Origin: Stegostoma tigrinum
Lineage: Eukaryota
Reading direction: 5' to 3'
DNA length: 64,000 nucleotides
Assembly: GCF_030684315.1 (NCBI RefSeq)
Contig: NC_081371.1
Coordinates: forward strand, 41,670,390-41,734,389
The position numbers were made by a program, and so were the translations under genes. Positions 1-64,000 of the stretch are shown here, piece by piece; within the stretch, counting starts at the first letter, position 1, and each line of letters begins with the position of its first letter. The notes under the pieces were generated by a model that ran no database searches, had not been told where the DNA came from, and saw nothing but the letters and a program-made list of their open reading frames with translations.

Positions 1-470
1 TATATCTGCACCATAACAATTTTGTGATTGTATGACTCAATCTGAAATCGCCTCCTATCTTTCTGGAATTGCCTCCTATCTCTGTCATCATTCCTTTAGC
101 AACCCACTACAGTGAACACTATCACTAGGCCTGGTCTATCTGCTTTCTACAAGCATCTATGGATTACTACCAGATTAGACAATTGACTAATATCGTGACA
201 ATGTCTCATAATCCTGAATTACTTGCAGGTACATTTAACTTTTAAGTACTATTTCTAACAGAAAGGTATTCACACCAAAAGATGGCTGAGGATATAAATT
301 CTGTGGTTGTCTGAAATCTCTATCAAAACTACACATATTGTGAGAGGAATCATGGAATGCCAGATGTGAAGAATGTTAAGGGAACCTCAGATGGCTACAC
401 GTCACATGAAGAGATGACATTAAAGAAATGGAGCCTTCATCTCCCATGGGTTGTGTCTCAAGTGACCCCA

Positions 471-1213
471 CACTCATCCCTGGAACATCTCGGTGAGAAG
501 GATATCTAACCAGGCTCCTACTTATTGACTGCAGTTCTATCTTCAACACCATAATTCCAAACAAACTCATCTCTAAACTCCAAGGCCTTGGTCTCTGCTC
601 CCCATGCTATAACTGGATCCTTGACTTCCTAAGCCATAGAGCTCAATCAATAAGAATAGGTGACAACACCTTCTCCACTACAATCCTCAAAACCAGTGTG
701 CTCAGCCCCCATTATACTCCTTATATGTTCACGACTACGTAGCCAAATTCCAGCTCAACTCCATACACAAGTTCAAAAACAAAGTTTCTGGAAAAGCTCA
801 GCAGGTCTGGTAGCATCTGTGAAGAAAAAAATCAGAGTTAACATTTTGGGTCCAGTGATGCTTCCTCAGGACACATTTACAAGTTTGCTGATGAAACCTA
901 TTGTCATTGGTCAGATCTCAAACAATGACGAGGTGGTCAACAATCTCTCTATCAACATTAGCTAAAGGAAAGAGCTGGTCATTGACTTCAGGAAGCAGAG
1001 TGGAGGGCATGGCCCTGACTGACAATGGTGCTGAGGTGGAGATGATCAAGAAGGTCAAGTTCCTGGGAGTGATGATCACCAACAATCTGCCCTGGTCCAC
1101 CCACATTGATGTGATGGTCAGGAAAGCACGATGACATCTCTAGTTGCTCAGAAGGCTAAGGAAATTCAGCATCTCCATAAGAACTCTTACCAATTTTCAG
1201 AGATGTACCAAAG
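471..1213 (+). mobile_element. Rex1/Babar-type non-LTR retrotransposon, decayed RT region (5' part)
   Basis: Frameshifted translation gives [26 protein letters not shown], NWILDFL, KFAD, VIDFRK and VKFLGVMITNNLPWSTHIDVMVRKAR, typical of Rex1 RT. Interrupted at 774-873 and 1214-1831. Confidence 0.8.
774..873 (-). mobile_element. Short Penelope terminal-repeat (pLTR family B) insertion with decayed hammerhead-like core
   Basis: Minus strand reads CCTGAGGAAG-catcactggaccc-AAAATGTTAAC...CACAGATGCTACCAGACCTGCTGAG. Flanked by catacacaagtt (762-773) / catttacaagtt (874-885). Splits the Rex1 RT just before KFAD. Confidence 0.7.
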
Positions 1214-1831
1214 TGTGATGATGCTGTTGGTTCAAGAGGCCTGTTTTGTTCATTTTTTTAGACGGAGATTGGGGGACAGGCACTGAGCAGTCAATCAGAA
1301 GATAAATAATTTGTGAGGCCTTGTTTTTTGTTTAGAAATTGGAACAATAGAAGCAGCCTGAGTGGATGTGGTCAAGCTCTCAGATCTAGGATTTTTAGTT
1401 AGCTTTCAGAAGTTGTTGTTGATGTCTCAGCAGGGTTGGAAGACACTGAATCTCTCCTGGCTGCTACACACAGTCTCTCTCAAAATTGTCTTTCCTCATG
1501 GGTTGGAGAATAGCACATAAGACAACTGTTGTCTGAATTTGCCTTTTGCCAATGGTGTGTTTATGGTTACAATATTGGAACAGGACCTGTTTACTCACAA
1601 AAATAATCTATTGTTCTGTTGAGTTTTCCAATACAGTAAGTTATTCCAGGTTCCTCTTTTTATATTTTAACTGTAATGTTTACTAAAATGAGTTTGTTTA
1701 ATGTCCAGTAGTTTGCCCAATCAAATTGCATCTAAAACACAAATTTCACAGTTGCCTTTAAAATAAGAAAAGGTTAGAGTCTAGGCTACTTTCTTAATAT
1801 ATTTTGAGGGGTTGTGATCTGATCCATAACA
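1214..1831 (+). mobile_element. Solo LTR (618 bp)
   Basis: Termini TGTGATG...CATAACA. Cleanly interrupts the Rex1 element. Homologous at both ends to 22261-22874 (reverse strand). Orientation is assumed. Confidence 0.7.
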
Positions 1832-2285
1832 ATGGAAAGGATTCTATCTGGATGCATCGCAACATGGAATGGTGACTACTCATCAGAGTCATGAACACAG
1901 CCAGTCCATCACACAAACCAGCCTTCCATCCATTGACTCCATTTATACTTTACTCTGCCTCAAAAAGCAGCCGACACAGTCAAAGGCCCCTCCAACCCTG
2001 ATTCTACTCTCTCCCTGCCACTTTGTCAGGCAGAAGATATAAACGTTTGAATACACGTACAAACAGATTCAAGGACAGCTTCTTCCCCACTGTCATCAGA
2101 CATTTGAACAGACCTCGCGAATGTTAATCCTGCTCTCTCTTGCTCCCTCCTCTCTCTGTCTCTGCAGCTGTCACACTGTGTGCTCTACTCTGTTCTGCTA
2201 TCCTAATACACTCTATATTGGACAATCATGCAAAATAACAATTTTCACCATATCTTGGAACATGTGACAACGATAAATCAATCAA
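1832..2285 (+). mobile_element. Rex1/Babar-type LINE, 3' part and tail
   Basis: Continues after the LTR (ILSGCIATWNG; RFKDSFFPTVIRHLN). Ends in a catgtgacaacgataaatcaatcaa tail. Confidence 0.75.
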
Positions 2286-2419
2286 ACAAAACTGTGGAAT
2301 AAGTGAGTTGAAACAAAGACAATTTTGAACAAAGGAATTATTTGTGTTTTACCCTTCAAGTAATAAGAAAGGGGATTAAAAACCAACTACATCACCGAGT
2401 CTCCATATCCATTTCTAAA

Positions 2420-2872
2420 ATTCACTCATGGAATGTGGGTGTCTTTGGCTGGACCAACATTCATTACCTATCTCAAGTTGCCCTTGAGAAGGTGTTGGTG
2501 AGCTGTCTTCTAGAATCATTGCAGTCCATGAACTATGGGAAGACTCACAGTATCATTGAGACTTCATAGCAATTGTTACAACTGAGTGGCTTGCCAGCCC
2601 ATTTCAGATGGCAGCTAAGAGCCAATGACATTGCTGTGGGCCTGGAGCCACTTGCAGTCCAGACCTGGTAAGGATAGCAGATTTCCTTCCCTGGAGGACA
2701 TTAGTAAATGATTGGGTGTTTCTTCAACGATTGGCAGTGATCATGGTTATCAGAAGACTCTTAATTCCAGACCTTTGTTGAATTTGTCTGCTAGAGTGGG
2801 ACTTGAATGCAGGTCATGAGACTATTAGCTGAGTTTCTGGATTAATAGTTTAATGATCATATCACTAGGCCA
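2420..2872 (-). mobile_element. tRNA-derived SINE with LINE-like tail
   Basis: Minus strand starts ggcctagtgat (A-box-like) with a ttcaagtcc B-box-like motif. Similar to the copy at 59345-59635. Confidence 0.6.
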
Positions 2873-5250
2873 TTTTCTCCCCAATATGCTTGAAAGCAGA
2901 AACTCTTGTGTGCTAGATGTTTAGCAGTTCAAGTTTCACTGTGCTAAGGTTTGTGTTAAAGAGGTACCTCTGAAAAATTCCACTAGAAACTTGTGTTTGG
3001 AGGTAAAAAGAAATAATGCCCCTCTCTGGTGAAAACAAATCATCAGCAAGGCTAATATTGAAGGAAACCGGATGAACTCTTTTTAAGATAATTGCAGAAT
3101 CAAGAGACTTCAAACAATTTCTAAAGGTAGTGCCATCAGAATCACCCTTCCAATGGTAGCTACTTTTGACAATCTGTTCATCATGGGCAAACTAAAGATT
3201 GAGTCTTTATTATTCTTATAGTTTGGACTCACCTCCCATCTTTATTCTATGCTTAAGTGTGTTGTACTTTTTTTATGTTTCTTTCGTGTCTGTAGTGAAT
3301 ATACTTACATTTTCTATAACTCAAAAAGGCCTTATTAAATTGGCTCCTTTTAAAACAAAAATATTCAGGCTGGGAGTAGGTATCAACAAGGGAAGAGATC
3401 CCTTCTCGATTTACGTTGTTTCAGCCAATCAACGGAGGAATTGAGCAAAGAAAGGAGTCAGGATTTCCTTCCTCATCCCGGAGTGTATCAATCTTAGAGT
3501 ATCCCATTGTGAGCCTAAAGAATGGTGAGTGGGGAGGCAGCCAATTGAAAGGCTACCTCCAGGAAGATTGTGACACCTGTGTTGCTGCTGGCAAGTGAGG
3601 GATCAGGCCCCCGTTTTGGATCTACCTCCAGGTCCCGAAATCCCTGGCACAATCTATCTCCCTGTTACAGAGCAAAGAACAATTGTAATGTTGACTGCGT
3701 CCTTCATCCCATTTCTTCTTTATCATCTAGTTGAAATAGTAAGCCAACACTAATCCCTGCCTTTTTCCCCTTTCATCTGCCACAAAATGTTAACCAAGTA
3801 TTTGCATTTCAAAGTAATAACTGAATACAGAGAAATTTATCAACTCATTGGTTGCTCATAAATTGTCGGGTTTTTCTATTTGTAATCTATATGTTAATTT
3901 TCACCTGTCCCTTGGTCTGTCTGCTTCCTGCTTCAGTTCATGTTAATAGCTGTGACTGTCCAGTTTGTACTTCGAAACCTCTTCAGTTTAGCAAAAGCAT
4001 CAGTACTCAGTAGAATTTACTTCACTGAATCCCAGTTGCTCAATGATATGTTTCCCAAATCCCTCAAGGCCATTGACTTTAATTAGTATCTCTATCCTTA
4101 ACCTATTGTATGTGCTCTTTTCCTGTTTCCTCTTTGTACTACGATGTAACAAATGCAAGTTGTTCTTGTAAAACACTGAGCCATGTGAACTTAATAAAAC
4201 AGATAGTAATAGTGTCCAGGTAAATCTGCCAAGCAACCATCAGGGTGATCAGCAGTTTAAGGCTGCAACCGCTGTAAGATCAAGGTGGGAGCCATATTTA
4301 TTGACATGCAACTTAAATCTATTAAATTTTCCAATACAACAAATATTCTACTGAGTGAGCATTTTTGACAAAAATGTGCATTTTAAGCTTTGCACCATAG
4401 CTTCAGGGGCTGTAATTTTTCTGAAGCTGGTTTGCTATATTAAAAAATCTCACAGCTTTCTGTAAATGGGCAATAAAGGAGGCCTAGTTAGAATTTCGTT
4501 ATCCGTTTAATCATTCTGATACTTTGCATAGCAAATTGCTGGAAGTGGGAGATGAAAACAACATGACAGCATCTGGAATCTGCTTGCACAGAGCAAACAA
4601 TTATATATCTCTTAAAACAACAAATTAGTAGATTCTGAAATGAATACCACAAGACCTGAAAAAGCTATTGAAAGTTAGAATTGTGAATAAATTTTTGAAA
4701 CAGGTACAGAAAAAAAATTAAAATGAATAAAGCAAGATTAGACTAAACAAGAGACAGAAAAGGTACACAAAGAAAATGTTTCTATTTACATTTATAAATC
4801 TTAAACATGTCAAATCTGAAGGAATTAGACCATTAGGTTTTTGTGTCAAAGAGGCTGGCTTGCAGTAATTAGCCTTATTACGTTATTGAAAATGCACGTA
4901 AATGTGAAATACTTGACTCAACTGTCCATGGCAAGTCAAAACTTCATCCTGTTTGATGTATTTGATCGGGGAGCCAGATGGTAAGGCTGTTTTTTTTGTT
5001 AAGCCAATGGCAAAGCAACATATGTCTGACAGGAACTCTTCAATTTCAGCATCTCATTGCACATCTGCACTCACTGTTGACAATTTCACTTTAAAAATGT
5101 AGTCTTTCATGGGTTGTAAGTGTCACTGTCCAAGCCAACATTTGTTGAGCAAAAGATAATGGGAACTGCAGATGCTGGAGAATCCAAGATAACAAAGTAT
5201 GAAGCTGGATGAACACAGCAGGCCAAGCAACATCTCAGGAGCACAAAAGC

Positions 5251-5279
5251 TGATGCTTTGGGCCTAGGCCCTTCATCAG
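5251..5279 (-). ncRNA. Decayed minimal hammerhead-ribozyme-like motif in pLTR
   Basis: CTGATGA-A-GGG cctagg CCC-AAAG-CATC. The GAAA and GTC positions are mutated relative to sister copies. Confidence 0.55.
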
Positions 5280-5559
5280 AGAGGGGGTGAGGAGAGGGTT
5301 CTGAAATAAATAGGGAGAGAGGGGGAGAGGCGGACCGAAGATGGATAGAGGAAAAGATAGGTGAAGAGGAGAGTATAGGTGGGGACGGGATAGGTCAGTC
5401 CGGGGAGGACGGACAGGTCAAGGAGGTGGGATGAGGTTAGTAGGTGGGAAATGGAGGTGTGGCTTGAGGTGGGAGGAGGGGATAGGTGAGAGGAAGAACA
5501 GGTTAGGGAGGCAGGGACGAGGTGGGCTGGTTTTGGGATGCAGTGGGGGAAGGGGAGAT

Positions 5560-6939
5560 TTTGAAGATGGTGAAGTCCACATTAATACCATTGGGCTGCA
5601 GGGTTCCCAAACGGAATATGAATTGCTGCTCCTGCAGCCTTCGGGTGGCATCATTGTGGCACTGCAGGAGGCCCATGATGGACATTTCATCTAAGGAATG
5701 GGAGGGGGAGTGGAAATGGTTCACGACTGGGAGGTGCAGTTGTTTATTGCGAGCCGAGCGGAGGTGTTCTACAAAGCGGTCCCCAAGCCTCCGCTTGGTT
5801 TCCCCAATGTAGAAGAAGCCACACCGGGTACAGTGGATAAGCATACTACATTGGCAGATGTGCAGGTGAGCATCTGCTTAATATGGAAAGTCATCTTGGG
5901 GCCTGGGATGGGGGTGAGGGACGAGGTGTGGGGGCAAGTGTAGCACTTCCTGCGGTTGCAGGGGAAGGTACTGGGTGTGGTGGGATTGGAGGGGAGTGAG
6001 GAGCGGACAAGGGAGTCACGGAGAGAGTGGTCTCTCCGGAAGGCAGACAAGGGTGGGGATGGAAAAATGTCTTGGGTGGTGGGGTCGGATTGTAGATGGC
6101 GGAAGTGTCGGAGGATGATGCGTTGTATCCGGAGGTTAGTGGGGTGGTATGTGAGGACGAGGGGGATTCTCTTAGGGCGGTTGTTGTGGGGGCGGGGTGT
6201 GAGGGATGTGTTGCGGGAAATGCGGGAGACATGGTCAAGTGCGTTCTTGACCACTGCGGTGGGGAAGTTGTGGTCCTTGAAGAACGTGGCCATCTGGGAT
6301 GTGCGGGAGTGGAATGCCTCATCCTGGGAGCAGATGCAGTGGAGGTGAAGGAATTGGGAATAGGGGATGGAATTTTTGCAGGAGGGTGGGTGGGAGGAGG
6401 TGTATTCTAGGTAGCTGTGGGAGTCAGTGGGCTTGAAATGGACATCAGTTACTAGCTGGTTGCCTGACATGGAGACAGAGAAGTCCAGGAAGGTGAGGGA
6501 TGTGTTGGAGATGGCCCAGGTGAACTGGAGGTTGGAGTGGAAGGTGTTGGTGATGTGGATGAACTGTTCGAGCTCCTCTTGGAAGCACGAGGTGGCGCCG
6601 ATACAGTCATCAATGTAACGGAGGAAGAGGTGGGGTTTGGGGCCAGTGTAGGTGCAGAAGAGGAACTGATCCACGTAACCTACAAAGAGGCAGGCATAGC
6701 TTGGGCCCATGCGGGCCACCCCGTTTGTCTGTAGGAAGTGGGAGGAATCGAAAGAGAAGTTGTTGAGGGTGAGGATGAGTTCAGCTAAGCGGATGAGGGT
6801 GTTGGTGGAGGAGGACCGGTCGGGCCTGTGGGACAGGAAGAAGCGGAGGGCCTTAAGGCCATCTGCATGAGGAATGCAGGTATATAGGGACTGGGCATCC
6901 ATGGTGAAAATGAGGTGTTGGGGGCCAGGGAATTGGAAG
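5560..6939 (-). pseudogene. PLE RT/GIY-YIG polyprotein remnant, frameshifted near 5840
   Basis: Two overlapping ORFs (5769-7106 and 5503-5844). The N-terminal ~55 aa of the 445-aa ORF is flanking non-element DNA. Confidence 0.85.
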
Positions 6940-8469
6940 TTGTAGAGCAATCCCAAACTTAAGGAACAGAGAATACCGTAAGCCCTGCCAACAATAATGA
7001 TGATAGCAATTTTTGGACCAAAATCTTTCATAAGCATTACTTCCCAACCAATGACATTTATTGTGAAGTAAAATGCAACAGGTGCAACTAAACACTGAGT
7101 TCTCAAAAAACTAACAAGAGGTCAAAACCTTTGCATGGTTTCTATAGCACACACTACATCACCTTAAACTGCTGTTTGTTCACATTGCATCTTAAAAGTG
7201 CACCTGTTATGTCATAAATACTCATTCAATTTCTGTGGTGTTGCTCATGGCCACTGCATCGAGACATTTAACTGAATTAGATAGATTTCCCAGATGAAAT
7301 CTGCCCTTCGAATAAAACCCAGTTCTACAGGGACCATAAGTAAGTAATGTTCCCATCCCACATCTCAACGGCATCTAGAGTTGTTTATTAGCTATGCTCA
7401 ATTACTTTGTGTTTGTTTTTATGCATATTAAACAGCAATAATGAGCTCTGTGAGTTATTGATGTTATCAATGAAGGAAAAGTATGAAACTATGAATTCAT
7501 ATCAGCCAGGCATAACTGTTATTTTGTCTCATAACGTAAATTTGCTGTGAACTGTTATGTGCCTTTATGTCCACGATTACCGTAAATCTGAGTCTAATAA
7601 GATTGGACAGGCGGGGATGTCCTTGGGAAATGGCAATGTTCATTCACTTTGCATTAGAGACACAATCTCTTCAGGCAATGTATACTGTCAGCATGCCCTG
7701 GAATTTTCTTGCCGAGTTTTGTAAGCATTAAAGTAGCATAATTTTAACAAAACAATAATTTACTCTTCATATCTTTATGACCATTTTTTGTCTTTTTTAT
7801 AATTGTCATGAATTTTTTGCTAATGAAAAATACACTCTGTACAATTGCCATGCAATGTCAGAATGTTGCCCCCCTCAATTCACTGATCATGTTATTTTGA
7901 TTTGGAATGAAGGGTGATACTGTGCCCTAACTGTTGTAGAAAGCACAACTGGGAAATTGTAGTCAACCTTTGGCTGTACTCCTGTGATTTTCTGAGATGC
8001 ACTTGCTGTGAGGGTCACACCTCTGAATACGCACAGCTATCACAGTTCTTCATTATTTGCAATTATCCTGTCCTCCCCCAACCCCATTTTCCCCCACCAA
8101 CACAAATTCTAATCCCTTATCACCAATTCCATCTACCTCCATGGCCATTGTCCCAGCAAATGTCTGGTCTCTGAGCTAACAGAGAAGGTATTGTCACCCA
8201 CACTGATCATTTTCTTAGGCTGAGCCAGACTTTTTACAAACTTGGTCGAAAATTTAGCCTTGAGCTGAGCTCACCTATGGCATTTCCTCTGCATCACAAA
8301 GATCACATATTTCCATTTTCTTTTATTAGCCATCACTGTACCCCTCTTCCCCTATTTCAAAGCCGTTATTTATATTTTTCCTTCTGCCAGACTGCTGGTA
8401 AGATGCCTAATATCCAATCTCCTTAAGCATTAACAGTCTATTGAACAAGTCCAAACATACAACACCCCA

Positions 8470-8870
8470 ACACTCCTGCGCTCACTGTCCCACCTTTTCT
8501 CCAATGCCTCAAATTTAAAATCTTTATCCCTAAGTTCATATCCATTCATGGCCCCATAATTTCCAACTCTCCTTCATTTCTTTCCCACTCTTAAACACTA
8601 TGTGAATTGTTTTTCGTCAACTGTAGCTACTTTGTGAATTCTATTTGTTCTTTCCAGGCATCTAAACTTTAAGATCAGAAATTCCTTCCCTCAAGATCTT
8701 CACCTTTCTTTCTTCCCCTTTAAAACACTCACTAAAATGTGCACCAGTGCTAAAATTTCTTCCTTCGTCCCTATTTCAATTGTTGTCCTGTTCCTGTGAA
8801 ATGCCTTTGGCTGTGGTTGGGTTTGGGAAGGCACAACATTGGAGGGGAAAAGTAAACTCAAGCTGTAGTT
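8470..8870 (+). mobile_element. L2-type LINE 3' end (old)
   Basis: aatttaaaatctttatccct...catggcccc...ctttaaaacactcactaaaa...cctgtgaaatgcctttgg resembles the L2 ORF2 end and 3'UTR. Confidence 0.5.
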
Positions 8871-10580
8871 CAGAAACTGTAGGTATATGATTCTTAGACA
8901 ACGAAGGTTTATGAGTTTTTGATTGTAGTGATCAACTTTATATATGGGACAAAACTAAATAAATTAGTAAGTTTGATCGAGTGAAACAGACAATGCATTT
9001 TAGGTTTCGAAACACTAACTTATGCCTGAACAATACAAAACAGGCCTTGTATTATATTTAAAGCAGAATTCTGTGAAGATGCCAAAAGTGCAAATTCCTT
9101 CATGGCTGCAGTATTGTAGTAATAAAACAAATACATCAAATATCCCCAACGCACCCCTTCCACAGATCTTTAGCCCCTATTGATAAATAGCTTCACCTTT
9201 TTATGGTAATCTGCTTCTCATTATCCACCATATTTTGTGTCAGCCTTTAAAGAGAAAATCTCCACTAGCATAGGCCTGGAATGAGCAACGAGGCAGTAAA
9301 AGGCTCATTAGATGATGCAATAATGTAGTCTGACCTATGATATTTTAAGATTTGGGATTCAATTATTACTTATTGTTTTTCTTCAACTTAATTGTCAATG
9401 TTAAGACAGGAAATTGAAGAACATCAGAAGTACTACCATTCTTATATCAGGCACCTATAAAAAGAGAAGTTATTTTCTTCTTAACTAAAACTACTTCAGT
9501 CCATTGAATTACTGTACAGGTGAAAATACTTCACAGGGTTAGTACCACAATTGCCTTTTCCAGGAGAGTAGAATCAGATCCTCTTTTAATATGTCTATGT
9601 CGCATCCAACTTTAGAAAAATAATGGCAATGGCAGCAGGATATGGATAAGAAACTAAGTGTTGATGGCATGCCAGCTGTTGGGGAGAAATGCCACAGCTT
9701 TATGAATAAGGCTGACAACTTCTTTATTGACGTTTTAATGAGATAGTATATTTTCTTTTCACTGCTGTGATTGTCCCCTAACTAATCACAAAATCTTGAC
9801 GACATTTTTTTCCTTGAACTTAAGTTTTGTCGTGAAATTTAAGATAAACATTAAGTAATCTAGTCATGTAAAATGATATTTGTGCTACAGAAGGCAGCTA
9901 GTTCAATATTTCCAACAAAGGACACAATGGGTTACTATAGCTATTATACTGGCACTACTATATACAACCTTTTAATTCAATAACCTACATGCAGTTTCTT
10001 TGCAATTAAGGTCTTACTCTTTTATTTAGTGATAAACAAGATGATGATATGATTCAGAAGCTGTAAAATGAGATTATCTGGTATAGGTGCCTAATATTTC
10101 CTCCCTTATGTTGTGATGATATTCAATAAACTGCAGAAAATGACACCCACTCTGATCAGACTGTATAATGAGTGCTTTCATTCATTTGGGAATCGATGAT
10201 AGGCAAGTGATTGCAAAACATTCAAATTCCCATGTGCTTTATGATGAAACACACTGGAAACTGACATAGTTTCAGATCTTCCAGTGGAATAAAATTGAGC
10301 ATTGGGATGGGAATGCTACCTCTTGCCTCAATATCCAATGCACACTATCTGGGTCTATTTTATTACATCCTTGGACAAAGATTCTTAAGTCTTTCAGGAG
10401 TGCCATGAGAATGGAGATTCAGGTACGAGATTCCTAACTTTTAAATATTTTTTGTTTGTCCTTCACGAATCACTTGAAATCAGCAGAGCACAATTTACTG
10501 CCAAATTGTGGTTACTCTTTAAATTTGTGGCCTGCCCTATTGAGCTACTTCATTCTTTGTGGTTTTTATAACATAGTTAA

Positions 10581-10904
10581 GGGTGGCATGGTGGCTCAGT
10601 GGTTAGCACTGCTACCTCACAGCACCAGGGAACTGGGTTCGATTCCACCCTTGAGCGACTGTCTGTGCGGAGTTTGCATATTCTCCTCGTGTCTGCATGG
10701 GTTTCCTTGGGGTGCTCCAGTTTCCTCCTACAGTCCAAAGGTGTGCAGGCTAGGTGGATTGGCCATGCTAAATTGCCCATAGTGTTCAGGGATGTGTAGA
10801 TTAGGTGGGTTATAGGGGATGGGTCTCGGTGGGATGCTCTGATGTCCAGTGTGGACTTGTCGGGCTGAAGCGCCTGTTTACACACTGTAGGGATTCCATG
10901 ATTC
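10581..10904 (+). mobile_element. HE1-type tRNA-derived SINE (V-SINE), full length
   Basis: A box TGGCTCAGTGG, B box GGTTCGATTCC, central gagtttgcatattctcc...ctccagtttcctcc domain, CR1-like tail gggctgaagcgcctgtt...gattccatgattc. Confidence 0.9.
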
Positions 10905-11089
10905 AAACCTTAGCGAGTCGGCAATTTAACTCACGGACAATGAAGGAACAGTAGAGCTATATGCAAATTAGTGTGCTACTTGTCAGGGAAATTATCATTG
11001 GCATCCTCAAGACATCACAAACCCTCAATTCTTTGGGTGCTGTGCAGTGCAGAGAAAATATCTTTATGAACGGATTTAATATTATTCTG

Positions 11090-11425
11090 ACAATATTTTC
11101 ATTTTACCTTGAGGATTTTTGTTACTCCATCCTGTTTCACAGGCTCCAGCTCGGTCTTCACTGCAGGAGTGGCAGCGACAGAGGTGGAAGAGTCTGGTTC
11201 TAGGATCCAGCCAATCTCTTTGGCTGATCGCAGCTGAATAGGTGAGCAGGAGCGGAGCCCTCACACAGACATCACCAACTGGACGAAACTGGACAAATTG
11301 CAAGTCGTTTGCTTTGATTTCTTGCTTTTCATTTAGAAACCTAGGATGGCCTCAGAAAATGGCGACTATTTACACTTTTCACTGTGTCCCGTAGATGTGA
11401 CAATAAATATAATGTAATCTAATAT
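11090..11425 (+). mobile_element. Putative short element with Rex1-like 3' tail
   Basis: Ends cttttcactgtgtcccgtagatgtgacaataaatataatgtaatcta, resembling the Rex1 tail at 2240-2285. The body is unrelated and GC-richer. Confidence 0.4.
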
Positions 11426-12131
11426 TCGTTCTAACAGATAAGGGGAAATTGGATGATGTAAAGAAGCATATGGTAAAAGACACAAAACTTAAATCACTAT
11501 CAAATATACTTTGTAAAGAACATGAATTTGCCCTCAGAAAATATCACTTCTGGTCTCTACTATTAACAGCAGCTGCCCTGCACTAGATTTTAGATCTTTC
11601 TCACCTTCTTCTGACATTTCTTGCTTACCAGTAGAACCCCAAGATGATCGAGCTGAGGACATTACTCCGAGGAAATGTTGATGTGACTACCAAGAACTGT
11701 GATGGTTAGCTTCTAATGAACCATGATTATCTTCCATTACATTAAAGTATTTCCCCAAATGGAACATTATCATTTAGTCCCCCAGTAAATTCTTCATTGC
11801 TAGGGCTTCTTGGTAGTATAAAATCAACTGTTCCTATGATATCAAAGGCTTTGTCCCTCTTGAGCCAAATCAGGATAAATATTGTGAAGAAACATGGAGC
11901 TGAATGATTATGACACAATTCAAAGTCAGTGTTGTTGGGCAGGTTACTAATACTGCATGAAGACATGGCTGAAGACCTCTTCCACCGTTTTACTTATATT
12001 TGGCAGAAGATTGCTAGGGCGATAACTAATCAGCCTACAGCTGCCATTTGGTCCATTTCAACCTTTGCATCTCTACCATTCTCCAGTTTGTATTATTCCC
12101 CTGTTCTTTTCTTTCCAGAACACCTTTAAAT

Positions 12132-13593
12132 TGGGCTGGAGGCTCCCGAGATGGAATAGGAGGTGCTACGCCTCCAGTTCCCGGGTGGTGTCATTGTGAC
12201 ACTGGAAGAGGGTTAGGATGGACATGTCTTCCAAGGAGTGGGAGAGGGAGTTCAAATTGTTCACAATTAGAAGGTGTTGTCGTTTGTCGCGAACAGAGCG
12301 CAGATGCTTGACAAAATATCTCTGAGCCTCTGCTTGGTCTCACCGACGTAGAAGAGGCCACATTGGGAGGGTCAATGCAATAGACCACATTGACGGATGT
12401 CCAGGTGAATGTCTGTCTAATGTGGAATGTTTGTTTTGTACCTTAAATGGAGGTGAGGGGGAAGTGTAGGGGCAGGTGTAGTACTTCCTGCACCTGAAAT
12501 GAAAGGTGCCGGGGGGTGGTGGGGTTAGTGGGGAGTGTGGAGCAGATGAGGGAGTCGTGGAGAGAGTGATCCCTACGAAAGGCAGATAGGAGTGGGGAGA
12601 GAAATATATCTTTGGTTGTGGGGTTAGACTGTAGTTTGCGGAAGTGATAGAGAATGATATGTTGGATGCGGAGGTTGAAAGGGTGATATGTGAGGACAAG
12701 GGGATTCTGTCTTTATTTTTGTTGGGTATAGGGAATGTGAGAGCAGAGGTGCAGGAAATGCAAGAGATGCAGTTGAGGGCATTTCCAATATCTGGAGGGG
12801 AGAAGTTACCGCCTTTGAAATAGGAAGACATCTGGTTTGTGCAGGAGTGGAACGTCCCGTCTTGGGAGGAGACGCAGCGGAGGTGGAGGAATTAGGGTAA
12901 GCGATCGCATTCTTGAAGGAAGGTAGGTGAGAGGAGGTGCAGTCTAGGTAGCTGTGGGAGTCAGTGGGCTTGAAATATATGTCGGTTTTGGGGCGGCCTC
13001 CAGAGAAGGAGACAGAGAGGCCCAGGAAGGACAGGGAGGTATTGGAGATGGTCCAGCTGAATTTGAGGTGAAAGTTGTTCGTAAAGTTGATAAACTGTTC
13101 AAGCTCCTTGTGGGAACATGAGGCAGTGCTGATAAAGTCATCAATGTAGCGGAAGAAGAGACTGGGGTTAGCGCCAGTGTGGCAGAGGAAGAGGGGATGT
13201 TCCACATGTCCTCCGAAGAGGTAGGCATATGGGCCCATGCAGGTGCCCATTGCCACTCCCTTAGTCTGTAGGAAGTGGGAGGAACTGAAAGAGAAGTTGT
13301 TCAGGGTAAGGACGAGTTTGGGTAAGCAAATAAAGGTATCGGTGGAGGTTGACTGGTTGGGCTTGCAGAAACGAAAGAAACAGAAGGTTTTTACCCCATT
13401 CCATCTACCTTCCCCAGCCCCACCCCTCCCCTCTCTATTTATTTCTGAGCTGCCTGCTCCCTCCCCATTCCTGAAGGAGGGTCCCGACCCGAAACATCAA
13501 CCTTCTTGCCTCTCTGATGCTACCTGGTCTGCTTATGTTCCTCCAGCTCCACACTGTGTTATCTCTAACCCCAGCATCGACAGTTCTTACTAT
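12132..13593. mobile_element. Penelope-like element with internal inversion (RT/GIY-YIG on minus 12132-13390; pLTR on plus ~13395-13593)
   Basis: ORFs 12624-13256 (MAMGTCMGP, FFRYIDD) and 12340-12831. Plus-strand terminal repeat with CTGAAGGA-GGGTcccgACCC-GAAACATC. Flanking ctttaaat at 12124-12131 and 13594-13601. Confidence 0.85.
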
Positions 13594-15139
13594 CTTTAAA
13601 TCCTTTCTTCTATGAGCTTCTAATCAGCCAATTGGCAATTTTTTTACCACCCGCATCTTTGCCATTTTCTTCTTTGTTTGTTCCACCTGTCTAAATTGGC
13701 ATCACAAGCTTTCATTCCTGTCTCAATGTAGGATACTTTGGCAGCTGTAAGAAACTCTAGCCAGTGAATAATGTTAGAATTCATTTTAATCCAGAGCTCA
13801 AGTATTTGGACTTGCTTCCAATGGCAGGAATTAATATGTGAAAGATACCACAGTATGGTGTAACCATGTTTAAACAATGCCTTACTTAGACTCTCATTAT
13901 GATATCAGAGGTGTAGGTTTAATCTGAATGTTACCAAGTTTAAAATGAAACTTGCAGAACATCAAAAGAAATCCATTCCTATTTCTTGACAAGCAGTAAT
14001 GAAGAAAAAAAAAGCTGGTTTTAATTAAACCCACCTGTAATATCATTTAAATCAGTCATTCACATCTTGTTCTATCTTCACATTGCAATGAACCTCTTAG
14101 AGGCCACTTCAGTGTTTAATCAGAACTTTGGAACTCTTGTGATTTCTGGAGATGTCAGTTAGATTTCCATGTGAGTGATGTTACTGCCCAGGTCAAACCA
14201 GTTCAGGTATTAGTCATCTTAGCAATTACCCATTGATTAAACATTAAAGCACTCAGCTAATATTTTGATACCAGAAAGAAAATGAAGATTAGAACATTTG
14301 GCCAAGTGACAAAATGCAAGCTAAGTAATTTATTATTTTTCTGAAATGCCTTTAAAATTATATCTGAACATCTGTCTCTGAAGTCCAGTTATGTGTGTAT
14401 AAAAAGGTACCTCTGATGGATTTTTAAGATACTTGCAACACACAAACAGATCTTTCAACTCAACAGGACCTTTTCAATGTTCATGCTCCACATGCACAGT
14501 CCTCCACACATCATTCTGTATCTATCCCCACTAGTATTTTCTTCTATTTCATTCTCACCCAGGTGTTTATTTTTCTTCCCCTTGAAATATATCTATAATA
14601 TTCACCTCAACTATTCCTTGTGGTTGTGATTTTCATAGTCAAACAACTTTCTAGCCGAAGAAATTTCTCCTGAATTCTGATGGATTTGTCGGTGATTAGT
14701 GATCGTAATAAATAAGGTGATTCACAATAAGACAACTCTACCTCTCAACCTTAAAAGTTATATTTTTGCATATACCAAGTGTTTAAGTGTTTGATCTTCT
14801 TTTCAACCATTTTCTTATCCTGCTCACGATCAGCCGGTTTTTCACCACAAAGCTACATGTATAACTGGGTGTGAGCACTCAAGCAGCTGATTCAAGTTTG
14901 TGCTACAAAGTTGCACAGGAGCTTAAATTACAACCATTTAGGGCAGACCCCCCCCTAGTAAGTGGAAAAGATGATGGCCATCAAACCCTTGCAGTGGATT
15001 CTCGACGATTTCAAATATCAACTTACAGGTTGACATCTTCAGTCTGTTATTCTTCTGGTCCTCAGTTCTATCCTTGCCTGCATGGGGAAACTCACACCTG
15101 GCATCAACCTTGGCACCGAAAATTATAATGGCAGAAAAC

Positions 15140-16200
15140 CCCTGTCAACCCAGAAAAGTCCTTTTCACTAACATCTATTGACTGTGCCAAAATTGGGAGA
15201 GCTGTCTCAGAGGCTTAGTCAAGCAACAGACTGATATTTTCATAGTCATGGAATAATCCCTTACAGATGATGTCCAGACACCATGATCCACAGATATGTC
15301 CCAACCCTCTGGCAGGACAGACCCAGCAGAGGTGGTAGCATAGTGGTATGTAGTCAGGAGGGACTTTGCCTGACAGATCTCAACATTGACTCTGGACCCC
15401 ATGAAGTCTCATGGCTTCAGTTTAAACATGGGCAAGGAAATCTCCTGCTGATTAACACCTACTATTGTTCTACAGCTGGTGAATCAATACTCCTCCATGT
15501 TGAACAACACTTGAAGGAAATACTGATGATGGTAAGGACACAGAATGACTCTGGGTGGAGGATTTCAATGCCCACTACCAAGGGTGGTTTTGCAGTAGCA
15601 CCACTGATGAAGCTGGTCAAGTCTTAAAGGACATGATTGCTAGACTGTGTCTATTGCAAATGGAGTACCAATTCAACCTCATTCTGACCAATCTTACTGT
15701 CACTGATGCATCTGTCCACAACAAATGAGTAAGAATGACCAGAACACAATTCTTATGGAATTGAAGTCCTGATTTTACATTGAGAATACATTCCACCACA
15801 TTGTGTGGCAGTATCACTGCGCTAAATGGGGTGGATTTAGAAAAAGTCTAGCAACTCAAGCCATGCTGTGGGCCATCAACAGCAGTAGAATCATGCTTGA
15901 AGACAATCTGCAACCTCATGGCAACTTCATCCCCAGTCAACCATTATCAACAAGACGCAGCAACAATCCTGGTTTAATGGAAAATGGAGGAGCATAACCC
16001 TGGAATAGCACCATGCATACCTAAAAATGAGTTGTCAATCTGGTGAGGCTACCAGAATATATTTCAAGGGGACTATTTGTGTGTTAAACAGCAGAAGCAG
16101 CAAGTGATAGACAGAGCTAAATGACTCCACAACCGACAGATCAGACCTTAGCTTTGCAGTCCTGCCACATCCTACCATATGGGCCATGGACAAATAAACA
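15140..16200 (+). mobile_element. Non-LTR retrotransposon APE-endonuclease region (decayed)
   Basis: ORF 15283-15627 contains QDRPSRGGSIVV...LNIDSGPHEVSWLQFKHGQGNLLL. Confidence 0.75.
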
Positions 16201-16209
16201 ACTCACTTG

Positions 16210-17271
16210 GCTCTCCTGGCTGAAGATTGTTGCAAAAGCTTCAGCTAATATTTTGCACTGTTGTGATGGGTACTTCCAACACTGAGGATGGGGATATTTG
16301 TGGAGCCTCCTCCTCCAGTGAGTTTTTTAATTGTCCACCACCATTCATGACTGGATGTGGCAGGACTGCAGAGCTTAGATGTAATCCATTCATTGTGGGA
16401 TTGCTTAGCTCTGTCTAACACTTGCTGTTTACGCTATTTGACATGCAACCAGTCCTGTTTGGTGATTCACCAGTTTATGCCTCATCTTCAGGTATGCCTG
16501 GTACTGCCCTGGCATGCCCTCCTGCACTCTCCATCGAACCAGGACTGATCCTCTGACTTGATGCTAATGAGTTGAGAAGTGGATATGTCAGGCTATGAGG
16601 TTACAGATTACGCTATGGTAAATTCTGCTGCGGTTGATGCATCACAGCATGGATGCCGGGTTGGAGTTGCTAGATCTGTGTTAAGTCATTCCTATTTAGA
16701 ATGGTGATAGTGCCACACAACAAATAGAGGTTTTTTTCAACGTGAAGGTGGGCCTTCGTCTGCACAAGGACTGTACAGTGGTTGCTCTTATTGACACTGC
16801 CATGGACAGGTGCTTCTGCAACTGACAGATTAGTAAGCATGAAGTCAAGTATGTTTTTCCCTCTTGTTGGTTCCCTCATCACTTGCCATAGGCACAGTCT
16901 AACAGCTATGTCCTTTAGGACCTGGCTAATTTGACCAGTAATACTGCTCCAAGCCACTCTTGGTGGTGGACGTTGAAACCCCCAGCCAGAGCACATGTTG
17001 TGACCATGACAACATCTGTGCTTCCTCTAAGTGTTATTCAACATGGTAGAGTACCGATTCCTCAGCTGAGGGAGGATAGCATGTTGTAATCAGCACAAGG
17101 TTTCCTCGTTTATGTTCAACCTGGAGACACAAGACTTCATTCGGGGTCCACAGTCAATATTGAAGTCTCCTAGTGCAACTCCCTCCTGACTGTATACCAC
17201 TATACCAGCACTTCTGCCGGGTCTGTCCTGCCATTGGGACAAAGTGTATCCAGGGATTTTGATGGTGGTAT
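16210..17271 (-). mobile_element. Second copy of the same APE-LINE family, opposite strand
   Basis: ORFs 17090-17353 (IPGYTLSQWQDRPGRSAGIVVYSQEG) and 16670-16996 (EPTRGKNILDFMLTN). Confidence 0.75.
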
Positions 17272-18008
17272 CAGAGATAATTGGACCTGCAAATACTGGA
17301 GAATCCAAATCACAAGGTGTAGAGCTGGCTGAACACAGAAGGCCAAGCAGCATCTTAGGAGCAGGAAAGCTGACGTTTTGGGCCTAGACCCTTCATCAGA
17401 AATGGGGGAGGGGAAGAGGGTTCTGAAACAAATAGGGAGAGAGGGCGGATTGGATAGAGGATAGGGAGGATGGACAGATCAAGGGGGCGGGATGAGGTTA
17501 GTAGGTAGTTTCCCTCACCTTCCTCGGCCTCTCTGTCTCTATCTCGGGCAATCACCTAGAAACCGATATCCATTTCGAGCCCACCGACTCCCACAGCTAC
17601 CTAGAATACACCTCCTCCCACACACCTTCCTGCAAAAATGCCATCCTCTATTCCCCATTCCTTTGCCTCCACCACATCTGCTCCCAGGATGAAGCATTCC
17701 ACTCCTGTGCAACTCAGATGTCCTCGTTTTTCAAGGACCACAACTTCCCACCACAATGGTCAAGAACGCCCTCGACTATGTCTCCCGCATTTCCTGCAAC
17801 ACATGCTTTGCACCCCATTCCCGCAATAACAACCATAAAAGAACCCCCTGTCCTCACATATCCCCCCACCAACCTTTGGATCCAACGCATCATCCTCCAA
17901 CACTTCCACCATCTGCAATCTGACCTCACCACCAAAGACATTTTTCCCTCCCCATCCTTCTCTGCTTTCCGGAGGGACCACTCTCTCTGTGACTTCCTTG
18001 TACGCTCC
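17272..18008. mobile_element. Penelope-like element with inversion (pLTR on minus 17272-17508; RT C-terminus on plus 17509-18008), cut off by CR1
   Basis: pLTR is highly similar to 5153-5300, with minus-strand CTGATGAAGGGTCTAGGCCCAAAACGTC. Plus ORF 17718-18098 has TYPPTNLWIQRIILQHFHHLQSD...SAFRRDHSL. Confidence 0.85.
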
Positions 18009-18009
18009 A

Positions 18010-20909
18010 GGGTTGAAGGATTGAAGTGTGTCTCTTTTAACGCAAGAAGGGTCAGAAATTGTGGGCCGAAGGGCCTGTACTGTGCTGTACTTTTCTAGAT
18101 AAGGGCGATGAACTTAGAGCATGGATCAGTACTTGGAGCTATAATGTTATGGCCAGAATGGAGACTTGGATACCATAGGCACAGGATTAGTTGTTGGATG
18201 TTCCGGGGTTTAACTGTTTCAAAAGAAATAGGGAGAGAGGTAAACGAGGTGGGGGAGTGGCATTGCTAATCAGGGATGCTATCACAGCTGCAGAAAGGGA
18301 GGTCTTTGAGCAGGGTTTTTCTACTGAGTCAATATGGGTAAGTCAGAAACAGGAAAGGAGTAGTTAATTTACTGGGAGTTTTCTATAAACCCTCCCAATA
18401 GCATCAGAGGCACTGAGGAATAGGTTGGGTGACAGACTATGGAAATGTGCAGAAATAATAGGGCAGTTGTCATGGGTGACTCCAACTTCTCTAAAATCAA
18501 TTGGAACCTCCTAAGTGCAAACAATTTGGATGGAGCAGATTTTGTCAGGGATGTCCAGGAAGAATTTCTGACGCAATATGCAGATAGGCCAACTAGAGGG
18601 GAGACCATATTGGATTCAGTACTTGGCAACGAACCAGGCCAGGTGTCAGATCCCTTGGTGGGAGTGCATTTTGGGGATAGTGATCACAATTCCCTGACCT
18701 TTACTGTAGTCATGAAGAGGGATAGGAGCAAACTGTATGGGAAAGTATTTAATTGGGGGAGGGGGAATTACAGTGCTATGAGGCAAGAACTGTGGACCAT
18801 AAATTGGGAACAGATTTTCTCAGGAAAATACATGACAGAAATGTGTAAGTTTTTAAGGAGCACTTACTACAAGCGCTGGATAGGTTTGTCCAACTGAGGC
18901 AAGGAAGGGATGGTAAGATGCAGGAACCTTTGATGACAAGACGCGAAGAACATCTAGTTAAGAGGAAGAAGCAAGCTTACTTAAGGTTGAGGAAGCAAGG
19001 ATTGGACAGGGCTCTAGAGGGTTACAAGGTAGCCAGGAAGGAACTGAAGAATGGATGCAAAAGAGCTAGAAGGGGGCTTGAAATAGTCTTGGTGGGTAGG
19101 TTTAAGGAAAATCCCAAAGCATTCTATTCTTATATGAGGGACAAGAGAATGGCCAGAGTGAGGGTAGGGCCGGTCAGGGATAGTAGAGGAAACATATGCC
19201 TGGAGTTGGAGGAGGTAGGGGAGGTCCTTAATGAATATTTTGCTTCAGTATTTACCAGTGAGATGGACATTGAACGATTGTGAGGGCAGCTTGAAACAAG
19301 CTGATATGCTTGAACAAGTTGATATTAAGAAGGAGGATATGCTAGAAATTTTGAAAAACATGAGGATAGATAAGTCACCTGGGCCAGATGGGATATACCC
19401 AAGTTTGCCATGGGAAGTGAGGGAAGAGATTGCTGTGCCTTTGGCAATGATCTCTGTGTCCTCACTGTCCACTGGAGTAGTGCCAGATAATTGGAGGGTG
19501 CAATTGTTATTCCCTTGTTCAAGAAAGGGAGTAGGGATAATCCTGGGAATTACAGATCAGTCAGTCTTACTTCTGTGGTGGGCAAATTATCAGAGAGGAT
19601 TTTGATAGATAGTATTTATAATTATTTGGAAAAGCATAGTTTGATTAGAAATAGTCAGCATGGCTCTGTGAGGGGCAGGTCATGCCTCACAAGCCTTATT
19701 GAATTCTTTGAGGATGTGACAAAACACATTGATGAATGTAGAGCAGTGGGTGTGGTAAATATGGATTTTAGCAAAGCATCTGATAAGGTTCTTCGTGGTA
19801 TGTTGATTCAAAAAGTAAGGAGGCATAGGATTCAGGGAAATGTGTCTGTCCGGATACAGAATTGGCTTCCCAAAAGAAGACAAAGGATGGTAGTAGATGG
19901 AAAGTATTCAGCCTGGAGCTCAGTGACCAGTGGTGTTCCACAGGGATCTGCTCTGGGACCCCTGCTCTTTGTGATCTTCATAAATGACTTGGATAAGGGA
20001 GTAGAAGGGTGGGTTAGTAAGTTTGCTGATGACACAAAGGTTGGTGAAGTTGTGAATAGTGTGGAGAGCTTTTGTAGTTTGCAATGGGACATTGACAGGA
20101 TGCAGAGCTAGATAAATAAGTGGCAGGTGGAATTCAACCTGGAAAAGTGTGAAGGTTGAATTTGAATGCATAATACAACATTAATGGCAGGATTCTTGGC
20201 AGTGTGGAGGAACAGAGGGATCTTGGGGTCCATGTCCATAGATCCCTCAAAGTTACTACCCAAGTTGATGAGTTGTAAAGAAGACGTTTGGTGTGCTGGC
20301 TTTCATTAGCAGTGGGATTGAGTTTAGGAGCCACAAGGTTATGCTGTAGCTCTATAAAACTGTGGTTAGACCACACTTGGAATATTGTGTTCAGTTCTGG
20401 TTGCCTCATTATAGGAAGGATGTGGAAGCTTTAGAGAGGGTGCAGAGGAGATTTACCAGGATGCTGCCTGGACTGGAGGCCAGATCTTATGGGGAAAGAT
20501 TGAGGGAGCTAGGGCTTTTCTCACTGGAGCGAAGAAGGATGAGAGGTGACTTGATAGAGTTGTACAAGATGATAAGAGGCATAGATAGAGTGGGTAGCCA
20601 GAGACTTTTTCCCAGTACGGAAGTGTCTATTACAAGGGGACATAATTTTAAGGTGATTGGAGGAAGGTATAGGGGAGATTTCAGATAGGTTTTTTGCACA
20701 GAGAGTGGTGGGTGCATAGAATGCACTGCCAGTGGTGGTAGCGGAGTCAGCCAAATTAGGGACATTTAAGTGACTTTTGGATATGTTCATGGGTGATAAT
20801 AAAATGAAGGGTATGCAGGTTATTTTGACCTTCGAGTAGGATAATAAGTTGGTGCAACATCATGGGTCAAAGGACCTATACTGTGCTGTACTGCTCTATG
20901 CTCTATGTT
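18010..20909 (+). mobile_element. CR1 (HER1-type) LINE, near-complete decayed ORF2 (APE + RT) and 3'UTR
   Basis: LKCVSFNAR, VVMGDSN, KSPGPDGIYP, PGNYRSVSLTS, GVPQGSALGP, SKFADD, RPHLEYCVQFW. Tail ctgtgctgtactgctctatgctctatg. Multiple stops and frameshifts. Confidence 0.95.
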
Positions 20910-22260
20910 GATGAAAAGCAATACATCACAGACTGTTTTACACATTCCTCATCTTTGCATCACCCAGTTTCAGTTAAGCTTTTGAGTTATTTTTGGCCAT
21001 CATGTCTTGTTTACATTTAACTAACAAATTGCAAGTGACTGCTTTTTGGGGCATTTAATTGTGTGCACTTAATTCTTCAGTGCTGTATTTTATTACTACT
21101 TTCTATTTTGCGATGATGGAGTGTATAGTTGTTTAATTTTTATTCAAATATTTTCACAGTAAGTATTTTCATTACAATTTGTGACATTGATAAATATAAG
21201 AATTTAAATTAATTTAGGTTAAATGCTGAAATGATTCAAAAACATTGCCTTTATTCAAGAATGCATTAATAAAGAGAAACTTTGCAAACCAATAACATAG
21301 ATTCACCATTATTCTAGAAGAATGTCTATCAGTACTCACAACTATACTGTAGAAAATGTGACAGCAACTTCTCATGTCCGTTTGAACAGTTAAATAGAGA
21401 AACCCAGAAGAAATAGCCTGCCCTTCTACACAGTGCACTGTTGCAATTGTCACTCATAGTTTCAACATTGAAATAATTGAACCTGCAAGATGTTGGAGTA
21501 ATTGGCCTCAAGTTCTACATTAAAATTGGCTGATAAAGTAGGGTTACTTTATACAGAAGTAAATGAGATTTTAATGGCGTAATGAGGATAAATTATTGCT
21601 GAACAAACTCTTCAGTCATGTAAATCTAATTCTATAAGTGTTTCATTCCCTCCAAAGAAAATTCCTGTCAGAGATTGTAAAAACAATTCTTTATTGCTTT
21701 AAACTCTGTATCTCTTACCCCATTCTCTAAATTTCATCTTTATTTCCCTTCTTGGTTTAGAGTCTGGCTGACTCAGTAAGGACCCTTCATGTTAGCTAAG
21801 AACCCATCTGTTGCTTCCCTGTTTACAAACTCAACCAAGGTGGTACAGAGAGTGTGAGACTGGAAAGGACACTGGGCTCAATTTTACCAAGAATCAGCTG
21901 AAAGTAAATTTTATCAAGTTGCAGGAAGAGCTTCTCTCTGGGGGGCCTCAGAAGATTTCTCACGTCATTTTCATTATCTTGTCTCATTACAATGGATTAC
22001 TGATGCAAAAGTCCCAATGACAGCCCCTCATCATATCCTCCTTCTTCTACATCTGGAAGCATTTGCCACTATGGGGATCTGTCAGGATTTTAGGTGCCAG
22101 TGCCATCTTTAAAGCTCAGCCATGAATCTGGTAAATGGTTGCCAGCCAGGGATTGTCCTTCACCAGGCAAGGATTGGGAGGGAAAATGAAAAGAAAAGCT
22201 TCTTCGGCAACATTGGTGGAAAGCTAAAATGTCAATGCACATGCAAGTGCACATTCTGAC

Positions 22261-22874
22261 TGTTGTGGGCCACACCAAACCCCCTCAAAATATTTTAACA
22301 AGGTACCTCAGAACCAGCCCTTCCTTATTTTAAAGGTAAATATAAGATGTTGTGTTCCAGATGCAATTCAATTGGTCAAACCACTCAATTTTAAGCAAAA
22401 CACATTTTGCTTTTAGATAACAGTTAAAATACAGACATAATAAAAATAAAGGAATTGGGCTTAACTGTATCTCTTTTGAACAAAATAATATATATAATCT
22501 ACTAATTAACTGTGCCAATGCACTAACATCCCATAAACATACCTTTAGCAAAGCAAATTCAGTAACATAGATTGTCTCATATGCAATTCTAGAAACAAGA
22601 AGAGAGCCCCGGCTTTTAGCGGAAACAGAAAAAGGAATAACAACTTCCACATTCAGCTTTAAAACACCAGCAATGGCTGAAAGCTGAAAATCCTGGTTCT
22701 CTGGAAGCTTAACTCTACCCATTCAGGCTGTTTCTATTATTCCAGCTTTTTAAAAAAAGTGCCTCACAAGCTATTTACTTTGTTAGGTTTGCAAAGGCCA
22801 CTTGGTAACTCTACCTCAACCTTTCTTCATTTAAAAGTACAAAATACACTTCTTAAAGCCATAGTGTTATCACA
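22261..22874 (-). mobile_element. Solo LTR (614 bp), same family as 1214-1831
   Basis: Termini TGTTGTG...ATCACA. Reverse complement aligns to 1214-1831 (e.g. cccctcaaaatatt, cttattttaaagg, agatgcaatt). Flanks ctgac/cttac. Confidence 0.7.
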
Positions 22875-23739
22875 CTTACAAACATTGTTATTTAGAAACT
22901 AACCTACACAGATTATCCATCCTTAGCCATTTTAGAACCATGCATTAGTAGGTGCTATTATTTCCCCAATACCAATTACACTCTCCTTGCTTGACTTGGA
23001 AGCAGATAAGTAATGGGACCAGGCAACATTCATATCACATACAAATGATGATTCAGTACACTCCTCTATTCAATGTGACATGAAGGACTTCAACAAGGTG
23101 GGCAATAGGGTACTGTTACATTAGACGTTGACATAGGGGTCTTATTCTAATGAATGCTAAACAAGCCATGTAGCAGGAAATCACAAGTGCCATATAACTA
23201 CTGATACCTTGTCCCCTCCAAGCACATTCCCAATATTACCCTAGAAAGGTAGCCTTGCAGGAAGGAGCATGTTGGCAAACGTTCACAGTACAAGCTGAAA
23301 GGAACTTAGTTCCATGTCATTGTACAGTCAATGAGACTTACTCTGCCCGCTCCAGAGATAGTCTCAACATTTTCCATTTGCAGTGCATATTTATAAGTAT
23401 GGAAGGCAATGCAACTCATAGTTGGCTCAACGTAGTATTCAAGGACCTCCCCCCACCAAATCTCCATGCTCCTTTTTCTTCCTGGCACTCCCCATGATCC
23501 CCTTCAGTACTGAGTTTCTAAACAACCCTGCACATTTCTTTGAAGCAGAACTACATCTTTCAATGTTACACCTGAGGTGTGGTCCTACAGCTTAGCCTTA
23601 CCATCCATCAATCAACCCTGATTCCCTGTCAAGGCCAGAGTGGTGGTGACAGTTGATGACTCCCTCACCCTCATCACCCCTTAACCATCCTTAGCAACCC
23701 ATGTCCTCCAATGCAATATCATCTCCTAATCTTTCAGCT

Positions 23740-24470
23740 TCTCCCCATACAAAATTATTGCCCCCTGTGCATCACAATATGCTGCATCCAATCCCCACAA
23801 TCGATTTCCCTACTGCAGCACTGGCCCCCGATAACTCCCTTCGACTTTCATTGGGCAGACATCTGTAGTCCACCCTTAATTGACACAGTGGATAGCCCCA
23901 ACTGATGTGTGACTGGACCGTTGAACAATCAGTATGCACCTCCCCAAATGACTTACCATGACTCTCTGGACGGGTTGCATTGGACCTGTAGGACTGACAA
24001 TGGTTTTCTCCCTGAACAATCGTAAAATGCATCCCATGACCCTGGATGTCCAATGTGATTGACCGATGTTGCCTAATCCCCAGGACTGATAGCAAATGGT
24101 GCCGCTGATTTACGATGCTGGGAACAATGATTGAAAGTTTTTTTTACCATTTGGCTTTACTGAAGAGTATTCCCCTGAGACTTTGGCCATCATACAAATG
24201 CAATGTGTTTGTCACATACTCTGTTGATGCACAGTGTAGATGCGAGACTGAAGTAGAGTAATGTCATATGATGACATATCCCCAACCCTTGACTGATCAG
24301 TGCTGTCAACTATGATCAACTGCCTGGTTTTGTGTCTACTCTAAAAGGTAAGGCAAAACAGAAGCCTTTAGGTTCTGGCTGATGGGACAAAACACAAAAA
24401 GGTAAGGCAAGGCAAAGATGCTGTCAGCATCTAAAGAGGCACAGAATATGTGAGCACTATGAGAGCAAAC
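23740..24470 (-). pseudogene. Highly decayed PIF/Harbinger transposase remnant
   Basis: Minus strand encodes HPGSWDAF (cf. the Harbinger PGSxHDA motif) and a downstream SG..VLQ-like segment, with many indels. Confidence 0.5.
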
Positions 24471-26231
24471 ATGGGGCTTTGAAATGTTGCCAGTCCATCA
24501 ATGAGATGGGTGCCTGTCCCTGCATGCTAAATGTCCTGCCAGTAGGGTTGCAATGAAGGGAGTCAGTGCTCCAAAGTGGTTCAGCACTTAGTTGGAAAAT
24601 GGGATGTCTTTTATTCTCAATGCTGATAATCATGTTCCTGCCAATCTCACTCTACTATCTCAACATTCTTGCCAATGTACACTTTGTTCAATGGCTGGTA
24701 AGATTTGCATCCCCCTACCCCCAGATTAGAGAGACTCTTCACTGACAATCCTGCAAAATGCTTGAGCAGTTGTTAGAGAGGGTGAATCCTTCATCACTGA
24801 CTACAAAAGTTCAGGTCAATTGTATCTTTTTATCCATGATGTATTAAGCATTTTCATCCCCACTCTTTCCACACGTTTATCTTCATATATTTTTACATCA
24901 GCTGTCTCAGTTCCTTACTTCAGTGTAAAGCGATTGACATAGACTGTGACAATAAATATAACTTCTGTTTACTTGATGAAAAACTCTTCTTTTTTTAATC
25001 AGTAAACTATTGCCTAACTTATTATATTTTTAGATAATTGGAAATTAAGTATTTATTATTCACATTTTGCATTAACTCTGTCTTATAATGGCAGCAACTG
25101 ACTGGAATACAAATGGAATAGAGTGAACAGAGGTGTCAGTCAGTATTGTTAATGTGCTAGGTATGTAAGTGTTTTGTCATGTTCATCCTTATTATTTCAA
25201 CGCTTTTCTGAATAATCCTCCATTGATCACTGTACATGAACTTCCACTCATTGAAAACACATCTGCCCATGCCCCATCCTACATCTCTCCTGACCCCTCT
25301 CCCATGGATTATTGCCCTTTCCTCTTTGTTTCTCTTCTTGGCTTCTATTCCGGAGATCAGCCTTTATATATTGTGGCACTAGACATTCCTAGAAGTTATA
25401 TCCATCTCCGGCCATTTCCCCGGGGTTCCTGCCAATCTCTCACCGATATCGTGTGAGGCTAATGGAATCCTGAGAACATTTCAGGACTTTAAAATAGACA
25501 TTTGCACCGGCAAAGCAATTCCATCTCCTGGGTGATCAGCAAGCTGCATTCTACCCAGCTGTCAATGTGTCAGAAAAATATCAAGGACCTGACAAATGGT
25601 CTAATGGTGATGTAAACAGAACAGGACTGTGCAAAAGGCAGCTTCAAGATCCTGTTTTAAGAATAGAATTGCATTTGCTTTTAGTGAAACTGACTTAGAA
25701 ATAATTAAGAAATCTAAATACTGTTTTCCAATGTAGGGCAGCTGTTTGCAAATGCATTCACGTTTTATTTTACCTAGGTAGAAATAAACTTGTCATCATA
25801 TCTATCACATTATTTTCAAAATGCAGACACTATTGCTCAAATGGCAAAATTGCCTGATTTGCATTAGAAATAAAGGCAAGTTTAAAAGCACTCACCGATA
25901 ATAAGGAGTAAATTGAGCACCAACTTTGGCATTGCAGTTAAACTTGGAAATCCAAACATTAATATCTGAGTGTTCCTGCTCTTTACAAGCTTCATTACAT
26001 GTATATCTTGCTGATGGATTTGGCATTAAAATCGGTGAAAATGAATATTTAACAGCTGTTCGCATGTAAACCTTTTGACCCTGAAAATTTACAGCATAGA
26101 GTTTTATTCCTTTATAATTTAATTATTGTTATACATTTTTAAAAATTGCACTATAAAAATAAAATACTTTCTGGTTTCCTTCTGTATCTTATTTCTCTTA
26201 ATTTAATTTTTCTTTGTCTATTGTCCTTTCA

Positions 26232-26870
26232 CTGAATCATTGAATCACAGAATTGTTGAAGTGCAAAATGAAGCAATTGGGACCTTTGTATCTACACCAG
26301 CTCTGAATGAATATTATGACTTGGACAAAACCTCCTGTTTTTTTTTATCCATAACCCTGCACATTGTTTCCATACAATTCGTCATCTAATGTCTTCAAGA
26401 ATGCCTTGTTTGAACCTACTTCGACCATATAGCCACATAGTGAATTCCAGACCCTAACTACTCAAATTGCATTTGCTTCTTTCACAAATTACTTTAAATT
26501 TGAACCCTCTCATTCTCGATTGTTTTAAGAATAGGAACAATTACTCCTTATGTACTCTGTCTACACCCATCATGATTTTGAAACCTTCTGTCAAATCCCT
26601 GCTAGACTACAAAGAAAACAATCCCAACTTTTCCAATTTATCTTCATAACTGAAGTTTCTCATCCAGGGAACTATTCTTATAAATTTCTTTGGCATTGTC
26701 CCCAGTTTATTTACAATCTTCTGAATTGTGGTGCTTAGAACTATGCAGAATACACTATTTCTATCTAGGAGTTTATACAAAGTCAGCATGGCCTTTTTCT
26801 TTTGTCCTCTATGCCTTTATCAATAAATCCCAGGATACTGTATGCTTTATTAATTTCTCTTACCAGCTCA
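26232..26870 (-). mobile_element. Old CR1 LINE 3' fragment
   Basis: ORF 26607-26789 has KKFIRIVPWMRNFSYEDKLEKLGLFSL. gaatcattgaatcacagaat tail at the left end. Confidence 0.7.
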
Positions 26871-27037
26871 ACATTTTACACGGTTCTCCATATACTTTAC
26901 AATGCTTTCAAGGTTTATATCATAAAAACTGTGTATTTTTGTTTTGTGCTTTTAAAAACTGTGAACTGAAATGTGAAAGAACCATTTCAAATCCAAGAAT
27001 CTACAAAAATGGATGCATGTTTTGAAACTAAGGAATT

Positions 27038-27860
27038 TGTCACCGTTTGTGAACCCTGTTTTGTGTAGCTGTGGGATCAAGAAATGTACAGATGACCTGG
27101 AGCTGAGAGGGGAGGGTGTGTTAATGAGTGAAGCTGATTGGTTTGTGTACTTGGGCCCAAATATCAATGACAAAGGTCATTGTCCTGCCAACAAGATGAT
27201 TGGTTATTAGTTAGCAGAACAGCTTTAGTACTGAGAAAGACAGAGAGAAGCTAGCTCAGACTGGAAGAGACCCTCAACAGTAGAAAAACACTCTGTCTCA
27301 GTTCTCTGTAGTAAGTCACATTAATCCTGAGGCAAGCCAACTTATCCTTCCTTTAACAGATGCTGCAAGTTGTAATTGTGTGTTGGAAAATCACAGACCT
27401 GTCATAAGTGAAACAGCCACTGTGCACCTTTGGAAGCATTTGGAAAAAGAAAGGCCAAGAAGAAACTTTTGGATCAGCAAGAACTGTTTTCCCAGCTTTC
27501 TCTCTGCATGCGTTTTTATTTCCTGTTTANNNNNNNNNNNNNNNNNNNNNNNNNNNNNNNNNNNNNNNNNNNNNNNNNNNNNNNNNNNNNNNNNNNNNNN
27601 NNNNNNNNNNNNNNNNNNNNNNNNNNNNNNNNNNNNNNNNNNNNNNNNNNNNNNNNNNNNNTAGTTTGTAGAGTTTAATTCAATCTGATTAATTTATAGC
27701 TCAAATCTAATTGCCTGAAATAAATAACCAGAACCTGGAACTGAAATCAGGCATTTTCGGGATTTTGTACACTTCTTTTAAAAACTTTAACTGTTGTGAT
27801 GACTCCAGGTATGGGAGAGGGGCTTGATTTCTACCCTGCTACATCCAGTCAGAAGCGACA
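27038..27860 (+). mobile_element. Possible solo LTR spanning the assembly gap
   Basis: Candidate termini TGTCACC...GCGACA, AATAAA near 27719, LTR-like composition. No clean TSD. Confidence 0.3.
27530..27661. other. Assembly gap (132 N)
   Basis: Run of N. Confidence 1.
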
Positions 27861-30244
27861 GTTTGCAAACTTTAAAATTGCCTCCTATGCCCAATGTTTA
27901 GGTCATTAATGTAAGCTGGAAAAAGCAAGATTCACAATACTAACTCCTGAGGATCTCCATTACAAACCTTCCCCCAGCCTTAAAAATATCATTTAGTTAT
28001 GACTCTATTTCTTATCATTCATCCAGTTTTGTACCCACATTGCTATTGCCCCTGTTGTTCCATGGTTTGTGTACACAATTTTATAAGGTAGATTGAATTC
28101 AAGTTTATATTTCCTGATTTTGAACTTATGCGTCTTGGTGAGGATTCTTCAATCTGATTGTTTGAAAAGATTGGTTATTGTTGATTGCCTCAGGTACACA
28201 CACCACAGATTCCCATTGAATTATGTTGCTGTTCAAAAGCTTCACCAAGTCCGAGGACAGCTGTAAGAAAATCAAAAATTACAGTGAACAAGCTTATAAT
28301 TATGGACTTGAGTTATTTGTTGGGTGAAACTGTTATGTTGAATATCTTCATAAAAAAGAAAGTTGCTGATGAAAAGCAATATATAGATTGTGACCGGCTT
28401 TGTTCCATGGAAGTAATGATATGGGATTGTGCACATGTTTCATGGAGAACGTTGTCCCCACAATCTTCACACACTCAATAGAAGGGAATACTGAAGGAAC
28501 AACCGTTTATTTGGAATCACGCTGTTTAATGTTTACAATAATGTAATACCTTTGGGCTAATTAAAAGCTTAGATTATGTAAAAATCTTGGCTGACTATGT
28601 GCTGGATAATGGATAAATGATTAAAAGGTTAGTGTTTGTATAGAAGGGAATGTGGACATAAAACACATAATCTAACACTTAATTGATAATTGCTGATATT
28701 ATGTGTGGAAGAAAACAGGTTTTTTTTTAATTGGAAATGTTGGTTGGCAACATTTCCCCTAAGACAAATGTGCAGCAACTCAACCGTTTTGAAGACCAAA
28801 AGGAAGAAAAAAACTGGAATGGAGTCAAATTATATGTTTTAAAACTACAGGATGCATTTTGCTCTTTGCATTAAATGAAGGAAAATAGCTTTTATTAAAC
28901 TAGACAGGTTTACAATCACAGGGTTTTTCTATCATTTTGTGCATTTAGGAAAATTACTGAGTAGAATTTAAGCATTTAACAATGACACATTGGAATGAAG
29001 TGTGCTACAAAACTAAAACATAATACTTTGAGCTGGGAAATTATGATTTAAACGGAGGGGACCAAAGCAATCGTTTCCTCTCTTTCAAGTCGGAAGGGAT
29101 CAAAGCTATTATAATCTTCCTTTCAAAGCAGAATTTCTTTTTCAGTGTAAAGTATTATCAGCTTCATAGGGTCTAAATTATCGCAGCATGAAACAGACAT
29201 TCGGTCCCATTCCGGGGTTGTAAAATATAAACTGCTCAGAAAATGCTTAAAATAACCACAAGTTATTTGATAAAATTGTACTTTGTAATTGCTTCCATAA
29301 GCAAACTTCCTGATAAATAACCATTTTTTATTACTGTTCAACACAGCCACATCTTTAAGCTATAGGAAGCACAATTAAATAGAAGGTGCTTCGCAGGATT
29401 AAAGAGCTTGTTTAGCCAGGAAAACCAAGATCAACAAACACACAAACATGCAGCAACCCAGGTACAGACATACACACAAAAACAGTTTCCTTTGTCAGGG
29501 ACTTCTAATTTACAAAAGTTGCATTTGAATGAACAGAGACCTCTTTTTTTAATGAGATTTTGTTATTTCTTCTTTCCTGAATATTAAAAATCAACAATCA
29601 AAATCAACAGCTGGTTATGATTTTCTGAACAACAATTCATACCTCAAAGGACAGAACACCACTCACAGATCATCTGTAGTAATGCTGCTTGCACATTCTA
29701 GGCACATCTAAGTTGCAATTGAAAGCATCTAAATTGAAAATATTCATCCAGTAGGTCATTATGCAGGAAAGAATTGAACTTTGCTGTCTACTTTGCATCT
29801 ACTTCTGAAAGCTGGTGCACTGTGCTGGAATTTGACTCTGAAGAAAATAAATTATATCTTTTGTTCTGCCAATTATTACTTAAAAGGAGAAGAAAATGAA
29901 CCCTGGGAATAATGAGCATATGTTTATTATTGATTTTAGGAAAGCTGTTGCGAAGCATTATGTGGAATTTACGATCACTGCGAGGGTTATAAAGTCGTAT
30001 GGACCCCTGTTTTCAGTGCCACTCCAGCAACACACATCAAATCATTTGGGTCGGATTAATATCTTAAATTGTTCTGCAGCCGTCATACCATGTAACAGTT
30101 AGTTGTTTGTACAGAACTTGAATATTGCTGAAAAAAATATACATTTTCTCAAATGCTTTCATTTTACACACCTCAGGATTGTCTGCAAGAATACTAATTC
30201 AAAGGCAAAGTAGCATTAAAACTGCTTGAGAGGAGGACACTGAG

Positions 30245-30610
30245 TGGATGGCAAAATGACTCAGGTTAAATTGCCACGGACAATATGGAGTAACAGCTAA
30301 CATCCAACCTTTGTTTAAATTTAAGGCTGATTCTAATTGATCAGGGCATTCCTCTGAGAAATGAACCAGTAAATGGCTGTCACCAATTTTGTTGAGTTGA
30401 AACAGATGTGATGCCTGCGCAGGTTCTTGCAGTTGTCAAACACCAGGGCTTTATGCAATAATGTATGTAGCTTCCAATGCACACAAGTGCACTACACTGT
30501 GAGCTGGACTGACATTCCTAAACTGGTTCAGTATAATCCTTGGCACCTTCAAGACAATTCGGCAAATGCGGTCCTGCAACATTTCATCTAGTGGTGGACA
30601 CTGCGCTGTT
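30245..30610 (-). mobile_element. Penelope-like element family C, 3' portion
   Basis: ORF 30451-30762 ends NQFRNVSPAHSVVHLCALEATYI (GIY-YIG C-terminus). Reverse complement is similar to 31150-31350. Confidence 0.6.
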
Positions 30611-30719
30611 AGATGTTGCAAACATATGCCAAAGTCAGACGTGTCAATGCCAATCCATTGGATAATGACTACCCTGATTGGAACATTTCTGATTGTATAG
30701 TGTGCAAACCCATGAAAGG

Positions 30720-31545
30720 CCGTAAGCTTGTCAGTCTTGGTCCTGAAAGGCACATAGTACAACTCAGATTACCGCAACACATAAAGCAATACTATTTCAT
30801 GCTGCTACTGTGCAGTAGCAACCCTAGTAGTGTTGGCACTAATAGGATGCTGCCATCAAGCCAACAAAATGTTCTGCATATCACACAACTTAGTAATGTG
30901 GTATATAAATTTCAGTACCAGTGTGTTGCCAGGTATGCAGAGCCATATATCCTAAGAACTGGAAGATCATATCAAATCCATACTCTTGTGGTTGTTCATG
31001 ATAAGTAAGTTATTGATTGAACCCAAGCGGACCTTACTTGCAAAGCTAGCAACAATTTCCAATGTTAGACATGGTTCTGTAAAAAGCCAAAGTTTGCTGG
31101 ATAACCCAGAAAATATGAAAATTAGGTGAAAACCAGTTAGGATGGTCATTTAAGCTCATAGTGCACTTGCATGGATTAGAAATTGGGTATATTGATACAG
31201 AGGGCCCTGTTCTATGCAGAAAAAAAGAATTTGTGCTTACACTACATTTGTTGAAACTCACCTGCTAACTTGGTCATTTCTCAGGACACTGTCCGAACCA
31301 ATCAGTCAACTTGCCTACTTTAAAATTTGTACAAAGCTTAGCAATTAACTATCAGTCAGCATTAACGAGCACATCCTCCATGGCAACTTCTCAATGAATC
31401 AGAGTTCCATTGCCAAGCCAATCAACATTCTCATCTTGTGCAATATAAATGTTGATTTTTCCTCAAAATTGCATCTTACTGAATTGTTCTAATTTTGAAT
31501 GCAAGATGAAAAGCTTTGATGTAATGTTTCTTTTTCAGCAATATT
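30720..31545 (+). mobile_element. Penelope-like element family C: GIY-YIG region and 3' repeat
   Basis: ORF 30613-31008 has VLHITQLSNVVYKFQYQCVARY (GIY-YIG N-terminal motif). Ends with decayed tgaatgcaagatgaaaagctttga. Confidence 0.7.
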
Positions 31546-31929
31546 GTATAATATTCAGTGTGCCAATACTAGTTGACTGGCGGAACATGTAATAAAGAGG
31601 CTTAAATAATGTGCTGCCCTGTCAGAACTTAAAGATAGCCCAGGATTCTTAAGAGGAATGCATACTTTGTCTCCAAGTAACCAGACGTTCTCTAAACAAT
31701 TTAACGTGTTGAATGTCCAGGAGGAAGCTTCAGTTTCCTCCTCACCCTACTCCCATCTCTACTGTGGTGAAGAATGTGGACCAGTAGCACTGGAGTGGGA
31801 TATCTAAGGTTTGGAGGACAGGCCTTAGCCCTATTCCTCTCAGCTGGAATAAATGTCAATGACAGATTCATCAATATTCAGTGTCAGTGCACCTTTGTTT
31901 ATATCTGTGTATATATCTCCACACAGTTT

Positions 31930-32270
31930 AGCAATAGGGTGAATGGAGATTTATTGGTGGTGTTCAAAATTCTAGAAGGTTTTGTGAAGTAATTAAGGAA
32001 ATCTATCTGCACTGGTCAATGAGATGTCATTGGAAGGAATGAATTTCAAATCAAAAGAATGCAGAAAGAGTTTAAGGGAAATATTTAATGCAGTTGTTAG
32101 GACATGGAATACTTTACCAGGAAGCATTTTGGGCATTGAATCTATAACGATGTTTAAAGAGAAAATAGGTAAGCAATGAGAAAATAATTGTTCAAAATAT
32201 CCTGGAAAAAAGAATGCAGTATGTGTAATGAACCATTTAGCTCTATTCTATGTGTAAAAGTTTGATTCTG
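31930..32270 (+). mobile_element. Very old CR1 3' fragment
   Basis: GDLLVVFKILEGF and gttgttaggacatggaat motifs. Confidence 0.5.
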
Positions 32271-33165
32271 AACAGTAACATCCTAAAAGAAAATGTCCAC
32301 TATCAATAAATTCTTCACATGCATTGATATTTTCTAATCAACCTATTCAGGGATGTTATGACAGAGCAGATAGGTCTTTGACCCAGGCCCGCTGGCTCAG
32401 AGGTAGGAACATTACCACTTTGGTACCATTACATGAAACTGTGATGATTTCTGACCCAGAAGCAACACAGTAAAGAAACATATAATTTCTTTTAAAGTGT
32501 GCAGAAGCTGCTTTTGTGCTTAAGTATGTTTGAAACTGTTTTTAAGAGTTTGCACCATCATAAAGGGATCAATAGTAATCTTAAACAGGAAGAAATATTA
32601 GTTCATACAAACTAGCAAGTTTGACCTGGAGGCAATGCACATATGAAGGAAGTTAACATGTGAAAGCTGTGCGGCCGGCAGACATTCCAAAGACCTGCAA
32701 ATAAAGGACAACATCAGCGGGAGCATTAAAAAGGTGACACACATACAAGGTAACATGTGTGTAATACTTAAGAGATTGAAAGCTGTTTAGAACGGAAATT
32801 ATATACTTCAATTTTACCAGAGCTTGTCAAACCATTTAACAAGATTTTTGAAAGTGACAGTGAAGGAGTCTTTGGGGATTTTATGTCGTCAAGACAGTCA
32901 CGAACCTTGTTAAGAAGGCTTTGCACGATGGTGTCAGTTGATTAATGACCAATCTCTGGGGAATTTGGATGGAGTGCAGCTACTGTTATAGATGACATGA
33001 GAATCAAACCCATTGACCGAGAAATGTTATGTTCCAAGACCAAGTTGGAAAGACTGTAATTGCACATGATGCAATATTCGTGTGAGTTGTGGTGTGAATA
33101 TTTGTGATTGTATAAAACATATCTTTATTGTACTGACTGCTTAAAGGAAACTCACCTTTCTAGTT

Positions 33166-33378
33166 AACAATGTGTGAAGCTGGATGAACACTGCAGGCCA
33201 AGCAACATCTCAGGAGCACAAAAGCTGACATTTCGGGCCTAGACCCTTCATCAGATAGGCCCGAAACATCGGCTTTTGTGCTCCTGAGATGCTGCTTGGC
33301 CTGCTGTGTTCATCCAGCTTCACACTTTGTTATCTTGGATTCTCCAGCATCTGCAGTTCCCATTATCTCTGATACAAT
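33166..33378. mobile_element. Fold-back (palindromic) pLTR-only Penelope insertion, family A
   Basis: 33165-33241 is the reverse complement of 33256-33332 (14-nt loop). Perfect 14-bp TSD tcacctttctagtt at 33152-33165 and 33379-33392. Confidence 0.9.
33227..33254 (-). ncRNA. Minimal type I hammerhead-ribozyme-like motif (best-preserved copy)
   Basis: CUGAUGA-A-GGG ucuagg CCC-GAAA-U-GUC. Conserved core boxes and GUC triplet are present; stems I and III are minimal. Confidence 0.65.
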
Positions 33379-33819
33379 TCACCTTTCTAGTTGATGTATC
33401 AACTGGCACTTATTCATTCATAATTTGCAATAGTTCTAATTGATGTTAAAATAGAAGCTATAAAAACTGGAATCTTGTTGGGAATTTCTTCATTCAGCAG
33501 TTATTCAGTAAATTTTGTTGTTCTGATTTACAGTTGCCCCACAGAGCTTGTAAGAGAGCAGGTTTCAGGTGACAGTAAACCTTGAAATCAATGAAGAATT
33601 GGTTGTAAAAAATATAATCTCCTTTCAGATGAGGTACTTGGATGACTGGCTTCTTATACCCACATTAATCTTACAATCTTGTGTTTTTTTTTACGTTTCT
33701 TTTATAAATCATCAACTTTGAAATTGCGCAGAGCTAACATCCATGTTTAAGCATTATATGTACCTATATGTGATTTAGTAACAGTTATTTTAAGTGCATT
33801 ATCCTCCTTGATTAACATT

Positions 33820-33995
33820 GCCAGTGGAGGTGGTGGAAGCAGGCACATTAGTTTAACGCATATCTTGATAGACATTTGAATGAGAGGTGAACAACAAGAT
33901 AAAAACCATGCAAAGGCAATAAACAAGGATTAAAATTGGTGCAGGCTTGATGGTCCGAAGATCCTGTTCCTGAACTGTATTGATTTGTATTGTAC
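33820..33995 (+). mobile_element. CR1 3' end fragment
   Basis: ttgccagtggaggtggtggaagcagg...ggtccgaagatcctgttcctgaactgtat matches the CR1 termini elsewhere in the window. Confidence 0.6.
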
Positions 33996-35559
33996 TGGTA
34001 ACGAAAGAATCGCTCATATGTTAAATATTCTGTCCCATCTTTTATCTCACAAAATTTCAAAGCCATTCTCATTCAATGCTTTTCATCTGATATCAGTTTG
34101 CTTTATTTTGTCTGCAATGTTTTATATGTGTTTCCATGTTACTGTTGCCAAGCAATGTTTTTATTTTGGTAAGTGGCCTGAAGCCCTTCTATTATCTTTG
34201 AAGCTATGTGTCAAAGTTTTACCTGCTAGTAGTTTGTCTCTGGCATTGAATGTCATCTACTTTATCTCCATTTGCTATGATTCTCTAACCTCCATGATTA
34301 TAACACTAACCTGGCCCTCAGCGAAAGCTCAACCTTTGTTAGTCTCCACAATTATTGTAACCAAAATGAAGCATGTGTTCTCATCAATTATTTATTCCTA
34401 GAAACCTCTGGAAATGGAGTTTCAATTTCCACTGTAAGATCTTTCCAATTCAATTTGAATCCTTTCAAGCTTGTCTATATTTCCTTCACTGAAGCAAATC
34501 TTCAATAAGCTTTCACTTAATGCTGCTGGTATTCATTGGTTCTCTAGGTAGTTGCAATAATGAGCACTTCACATAAACTCTTTTTAATCAAAATTTTCTG
34601 TTCTACTCCATGCTCAACAATTCATGTTTAATGCGTATTTGTAGCTTTGTAATATGCCTTCAGTTTGACTTCAGTCCAGTCAGATTGGCACTGCTGCAGC
34701 CAAAATTCACTTGCTACAAACTCTTGGGAGCTAAAAGAAAGCAATTCTTATCAGAAACTCATCAGCTTCAAGATGTGTTCGGCTGATCAAGGTTTATAAC
34801 AGCTTTACTGATTATACAGCACTTCCAGCCAGGATCAGAAAAATATTTGTTCAGAAGAGATGTTTGTAATAAATTAGTGTAACAAGGCTTTAGCATATTT
34901 CCCTATTTGCACAGTTAATAACTGCCAAGTTGGTGTAGCATTTGGGCTTGAAGAAAACTTTAAGCAGATGAGATGTAATTAATCTTTTGATGTAATTCAA
35001 ATTGCAATACCAGAAAGAGCCAGAAAAATTAGAACATTTTTTAGATTTTCATCTTGACGGGATACCTTGAGATGTAAAAAGGCAACTTAATGATTACGTT
35101 TGCAGAGGTAAGAGGCAAATTATTTTCTTCAACAATCAACACCGAATATGATATTTACCGATATATTAGAATCCAGAATTATCCAGTAAGCGTCGCATTT
35201 AGTCTACAAATAGAAGGATCTAAACTGTCATTACTCAGACACAGTAAAATTCATAAGAATGTCCTAGCTTTGACAGAATTATAATTTTTCTTCAGTATTT
35301 ACTCAGATATCGCTTTGATCCCTTTCCATGGATAATAATTTAATTATTGTTGTTGTGCAATTTAGCTTTGCTGCCAAGATGCCTTGATCCCAGCTTTAGC
35401 TCCAGAACACAGAACAGAAATTCCACAAAAATATACAAAATGACAGAGGCAGACAATGCTGTTTATCATTTAGATCAAAGTTTACATAATGTGGTGTGCC
35501 ATATTAAGTCATAATAATTGCAGCCACAGAAATAACAGCAATCAGTCATTTGGGGTTCA

Positions 35560-35890
35560 AATTGTACCATTCCAGCTTCTGAGTCAGAATGGATTCAAGG
35601 CATTCTCTGGGACTTCAGCAGAGAAAATCAAGACTGGCACTGCAGTGAAGTGCTGAAATAGTGCTACAGTTAATGATTCTGTCATTTGGTTGGCAGATTA
35701 AATAGAGGCACTGCTTACAGCCTTCTAAGATGGAAGTAAAAGATCCTCAGCACTATTTCGAAAACCGCAGGGGACTTATCCCCACTGTGCTGGCCAATGT
35801 TTATTTCTAAATAGACATCACATAAACAGATTGTTTGGTAATTGATACATTGCTGTTTGTGGAAGCTTGATATATGTAAATTGGCAATCT
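35560..35890 (+). mobile_element. Deu-domain SINE (SacSINE1/AmnSINE1-like)
   Basis: gtaaaagatcctcagcactatttcgaa...gtgctggccaatgtttat...aaacagattg...acattgctgtttgtggaagcttg matches my recollection of the Deu core. Confidence 0.7.
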
Positions 35891-36169
35891 AGTTGACTCT
35901 TGCTAGCTATTCAGTTCAAGAGTCATCAGCGATGAGCAACAAATGTTGTTTAGCTGGTGTTGGTCACATACAGCGAAAGGTTGAGAAGAGAAATGACATA
36001 ACTGGGCTATTTTTCACATTGGCAAGTAAACATTCTTATTGTGACCATAATAGGACACTTCCCTCGGGAATGGCTGTTCTTCAGCACAATCCTTCAGCCT
36101 GGGTGTTGTCAGAGCCCATTGATATTGCTCTATCAAGTACCTTCTGCCATTTTGTGATGACAAGTGAGG

Positions 36170-36410
36170 GAATTGAATTGGCTGATATCTGGTTACTATG
36201 GTTGTGCAAACTTCAGGAGGAGGGTACAACTCAACACTACTAGACGAAGATCGTTGCAAATTCTTCAGCATTGTCTTTGCTGGGTTCTGCCATTGTTAAG
36301 AATGAGGAAGTTTGTGAAGCCTTCCTCTTCTGCTTATTTGTTTAACGTACACCTTCATTCAAAGCTGGATGTGGGAGCTCTGATCCGATCCATTGGTTGG
36401 ATGATCACTT
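36170..36410 (-). mobile_element. Fragment of the APE-LINE family seen at 16210-16420
   Basis: gaagatcgttgcaaattcttcagc...ctggatgtgg...gatccattggttg is similar to 16223-16400. Confidence 0.55.
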
Positions 36411-39049
36411 AACTCTTATGGGATATTTAGGTGAGATTGCTTTTACCATACTTTTAAGTGAGGTAATTCTCACATCAAATTAATAGAAAAGGAGATTCTT
36501 ATTTGCTATTAACCCATGCTGTTATTCAAGGGCTAAACATAAATAATTGTTGTGAATAAGTAACATATGGTTTATGATTCATCCCACAAGTAAAACAAAA
36601 ACGACTTTATTCTAATAACTAGCTGCAGGTTATATTTTCCATTATCATACGTTATCTGTGATGCCCATAAAGGAAAGCAAGACATTTATTTTATAAATTA
36701 CAAGAATAGAGCAGAACTGTTGAGAACTTGCCAGATCAGCAAAATCACTTGAAAACAGACTGCCATTTACCTCTCAGTGTCGGGAAGATAATATCTGAAC
36801 AACAACTTCTATACTAGTATATTATTTGATGTATACATACCAGACATAAAATGGAATACAAAATTACCACTAAAAAACAACACTGACAAAGTCTCAGTGG
36901 AGGAAGAAGTTACATTATTTTCTTTAGAAGATACATATCTATAACACAGATGACATATAAAATATCTTTTGACCTAAATTGCCATGAGAGGCATGTCTTG
37001 CAATAATTTTCTCAACAGTAAGTGCAGTCATGTTACAGATATGACTTTATTTAAAGTAAATCAGCAGCTCTGCGTAACAAAGCATAAAGCATGTGTAATT
37101 CATTTATTGAAATTTCACAAATAAGATTTAGTGATTTACATAAAGCCTTCCAGTGAAAGCTGGGATGTCCACAACAAATTGTTACTACTCCTTCTATTTA
37201 AATTCTGAGAGTCGGATATTCCCCTCCCCGATGAGGCATGAGTATTTATGAGAAGTGAAAAGTCAGATTTTTGAAATCAAGAAAAATAATTCTACTCCCT
37301 TCAGGCATTCAATGGTGGCTTTAGAAGCTTGCCATTGAGTTGTGGGTACTTTCTTACTTAATTTCATCTTTTCGCACTTCATTAAAGCTACATGGTCACA
37401 TCCATCTCATCCACATAAGTTAGCATTTGCGAAACACCAGCCTCACCATATCAGCACGCCTGCTCTTGAAGCAACTGTCACACCACAGTCAGCCATGAGC
37501 ACTTCACTACTGAGCACACTGACATCTCTAACCTGTATGCTTTTGACTGGTTACTTTGCATTCAAGGACACAAGCATCTCAGACATCTACACAGGATGTA
37601 TCTTATGGATGTCAGCTTGCATTCTAAGCACTAACCCACTTTACACTTGCTTGGAGGCTGATGACCTCTGTGTGGCTTGCATTATATTCTTAACACACAG
37701 GGACTTCAGTACTCATATACAGGCTGCCAGCCTCTGTGACTTGAATTTGTTTAAAGTGCAGATTCAGCGATGGCAGTTTAGCATGCTACAGAGCACTGAA
37801 TAGTCAACAAAGTGGACTTGTCACAATATGACACTGTGCTCCATCAGTGTTATACCTGCAACATATATCTGCAGTATACACAGTGTGTGTTTTTAGCAAA
37901 TGAAAGTCAAAGGATGAAGGGGTTTGAGTGGATGTGGGGGTTACTGCCATAGTTAGTCAAAGGGCTGGCCCGAATTCAGTCAAAGTGTTAGCCAGATACA
38001 GTAAATCCTTGGGTCTTCCTAAGTCAGAGGATTCATGATTTTTCAATCCAGGGATTGGGTCACGGTCAGTCCTGAAGGTCAAGTGCAATCAGTCGAGGAT
38101 TAAAGATAGATCAGGCAGAGTTCTGTGAAGATATCAATCTGGAAGTGAACTATAGTCGGTCAGATCTGTTCAGCCAAGTCAGGCCATGAGGTGGGCTATA
38201 GTCGCTCCTGAGGGTTTGCTCAATACTGATCACGGGACTACTCAGGAGACAGACTTGGAGTCCTGGTGAAATTTGGAAATCTAAGTCTGGATATGAGGTT
38301 CAATATAAAGTGCCATTGAGGAAATGGTGACAGTGATGGGGGTATTTGGAGATCATAGGGTAGGACATCAGTGAATAGGAAGGTATAAAGAGCCCTGGAA
38401 GATGGGGGTGTTCATGCAAGTCATGATAATTCTGGATTTTTCATGTGGACAGTGTAAAGCCAATGAATGTATGGGACCTTCCAAAACCAAGGGTACTTAG
38501 GCAGGCTAATTATCGTGCAGAGGAGTTCAACAGAAACAGAGGGAAGATGAAAGGTCATAGGAGCGATAGAGTTAGCAACTCAAAGGGTAACATTAAGACT
38601 AGGAGAATCATCTTGCATCTTCAATGAAGCCTGCAAATCACTCACAATGAAATAAATTTGAAGATCAAGTGCACAGTAATTATACAAAATGGCTAAAATT
38701 GCATGCAGACTGGGGGGACCCTCTCTGGTGCAGAGATAATACTCCTATCCCTGGACTGGGAGGCCTGGTTTCAAGTCCCACCTGCACCAGAGATGTGTAA
38801 CAACATCTCTGAAGAGGTTTATTAGACAAAAATAGGTGAAAACTTTGTTAGTAAACCAAGTAAGAACAGCAATTTACAGAGAGTGAAGCACGAGTTCCAC
38901 CAAGGAGGCACAAGCCTCACTCTAATGCTTTCTCATCTGTCTGAAACTGCACTGGGTAAGTGTGTTCTGATCCATCATTACCACACTGTGTCATCATCAA
39001 CTTACACACATAATGATTGGCTGGCAGTTACAACTGCCCAGAATTGTAT

Positions 39050-39560
39050 GCCAGCAATTCATTTCATGGAGCCAATGGGGACAAATGTGGCATCTTCCAA
39101 TCCTCAATTTACAAATCTATCCAAGATGCAATCATGCATTTTTGTCCAGTTCCCTGCTGTTCATATCCTTATTCCATGACAAGGACAGCTCATGTAATGG
39201 GGTTATCCACCATCGCTCACTTCTGCCACTTTCAAGATGTTGTCAACTGCACCCACATTGGCTTGCAAACTCCTATCATCAACATGCAGAGATCATCAGC
39301 AAAAAGGGCATCCACTTCATCAACGTTCAAATGCTATGTGATTAGTGATGCCAAATCTTGGAAGTCTGCGCCAAATATCCTGGACTTGCCATATCTGTTA
39401 TATACCAAAGAATCCATAGGTTCCTGCCTCCTTCCAAGGTCTTTTGGCCATAATGGGATAGCTTATGAAAACTTTTATGAAAATCTTGGACTGATTCAGA
39501 ACAAAGACACAATGCTAGTCACACCTCCATCAAGCCATAGTGGAATAGACTATTGGCCTG
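39050..39560 (+). pseudogene. PIF/Harbinger DDE transposase remnant
   Basis: Across frames: IAHFCHFQDVVNCTHIGL (cf. G.IDCTH), ISKKGIHFINVQMLCD (cf. NRKG.HS.NVQ..CD) and ILEVCAKYPG. Confidence 0.75.
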
Positions 39561-42029
39561 TTTAATATGAGGTTTCAATGCCTCAGCCACTCCAACGGAG
39601 TCTCACAGTTAACCCAGAAAGTGTGTGCTCCATCGTTGTGAAAAGCTTTATTCTTAACAACAGGAGCTGAAAAATGGAGCGAGCACAGCAATCTTCTGAG
39701 GTTTAACATGAGGATTATGATCAGGATATTGACCAGCAATACCACCCAAGGCAGCATGACAGATCAATGCATCACTATGACCAATAGATCAGAGATATTC
39801 CAATTAAAATGCAATGTCTTCCAGGATAAATCAGCTGGGTTTGGACTCTTTAATTGTTTAATGCCCTGTTGGTAATATGACAAGCAGCAAAGTGCATATA
39901 GACCTTATTATTTTGGCAGTCCTTTCCCTATTGGGTTGGTGAATAAATGGCTCATTATCTCTATAATTATACACTTGATATCAATGGTTGATCCCATTTT
40001 CATGTATCTACATCCTACATTTCCTAATGACTGTTAAGGAGAAAGCAGTCTGTGAATTGACATTTCATGGCACTAAGATCAGGCCATTCTCAAAGCTTCC
40101 AGCAGAATTTTGAATCCCACTGTTGTGTAATGAACTCTTTCACGTTAACCAACAAGTTGAGAGGACTCCTCAATAATCTCTCTTTGAGCCTTCCGTCATC
40201 ATAGCACCTCAATGTTGCAGATTGATTGTAGACTGAATTGCTTTAGCATCTTCCAGTGCAGCACTAAACTTGCAAGAGGCAGTATGTTTTATCTCAGCAG
40301 GCAATATGTTATGAGGAGAGTGGTCATGTGAACGACCCAGTGTACATCTCTCAGGCTTGAATGGCAGGTCACTCCCTTGAAAAAGCTTTTAGATGAAATG
40401 TACCTTCCCTAGCACAATTGCATTGAGACATCACTCATTCCGTACTCTCACTTACAAGTGTGGAATGATGTGTGTGGGACAAAGCCTAGCACAACGCTTG
40501 CGATCAACTCCAATGTTGCCCACAGTAAAGTGCAACAATTGGCAGCATTCTTCAATGTCATGAATTAAGAATTCCTAATGACTGAAGCTTTCCCAGTAAG
40601 TTGATGATTGGCAATGAGCAATGATTGCCTTGGCATGTCTGAAGAAGCAGGTCATTTCTCACAGCGCTGCAACTTAATCTGGTCTGGTGGGGAAAATGCT
40701 ACAACAGCAATATTTTTAACATTACAAGTGAACACACATTTTAGAAGTGACAGCTTATTTACAATAACGTTTTATCCTATGTGCCTTCAATAAGATTTTT
40801 CTTCCTCTCCCCTCCCTCCCACTGTATCTAAGTTCAGCCCCAACTTCTGCAACTGCAGTGAAGGGATCCTGCTCTGTTTTTTCTTCTGCCCTGTCGGATA
40901 GTACTTCCTAGTGTCTTCAGTCCCCAAGGGCCCAGATCTGCTGGCAATTTCTGGGCCATATGCAGGCTCAACCTCCACTGATAGAGCTGGCTTTGAAATC
41001 ACAAGCAGTGGGGGAAAGCAAGGGTCTGGATACTTCTGCCATGTCCTGAGAAGATGCTTTAGAGAGCCCAGTCTCTTGTTCCTCCTCTCTGTGGAAATGA
41101 TTAGCCATATCTTCTCTGGAGAAAGGGAGAAGACAAAGAGGAGAGGTCAAGGACCTTCATTCCCCTCAAGCCTTGCGATTGTTGCTGGAGAATGAATATC
41201 CAGCAGACACGGAGTGTGCTGGAGCTGGACATCCATGGAGTCAGCAAACTATCTATTGAAACAGGAAGATGCAGGCATGCCAGAGCTAGCATGAGGCTGA
41301 TAATGTTATTGGAGGCTCCTGTACATGTCTGTGTAGGTTGATAGTGTAATTAATGGCTGAGAATGGGGTTAGGGGCCTGCCTTCTGCCTGGGTGTGAGCA
41401 GGTGCCAGATCTCTAGCAGTGTGCCAGAGATCTTAGGCATTTCTTCCTCAAACAGCTGCATAGATGCGTCAGAAATATGTCAATCAGGTTCTTCTTGGTA
41501 GATGCTCACAGGTTCCTACTATTGCCTGCATAAGAGCAGAAATTCCTTGGCTAAGATTATGAGTGAGTTTGCACTGACATTAATGGAACAGCAGTAATAC
41601 AGCTAAATGAAGCTTACTGAGAGTGGTGACCACTGAGTTCTCACTGTGCCTGTATGAGCCCATCATGCCCTTGTCTGTCCAATGCAAGAGTTTTCTCTTT
41701 TTAAGCAGTCAGGAGCTTAATGCTTGACCACACCATATATGTCTTAGATTTATCAGCCTCATCATGAGCCAATTTGCCCTGCAATGAGACAAAGGGAAGG
41801 ATTGAGTATGATACAGCTGGATGAAAGAGAAGTTAATGATGATGCATAAACAGAAGAGGTGGTATGGTGACTCCAGTGAGTGAGTAGGAGGGGCAGAGGG
41901 CAGTAGGGGTTAATAATTTGGGAAGATGAGGTACAGAATGGACCTGATGCGTGCAGTACTGAGAGTAGCATGAGCCTTAGTGAGGTGTGTATGCAGTGGC
42001 AGACTTAGAGTGAGTGGAGGGTCTCTGAG

Positions 42030-42280
42030 CACAGAGAAAGAGATGGCACCTAAGCTTGTGGAGTGCAGATGTTTGTTGACCTTCCTTCCTTTACCTCACT
42101 GGAGACATAGTATTGACCCAGGGTGCAATTTGTTTTCAAGATGGCTTCGCTCTGGTAACATGTTCTCCTCTGGTATTTGGCTAGGAAAAGGACTGCCCAC
42201 CCCGCCACCATCCCATCCATCAAGATATTCAGGTCCCTGGCTATGAAGCGGGAAGCGAACTTTCCTTTCCTCTGTAGCAT
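42030..42280 (-). pseudogene. Myb/SANT-like (Harbinger second protein) N-terminal remnant
   Basis: ATG at 42280-42278 then LQRKGKFASRFIARDLNILMDGM...AVLF. After a frameshift QIAPWVNTMSPVR...KVNK, resembling the Myb-like DNA-binding domain of Harbinger elements. Confidence 0.55.
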
Positions 42281-42283
42281 ACG

Positions 42284-42446
42284 TTGAAGACATTGCAATA
42301 CAGCTCTTCTGTTGGGTAGCATAAGAAGCATTTAAGTTTACATGTGTTTTTTTTCTAATTCCCAAGAGTCATTTTGAGTTGCTGTGATGCAGTTAGCAGC
42401 ATCAAACAATGTTTGTTGGAAGTCTCTCAGTGAATAGCACAACCCA
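42284..42446 (-). repeat. Two-segment inverted templated duplication
   Basis: 42284-42321 is the exact reverse complement of 43968-44005 (38 bp). 42321-42446 is the exact reverse complement of 43295-43420 (126 bp). Flanked by catacgtt at 42278-42285 and 42445-42452. Confidence 0.95.
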
Positions 42447-45400
42447 TACGTTTAGTAATAGTGATCAGGCATCATTGTGTGAGGACCAAATCCTGACTTG
42501 CCCGATCAGAAGTGTTGTGCAACTGAATTTAAAATAAAGTACCAGAGTCAGGAAAACCACAAACAGTGGCAAGCAATATCAATTCTCTGACCACACAGTT
42601 CCCCAAGAAAGACAACCAAGAATCTGTCTGCATAGTTAACTATTTGAAATAATTATTAGAGAAAAATTGAAATCTTATTCAACAAAATACTTGAAATGAA
42701 AGTGGGAATGTTTAGATTTTATATTTTTGACCACGAGGATGACATGTCTGCAGTTTATTTATTGCTGGTTTCTTATTTTCCTGATGTATGTAAAAGTTCA
42801 GACAGATACAAGCCATTCTCACTGCTTTAGAAAAGATCATTGTGTTTTCTTTCTTCCTTGTGGGAAGAGAAAAGTTCTGTTTTCTAGTCAAGGCTTCCTC
42901 ACAATGATGTGATTGAGATGAGTACGCAGCAAATTGTGGGAATCACACTTCTGTTCCATCTCTATGTGATACTATATTTGGCATCCTCCATTTGCGAATC
43001 TAGGCAGATATTGTTGGCTGACTGTTCTCTCATGAGAGAAATCACAGCTTGGTTCATTCCTATTCTCATCTAATATCCAGACAGGTTTTAAGTTAATGGC
43101 AAACAGCAAACCCCGACATGATTTTTATTTCCCTTCATCACTCAAGAGATGTTGAGGCTAATTTGCAGAGCTCCACAAGCACTGTGTCTGAGATTAGCTT
43201 ATTCGACAGAGACCAGGATGTGAACTTGGCACTTTCCTACGTGTATAATTCATCACACACTGCATGATTCATTTATTGCTGTGCCCGCTAATTCTGGGTT
43301 GTGCTATTCACTGAGAGACTTCCAACAAACATTGTTTGATGCTGCTAACTGCATCACAGCAACTCAAAATGACTCTTGGGAATTAGAAAAAAAACACATG
43401 TAAACTTAAATGCTTCTTATTTTAAGAAATGGTCAGATAGTAAGGAAAAAAATGACACTGACTGAGCTTTTCCTGGGCATTTGAATTGTTAACTTCTTTA
43501 GCACTAATTTAATTTATGAGCTAAATAGCTTTCAAGCTGCCCATTTTAAAAACCTAATGCTGAAAGAGACAATCATATTGTAAACAGAACAACTGTCAAG
43601 TTTTGCTGTTCTTTTACTTTTTATAACATTTGAATAAAATTCAGTGAAGGTTGAGGCTAGCATATCAAAACCTCTTCTCTCAATTTAAACTAATCCATAG
43701 CCTGAAGTCTCTCATTGCCGTTCAATTATGACTGTAGAAATGATAAATGAATGAAATATTTAATAGAGCTGATTAAATTTGCTCCTTTCATATTAGTTAG
43801 CTTATAAGTAACATTTAAATAATTATCCAGATTGAAGACAACATTACAAGATTGTAATGTAGCTTTTTTGACTGTTTAGCAGAATAACAAGGAAAATCTA
43901 ACCACTGAGATGGTGGCAGTTTTTAATAAAGGAACCATCTGGCATTGCCACCTATTTGCTGTGATATTGCTACCCAACAGAAGAGCTGTATTGCAATGTC
44001 TTCAAATTGGTGTGACAGCAGCTGCACAATTCAATAATAAGAAAACTGACACCACCACTCATGAAACTGATTGAAGTTTGATCAAATGTAGAATTCATTC
44101 TTTTAACAAAAAATCTGGGCTACAATTGGCATTAGATTATTCATATTATTCTAATGTTGGTTGAAGGAGCTAGAGTTCATGAGCACTACAAATGAATTAA
44201 TCAATCAGGAACCATTGAATGTTTTCAGCAAGTTATTTGTCCAGGTGGTATATACTGCATCACACGAAGTGTAAACAATACACATGTACCTTTGTTTAAC
44301 TGATATCCTGTGTTAAAATGATAATTGATGAGAAATTAACTAACAACTACTGATAAATGATGTAATATAGTGTCTCCTATTCAAGGGCACCTTTAAATTC
44401 TTGACAATTGATTTTAAGTCTTTAAAGTTTTCAAACTTTATGAAAAAATAATGAGCATCTCTCGATATATGAGGGAGTACTGGGTGGAGTTTCAGGAAAT
44501 TCATTGTTATCTAATAATGATGATATGTGACAACTGTTTGTGGTATGGTAGATGATCATTTACACTTAAGTGACAAGGTCACCATTGAGTTATCTTGACT
44601 ATTGTGACTCAAGCAGACATCATTTATCACCAATGTTTGTGTATTCTATTCTTGTACATGTGGCTACAACATGTGAAAAATTATCACAAAAGTAGCATAA
44701 ATACAAACGGTGGATTTTTTTTGTAATGTACAGTTTCAAAAATGATAAAGAATTATATGGGCTTGTTATTACTCAGACTTTGCATTCCAAATTGTACACT
44801 TTGTTTAAATTGAAAAATTACAGTTCTATCCCCAGGCCATTTGATATTTATTGTTTTTTTTTAATGGAGGTTTTTTCCTCTCTTATCTGCTGATTAAAAA
44901 GTAATAAAATTTCCATTTATTTTGCCAGGATTTGAATTTCAAACTATTTTCCGGAATTTCTGCACACACCTACTGGCCTCCATTTTGATTGAAAATACAT
45001 TCATTTGTTCAAAGAATGCTTTCGGAATAATTACACATGGCTGGCACTCGTGTTTTTTTTGAAAAAAACTACACAAAAGATCATTTTTCTCTTCACTATT
45101 ACCTCTGATTTTACCTGTTTATGTAACCCTCAAGGTGTGAAGTGAGCAAATCTGGGAAATAATTCCTAAAATAAGTTGAGGAGTTGTAGATCAAGGTATT
45201 TCTGTTGATGTTATTTGCAGATGAGGGTGATGACAAAGCAGCAGTCCATTTTCAATCTTTTATGATTTTATTCTCACTCTTTGTGGCTTCATCAACTCCA
45301 GATCCAATCTGGATGGTTTTTGGCCATTTTTCTTTGCTATCTTTTAAGTTAATGTGTTCAGCTAAACTTATAGTTTTATGAAACAAAAAAGTTGAAAATA

Positions 45401-45924
45401 TAAGTAATCTGATGAAATGTGATATGCAATGGGTGTGTCCCTTAAAGAGTTGGAACAGTGTAATGCCAAAAAATAATTACTCTGATGTTTTTATCTCAGT
45501 CCACTGGAACTGCTATCTGCAATACTCTGTGTTCAGTTTTCTTCTCCTTATTTTCTTGGGCTGAGGCATGGACTTGGTGTCTACTTCCTCAGGTTCCAGA
45601 ATCTCTCCTCTCCCTTCCTGGGGGTCATAAATTTTGGTTATAAATTTGGGTATTTCTGACTATGTCTAAGCTCAGGGAATGGCAACAGGTTAATGAACTG
45701 TGAAGGATATCACAGATAAAGCTCATCCCATGTTCACCCATTGTCTATACATGGCTTTTCAGCAAGAATCACTGTAATCGAGAGCAGAAGCTTAATTTCT
45801 CCTCCCACGCTCAAAACAATTAAGCCAATTATTCCTCTCCAATTTCTATTGCATTATTCACTAAGTCAATAGTGATGATACATCCGGGAGCTGCTCAACC
45901 CTGTAAACTGTCAACACTGCTTTA

Positions 45925-46305
45925 TCCTTTCGGATATATCAGAAAGACGTAAACTCAAACCTTACTCCAAAGACTTTAGCATTGAATTTAGCCTTGTCCT
46001 TTGTGTTGTACTGAGGGAGTGCTGTACTGTTGCTGATGCCATCTTCTGAGATGAGACATTAAACCCAAGGCCAGAACGGCAATCCTATGTGGGTGTTGGG
46101 AGTTGTACCAGGTGTCCTGGCAAACACTGGTTCTTCAACTAACACCTAGAATGAATAATTCATTTCACCACGCTTTGCAGAATCATACCATCCAGTTTCA
46201 TGTTTTCCAGTTTGGCTACATTTGAAAAGTACTTTGTTGATCATAGACTCCATAGTGATATATTGAGCTTATGAAAGCTGGAAGATACATGCAAATTATT
46301 TTGCC
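45925..46305 (+). mobile_element. Deu-domain SINE (SacSINE1-like), decayed
   Basis: gtactgagggagtgctgtactgttg...gatgagacattaaacc...ggtgtcctggcaaacact...aaaagtactt...atgcaaatt tail. Confidence 0.65.
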
Positions 46306-46676
46306 TTTTCCATTTGGTCCAGCCCAATGTTACTGTTTGGTTCTGAACAGAATGTAATATAGGCTTTAGGCCTAGAAACAGGCCTGCATCATCTCATTTC
46401 TGGAAGGCTCACCAAATTTATCTGCCTGTCAGAAAAGTGTTGGGCAGGGGGTAGGTCTTGCCCAGAATTAAGAATTCTATGATCAAAGATTATCCTCCCA
46501 CCCTTCACACTAATCCTGAGACCTGCTAGATGATTAGAGGGTGGTAGCTCTGTATTTTTCCGAAATGCCACTGGTGGAGTGGTGGCAGCTGCTGGTAATG
46601 TATTCAGGCCAGGCCCAGGATTGGCAAGCGACCCAGACTGGAGGTGAGTGATGACAAGATAGGTGTCAGAGTGGGG

Positions 46677-46879
46677 GAGAGATAGTAAGAACTGCCAGTG
46701 CTGGAGTTAAAGATAACACAGTGGGGGGCTGGAGGAACAGACGCAGCCTAGGCAGCGTCAGAGGAGCAGGAAAGCTAGACCCTTCTTCAGTGATTTCTGA
46801 AGAAGGACCCTGACCTGAAACATCAGCTTTCCTGCTCCTCTGATGCTGCCTGGCCTGCTGTGTTCCACTAGCTCCATAT
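46677..46879. mobile_element. Fold-back pLTR-only Penelope insertion (family A variant)
   Basis: Inverted arms (tcagaggagcaggaaagct / agctttcctgctcctctga). Plus core CTGAAGAAGGaccctgaCCTGAAACATC at 46797-46824. TSD tgtcagagtgggg at 46664-46676 and 46880-46892. Confidence 0.85.
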
Positions 46880-49800
46880 TGTCAGAGTGGGGAGCTGTGG
46901 GGCAAAATGAGAAAGGGAGGTTGACACCAAAGACTGAGAGTGGCTCTCAATATCTCCTTCACTCAATGCCAGGTTCCTCAATCAGCCATCGACAGTTTTT
47001 GAACAAGCTTCCCTACCTTGGAAAGCCACAAGAAACTCTGATAGGGTTTTCTTTTCTTGATTCCCACATGGCAAGTCCTCCATCCACCATTGGGTAAATA
47101 CCTGCAATACTAGGATGAGGACTTTAATTCATTAATTGAATACTTAAAAGTTTTCAATTGGCTGCGAAGGGCATCCACCAACCTTTATGTCCTAACCTTT
47201 GTTGCAGGAGAGGTAGATCACGTGTTAGGTCTCCTCTGCCTTCCCACTTGATTAATTGCCCCTGCCACTAACTTGCCATGCGGAAGGGCTTTCAATTCCA
47301 CCCACGAAAAATATACTAAAATTTCATTTGGCCTTTTTAAAACATCTGCTTTCCAGCACTTGCCACAAAATTAGGAGGAAAAATGTACTTTGCCTGTATG
47401 TTAAACATTTTCTAGGGCAACACTAACAGCTATCAATTGCACTTCCAAGATTTTTGGGCGTGTGCTGTTTGTTCAGATATGTTTGGCTGGACATTAGTTT
47501 GGAGACAGGGAGGCAGTAAAGGATGGGAGGTAGGACAAATGTTGGCCACCAGGAGCTATCTGATGGTAATTGTGGTGATGATGGTCACTCGTGGTCAGAA
47601 AGGCCCAATCACTGACAGTCAGATAGTTAACTAGGAAGTTTGTTGGGCCTGGAAGAGATACTCCTGCTCGTGAATTGGTAGAAAAAAAGCAGGCCATCGA
47701 TTCAAACCCTCCTGTTCCCTACCTCCTGCCCAATTTTTGCAAAGCCGGAATCCTGCTTGGGGAGGTTAAAAACGGAATCACTTCAAATGAAGGCACAGAG
47801 ACCTCATTAAAATATTTAAATGACCATCCAACCTAACCCTGCCCAGGTTGGTCACTTGTCCATCATCCTATCTCCTATAAAGCTGCAAAAGATCAGGTTT
47901 AATCTGGATTGGCTTCTTGGTTCAAATTTCTGGAATTTTAACCTTCCAGATGAATCAAACTCAACCATTCAAGGGGAAATTCCCCACCCAGAATTAAAAT
48001 GTACTTCATACCATTGCTGGTGTGCCTCAGTCAGAATGTAAGGTACCATTTAAGAAATTTCTACTGACTTCAGTAGTTCAGCAGTTAATTTTACTTGTGC
48101 TTTGTGTTAGCATTTATGTTACACCATTGTTCTGGAATTCACACATGGTTTTGAAAGAGATAAACCATCTTTCCAAAGATCCATTTATATGACAGAAATC
48201 TTTATTGCAGTTTTAATAATAAGCAAGATGGCTTACAGGGAGACATGTTTTCGTTATTATAAAAGTCTACTTCCTCAGTTGTGAGGATATAATCAGCCAG
48301 ACAGCCCAATCAAAGCATAAGTATACTGGGCAGAAATGACTAGTTCTTTTGATTATCATGGGACAATAGGCTTCAAATGTGCAACCCTTGAGGGTTAACT
48401 TTGATCTTTATTACTGTAGACAGATCTGGAACCTCCCTGAAAGCTTAAAACTCATCATAGCCACTTTCAAGTTAGCAAAAGGACAATATTTGATTCACAG
48501 TCTGCCCACATTTATTTCCTCTCAGGACATCAAACAGGATTGAATAAAGTCATTATAGACAATTGTCTAAGAGCTATAAATGCAAGAAACACTTTGACAA
48601 TCCAGTCCAATGTCTGAGGATTCACATTTTAAAATATCGGGATAAGTCACCGTTTTTCTGAAATTATTTTGATGGATTTCTCCAGGACTCGGAGCTGGAG
48701 ATGAATGATTTCAAAGCCTATTTTGAAGTTCAAGTTTGCTTTGGATAAAATTTATACAGCTGAAGGGCTAGCAAATCTGTCTTTGGCTTCTGACAGGGCA
48801 TCCTGAAGATCATTTGGCATCCTAACAAATTCAGAACAGCTATCTGAGGCCATTTAGTTATTGGATTTGTTGTGAAGATTTCTAAACATTATGCTGTAAG
48901 ACATTGTTTCATTATATACACAGTTGGCCAATTATATAAATGCATCATATATTTATACAGATAACATATTTATATCTTATGAGTAGTTTATAGCAATGCA
49001 CATGTCTATTTACCTTGCGATTAATTCCACAAATGTGAAGCACATATATGTTTTCAGAATAGTGATTTTCTATTTCATTGCTGAATCTGAGATAAGCCTC
49101 ACTGAGCTTGGATCACAGTGTAATTTTGTACCATGTCCAAAGAGCTGAACTGGGTCAGTGCTTTTATGAGGGCACAGGAAGGATTATTAATCTGATGGCA
49201 GAATGCAAGACCCAGAAAAACACAGCTCCTTGCTGTCATTTTCTGTATGGAGGCCAGTCCGCTTGTTTTGATAAATGTTCGTCCATGAGACCATCACAGC
49301 AATTCTGAAGTCAGCAGTACTCACTCAAAATTCCTCAAGTACACTAAATTCAGGTACTTCTAAATAAGGTTGTGAATTCAAATTCCTTCACCATTTTGAA
49401 CAGGCATTTTGAACTACAATGGAAGAGCCGTCCTTTCTACTTGCCTCTTGAATAGGAATGATCCAAATATTCCAATTCCACAAGGCTGTGTATCTATTCA
49501 CAGGCCGAATTGACCATGAGCAATCTTAAATGTCACTTTTAACAAACATGCCATTGATTTTAAAATGAGTTTTGTTGCTTTGGCTTCTGGCATAGAGTGT
49601 AATTGTTCTTTGTCACTCCCTCTTCCCAATGGCAGCATGAAATCTTATGACTAGATGCATGAAATAGTCCAACTAACAAGCAAACTTCAGACTCGTTCTC
49701 AAAGGATACAATCTGAAAAAAGTCTCAATAATGTAAAATGTTGTTTCCATGAAAGTGCCTGAAATAGACAATTTCAAGTGTATTTTGAAGAAAGGCAGCT

Positions 49801-50175
49801 TTGTGCCTTGAATTAATTTCTCCTTCTTCTTTTGATTGCTATAATTGCCTTTCTCAGTATTGCTTTACCAGCATTCTCCATTAACTGACTCACAAACTAA
49901 GGTTTCTCAGTGGCAGCTATTTAAGTAACAGAAGCTCAGCACCATTGGAAATCTGATTGCTGACTGAGGATGAATTTACAATACAATACAATACACAACT
50001 TAATTTGGCTCCAGGAATCTAACCCATGTTTAATTTAAAGATTCAATTCAATTAAAGTTTTGTAGTTTTTTGACAAGTAAATCTGCAATCAGATTCTTTT
50101 ATATGTTCTGTGCTTCCGAACCATTGTTATATACACAGGGAAAGGAACAAAACATCAGCTAAATGTATCTTAAAA

Positions 50176-50820
50176 TGGCCACCCAAGTGGACAGGGTTGT
50201 TAAGAAAGCATATGGTGTTTTGGCTTTCATTAACAGGGGGATTGAGTTTAAGAGTCGTGAGATCTTGTTGCAGCTCTATAAAACTTTGGTTAGACCGCAC
50301 TTGGAATACTGCGTCCAGTTCTGGGCGCCCTATTATAGGAAAGATGTGGATGCTTTGGAGAGGGTTCAGAGGAGGTTTACCAGGATGCTGCCTGGACTGG
50401 AGGGCTTATCTTATGAAGAGAGGTTGACTGAGCTCGGTCTCTTTTCATTGGAGAAAAGGAGGAGGAGAGGGGACCTAATTGAGGTATACAAGATAATGAG
50501 AGGCATAGATAGAGTTGATAGCCAGAGACTATTTCCCAGGGCAGAAATGGCTAGCACGAGGGGTCATAGTTTTAAGCTGGTTGGTGGAAAGTATAGAGGG
50601 GATGTCAGAGGCAGGTTCTTTACGCAGAGAGTTGTGAGAGCATGGAATGCGTTGCCAGCAGCAGTTGTGGAAGCAAGGTCATTGGGGTCATTTAAGAGAC
50701 TGCTGGACATGTATATGGTCACAGAAATTTGAGGGTGCATCCATGAGGATCAATGGTCGGCACAACATTGTGGGCTGAAGGGTCTGTTCTGTGCTGTACT
50801 GTTCTATGTTCTATGTTCTA
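50176..50820 (+). mobile_element. Young 5'-truncated CR1 (HER1-type) LINE
   Basis: Uninterrupted 189-aa ORF (RPHLEYCVQFW...FFTQRVVRAWNALP) and a (TTCTATG)n tail. Confidence 0.95.
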
Positions 50821-51595
50821 AAGAAGCATCTAAACTACCTCACTGCGCCAGCCTCATCCCATTGCTTTCTATCTTCCTCTGGTTCAATTAGTTATCCAAT
50901 TTTCACTTACAAGAAGAATATGTGTCTGTGTCCACCATTTTCCATCTCTTTGCCCATGCTGCTACAGTTTTCAAAAAAATTGGTCCCATGTACTCTCCCA
51001 CTCTCTTAATTTTCATCCAATTGCAGGCTTCCACAAAAGACAAATAGATGATGACTCCCTAATTTGTTCTTGGAGAATCCTCCTCTTCTTCAGCCACTGC
51101 AGTCAGCTTTAGAGGCAAATGTCCCTTCTGAAATCCAACAGGCTGGATGTTGTAAGAGTGAGAGACCCAGGGAGTCTGTGTATCTATCTCTCCTCTCAGT
51201 CCTGTAGTTGCTTGAGCCTCAAAGATTCCTACACAGCCAGTCTTACATACTTCCTTTGACAGCTCCTGTATACGATCCCACTCTGGTTGGGAAACCTGGA
51301 AGCAGGATGCTAATGCCATAACTCAGTTAGAAAGCCTCGGCAAAGCCAGCTCCTTCATTGGTTACATACACACTGCGGAGCCCATCATTTAGCAGATTGT
51401 AAGTTATGAAATTTCTGCTGGCATATTGGGCTATGAGTGTCAATCACTGACAATGCATGCTTAGGTAGTTAATTACCACTAATTCTCCTTACTATACTGA
51501 GTGTAAGAGCCCATCTAATTGATAATGGTGGAGATAGATGTGTAGAAAGTCTAATAAGAAGAACCACAACATAGGCGCAGCAAGGCCGCATAATG

Positions 51596-51810
51596 ATTAG
51601 CACTGTTGCATTGTGTTTAGGACTATCATACTGCTGGGCACTCAAGTTTGATTCCAGCCTTGGACTGCTGTGTGTGTGGAGTTTGCACGTTATCCACAAG
51701 AGTTTCCTCCAGGTGCTCTGGTTTGTACCCATAGTCCAAAGAGGTGCAGGTTGGTGGTTTGGACATGCTAAATTGCCCTGTAATGTTCAGGGGTGTGCAG
51801 GCTAGGCAGA
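51596..51810 (+). mobile_element. HE1-type SINE, decayed and 3'-truncated
   Basis: gtttgattccagccttgg...gtggagtttgcacgtt...gtccaaag...gctaaattgccc. Confidence 0.75.
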
Positions 51811-51979
51811 TTTTTGGCAGGAAAATTTATGAAGACTGCAGGCACAGAGATTTATTCAAAACATTGTGCAAAGGGATGTGCATTGTGCTTCAAACCATGA
51901 GAGATGAAGAGATGAAGAAATGTAGAACAAAAGTTTAAAATCTTATATAAACGAAAATACTGCAGCTTTGCTATAATAG

Positions 51980-53775
51980 AACAAAGAGCATAGAACATTA
52001 CAGCGCAGTACAGGCCCTTCAGCCCTCAATGTTGCTCCAACCTGTGAAACCAATCTGAAGCCCATCTAGCCTACACTATTCCATTAGCATCCAGATGTTT
52101 ATCCAATGATCATTTAAATGCCCTTACAGTTGGTGAGTCTACTACTGTTGCAGGCAAGGCATTCCACGTCCTCACTACTCTCTGAGTAAAGAACCTACCT
52201 CTGACATCTGTCCTATATCTATCACCCCTCAATTTAAAGCTATGTCCCCTCATACTAGCCATTGCCATCCAAGGAAAAAGTCTCTCACTGTCCACCCTGT
52301 CTAATCCTCTGATCATCTTGTATGTCTCTATCAAGTCGTCTCTTAACCTTCTTCTCTCTAACGAAAACAGCCTCAAGTCCCTCAGCCTTTCCTCACAAGA
52401 CCTTCCCTCCATACCAGGCAACATCCTGGTAAATCTCCTCTGCACCCTTTTCAATACTTCCACATCCTTCTTATAATACGGTGACCAGAACTGTACGCAA
52501 TACACCAAGTGTGGCTGCACCAGAGTTCTGTACAGCTGCAACATGACCTCATGGCTCCGTAACTCAATCCCTCTACCAATAAAACCTAACACACTGTAAG
52601 CCTTCTTAATAACCCTATCATCCTGGGTGGCAACTTTCAGAGATCTATGCACATGGACACTGAGATCTCTCTGCTCATCCACACTACGAAGAATCTTACC
52701 ATTAGCCCAGTACTCTGCATTCCTGTTACTCCTTCCAAAGTGAATCACCTCACACTTTTCCGTATTAAATTCCATTTGCCACCTCTCACCGCAGCTCTGC
52801 AGCTTATCTATGTCCTTTAATAACCTGCAACATCCTTCCGCACTATCCACAACTCTATTGGCTTCACTGTCATCCGCAAATTTACTAACACATCCTTCAA
52901 TGCCCTCATCCAGGACATTTATAAAAATGACAAACATCAGTGGCCCAAAACAGATCCTTGCAGTACACCACTAGTAACTGAGCTCCAGGATGAACATTTC
53001 CCATCAACCACCACCCTCTGTCTTCTTACAGCTAGCCGATTTCTGATCCAAACCGCTAAATCACCCTCAATCCCGTGCCTCTGTATTTTATGCAATAGCC
53101 TATCATGGGGAACCTTATCAAATGCTTTACTAAAATCCATTTACACCACATCAACCGGTTTACCCTCATCCACCTGTTTGGTCACCTTCTCAAAGAACTC
53201 AATAAGGTTTCTGAGGCACGACCTACCCTTCACAAAACCATGTTGACTGTCCCTAATCAAATTATTCCTTTCTAGATGATTATAAATCCTATCTCTTATA
53301 ATCCTTTCCAACACTTTATGCACACCCAATGTAAGGCTCACTGCTCTATGGTTACCGGAGTTGTCTCTATTCCTCTTCTTGAACAAGGGGACAACATTTA
53401 CTATCCTCCAGACTTCCGGCGCTATTCTTGTAGACAATGACGACATAAAGATCAAAGCCAAAGGCTCTGCAATCTCAACCCTAGCTTCCCAGAGAATCCC
53501 AGGACAAATCCCATCAGGCCCAGGGGATTTACCTATTTTCACACTTCCCAGAATTGCTAACACCTGCTCCTTATGAACTTCAATCCCGTCTGGTCTAATA
53601 GCCTGTATCTCAGTATTCTCCTCGACAGCATTGTCTTTTTCCTTTGTGAATACTGATGAAAAATATTCATTTAGCACATCTCCTATCTCTTTGGACTCCA
53701 CGCACAACTTCCCACTAGTGCCCTTGACTGGCTCTAACCTTACTCTCGTCATTCTTTTATTCCTGACATACCTAT
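51980..53775 (-). mobile_element. 5'-truncated CR1 (HER1-type) LINE
   Basis: ORFs 53141-53827, 52937-53140 and 52110-52937 (KSPGPDG, DFSKAFDKVPH, SKFADD). Tail at the left end. Confidence 0.95.
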
Positions 53776-53793
53776 AGATTTCAATACAGGGTT

Positions 53794-53921
53794 TAGTGTC
53801 CTGCCACTGAACTTGAAACCTTGACATTACTTTCTATCCACAGATGCTGTCGGACCAATTGAGTTTCCCCAGCAGTTTCAGTTCTTGTTTCAGATTTCCA
53901 ACATCCATGCTTCTTTGTTTC
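53794..53921 (+). mobile_element. Short pLTR family B insertion (decayed)
   Basis: cactgaacttgaaaccttgac...ccacagatgctg...tcagatttccaacatcc. Flanked by agatttcaatacagggtt / agattgtaaacagggtt. Confidence 0.6.
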
Positions 53922-54289
53922 AGATTGTAAACAGGGTTGGAATGCTTCAGACAAAAATAACTTTAAATTAATAAGAGGAAATAAACACGATGAAATGAGA
54001 TGGAATGCAAAATAATTCTTCCAAAAAATTGAAGTCCAAAATGGGCCAATCAGACATAGAATTGCTTCAAAATGCAGCACTATATCTGAAACTGAACAGA
54101 TTGATATACTGCCGTATTCAGCAGGCCAAATAGAATACAGTAAGAAACAGCATCAGTATGATGGAATGACAAATTCTGACAGACACACGAAATGCCCAGG
54201 AGTAACAAAAGAATGCTCCATCTCTAAAGCTGTAGGCCACTTTGCATAAGCTGGGCAGAGGCTGGATACAGGTTCATAGCAGCAAAGGA

Positions 54290-54948
54290 AACAAATAGAC
54301 AATAGGTGCAGGAGTAGGCCATTTGGCCCTTCAAGCCAGCACCACCATTCATTATGATCATGGCTGATCATCCACAATCAGTATCCTGTTCCTGCCTTAT
54401 CCCCATAACCCTTGATTCCACTATCTTTAAGAGCTCTATCCATCTCTTTCTTGAAAGTATCCAGAGAGTTGGCCTCCACTGCCTTCTGGGGCAGAGCATT
54501 CCATATATCCACCACTCTCTGGGTGAAAAAGTCTTTCCTCACTCAGTTGTAAATGGCCCACCCCTTATTCTTAAACTGTGTCCTTTGGTTCTGGACTCAC
54601 CCATCAGCAGAAACATGCTTCCTGCCTCCAGGGTGTCCAATCCCTTAATAATCTTATACATCTCAATCAGATCCATCTCATCCTTCACAACTCAAGTGTA
54701 TACAAGCCCAGTCGCTCCAATCTTTCAACATATGATAGTCCTACCATTCTGGGAATTGACCTCGTGAACCTACGCTGCACTCCCTCAATAGCCAGAATGT
54801 CCTTCCACAAATTTGGAGACCAAAACTGCACACAATACTCCAGGTGCAGTCTCACCAGGGCCCTGTACAGCTTCAGTAGGACCTCTTTGCTCCTATACTC
54901 AATTCCTCTTGTTATGAAGGCCAGCATGCTATTAGCTTTCTTCACTGC
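54290..54948 (-). mobile_element. CR1 LINE 3' fragment (second CR1 family)
   Basis: ORF 54685-54945 has LHLEYCVQFWSPNLWKDILAIEGVQRRFTR. Distinct 3'UTR ending cctactcctgcacctattgtct on the minus strand. Confidence 0.9.
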
Positions 54949-55076
54949 TCATATAAAGAGGTTAAGACAGTTAGATCTCCCCCTCTATAAAAGATACCTG
55001 AGGCATTCTGAAGAAATTCAAACGAACCAATTCTGATAGAACTTATTCATTAAGTATTTATTAAGATAACTTAAAT

Positions 55077-55418
55077 GGGCTGCATGGTGGCACAGTGGTT
55101 AACACTTCTGCCTTAGAGTGACTGGGACCCAGATTCCATTCCAGCCTTGGGCAACTGACTGTGTGGAGCTTGCACGTTTTCACATGTGTGCATGGGTACC
55201 TTCTGGGTGCTCTGGTTTCCCCCCATAGTCCAAAGATGTGTAAGTCAGATGGATTGGCCATGTTACATTTCCCTGTAGTGTTTAGTGATGTCCAGGCTAG
55301 GTTGGTTAACCTGGTAAATGTAGGGTTATAGGGTAGGAGTGATACTCTTCAGAGGGTCAGTGTGAATTCAATGGGCCAGATGGTCTCTCTCTGCACAATA
55401 GGGATTCTATGATTCTAT
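55077..55418 (+). mobile_element. HE1-type SINE
   Basis: A box tggcacagtgg, V-domain and gattctatgattcta tail. Confidence 0.85.
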
Positions 55419-55776
55419 AAATGTTAATTTTGATACAGGAACAAGAATCACTCTCTTATCAGATCAGATGTCATGATTGAAGAAACACAAGTTACAGCCT
55501 ACATAGATGAAACTATGTGATCTCAGGTGGAACAGCTCCCTGTTTTATGCTCCAAGTAACGTACAACACAAACACAGCATGAAATTTGAAAATGCCTATG
55601 TGGTTCAAAATCATCACTCTTCAGTTTTTGAGCCTGCACTCAAATCATGATCCAAATATCCATAAGAAATCAAAAGGAGTTCAACTAATTTCAAGACAGT
55701 AACTTGTCCAAGAACATTTTTGAACAACAGGCCAAGGGGGAACCAAGAGACACAAGCAGGTTTCAGCAGAAGGAAA

Positions 55777-56113
55777 GGGCGGCATCGTGGCCCAGTGGTT
55801 AGCTCTGCTGCCTCACAGCACCAGGGACCCAGGTTCGATTCCGACCTTGGGCGACTGTCTGCATGGAGTTTGCATATTCTCCCCATGTCTGTGTAGGTTT
55901 TCCTCCAGGGGCTCTGGTTTCCTCCCACAGTACAAAGATCTGCAGGTTAGGTAGATTGGCTGAGCAAAATTGCTTATAGCATTCAGGGATGTGTAGATTA
56001 GGTGGGTTATAGGGGTATGAGTCTGGGTGGGATGTTCTGAGTGTTAGTGTGGGCTCATTGGGCTGAAGGGCCTATTTCTACACTGTAGGGATTCTATGAC
56101 TATGATTCTATGA
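55777..56113 (+). mobile_element. HE1-type SINE
   Basis: A box tggcccagtgg, B box ggttcgattcc, tail gattctatgactatgattctatga. Very similar to 10581-10904. Confidence 0.9.
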
Positions 56114-56863
56114 TGTAAGTGTAAACAAGAATGTACTATCAGTGTTGTAGGATGACTAGACCAAATCTCCACTGAGAATTATAGACAACTTCCTAGCTTA
56201 TGACCAAAGATTAGTGCTTCTAGTATTCCTCCGTGAGCATGCATTGCAAAAGGGACACTTTAGTCCCTGGCTATGTACTTGGTGATGCCAATCAGTACTG
56301 TGGCAGCCAGAGGGTCTCAAAAACAGGTTGGTAATTGCATAATCCATTGTAATTATGCTGAAAAACACTCCAATTGTCACTGAAGACAAATCAGAAGACA
56401 AAAACTAAATAAAGTTTAGCATAAAAGCAAATACTGAAAAAAGAAGAATCCGTGCAACTCTCTGGAGCTTACTGAAGAATCCTTAATACGATCTGTTCAG
56501 ACAGCAAGACAGCCTGGTGAACCGTTTGGTACAGCAAATTTGACTTTGATACTCGGCAATGAGCTAACACAATCTCAGGGGCAATATTTCAGTGTATTGT
56601 TTTTCAAAGCAGAATTGTCAGCACCAGTGAAAGAGATAGCGGTAAGCAAGAAACAATCCTCCAGAACCAGGTTTGAAGATGTGAAAATGTCCGTGATGAT
56701 ATCCACAAAGTGTGATGTTGATGTCCAATCAAACCGACAATTTGAAGTAGACAGCCTTTCGGCCAGAGAAATCATTCAAGATTTCAAAGTCAATAGTCTC
56801 AAGCCAAAGACCTGCCAATATTTCAAGTCAGAAGGGAACACATTCTGTAAGAAGTATAAAGGA

Positions 56864-57082
56864 TATGGTATAAAGCTCTCATTTTCCATCTTACTGAGCG
56901 CTGTCTTCTTGTAACGTAACATGCTGAGCAAAGCATGATATAGTACATCAGAAATAATTAGCTTGAGTTCAAACATGCAAGTGCCTGTGATTTTATTGTT
57001 CATATGTACATACCAGCAGCTAGACTAAAAGTTGATTGAACTCTTCAAATAAATCAGACCCACAACTTATATTTAGATTATA
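56864..57082 (+). repeat. 5' LTR (recognisable part)
   Basis: atggtataaagctc...atcttactgagcgctgtc...catgctgag...attagcttgag aligns to 61540-61640. Contains TATAAA. Confidence 0.7.
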
Positions 57083-57638
57083 GGAGCTAACATAAGGATC
57101 ACAGCTTGATAGCTGATGATCTCAAACTATCACTGCTCCTGGAATGCTGACAGTGCTGAATTAAGCACCAGTTACCACTTATTGATGAATCCTCACTGCT
57201 GATCAGACAACCCTGATTACAAAATATTTGGACAAGCAACGACTAGATATTTGTGAGCACAGAACTCTAACAGGAGACTTACCACGTTCGGGAGCTACAA
57301 AGCTAGAAGCCTTTTCCCTCTTTTGCAAAAGTACAAAACAGTTTCAGCTTGACATTCTCACAAAGGCTAAGGTATAGAAATTAAAAGACTTCTTGTAAGT
57401 TAAACAATGAGGTTTGCAGCTAAAAAGGCTTCATATAGGCTTATAATTAACGTTAACAGTCAAAGGCTACAGCCTGTCTAATTATACAGCCCTCCTGTAC
57501 AAAGAATACCAGGGTTTTAAGGGATAAATGGTAAATGACTAGGCCAGACACGTTTACCTGTATGCAGTACTTGGGTGATGATGTCATTTTGTTTCCTTCA
57601 ACTTCAATGAAACTTTCCTTCAATGAAAGTTAATGTGA

Positions 57639-57867
57639 GATAACAAGGTGTAGAGCTGGATGAACACAGCAGGCCAGGCAGCATCAGAGGAGCAGGAAAG
57701 CTGACGTTTTGGGTCTGGACCCTCCTTCAGAAAAAAATTCAGAAAAGGATCCAGACCTGAAACAGCAGCTTTCTTGCTCCTCTGATGCTGCCTGGCCTGC
57801 TGTGTTCATCCAGCTCTACACCTTGTTATCTCAGATTCTCCAGCATTGGCAGTGCCTACTACCCCCT
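57639..57867. mobile_element. Fold-back pLTR-only Penelope insertion (family A variant)
   Basis: Near-perfect inverted arms 57636-57720 / ~57750-57833. TSD tgaaagttaatgtga (57624-57638) / tgagagttaatgtga (57868-57882). Confidence 0.9.
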
Positions 57868-58239
57868 TGAGAGTTAATGTGATGTCATCAGGCCTTATTT
57901 GGTGAAAGGTCTCTCCTGGCTGAAAGCTTCTACCAAAAGCCTTTATTTCTTAAAGGCACAGACACACAAACTCTGTAAAACTACTTTAAGCAATTACAAC
58001 TATGCAAAATACAGTAGAAACAAAAGAAGAAATAACAAGGGCAAGCAGTGAACCAAGTGAAAGAAAGAACAATTAAACTCTGCACCCTACTTTCAGAAAT
58101 CAAAAAGCCACAGACTTACAACAGCAAATTGAGGGCTAGCATTAGATTAAGGATTGAGCAGAAGGTGACATTTTCAGTCAGCTGCAGCTATTTTGTAAAA
58201 CAAAGTAGGTTACTTTGCATATAAGCTATTAATGGCGCC

Positions 58240-58610
58240 AAGATGAGAATTCTTAAAACCTTACATGTTATTGGAAGGAAGCATTTCAAAGAACAAACAT
58301 ATCCAGTTTTTCTGAGAGCAATACAGAGGTCTGGAGAGTAACTGAGGACCAGCTCAAGGTTACAAATCAAATTCCAAACTAACAATCTCCAACACAGATT
58401 CTACAGACTGAAATCTCAAGAGTCTAATGACAATTTTGTTGCTAGGTGCTGCAGCAAAGTGCAAAAGTGTGATTTTTCTGAAGAAAGACTTGAGGATAGA
58501 AGACTTGAGTTGACAATTTCCTGTAATCCATTCAAAATCTTCCAGAAAATCATCTTTCCAAGGAAATGTATACCTTTCATTGATGCTTTGCTGCATGAAG
58601 TCATAGTGGT
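58240..58610 (+). pseudogene. Gypsy gag remnant
   Basis: From 58360: LQIKFQ...YRLKSQESNDNFVARCCSKVQKCDFSEERLEDRRLELTIS...FQK. Not in the ORF track because there is no start codon. Confidence 0.6.
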
Positions 58611-58745
58611 CAACCAAAGTATTGCAGAATAATGGTGGATAACTGTTAGGTTATCCACTTTGTTGGAAAAAATAGGAAGGCAGATTATTACCTGTATGAC
58701 TGTAAATTGAGAGAGGGGGGAATGTTCCACAAGACCTAGGCATCC

Positions 58746-59090
58746 ACAGAATCCCTACAATGTAGAAGCAGGCTGTTCAGGCCAAAAAGTCCGTACTGAC
58801 TCTCCAAAGAGCATCTCAGCCAGACTCATGCACCGCACTCCCCACCCTATTCCTGTGATCCTGCATTTTCCATGGCAAAGCCACCTAATCTTCACATCCC
58901 TGTACACTAATGGGGCAATTTTGTATGGCCAGTCTACCTAACCTGCACATCTTTGGACCGTGGGAGCAAACCAGGACGCCTTGAGGAAACCCACACAAGC
59001 ACAGGGAGAAAACACAGACAGCCACCCTAGGGTGGAACTGAACTTGGGTTTTGGGCACTGTGAGGAAGTAGTGCTAACCATTTAGTGCTA
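58746..59090 (-). mobile_element. HE1-type SINE
   Basis: cacagaatccctac tail at left, acctaacctgcacatctttggac, gtgctaacca head at right. Confidence 0.8.
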
Positions 59091-59344
59091 ACTACCCCTC
59101 GTACATCAGTTGCTGAAAGTAAGTGTGTGGGTGCAGCAGGCAGTAAAGAAGACAAACTTTAGCCTGCAAAGGAAGAGGATTCATGTGCAGGAGCAAGGAT
59201 GTCCTGCTGAAGTTATACAGGGCCTTGGAGAGACTAAACCTGGAATAGTGTGTCCAGATTTGGCCTCCTTATTGAAGGAAGGATTTTATTTCTTTTGAGG
59301 TGTGCAGCAAAGATTTTACTAAGGTTTGCTGTATGAGGAGAGAT

Positions 59345-59635
59345 TTTTTTATTATTGTTCATGAACAGGATGAAGGCGTCACTGGCAACACAGCCTTTAT
59401 TGCTCATTCCTTATTGCCCAGAGGGCAGTTCAGAGTCAACCACTTTGCTGTGGGCCTGGAGTCACATGTAGGCCAGACCAGATAAGTATGGCAGTTTCCT
59501 TCCTGAAAGGGCATTCGTGAACCAGATGTTTTTTTCCAATAGATTCTTGGTCATCATTAGATCCTTAATTCTAGACACTTTATTGAATTCAAATTCCACC
59601 ATCTGCCATGGTGGGATTCGAATCCAGTCCCTAGA
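59345..59635 (-). mobile_element. tRNA-derived SINE (same family as 2420-2872)
   Basis: Minus-strand B box ggattcgaatcc. Shares gctgtgggcctggag...ccagacc with 2630-2670. Confidence 0.7.
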
Positions 59636-59650
59636 GTTAACAATGCAGGT

Positions 59651-59741
59651 CCTTCCAATGAAGGATCACCAGAACCAAAACATTACCTGTTTTTTTCTTC
59701 ACAGACCTGCTGAACTTTACAGCAACTTTGCTTTTGTTCCA
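59651..59741 (+). mobile_element. Short pLTR family B insertion
   Basis: ttccaatgaaggatcaccagaaccaaaacatta...cacagacctgctgaactttacagcaactttgcttttgttcc. Confidence 0.6.
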
Positions 59742-60289
59742 GTACCAGGGGTCATAGTTTGAGGATAAGAGGAGGAGAAATTTCTTCACCCAGAGAATAG
59801 AGGGCCTGTGGAATTCATGACCACAGAAACGGGTGAAGGCCAAAATATTGTGCTTTCAACAGTGTACGGATATAGCAATTGTGGCTAAAGGGTTTAAGGG
59901 ATCCTGGGGTTAGGGGATGAAACTCAATGATCATATTGGATGATGGACCAAGCTTAAGGCGTCAAATGGTCTCTACACTGGTCCTTAGCTTCTGTATTTT
60001 ACTATTTCAATGACCAACATCAATTGCATGATTTCAGTGTGGATAATGCTATTGCTATGATCAGCAAGCTAGCAAGATCTGTCATAGACATAATGTATAC
60101 ATATCTGCAAAACATATGACACCAAAGAACACCAGGCAAGCATGTTTCAAAAGCCAACCAGACGACGGAACAAGACCAAAGTCACACACCTCACGATGCT
60201 GGCAGCATGGAAGCTCATCCAAATGTACACAAACCAATCAATGAAATGAACAGCCAACAAACCGAAAACAGACGTTTGGAACATGACCA

Positions 60290-60660
60290 AGCCTTTCATA
60301 TTGTCAACATCATAAAGAATGTTGAAACTACTGTAAACTTTTCTAACTGTCAACATTACATGTCCCCAAAAAGCAAGTCAACACACCCTGAAAGCTGAGA
60401 CTGACAGGAGCTAGCGCCAACATGCCAGCACCGCACATCCAAAAGAACATGTAGCCCAACAAGTGACACTCAATGGTACAACCAACAAAAGGTCATCTCA
60501 TAGCATCTGACACGGCATCTTCAATTCCATGGAGCGACACTATCTGACTGTGGTGCTAATGTGCAAGCTCACTGTACATTCCTGAAATCTTCTACCAAAG
60601 GTCCAGCAGCGCAGGACTAGCAGTGTGCATGAATCTTCACATCATAAGTGTTTATGAGAT
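60290..60660 (+). pseudogene. Gypsy aspartic protease remnant
   Basis: CPQKASQHTLKAETD / GASANM, a D(T)GA active-site motif broken by a frameshift. Confidence 0.6.
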
Positions 60661-60850
60661 TCAAAACACAGTTGCAATGTTGAGAATGAAAGAATCACAG
60701 AGCTTTCCTCTTTAAAGAGAATAGAGAATGAAACAGATAAATACCAGTGAGTAAGTAAAACTTTCACAACTATACATCAGACAGAGGGTGTGATTTAGAA
60801 ATCCCATCTCAAATACCTAGATGTGAGCAAGGGTTTTGAAGATAATAGGA

Positions 60851-61079
60851 TCAAAATTCTGCGCATGCTGGAAATCTTAAACAAATGCAGAAAATGCTAG
60901 AGAAACTCAGCAGGTAGGCAGCATCCGTGGAGAGAGAACCAGCGTTAACTTTTCAAGTCCAATACAAACAGTTTTAAAGGAGAACCATGTTGGACTCAAA
61001 AGATTAATTCTGGTTCTGTCTCCACAGATGCTGCCCTACGTGTTGTGTTTCACCAGCATTTTCTATATTTGTTTAAGAT
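60851..61079. mobile_element. Fold-back pLTR-only insertion, family B (older)
   Basis: 60874-60962 is a diverged reverse complement of 60990-61079. No TSD recognised. Confidence 0.75.
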
Positions 61080-61455
61080 ATGCAACAAACCCAAGTCATA
61101 CAAAGTCATTACTGGTCATGGTGCTGTACTGCAAAGGAACTAAAGCTGGTTCTGACCAATCATGTACTCAAAGAGTGAGGAAAGAAACCCTGACAACGCG
61201 CATTGTGTGGTGATACTGAGAGACATCAAGCACTGACAAGACAAGCAAACTGTCAGTCAAGAGTAACAAAGAGTACACTGGATCTGGGCAAGTTGTCAAG
61301 CCTCCAGTGCATTATTTCAAAGGTTGATCTATGAACATTTTTAGCTCTATTTCTGCCTGCAGATGTGTGTAGCTGTTGGATTGACAACATGATTCTACAT
61401 GCAATGATATATATTTGTTTGGGATTTCTTTCATTTTGAAAAAAAATAGGGATGA

Positions 61456-61755
61456 TGTACTCTGTCTTACAGCAGATAAATGATACATCTAAAAGGTTCA
61501 TGCTCATGATATCATCACCACATCATGGCACATGGCCTAATGGTACAAAGCTCGGCCTTTATCTTACTGAGCTCTGTCCTCCTGCAGCATTCCATGCTGA
61601 GGGAAGCACGTTACAGTACACCCAAATTGATTAGCTTGAGGCCAGACGCACACATACCTCTGATTGCACCATGAATATGTAGATACAAGGTGCTGTAATA
61701 AAATTTGATTGAATTCCTCAGTATTATATGACTCATGTCTCATTTTTATGTTACG
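61456..61755 (+). repeat. 3' LTR
   Basis: Starts TGT right after the purine tract gaaaaaaaatagggatga. AATAAA near 61697. Ends tgttacg. Similar to 56864-57082. Confidence 0.7.
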
Positions 61756-62194
61756 GCTAGCTGATTTAAGAGACAACTTTCAAGGAGTTAGCAATCACCT
61801 GAAGCACTGAAAGCATTCTCTCAGGAGTTGCTGTGAGCAGCAAGCTTTTGTGGACCTGGTTGCAGCAGTTCAGTGTCACTAATCAAAGGGTTCTCAGGCT
61901 GTCAGGATAACTGAAGAAGCACTCACTAAAATGGCATTAAAATATCTGAATACTTTAATGGCCTACAAAGCAGTTGCTAACTGCTTTCAAACCTGCCTGA
62001 ACGAATCCAAAAAGAGACAATGTTGGGATGCTGATTGTACTTCACTTTTGAGGAACTAAACCTATTATTTCTTTGTGCAGCATTTTTCACAAATCTCAAT
62101 ACCTTTCATTACCTCAAACTGCCCGGAAGAACTTTACAGCCAGTTATGTAGTTTAGAAGCGTACACCTTGCATATTTCAGAGAAGGATATTTCA

Positions 62195-62280
62195 GACATT
62201 GGCTAAGAGATAACTATTGCCCAGGGTACCATGAAGAACTCTCCTGCTGATTTCAAAATAATGACATGGAATCACTAGGA
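62195..62280 (-). mobile_element. Deu-domain SINE fragment
   Basis: Reverse complement ttccatgtcattattttgaaatcagcaggagagttct...cctgggcaatagttatctc resembles 35740-35810. Confidence 0.5.
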
Positions 62281-62479
62281 CTCAGCATGCAACAATGTAC
62301 TATACTTACCTGTAAGAATGTAGTTTTTGCAGCTGAAGCATTGCAAAACAGGATTTGGAGAATCCTTGTTTGGCATTGGATGAGAATGCAGGAAGTCATT
62401 ACTTGTAGCTGGGGGAAAGACTAAGGAATTCTGATATTCTGGTTTTGTTCTGATTTTGAATCTGTGCAGAATCCTTTAA

Positions 62480-62910
62480 AAACAAACCTCATGCTGTCAC
62501 AATGATCAATCCTTGGTTTTATAAAGACAAAGGCTAAAACATGCAGGAATATTGACAATCTTAAGGAAGTTTGTTTGAGTGTGCACAGAGAAATTGTTTC
62601 CACTAAAGACTGGTAACCAGAGGAAAATAGTTTCAGATGATTGGAAAAATAATGAGAGGCGAGATGAGGAGATTATGGTCCTTTATTACACAGTGAGATG
62701 CTGTGATTGGGGATTCCTGTGTCTAAAAAGATTGTGAATCAGATTCAATGATAACTTGAAAAAAATCTGTAATTCAATGAATGCTCAAGCAGGAAAGTAA
62801 TGCCAGACTGTGGCGAAAGAGCAGGGGAGTAGAACTAATTGGATAGCTATTTCACATGCACAATGGGCCAATGGAAACCTCCTCCTGTGCTGTATGACTC
62901 TGTGATTCTA
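62480..62910 (+). mobile_element. Old CR1 3' fragment
   Basis: ccagaggaaaatagtttcag...gcaggggagtagaactaattggatagct...cctcctgtgctgtatgactctgtgattcta tail. Confidence 0.6.
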
Positions 62911-64000
62911 AGAAATGTTTCCACAAGATGGTTTCTTTCACTGATGTAAGACTCCAGCAAGTGAACTACTTCCCATATGCCTGAAGTGGGAGGAATTATC
63001 TTGTTCCTCAGCACATTTTATATTATCCTGTATAGGTCATAAAATGGTTGACAAGCTTGTGCTGATTTGATGAGTGCCTTTTTTTCTGCATTAATTTATT
63101 GCTACTAGTGGTAAGAAGGAAATAAAACATTTGCATGCAAACAAAATTAGGTGAGGTGATATCTAATTTATCAAATTTTTTTAATACCTGTACATAGGAA
63201 CTTATGAGATTTCAATTCCACTAGAATAAATGTCCTGCTTTTTAAATCCAAAGCAGGATTTAGCACCTATTGGTTCTCAGAGTGTGTGACAGCCTTAGGG
63301 TTGAATCAGTGAGCTTTATGAATCATATCATATAATAGATCTTTCGGAAGATAATTAGCCCGTGCAATATTCCAAAATGGTATTTCTAGTAACCATTTAA
63401 TGTGACAGCAATGTGGAAACTGAAAATAAAATCAAATAGCACAATAATTCTGGTTCCGCTGTTCCCTTCTAAACAGACAGAACACAAGTGTTTTTACAGA
63501 CATTAACTCACAATGAACAAGTGGAAGAAATGTCAGCCCAGAGAAATGATATCAAAGTGCCAGACCTCAATCAACCTCCTCCAGTATTCTCTTGCACCAC
63601 GAGACATTTGAATGCTACTCCCCACATCTTTCAATCATGCATTTCAAGGAAATTTTTAATTGGTACAAGGCAATTGATTAGATCACATTAGCTTTGAAAA
63701 GCACTATTTAATCTATTTATTTACGCTTGTAGAAAATTATTGTGTGCAAAGTGACTACAGGATGTCCACACAATGAACACCAATCAAACGTACTCAATTA
63801 GCTGTAAAGTTTTTAGGGAAAACCAGGGGTATTAGATGGTCATCCATCACTCCAAGTTGTTCTCTTTCTTCTTTAACAAGCAACTCTTAAATAGTTGACT
63901 ACATTTTAGGGAAATGTTTGCGGAGGAAGTGAAGAGCAGACTATTCTGCTATGGCATCAATGTGTATTCCCACCAGCATCTCAGCCCACCCCACCATTCC

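Follow-up and report, generated by a model that had tools for sequence, protein, structure and literature searches.

The window analysed here, a stretch of 64,000 nucleotides from Stegostoma tigrinum, contains four short palindromic insertions (stubs) that consist of two inverted copies of a Penelope terminal repeat (pLTR), which raises the question of how such fold-back structures are formed and whether the hammerhead-like motif in the repeat contributes to their formation. All four palindromes described in the initial annotation of this stretch are present (Table 1), with arm identities of 85%, 74%, 88% and 75% at loci 1 to 4. The locus at 60851 is unlike the other three and aligns with a separate family B, while loci 1-3 belong to family A, and the proposed derivation from two repeat families is therefore retained. 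Positions in family A are numbered from the C of CUGAUGA (position 0), which places the predicted cut between +27 and +28 according to the published layout (PMC4209133); at locus 1, the cut would fall just 3' of 33227 on the minus strand.

Palindromes of the window and their parent element

The TSDs previously reported for three palindromes were recovered at loci 1-3, and the flanks of locus 4 gave none when checked for a TSD. The arms are unequal as described, with the long arms of family A ending near +127 and the short arms near +92. Their meeting point differs from the earlier description, in which every centre was assigned a hammerhead-like core: it is the heads of the repeats that adjoin, and intact core letters are present in two of the eight window arms (33254 minus and 46797 plus), the CUGANGA box being eroded in both arms of locus 4. 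The letters of the best core copy at locus 1 had been read as they are written, but this copy carries UG where the family has a self-complementary CG. The exact consensus core pattern had no match in the window, and an Rfam search of the window returned no hammerhead and only sub-threshold miRNA and snoRNA matches, the weak miRNA matches falling at loci 2 and 3. Such hairpins are at risk of being misannotated as MITEs or microRNA precursors.

Table 1. Penelope-derived features of the window.
Feature	Coordinates	Strand	Remarks
Coding copy of the parent family A1 element, 5'-truncated	5154..6905	-	RT fragment, frameshifted GIY-YIG, 3' UTR, tailed terminal repeat 5154-5279
Probable longer head-to-head family A2 insertion	12340..13595		Coding fragments minus 12340-13496; tailed repeat plus 13420-13595
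Probable longer head-to-head family A2 insertion	17268..18098		Tailed repeat minus 17268-17458; coding fragment plus 17505-18098
Locus 1, left TSD	33152..33165		14 exact (17 with 1 mismatch)
Locus 1, right TSD	33379..33392		Pairs with 33152..33165
Locus 1, self-inverted stretch	33162-33335		Unpaired tail to about 33378
Locus 1, short arm	33166..33255	-	Family A1, about -1 to +92, without tail
Locus 1, minimal hammerhead core letters	33227..33254	-	CUGAUGA, stem II, GAAA, UG, UC; layout per PMC4209133
Locus 1, long arm	33256..33378	+	+13 to about +135; tail present, CUGAUGA absent
Locus 2	46664..46892		Family A2; TSD 46664-46676 / 46880-46892, 13 exact
Locus 2, self-inverted stretch	46725-46875
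Locus 2, long arm	46678-46790	-	Internal deletion inside core
Locus 2, short arm	from 46793 (-4)	+	Core letters 46797-46824
Locus 3	57624..57882		Family A2; TSD 57624-57638 / 57868-57882, 15 with 1 mismatch
Locus 3, self-inverted stretch	57632-57837
Locus 3, short arm	to 57733 (-3)	-	Core mutated
Locus 3, long arm	from 57738 (-2)	+	Core mutated
Locus 4	60851..61087		Family B; old head-to-head pair; long arm minus, short arm plus; core eroded
Locus 4, self-inverted stretch	60866-61087

The assignment of the arms to Penelope terminal repeats is supported by coding copies with RT and GIY-YIG that end in the same repeat, including the A1 copy of the window, whose repeat shares 95.6% identity with the long arm of locus 1. 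A protein-level search of the genome yielded 106,679 first-look candidates with open frames of up to 1105 aa. The parent frame contains the motifs DKG, MG..GP and RYIDD, a CX4CXXC linker and YCIHC..YIGET. The RVT_1 profile matched one of two proteins (E 6.9e-6) and the GIY-YIG profile gave E 0.016, both under Pfam's cut-off; Pfam searches of the window RT fragments and of the frame at L122 left the RT unrecognised, and a PDB sequence search with the parent protein found no relative. Judged by its motifs and architecture, which carry the call given the weak profile matches, the parent is an endonuclease-bearing (EN+) Penelope-like element (PLE) with a single ORF in which a predicted RT is followed by a C-terminal GIY-YIG domain. 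Its linker (CNRRKCYTC at aa 921 of the L123 frame) is of the CX2-5CXXC type that characterises the region between RT and EN in Neptune and Nematis (PMC8557442), and the putative clade assignment rests on this match of the linker motif. Copies of the pLTR are found both upstream and downstream of the ORF in L125 and L122, and since the upstream repeat of both loci reads through +127 into the ORF region, the "tail" represents a piece of the front end of the element. Across family A, the 3' ends cluster near +92 and +127. The ORFs of L121-L132 show an N-terminal third with a Pro/Thr/Ala-rich repeat of variable length, and many of these copies keep frames of 800-1100 aa, which indicates a young family.

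Orientation, ends and heads of the arms in a genome sample

The arrangement of the repeats was assessed in 142 tiles of 10 kb, taken at round coordinates from large contigs and totalling 1.42 Mb. These tiles contain 346 family A arms, whose close neighbours form 73 head-to-head, 2 tail-to-tail and 1 tandem arrangement, so that palindromes are more frequent than chance adjacency would give. After removal of 11 arms at tile edges and one arm without upstream sequence, 334 arms and 72 close head-to-head pairs were retained. A TSD was found in 58 of these pairs, including 28 of the 29 from the youngest subfamily, in comparison to 7 of 300 shuffled flank pairs, while the search detected none at the remaining 14; a single TSD flanks the pair as a whole, as expected if each palindrome arose from one insertion event. 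The duplications measure 8-19 nt (52 of 58 within 11-17 nt) and comprise 58 distinct sequences instead of the fixed short TSD of a transposon, which upholds the retro mechanism proposed at the outset. The outer ends combine one long and one short end in 68 of the 72 pairs and two long ends in none, both arms derive from one subfamily in 70 pairs, and 68 pairs have distinct junction coordinates. Stubs have a median length of 196 bp and a density of 50.7 per Mb, which amounts to about 160,000 copies in the genome, provided that the tiles are typical. Family B follows the same orientation in the tiles and the window, with 24 close head-to-head and 0 tail-to-tail neighbours among 111 arms and a TSD in 11 of the 24 pairs. 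Separately, DNA-run contigs that correspond to window positions 33332-33372 show opposite-strand joints between the +92 end and the +127 end (up to 50 contigs for one joint), which are rare tail-to-tail arrangements, perhaps caused by repeated insertion at one site.

This layout is not restricted to short insertions. Another 11 pairs, from the first 128 tiles and with gaps of 0.2-3.7 kb between their arms, carry a TSD, and 6 of 12 long-ORF loci possess outer long and short ends that face apart over 3.5-5.6 kb. The palindromes occupy the lower end of the size range in which the element normally inserts, and they are no separate family, because ORF-bearing insertions of kilobase size share the same layout. 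A three-part insertion at L004:1511-1962 consists of an inverted short arm, a copy that runs from -4 into the ORF start, and a G followed by a second copy from -4 to +125; it looks like a template jump after run-off.

The heads of the arms are concentrated at one place, with 78 of the 334 arms starting at -5 to -1, which corresponds to 15.6 per position versus 0.6 upstream and 2.5 downstream. The predicted cut at +27/+28 is about 30 nt further downstream than this wall, which contradicts the idea that the copied RNA starts at the ribozyme as a cleavage product. Among the matches listed, DNA-run contigs have loose ends at -1 (at least 380) and at -4 (at least 124). In subfamily A1, eight of nine arms that start at -4 are preceded by a G where the element has a C, and the letter before a -4 start is G in 5035 and A in 806 cases genome-wide. 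This G is itself preceded by G or T in 1821 cases, a filter that removes the commonest explanations of the extra G by the partner arm or the 3' UTR. Inspection of 15 G-headed copies left 6 unexplained, 7 being explained by the partner arm and 2 resembling 3' UTR variants. When subfamilies are pooled, the extra G is equally frequent in wall arms (19 of 82) and internal arms (22 of 94; p = 1) and is clear in A1 only. An extra G is regarded as the mark of copied caps at full-length L1 5' ends (PMC11702581), and the Penelope element of D. virilis has an internal promoter (PMC2377424). The arm heads and the A1 signal point to a likely capped RNA start near -4, with most templates remaining uncut. 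A recurring start at +13 among the 30 best matches was discarded, as the query itself began at +13.

Probable formation of the palindromes at each insertion site

The two arms of a stub resemble each other more than they resemble arms elsewhere. The arms overlap sufficiently for a comparison in 64 of the 72 pairs. With CpG columns excluded, the two arms of a locus differ by 0.091, as opposed to 0.134 for arms from different loci of one subfamily, and the within-locus distance is the smaller one in 59 of the 64. Of 22 pairs, 17 have the same five-site diagnostic haplotype in both arms, where shuffling gives a mean of 6.4 and a maximum of 12, and rare variants recur in the partner arm in 15 of 132 cases versus 2.3 expected. 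Between loci, short-short, short-long and long-long comparisons give about equal distances (0.079, 0.084 and 0.088 in A1), and the locus 1 junction is found at 5 places genome-wide. The similarity within loci could partly come from later gene conversion or hairpin repair. Together with the distinct junctions, these distances agree with the check proposed in the initial annotation for formation at each insertion.

Whether one or two syntheses are involved can be read from the heads of 68 pairs: 23 of them have a short arm that reaches further 5' by 10 nt or more, 13 have a long arm that does so, and in 32 the heads lie within 9 nt of each other. Arms that are not nested require two syntheses, which favours the previously proposed double priming over fold-back of a single cDNA; the 32 near-symmetric heads could also arise by trimming or later central deletion. 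We consider it probable that each palindrome was built on site, with both target strands nicked by the enzyme of the element and each end priming reverse transcription near the front of the RNA. According to this model, two staggered nicks, about 11-17 nt apart, would free two DNA ends, each of which would prime its own reverse transcription from one of two fixed internal start points at about +92 and +127. The cDNAs would run off at the probably capped RNA 5' end near -4 or stop earlier, and their ends would join, often via short homologies, with both primings occurring in one event on one or two RNAs. If the template is a tandem or a circle, priming in its downstream terminal repeat would give longer arms. 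The stubs themselves are likely dead ends. Contigs spanning an empty insertion site were sought, and among the matches listed none was present, nor was an empty or orthologous allele seen.

Several components of this model have precedents. EN+ PLE insertions are described with an inverted 5'-truncated pLTR, a one-sided tail of 30-40 bp and a TSD (PMC3846280, PMC8557442, PMC8969392, PMC2377424), and they share with the stubs the head-to-head inverted repeats, the 5' truncation, the TSD around the whole unit and a difference of about 35 nt in arm length (37 bp for Pen2a of Adineta). Differences to these published examples, as far as the available text of the sources describes them, are the large share of insertions that consist of two repeats only (median 196 bp, about 50 per Mb), TSDs of 11-17 nt instead of 8-10 in the Adineta examples, and the proposals made there, which invoke self-priming or endonuclease resolution and not priming from both nicks. 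The Poseidon protein of the anole Anolis carolinensis (PAc) nicks and extends both strands in vitro, starts reverse transcription at two internal sites, one on either side of the tail, and inserts uncut RNA as main template, insertion being unaffected by ribozyme mutants (PMC11167929). Both the extension of two strands and the paired internal starts have their counterpart in the process proposed here, as have a hammerhead located just upstream and the uncut main template. In contrast, PAc belongs to the Poseidon clade, whereas the linker of the present element is the CX4CXXC motif of Neptune/Nematis, and stub palindromes and a capped run-off end are absent from the available description of PAc. 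L1 twin priming, in which a second RT starts from the reciprocal DNA end and yields an inverted 5' arm with a 12-18 bp TSD and junction microhomology (PMC11702581), resembles the proposed process in its second-end priming, inverted arm, preserved TSD, microhomology and extra G. Unlike in the stubs, the two arms of L1 are, in the same account, copied from different regions of the RNA, with the first priming on poly(A); here, both starts lie within about 35 nt and the arms overlap almost wholly. In the literature covered, which left subscription papers and Repbase/Dfam entries outside, neither PLE stub palindromes in cartilaginous fish nor twin priming in PLEs were found. The architecture as such has already been published for PLEs, and the stubs are ordinary in kind and not a new class of mobile RNA.

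A single priming, after which the cDNA folds back and self-primes the inverted arm, has been proposed for inverted Penelope junctions in Adineta (PMC3846280), and it predicts near-identical arms as well as symmetric junctions at self-complementary 4-mers. Such junctions do exist genome-wide, with 566 at the AGCT that begins at the predicted cut, 209 at GGCC +15 and 21 at GGCC +55, the control pattern for GGCC +15 being degenerate at CpG and covering both subfamilies. A copied arm must however nest within the first, and the 23 of 68 short arms that extend further 5' hold at least 10 nt that the long arm does not contain; with the tail confined to the long arm, non-nested arms are already the pattern, and the fixed end at +92 is left unexplained. 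Fold-back is thus an unlikely source of the stubs in general, and it may account for some of the symmetric junctions. It is still harder to credit that the stubs are longer inverted insertions whose centre was lost later by hairpin or cruciform deletion. Long inverted insertions exist, many junctions contain short homologies and some are symmetric, but heads left by deletion would be expected at any position, the 3' UTR included, whereas only 6 of 144 close-pair arms start upstream of -7 and the heads form a sharp wall at -5 to -1 with an extra G.

In the initial annotation, the palindromes were presented as a candidate non-autonomous ribozyme retroelement system, that is, a hairpin or retrozyme-like family whose transcripts are cleaved by their ribozyme and inserted again as a unit. 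Non-autonomous PLE derivatives are on record (PMC8557442 on MRC1; bioRxiv 10.64898/2026.07.22.740005), the copy number is very high, and one junction recurs 566 times. A master unit should appear as a junction common to many copies, and this is not what the sample contains: 68 of 72 junctions are distinct, the locus 1 junction is rare and no arm-specific lineage is visible. The 566-copy symmetric junction stands apart and could represent a small amplified subfamily. Animal non-LTR retrozymes are likewise short, non-coding, pLTR-related and hammerhead-bearing, but according to the available text of their description (bioRxiv 10.64898/2026.07.22.740005) they form families of their own, arranged head-to-tail with two sense ribozymes per transcript, whereas the stubs are inverted pairs without a master copy, and the 346 arms of the tiles include one close tandem. 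Each strand of a palindrome carries one of its two cores; a transcript therefore holds a single sense core and has no means of forming a dimer in cis; both cores are intact in 2 of 72 close pairs. The locus 1 transcript is predicted to fold into one long hairpin (-147.6 kcal/mol, z -17.9), in which the cores are buried and stem II is taken apart. With stem II disrupted and the second core on the other strand, the palindrome itself is, on this folding model, unlikely to be a working ribozyme. The variable junctions and the within-locus similarity of the arms remove the case for a non-autonomous family, the layout extends to ORF-bearing insertions, and we regard this reading as highly improbable. 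It is scarcely conceivable that the stubs are MITEs derived from a cut-and-paste DNA transposon, or that two insertions came to lie side by side by chance or by targeting: only the hairpin shape speaks for a MITE, and these readings are refuted by variable TSDs of 8-19 nt, by unequal ends without matched terminal inverted repeats in arms that are the termini of an RT element, and by the excess of head-to-head (73) over tail-to-tail (2) pairs within a single flanking TSD.

The hammerhead core and possible cleavage

At each core position, the hammerhead letter is found in the majority of 192 family A arms, and family B has the same layout. Metazoan PLE minimal hammerheads consist of CUGANGA, an extra base, stem II, GAAA, a palindromic helix III of 2 nt and UH, and opposite-strand pairs 100-700 bp apart are described in Schistosoma (PMC4209133). 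The motifs studied here share this layout and their occurrence as dispersed single motifs, and differ by a stem I of just 2 bp in family A and 4 bp in family B; cartilaginous fish are not among the animals named in the available text of the same source. The head of family B, as seen in the tiles and at window positions 773-873 and 53793-53920, shows the 4-bp stem I and a U at the cut base, and by these letters family B is the better-formed candidate minimal hammerhead. Stem changes within family A are one-sided only (stem II U-G in 136 and U-A in 41 arms), in comparison to T in 117 and A in 70 arms at a free core position. Across families, the second stem I pair occurs as C-G, U-G and U-A, and the pairing is kept. 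The minimum-energy fold predicted for a single arm differs from the catalytic fold (z 0.39).

Cleavage in vivo would be expected to place arm starts at the predicted cut. In the tiles, no significant peak is present at this position, with 5 starts at +28 versus 2.1 expected (p = 0.06; p = 0.18 for +26 to +30). Genome-wide, 3454 starts at +28 compare to 1621 at +35, a difference confounded by the symmetric junction, which accounts for 40 of the first 100 matches listed. If two cDNAs ended by run-off on cut RNA, they would be able to anneal at the self-complementary AGCT, and the 566 symmetric junctions at this sequence give a confounded hint of in vivo cleavage. Their excess could also stem from the flanking A/T run, position effects, central deletion or the amplification of a small subfamily. 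The ribozyme is probably not required for most stubs, and a minority may derive from cut RNA. Two further observations concern same-strand units: a joint from about +38 back to -2 at L125:1377-1417, and two G-headed matches on one strand, 59 bp apart, at G000:C1:2722788 and 2722847. By their arrangement, they suggest rare tandem hammerhead units that would be able to dimerise in cis.

Taken as a whole, the stubs would record an insertion cycle in which twin priming is obligatory and uses two fixed internal sites of the RNA. The cDNAs would run off at a capped end, 4 nt ahead of the hammerhead; a minority would instead do so at the ribozyme cut and then anneal at AGCT, as in the 566 junctions. 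This combined reading is put forward tentatively, with somewhat less than an even chance of being correct in all its parts. If true, it explains the signature of inverted repeats with one tail and provides genomic evidence for in vivo cutting by a metazoan minimal hammerhead. The transposition cycle of Penelope and the role of its hammerhead are listed as open questions (PMC11167929, PMC8557442). Here, the stubs offer many independent measurements of ends and junctions that discriminate twin priming from fold-back, and their ends predict the sites of RNA start and RNA cut.

Other repeats of the window can be recorded alongside the palindromes. A run of 132 N at 27530-27661 is irrelevant to them. 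An inverted repeat of 126 nt (42321-42446 and 43295-43420), 100% complementary and with its copies 848 nt apart, may represent either a young DNA transposon or a further inverted insertion. LINE-type RT fragments are found on both strands (18433-20685, 50163-50732 and 52091-53833) and presumably resemble CR1-like LINEs.
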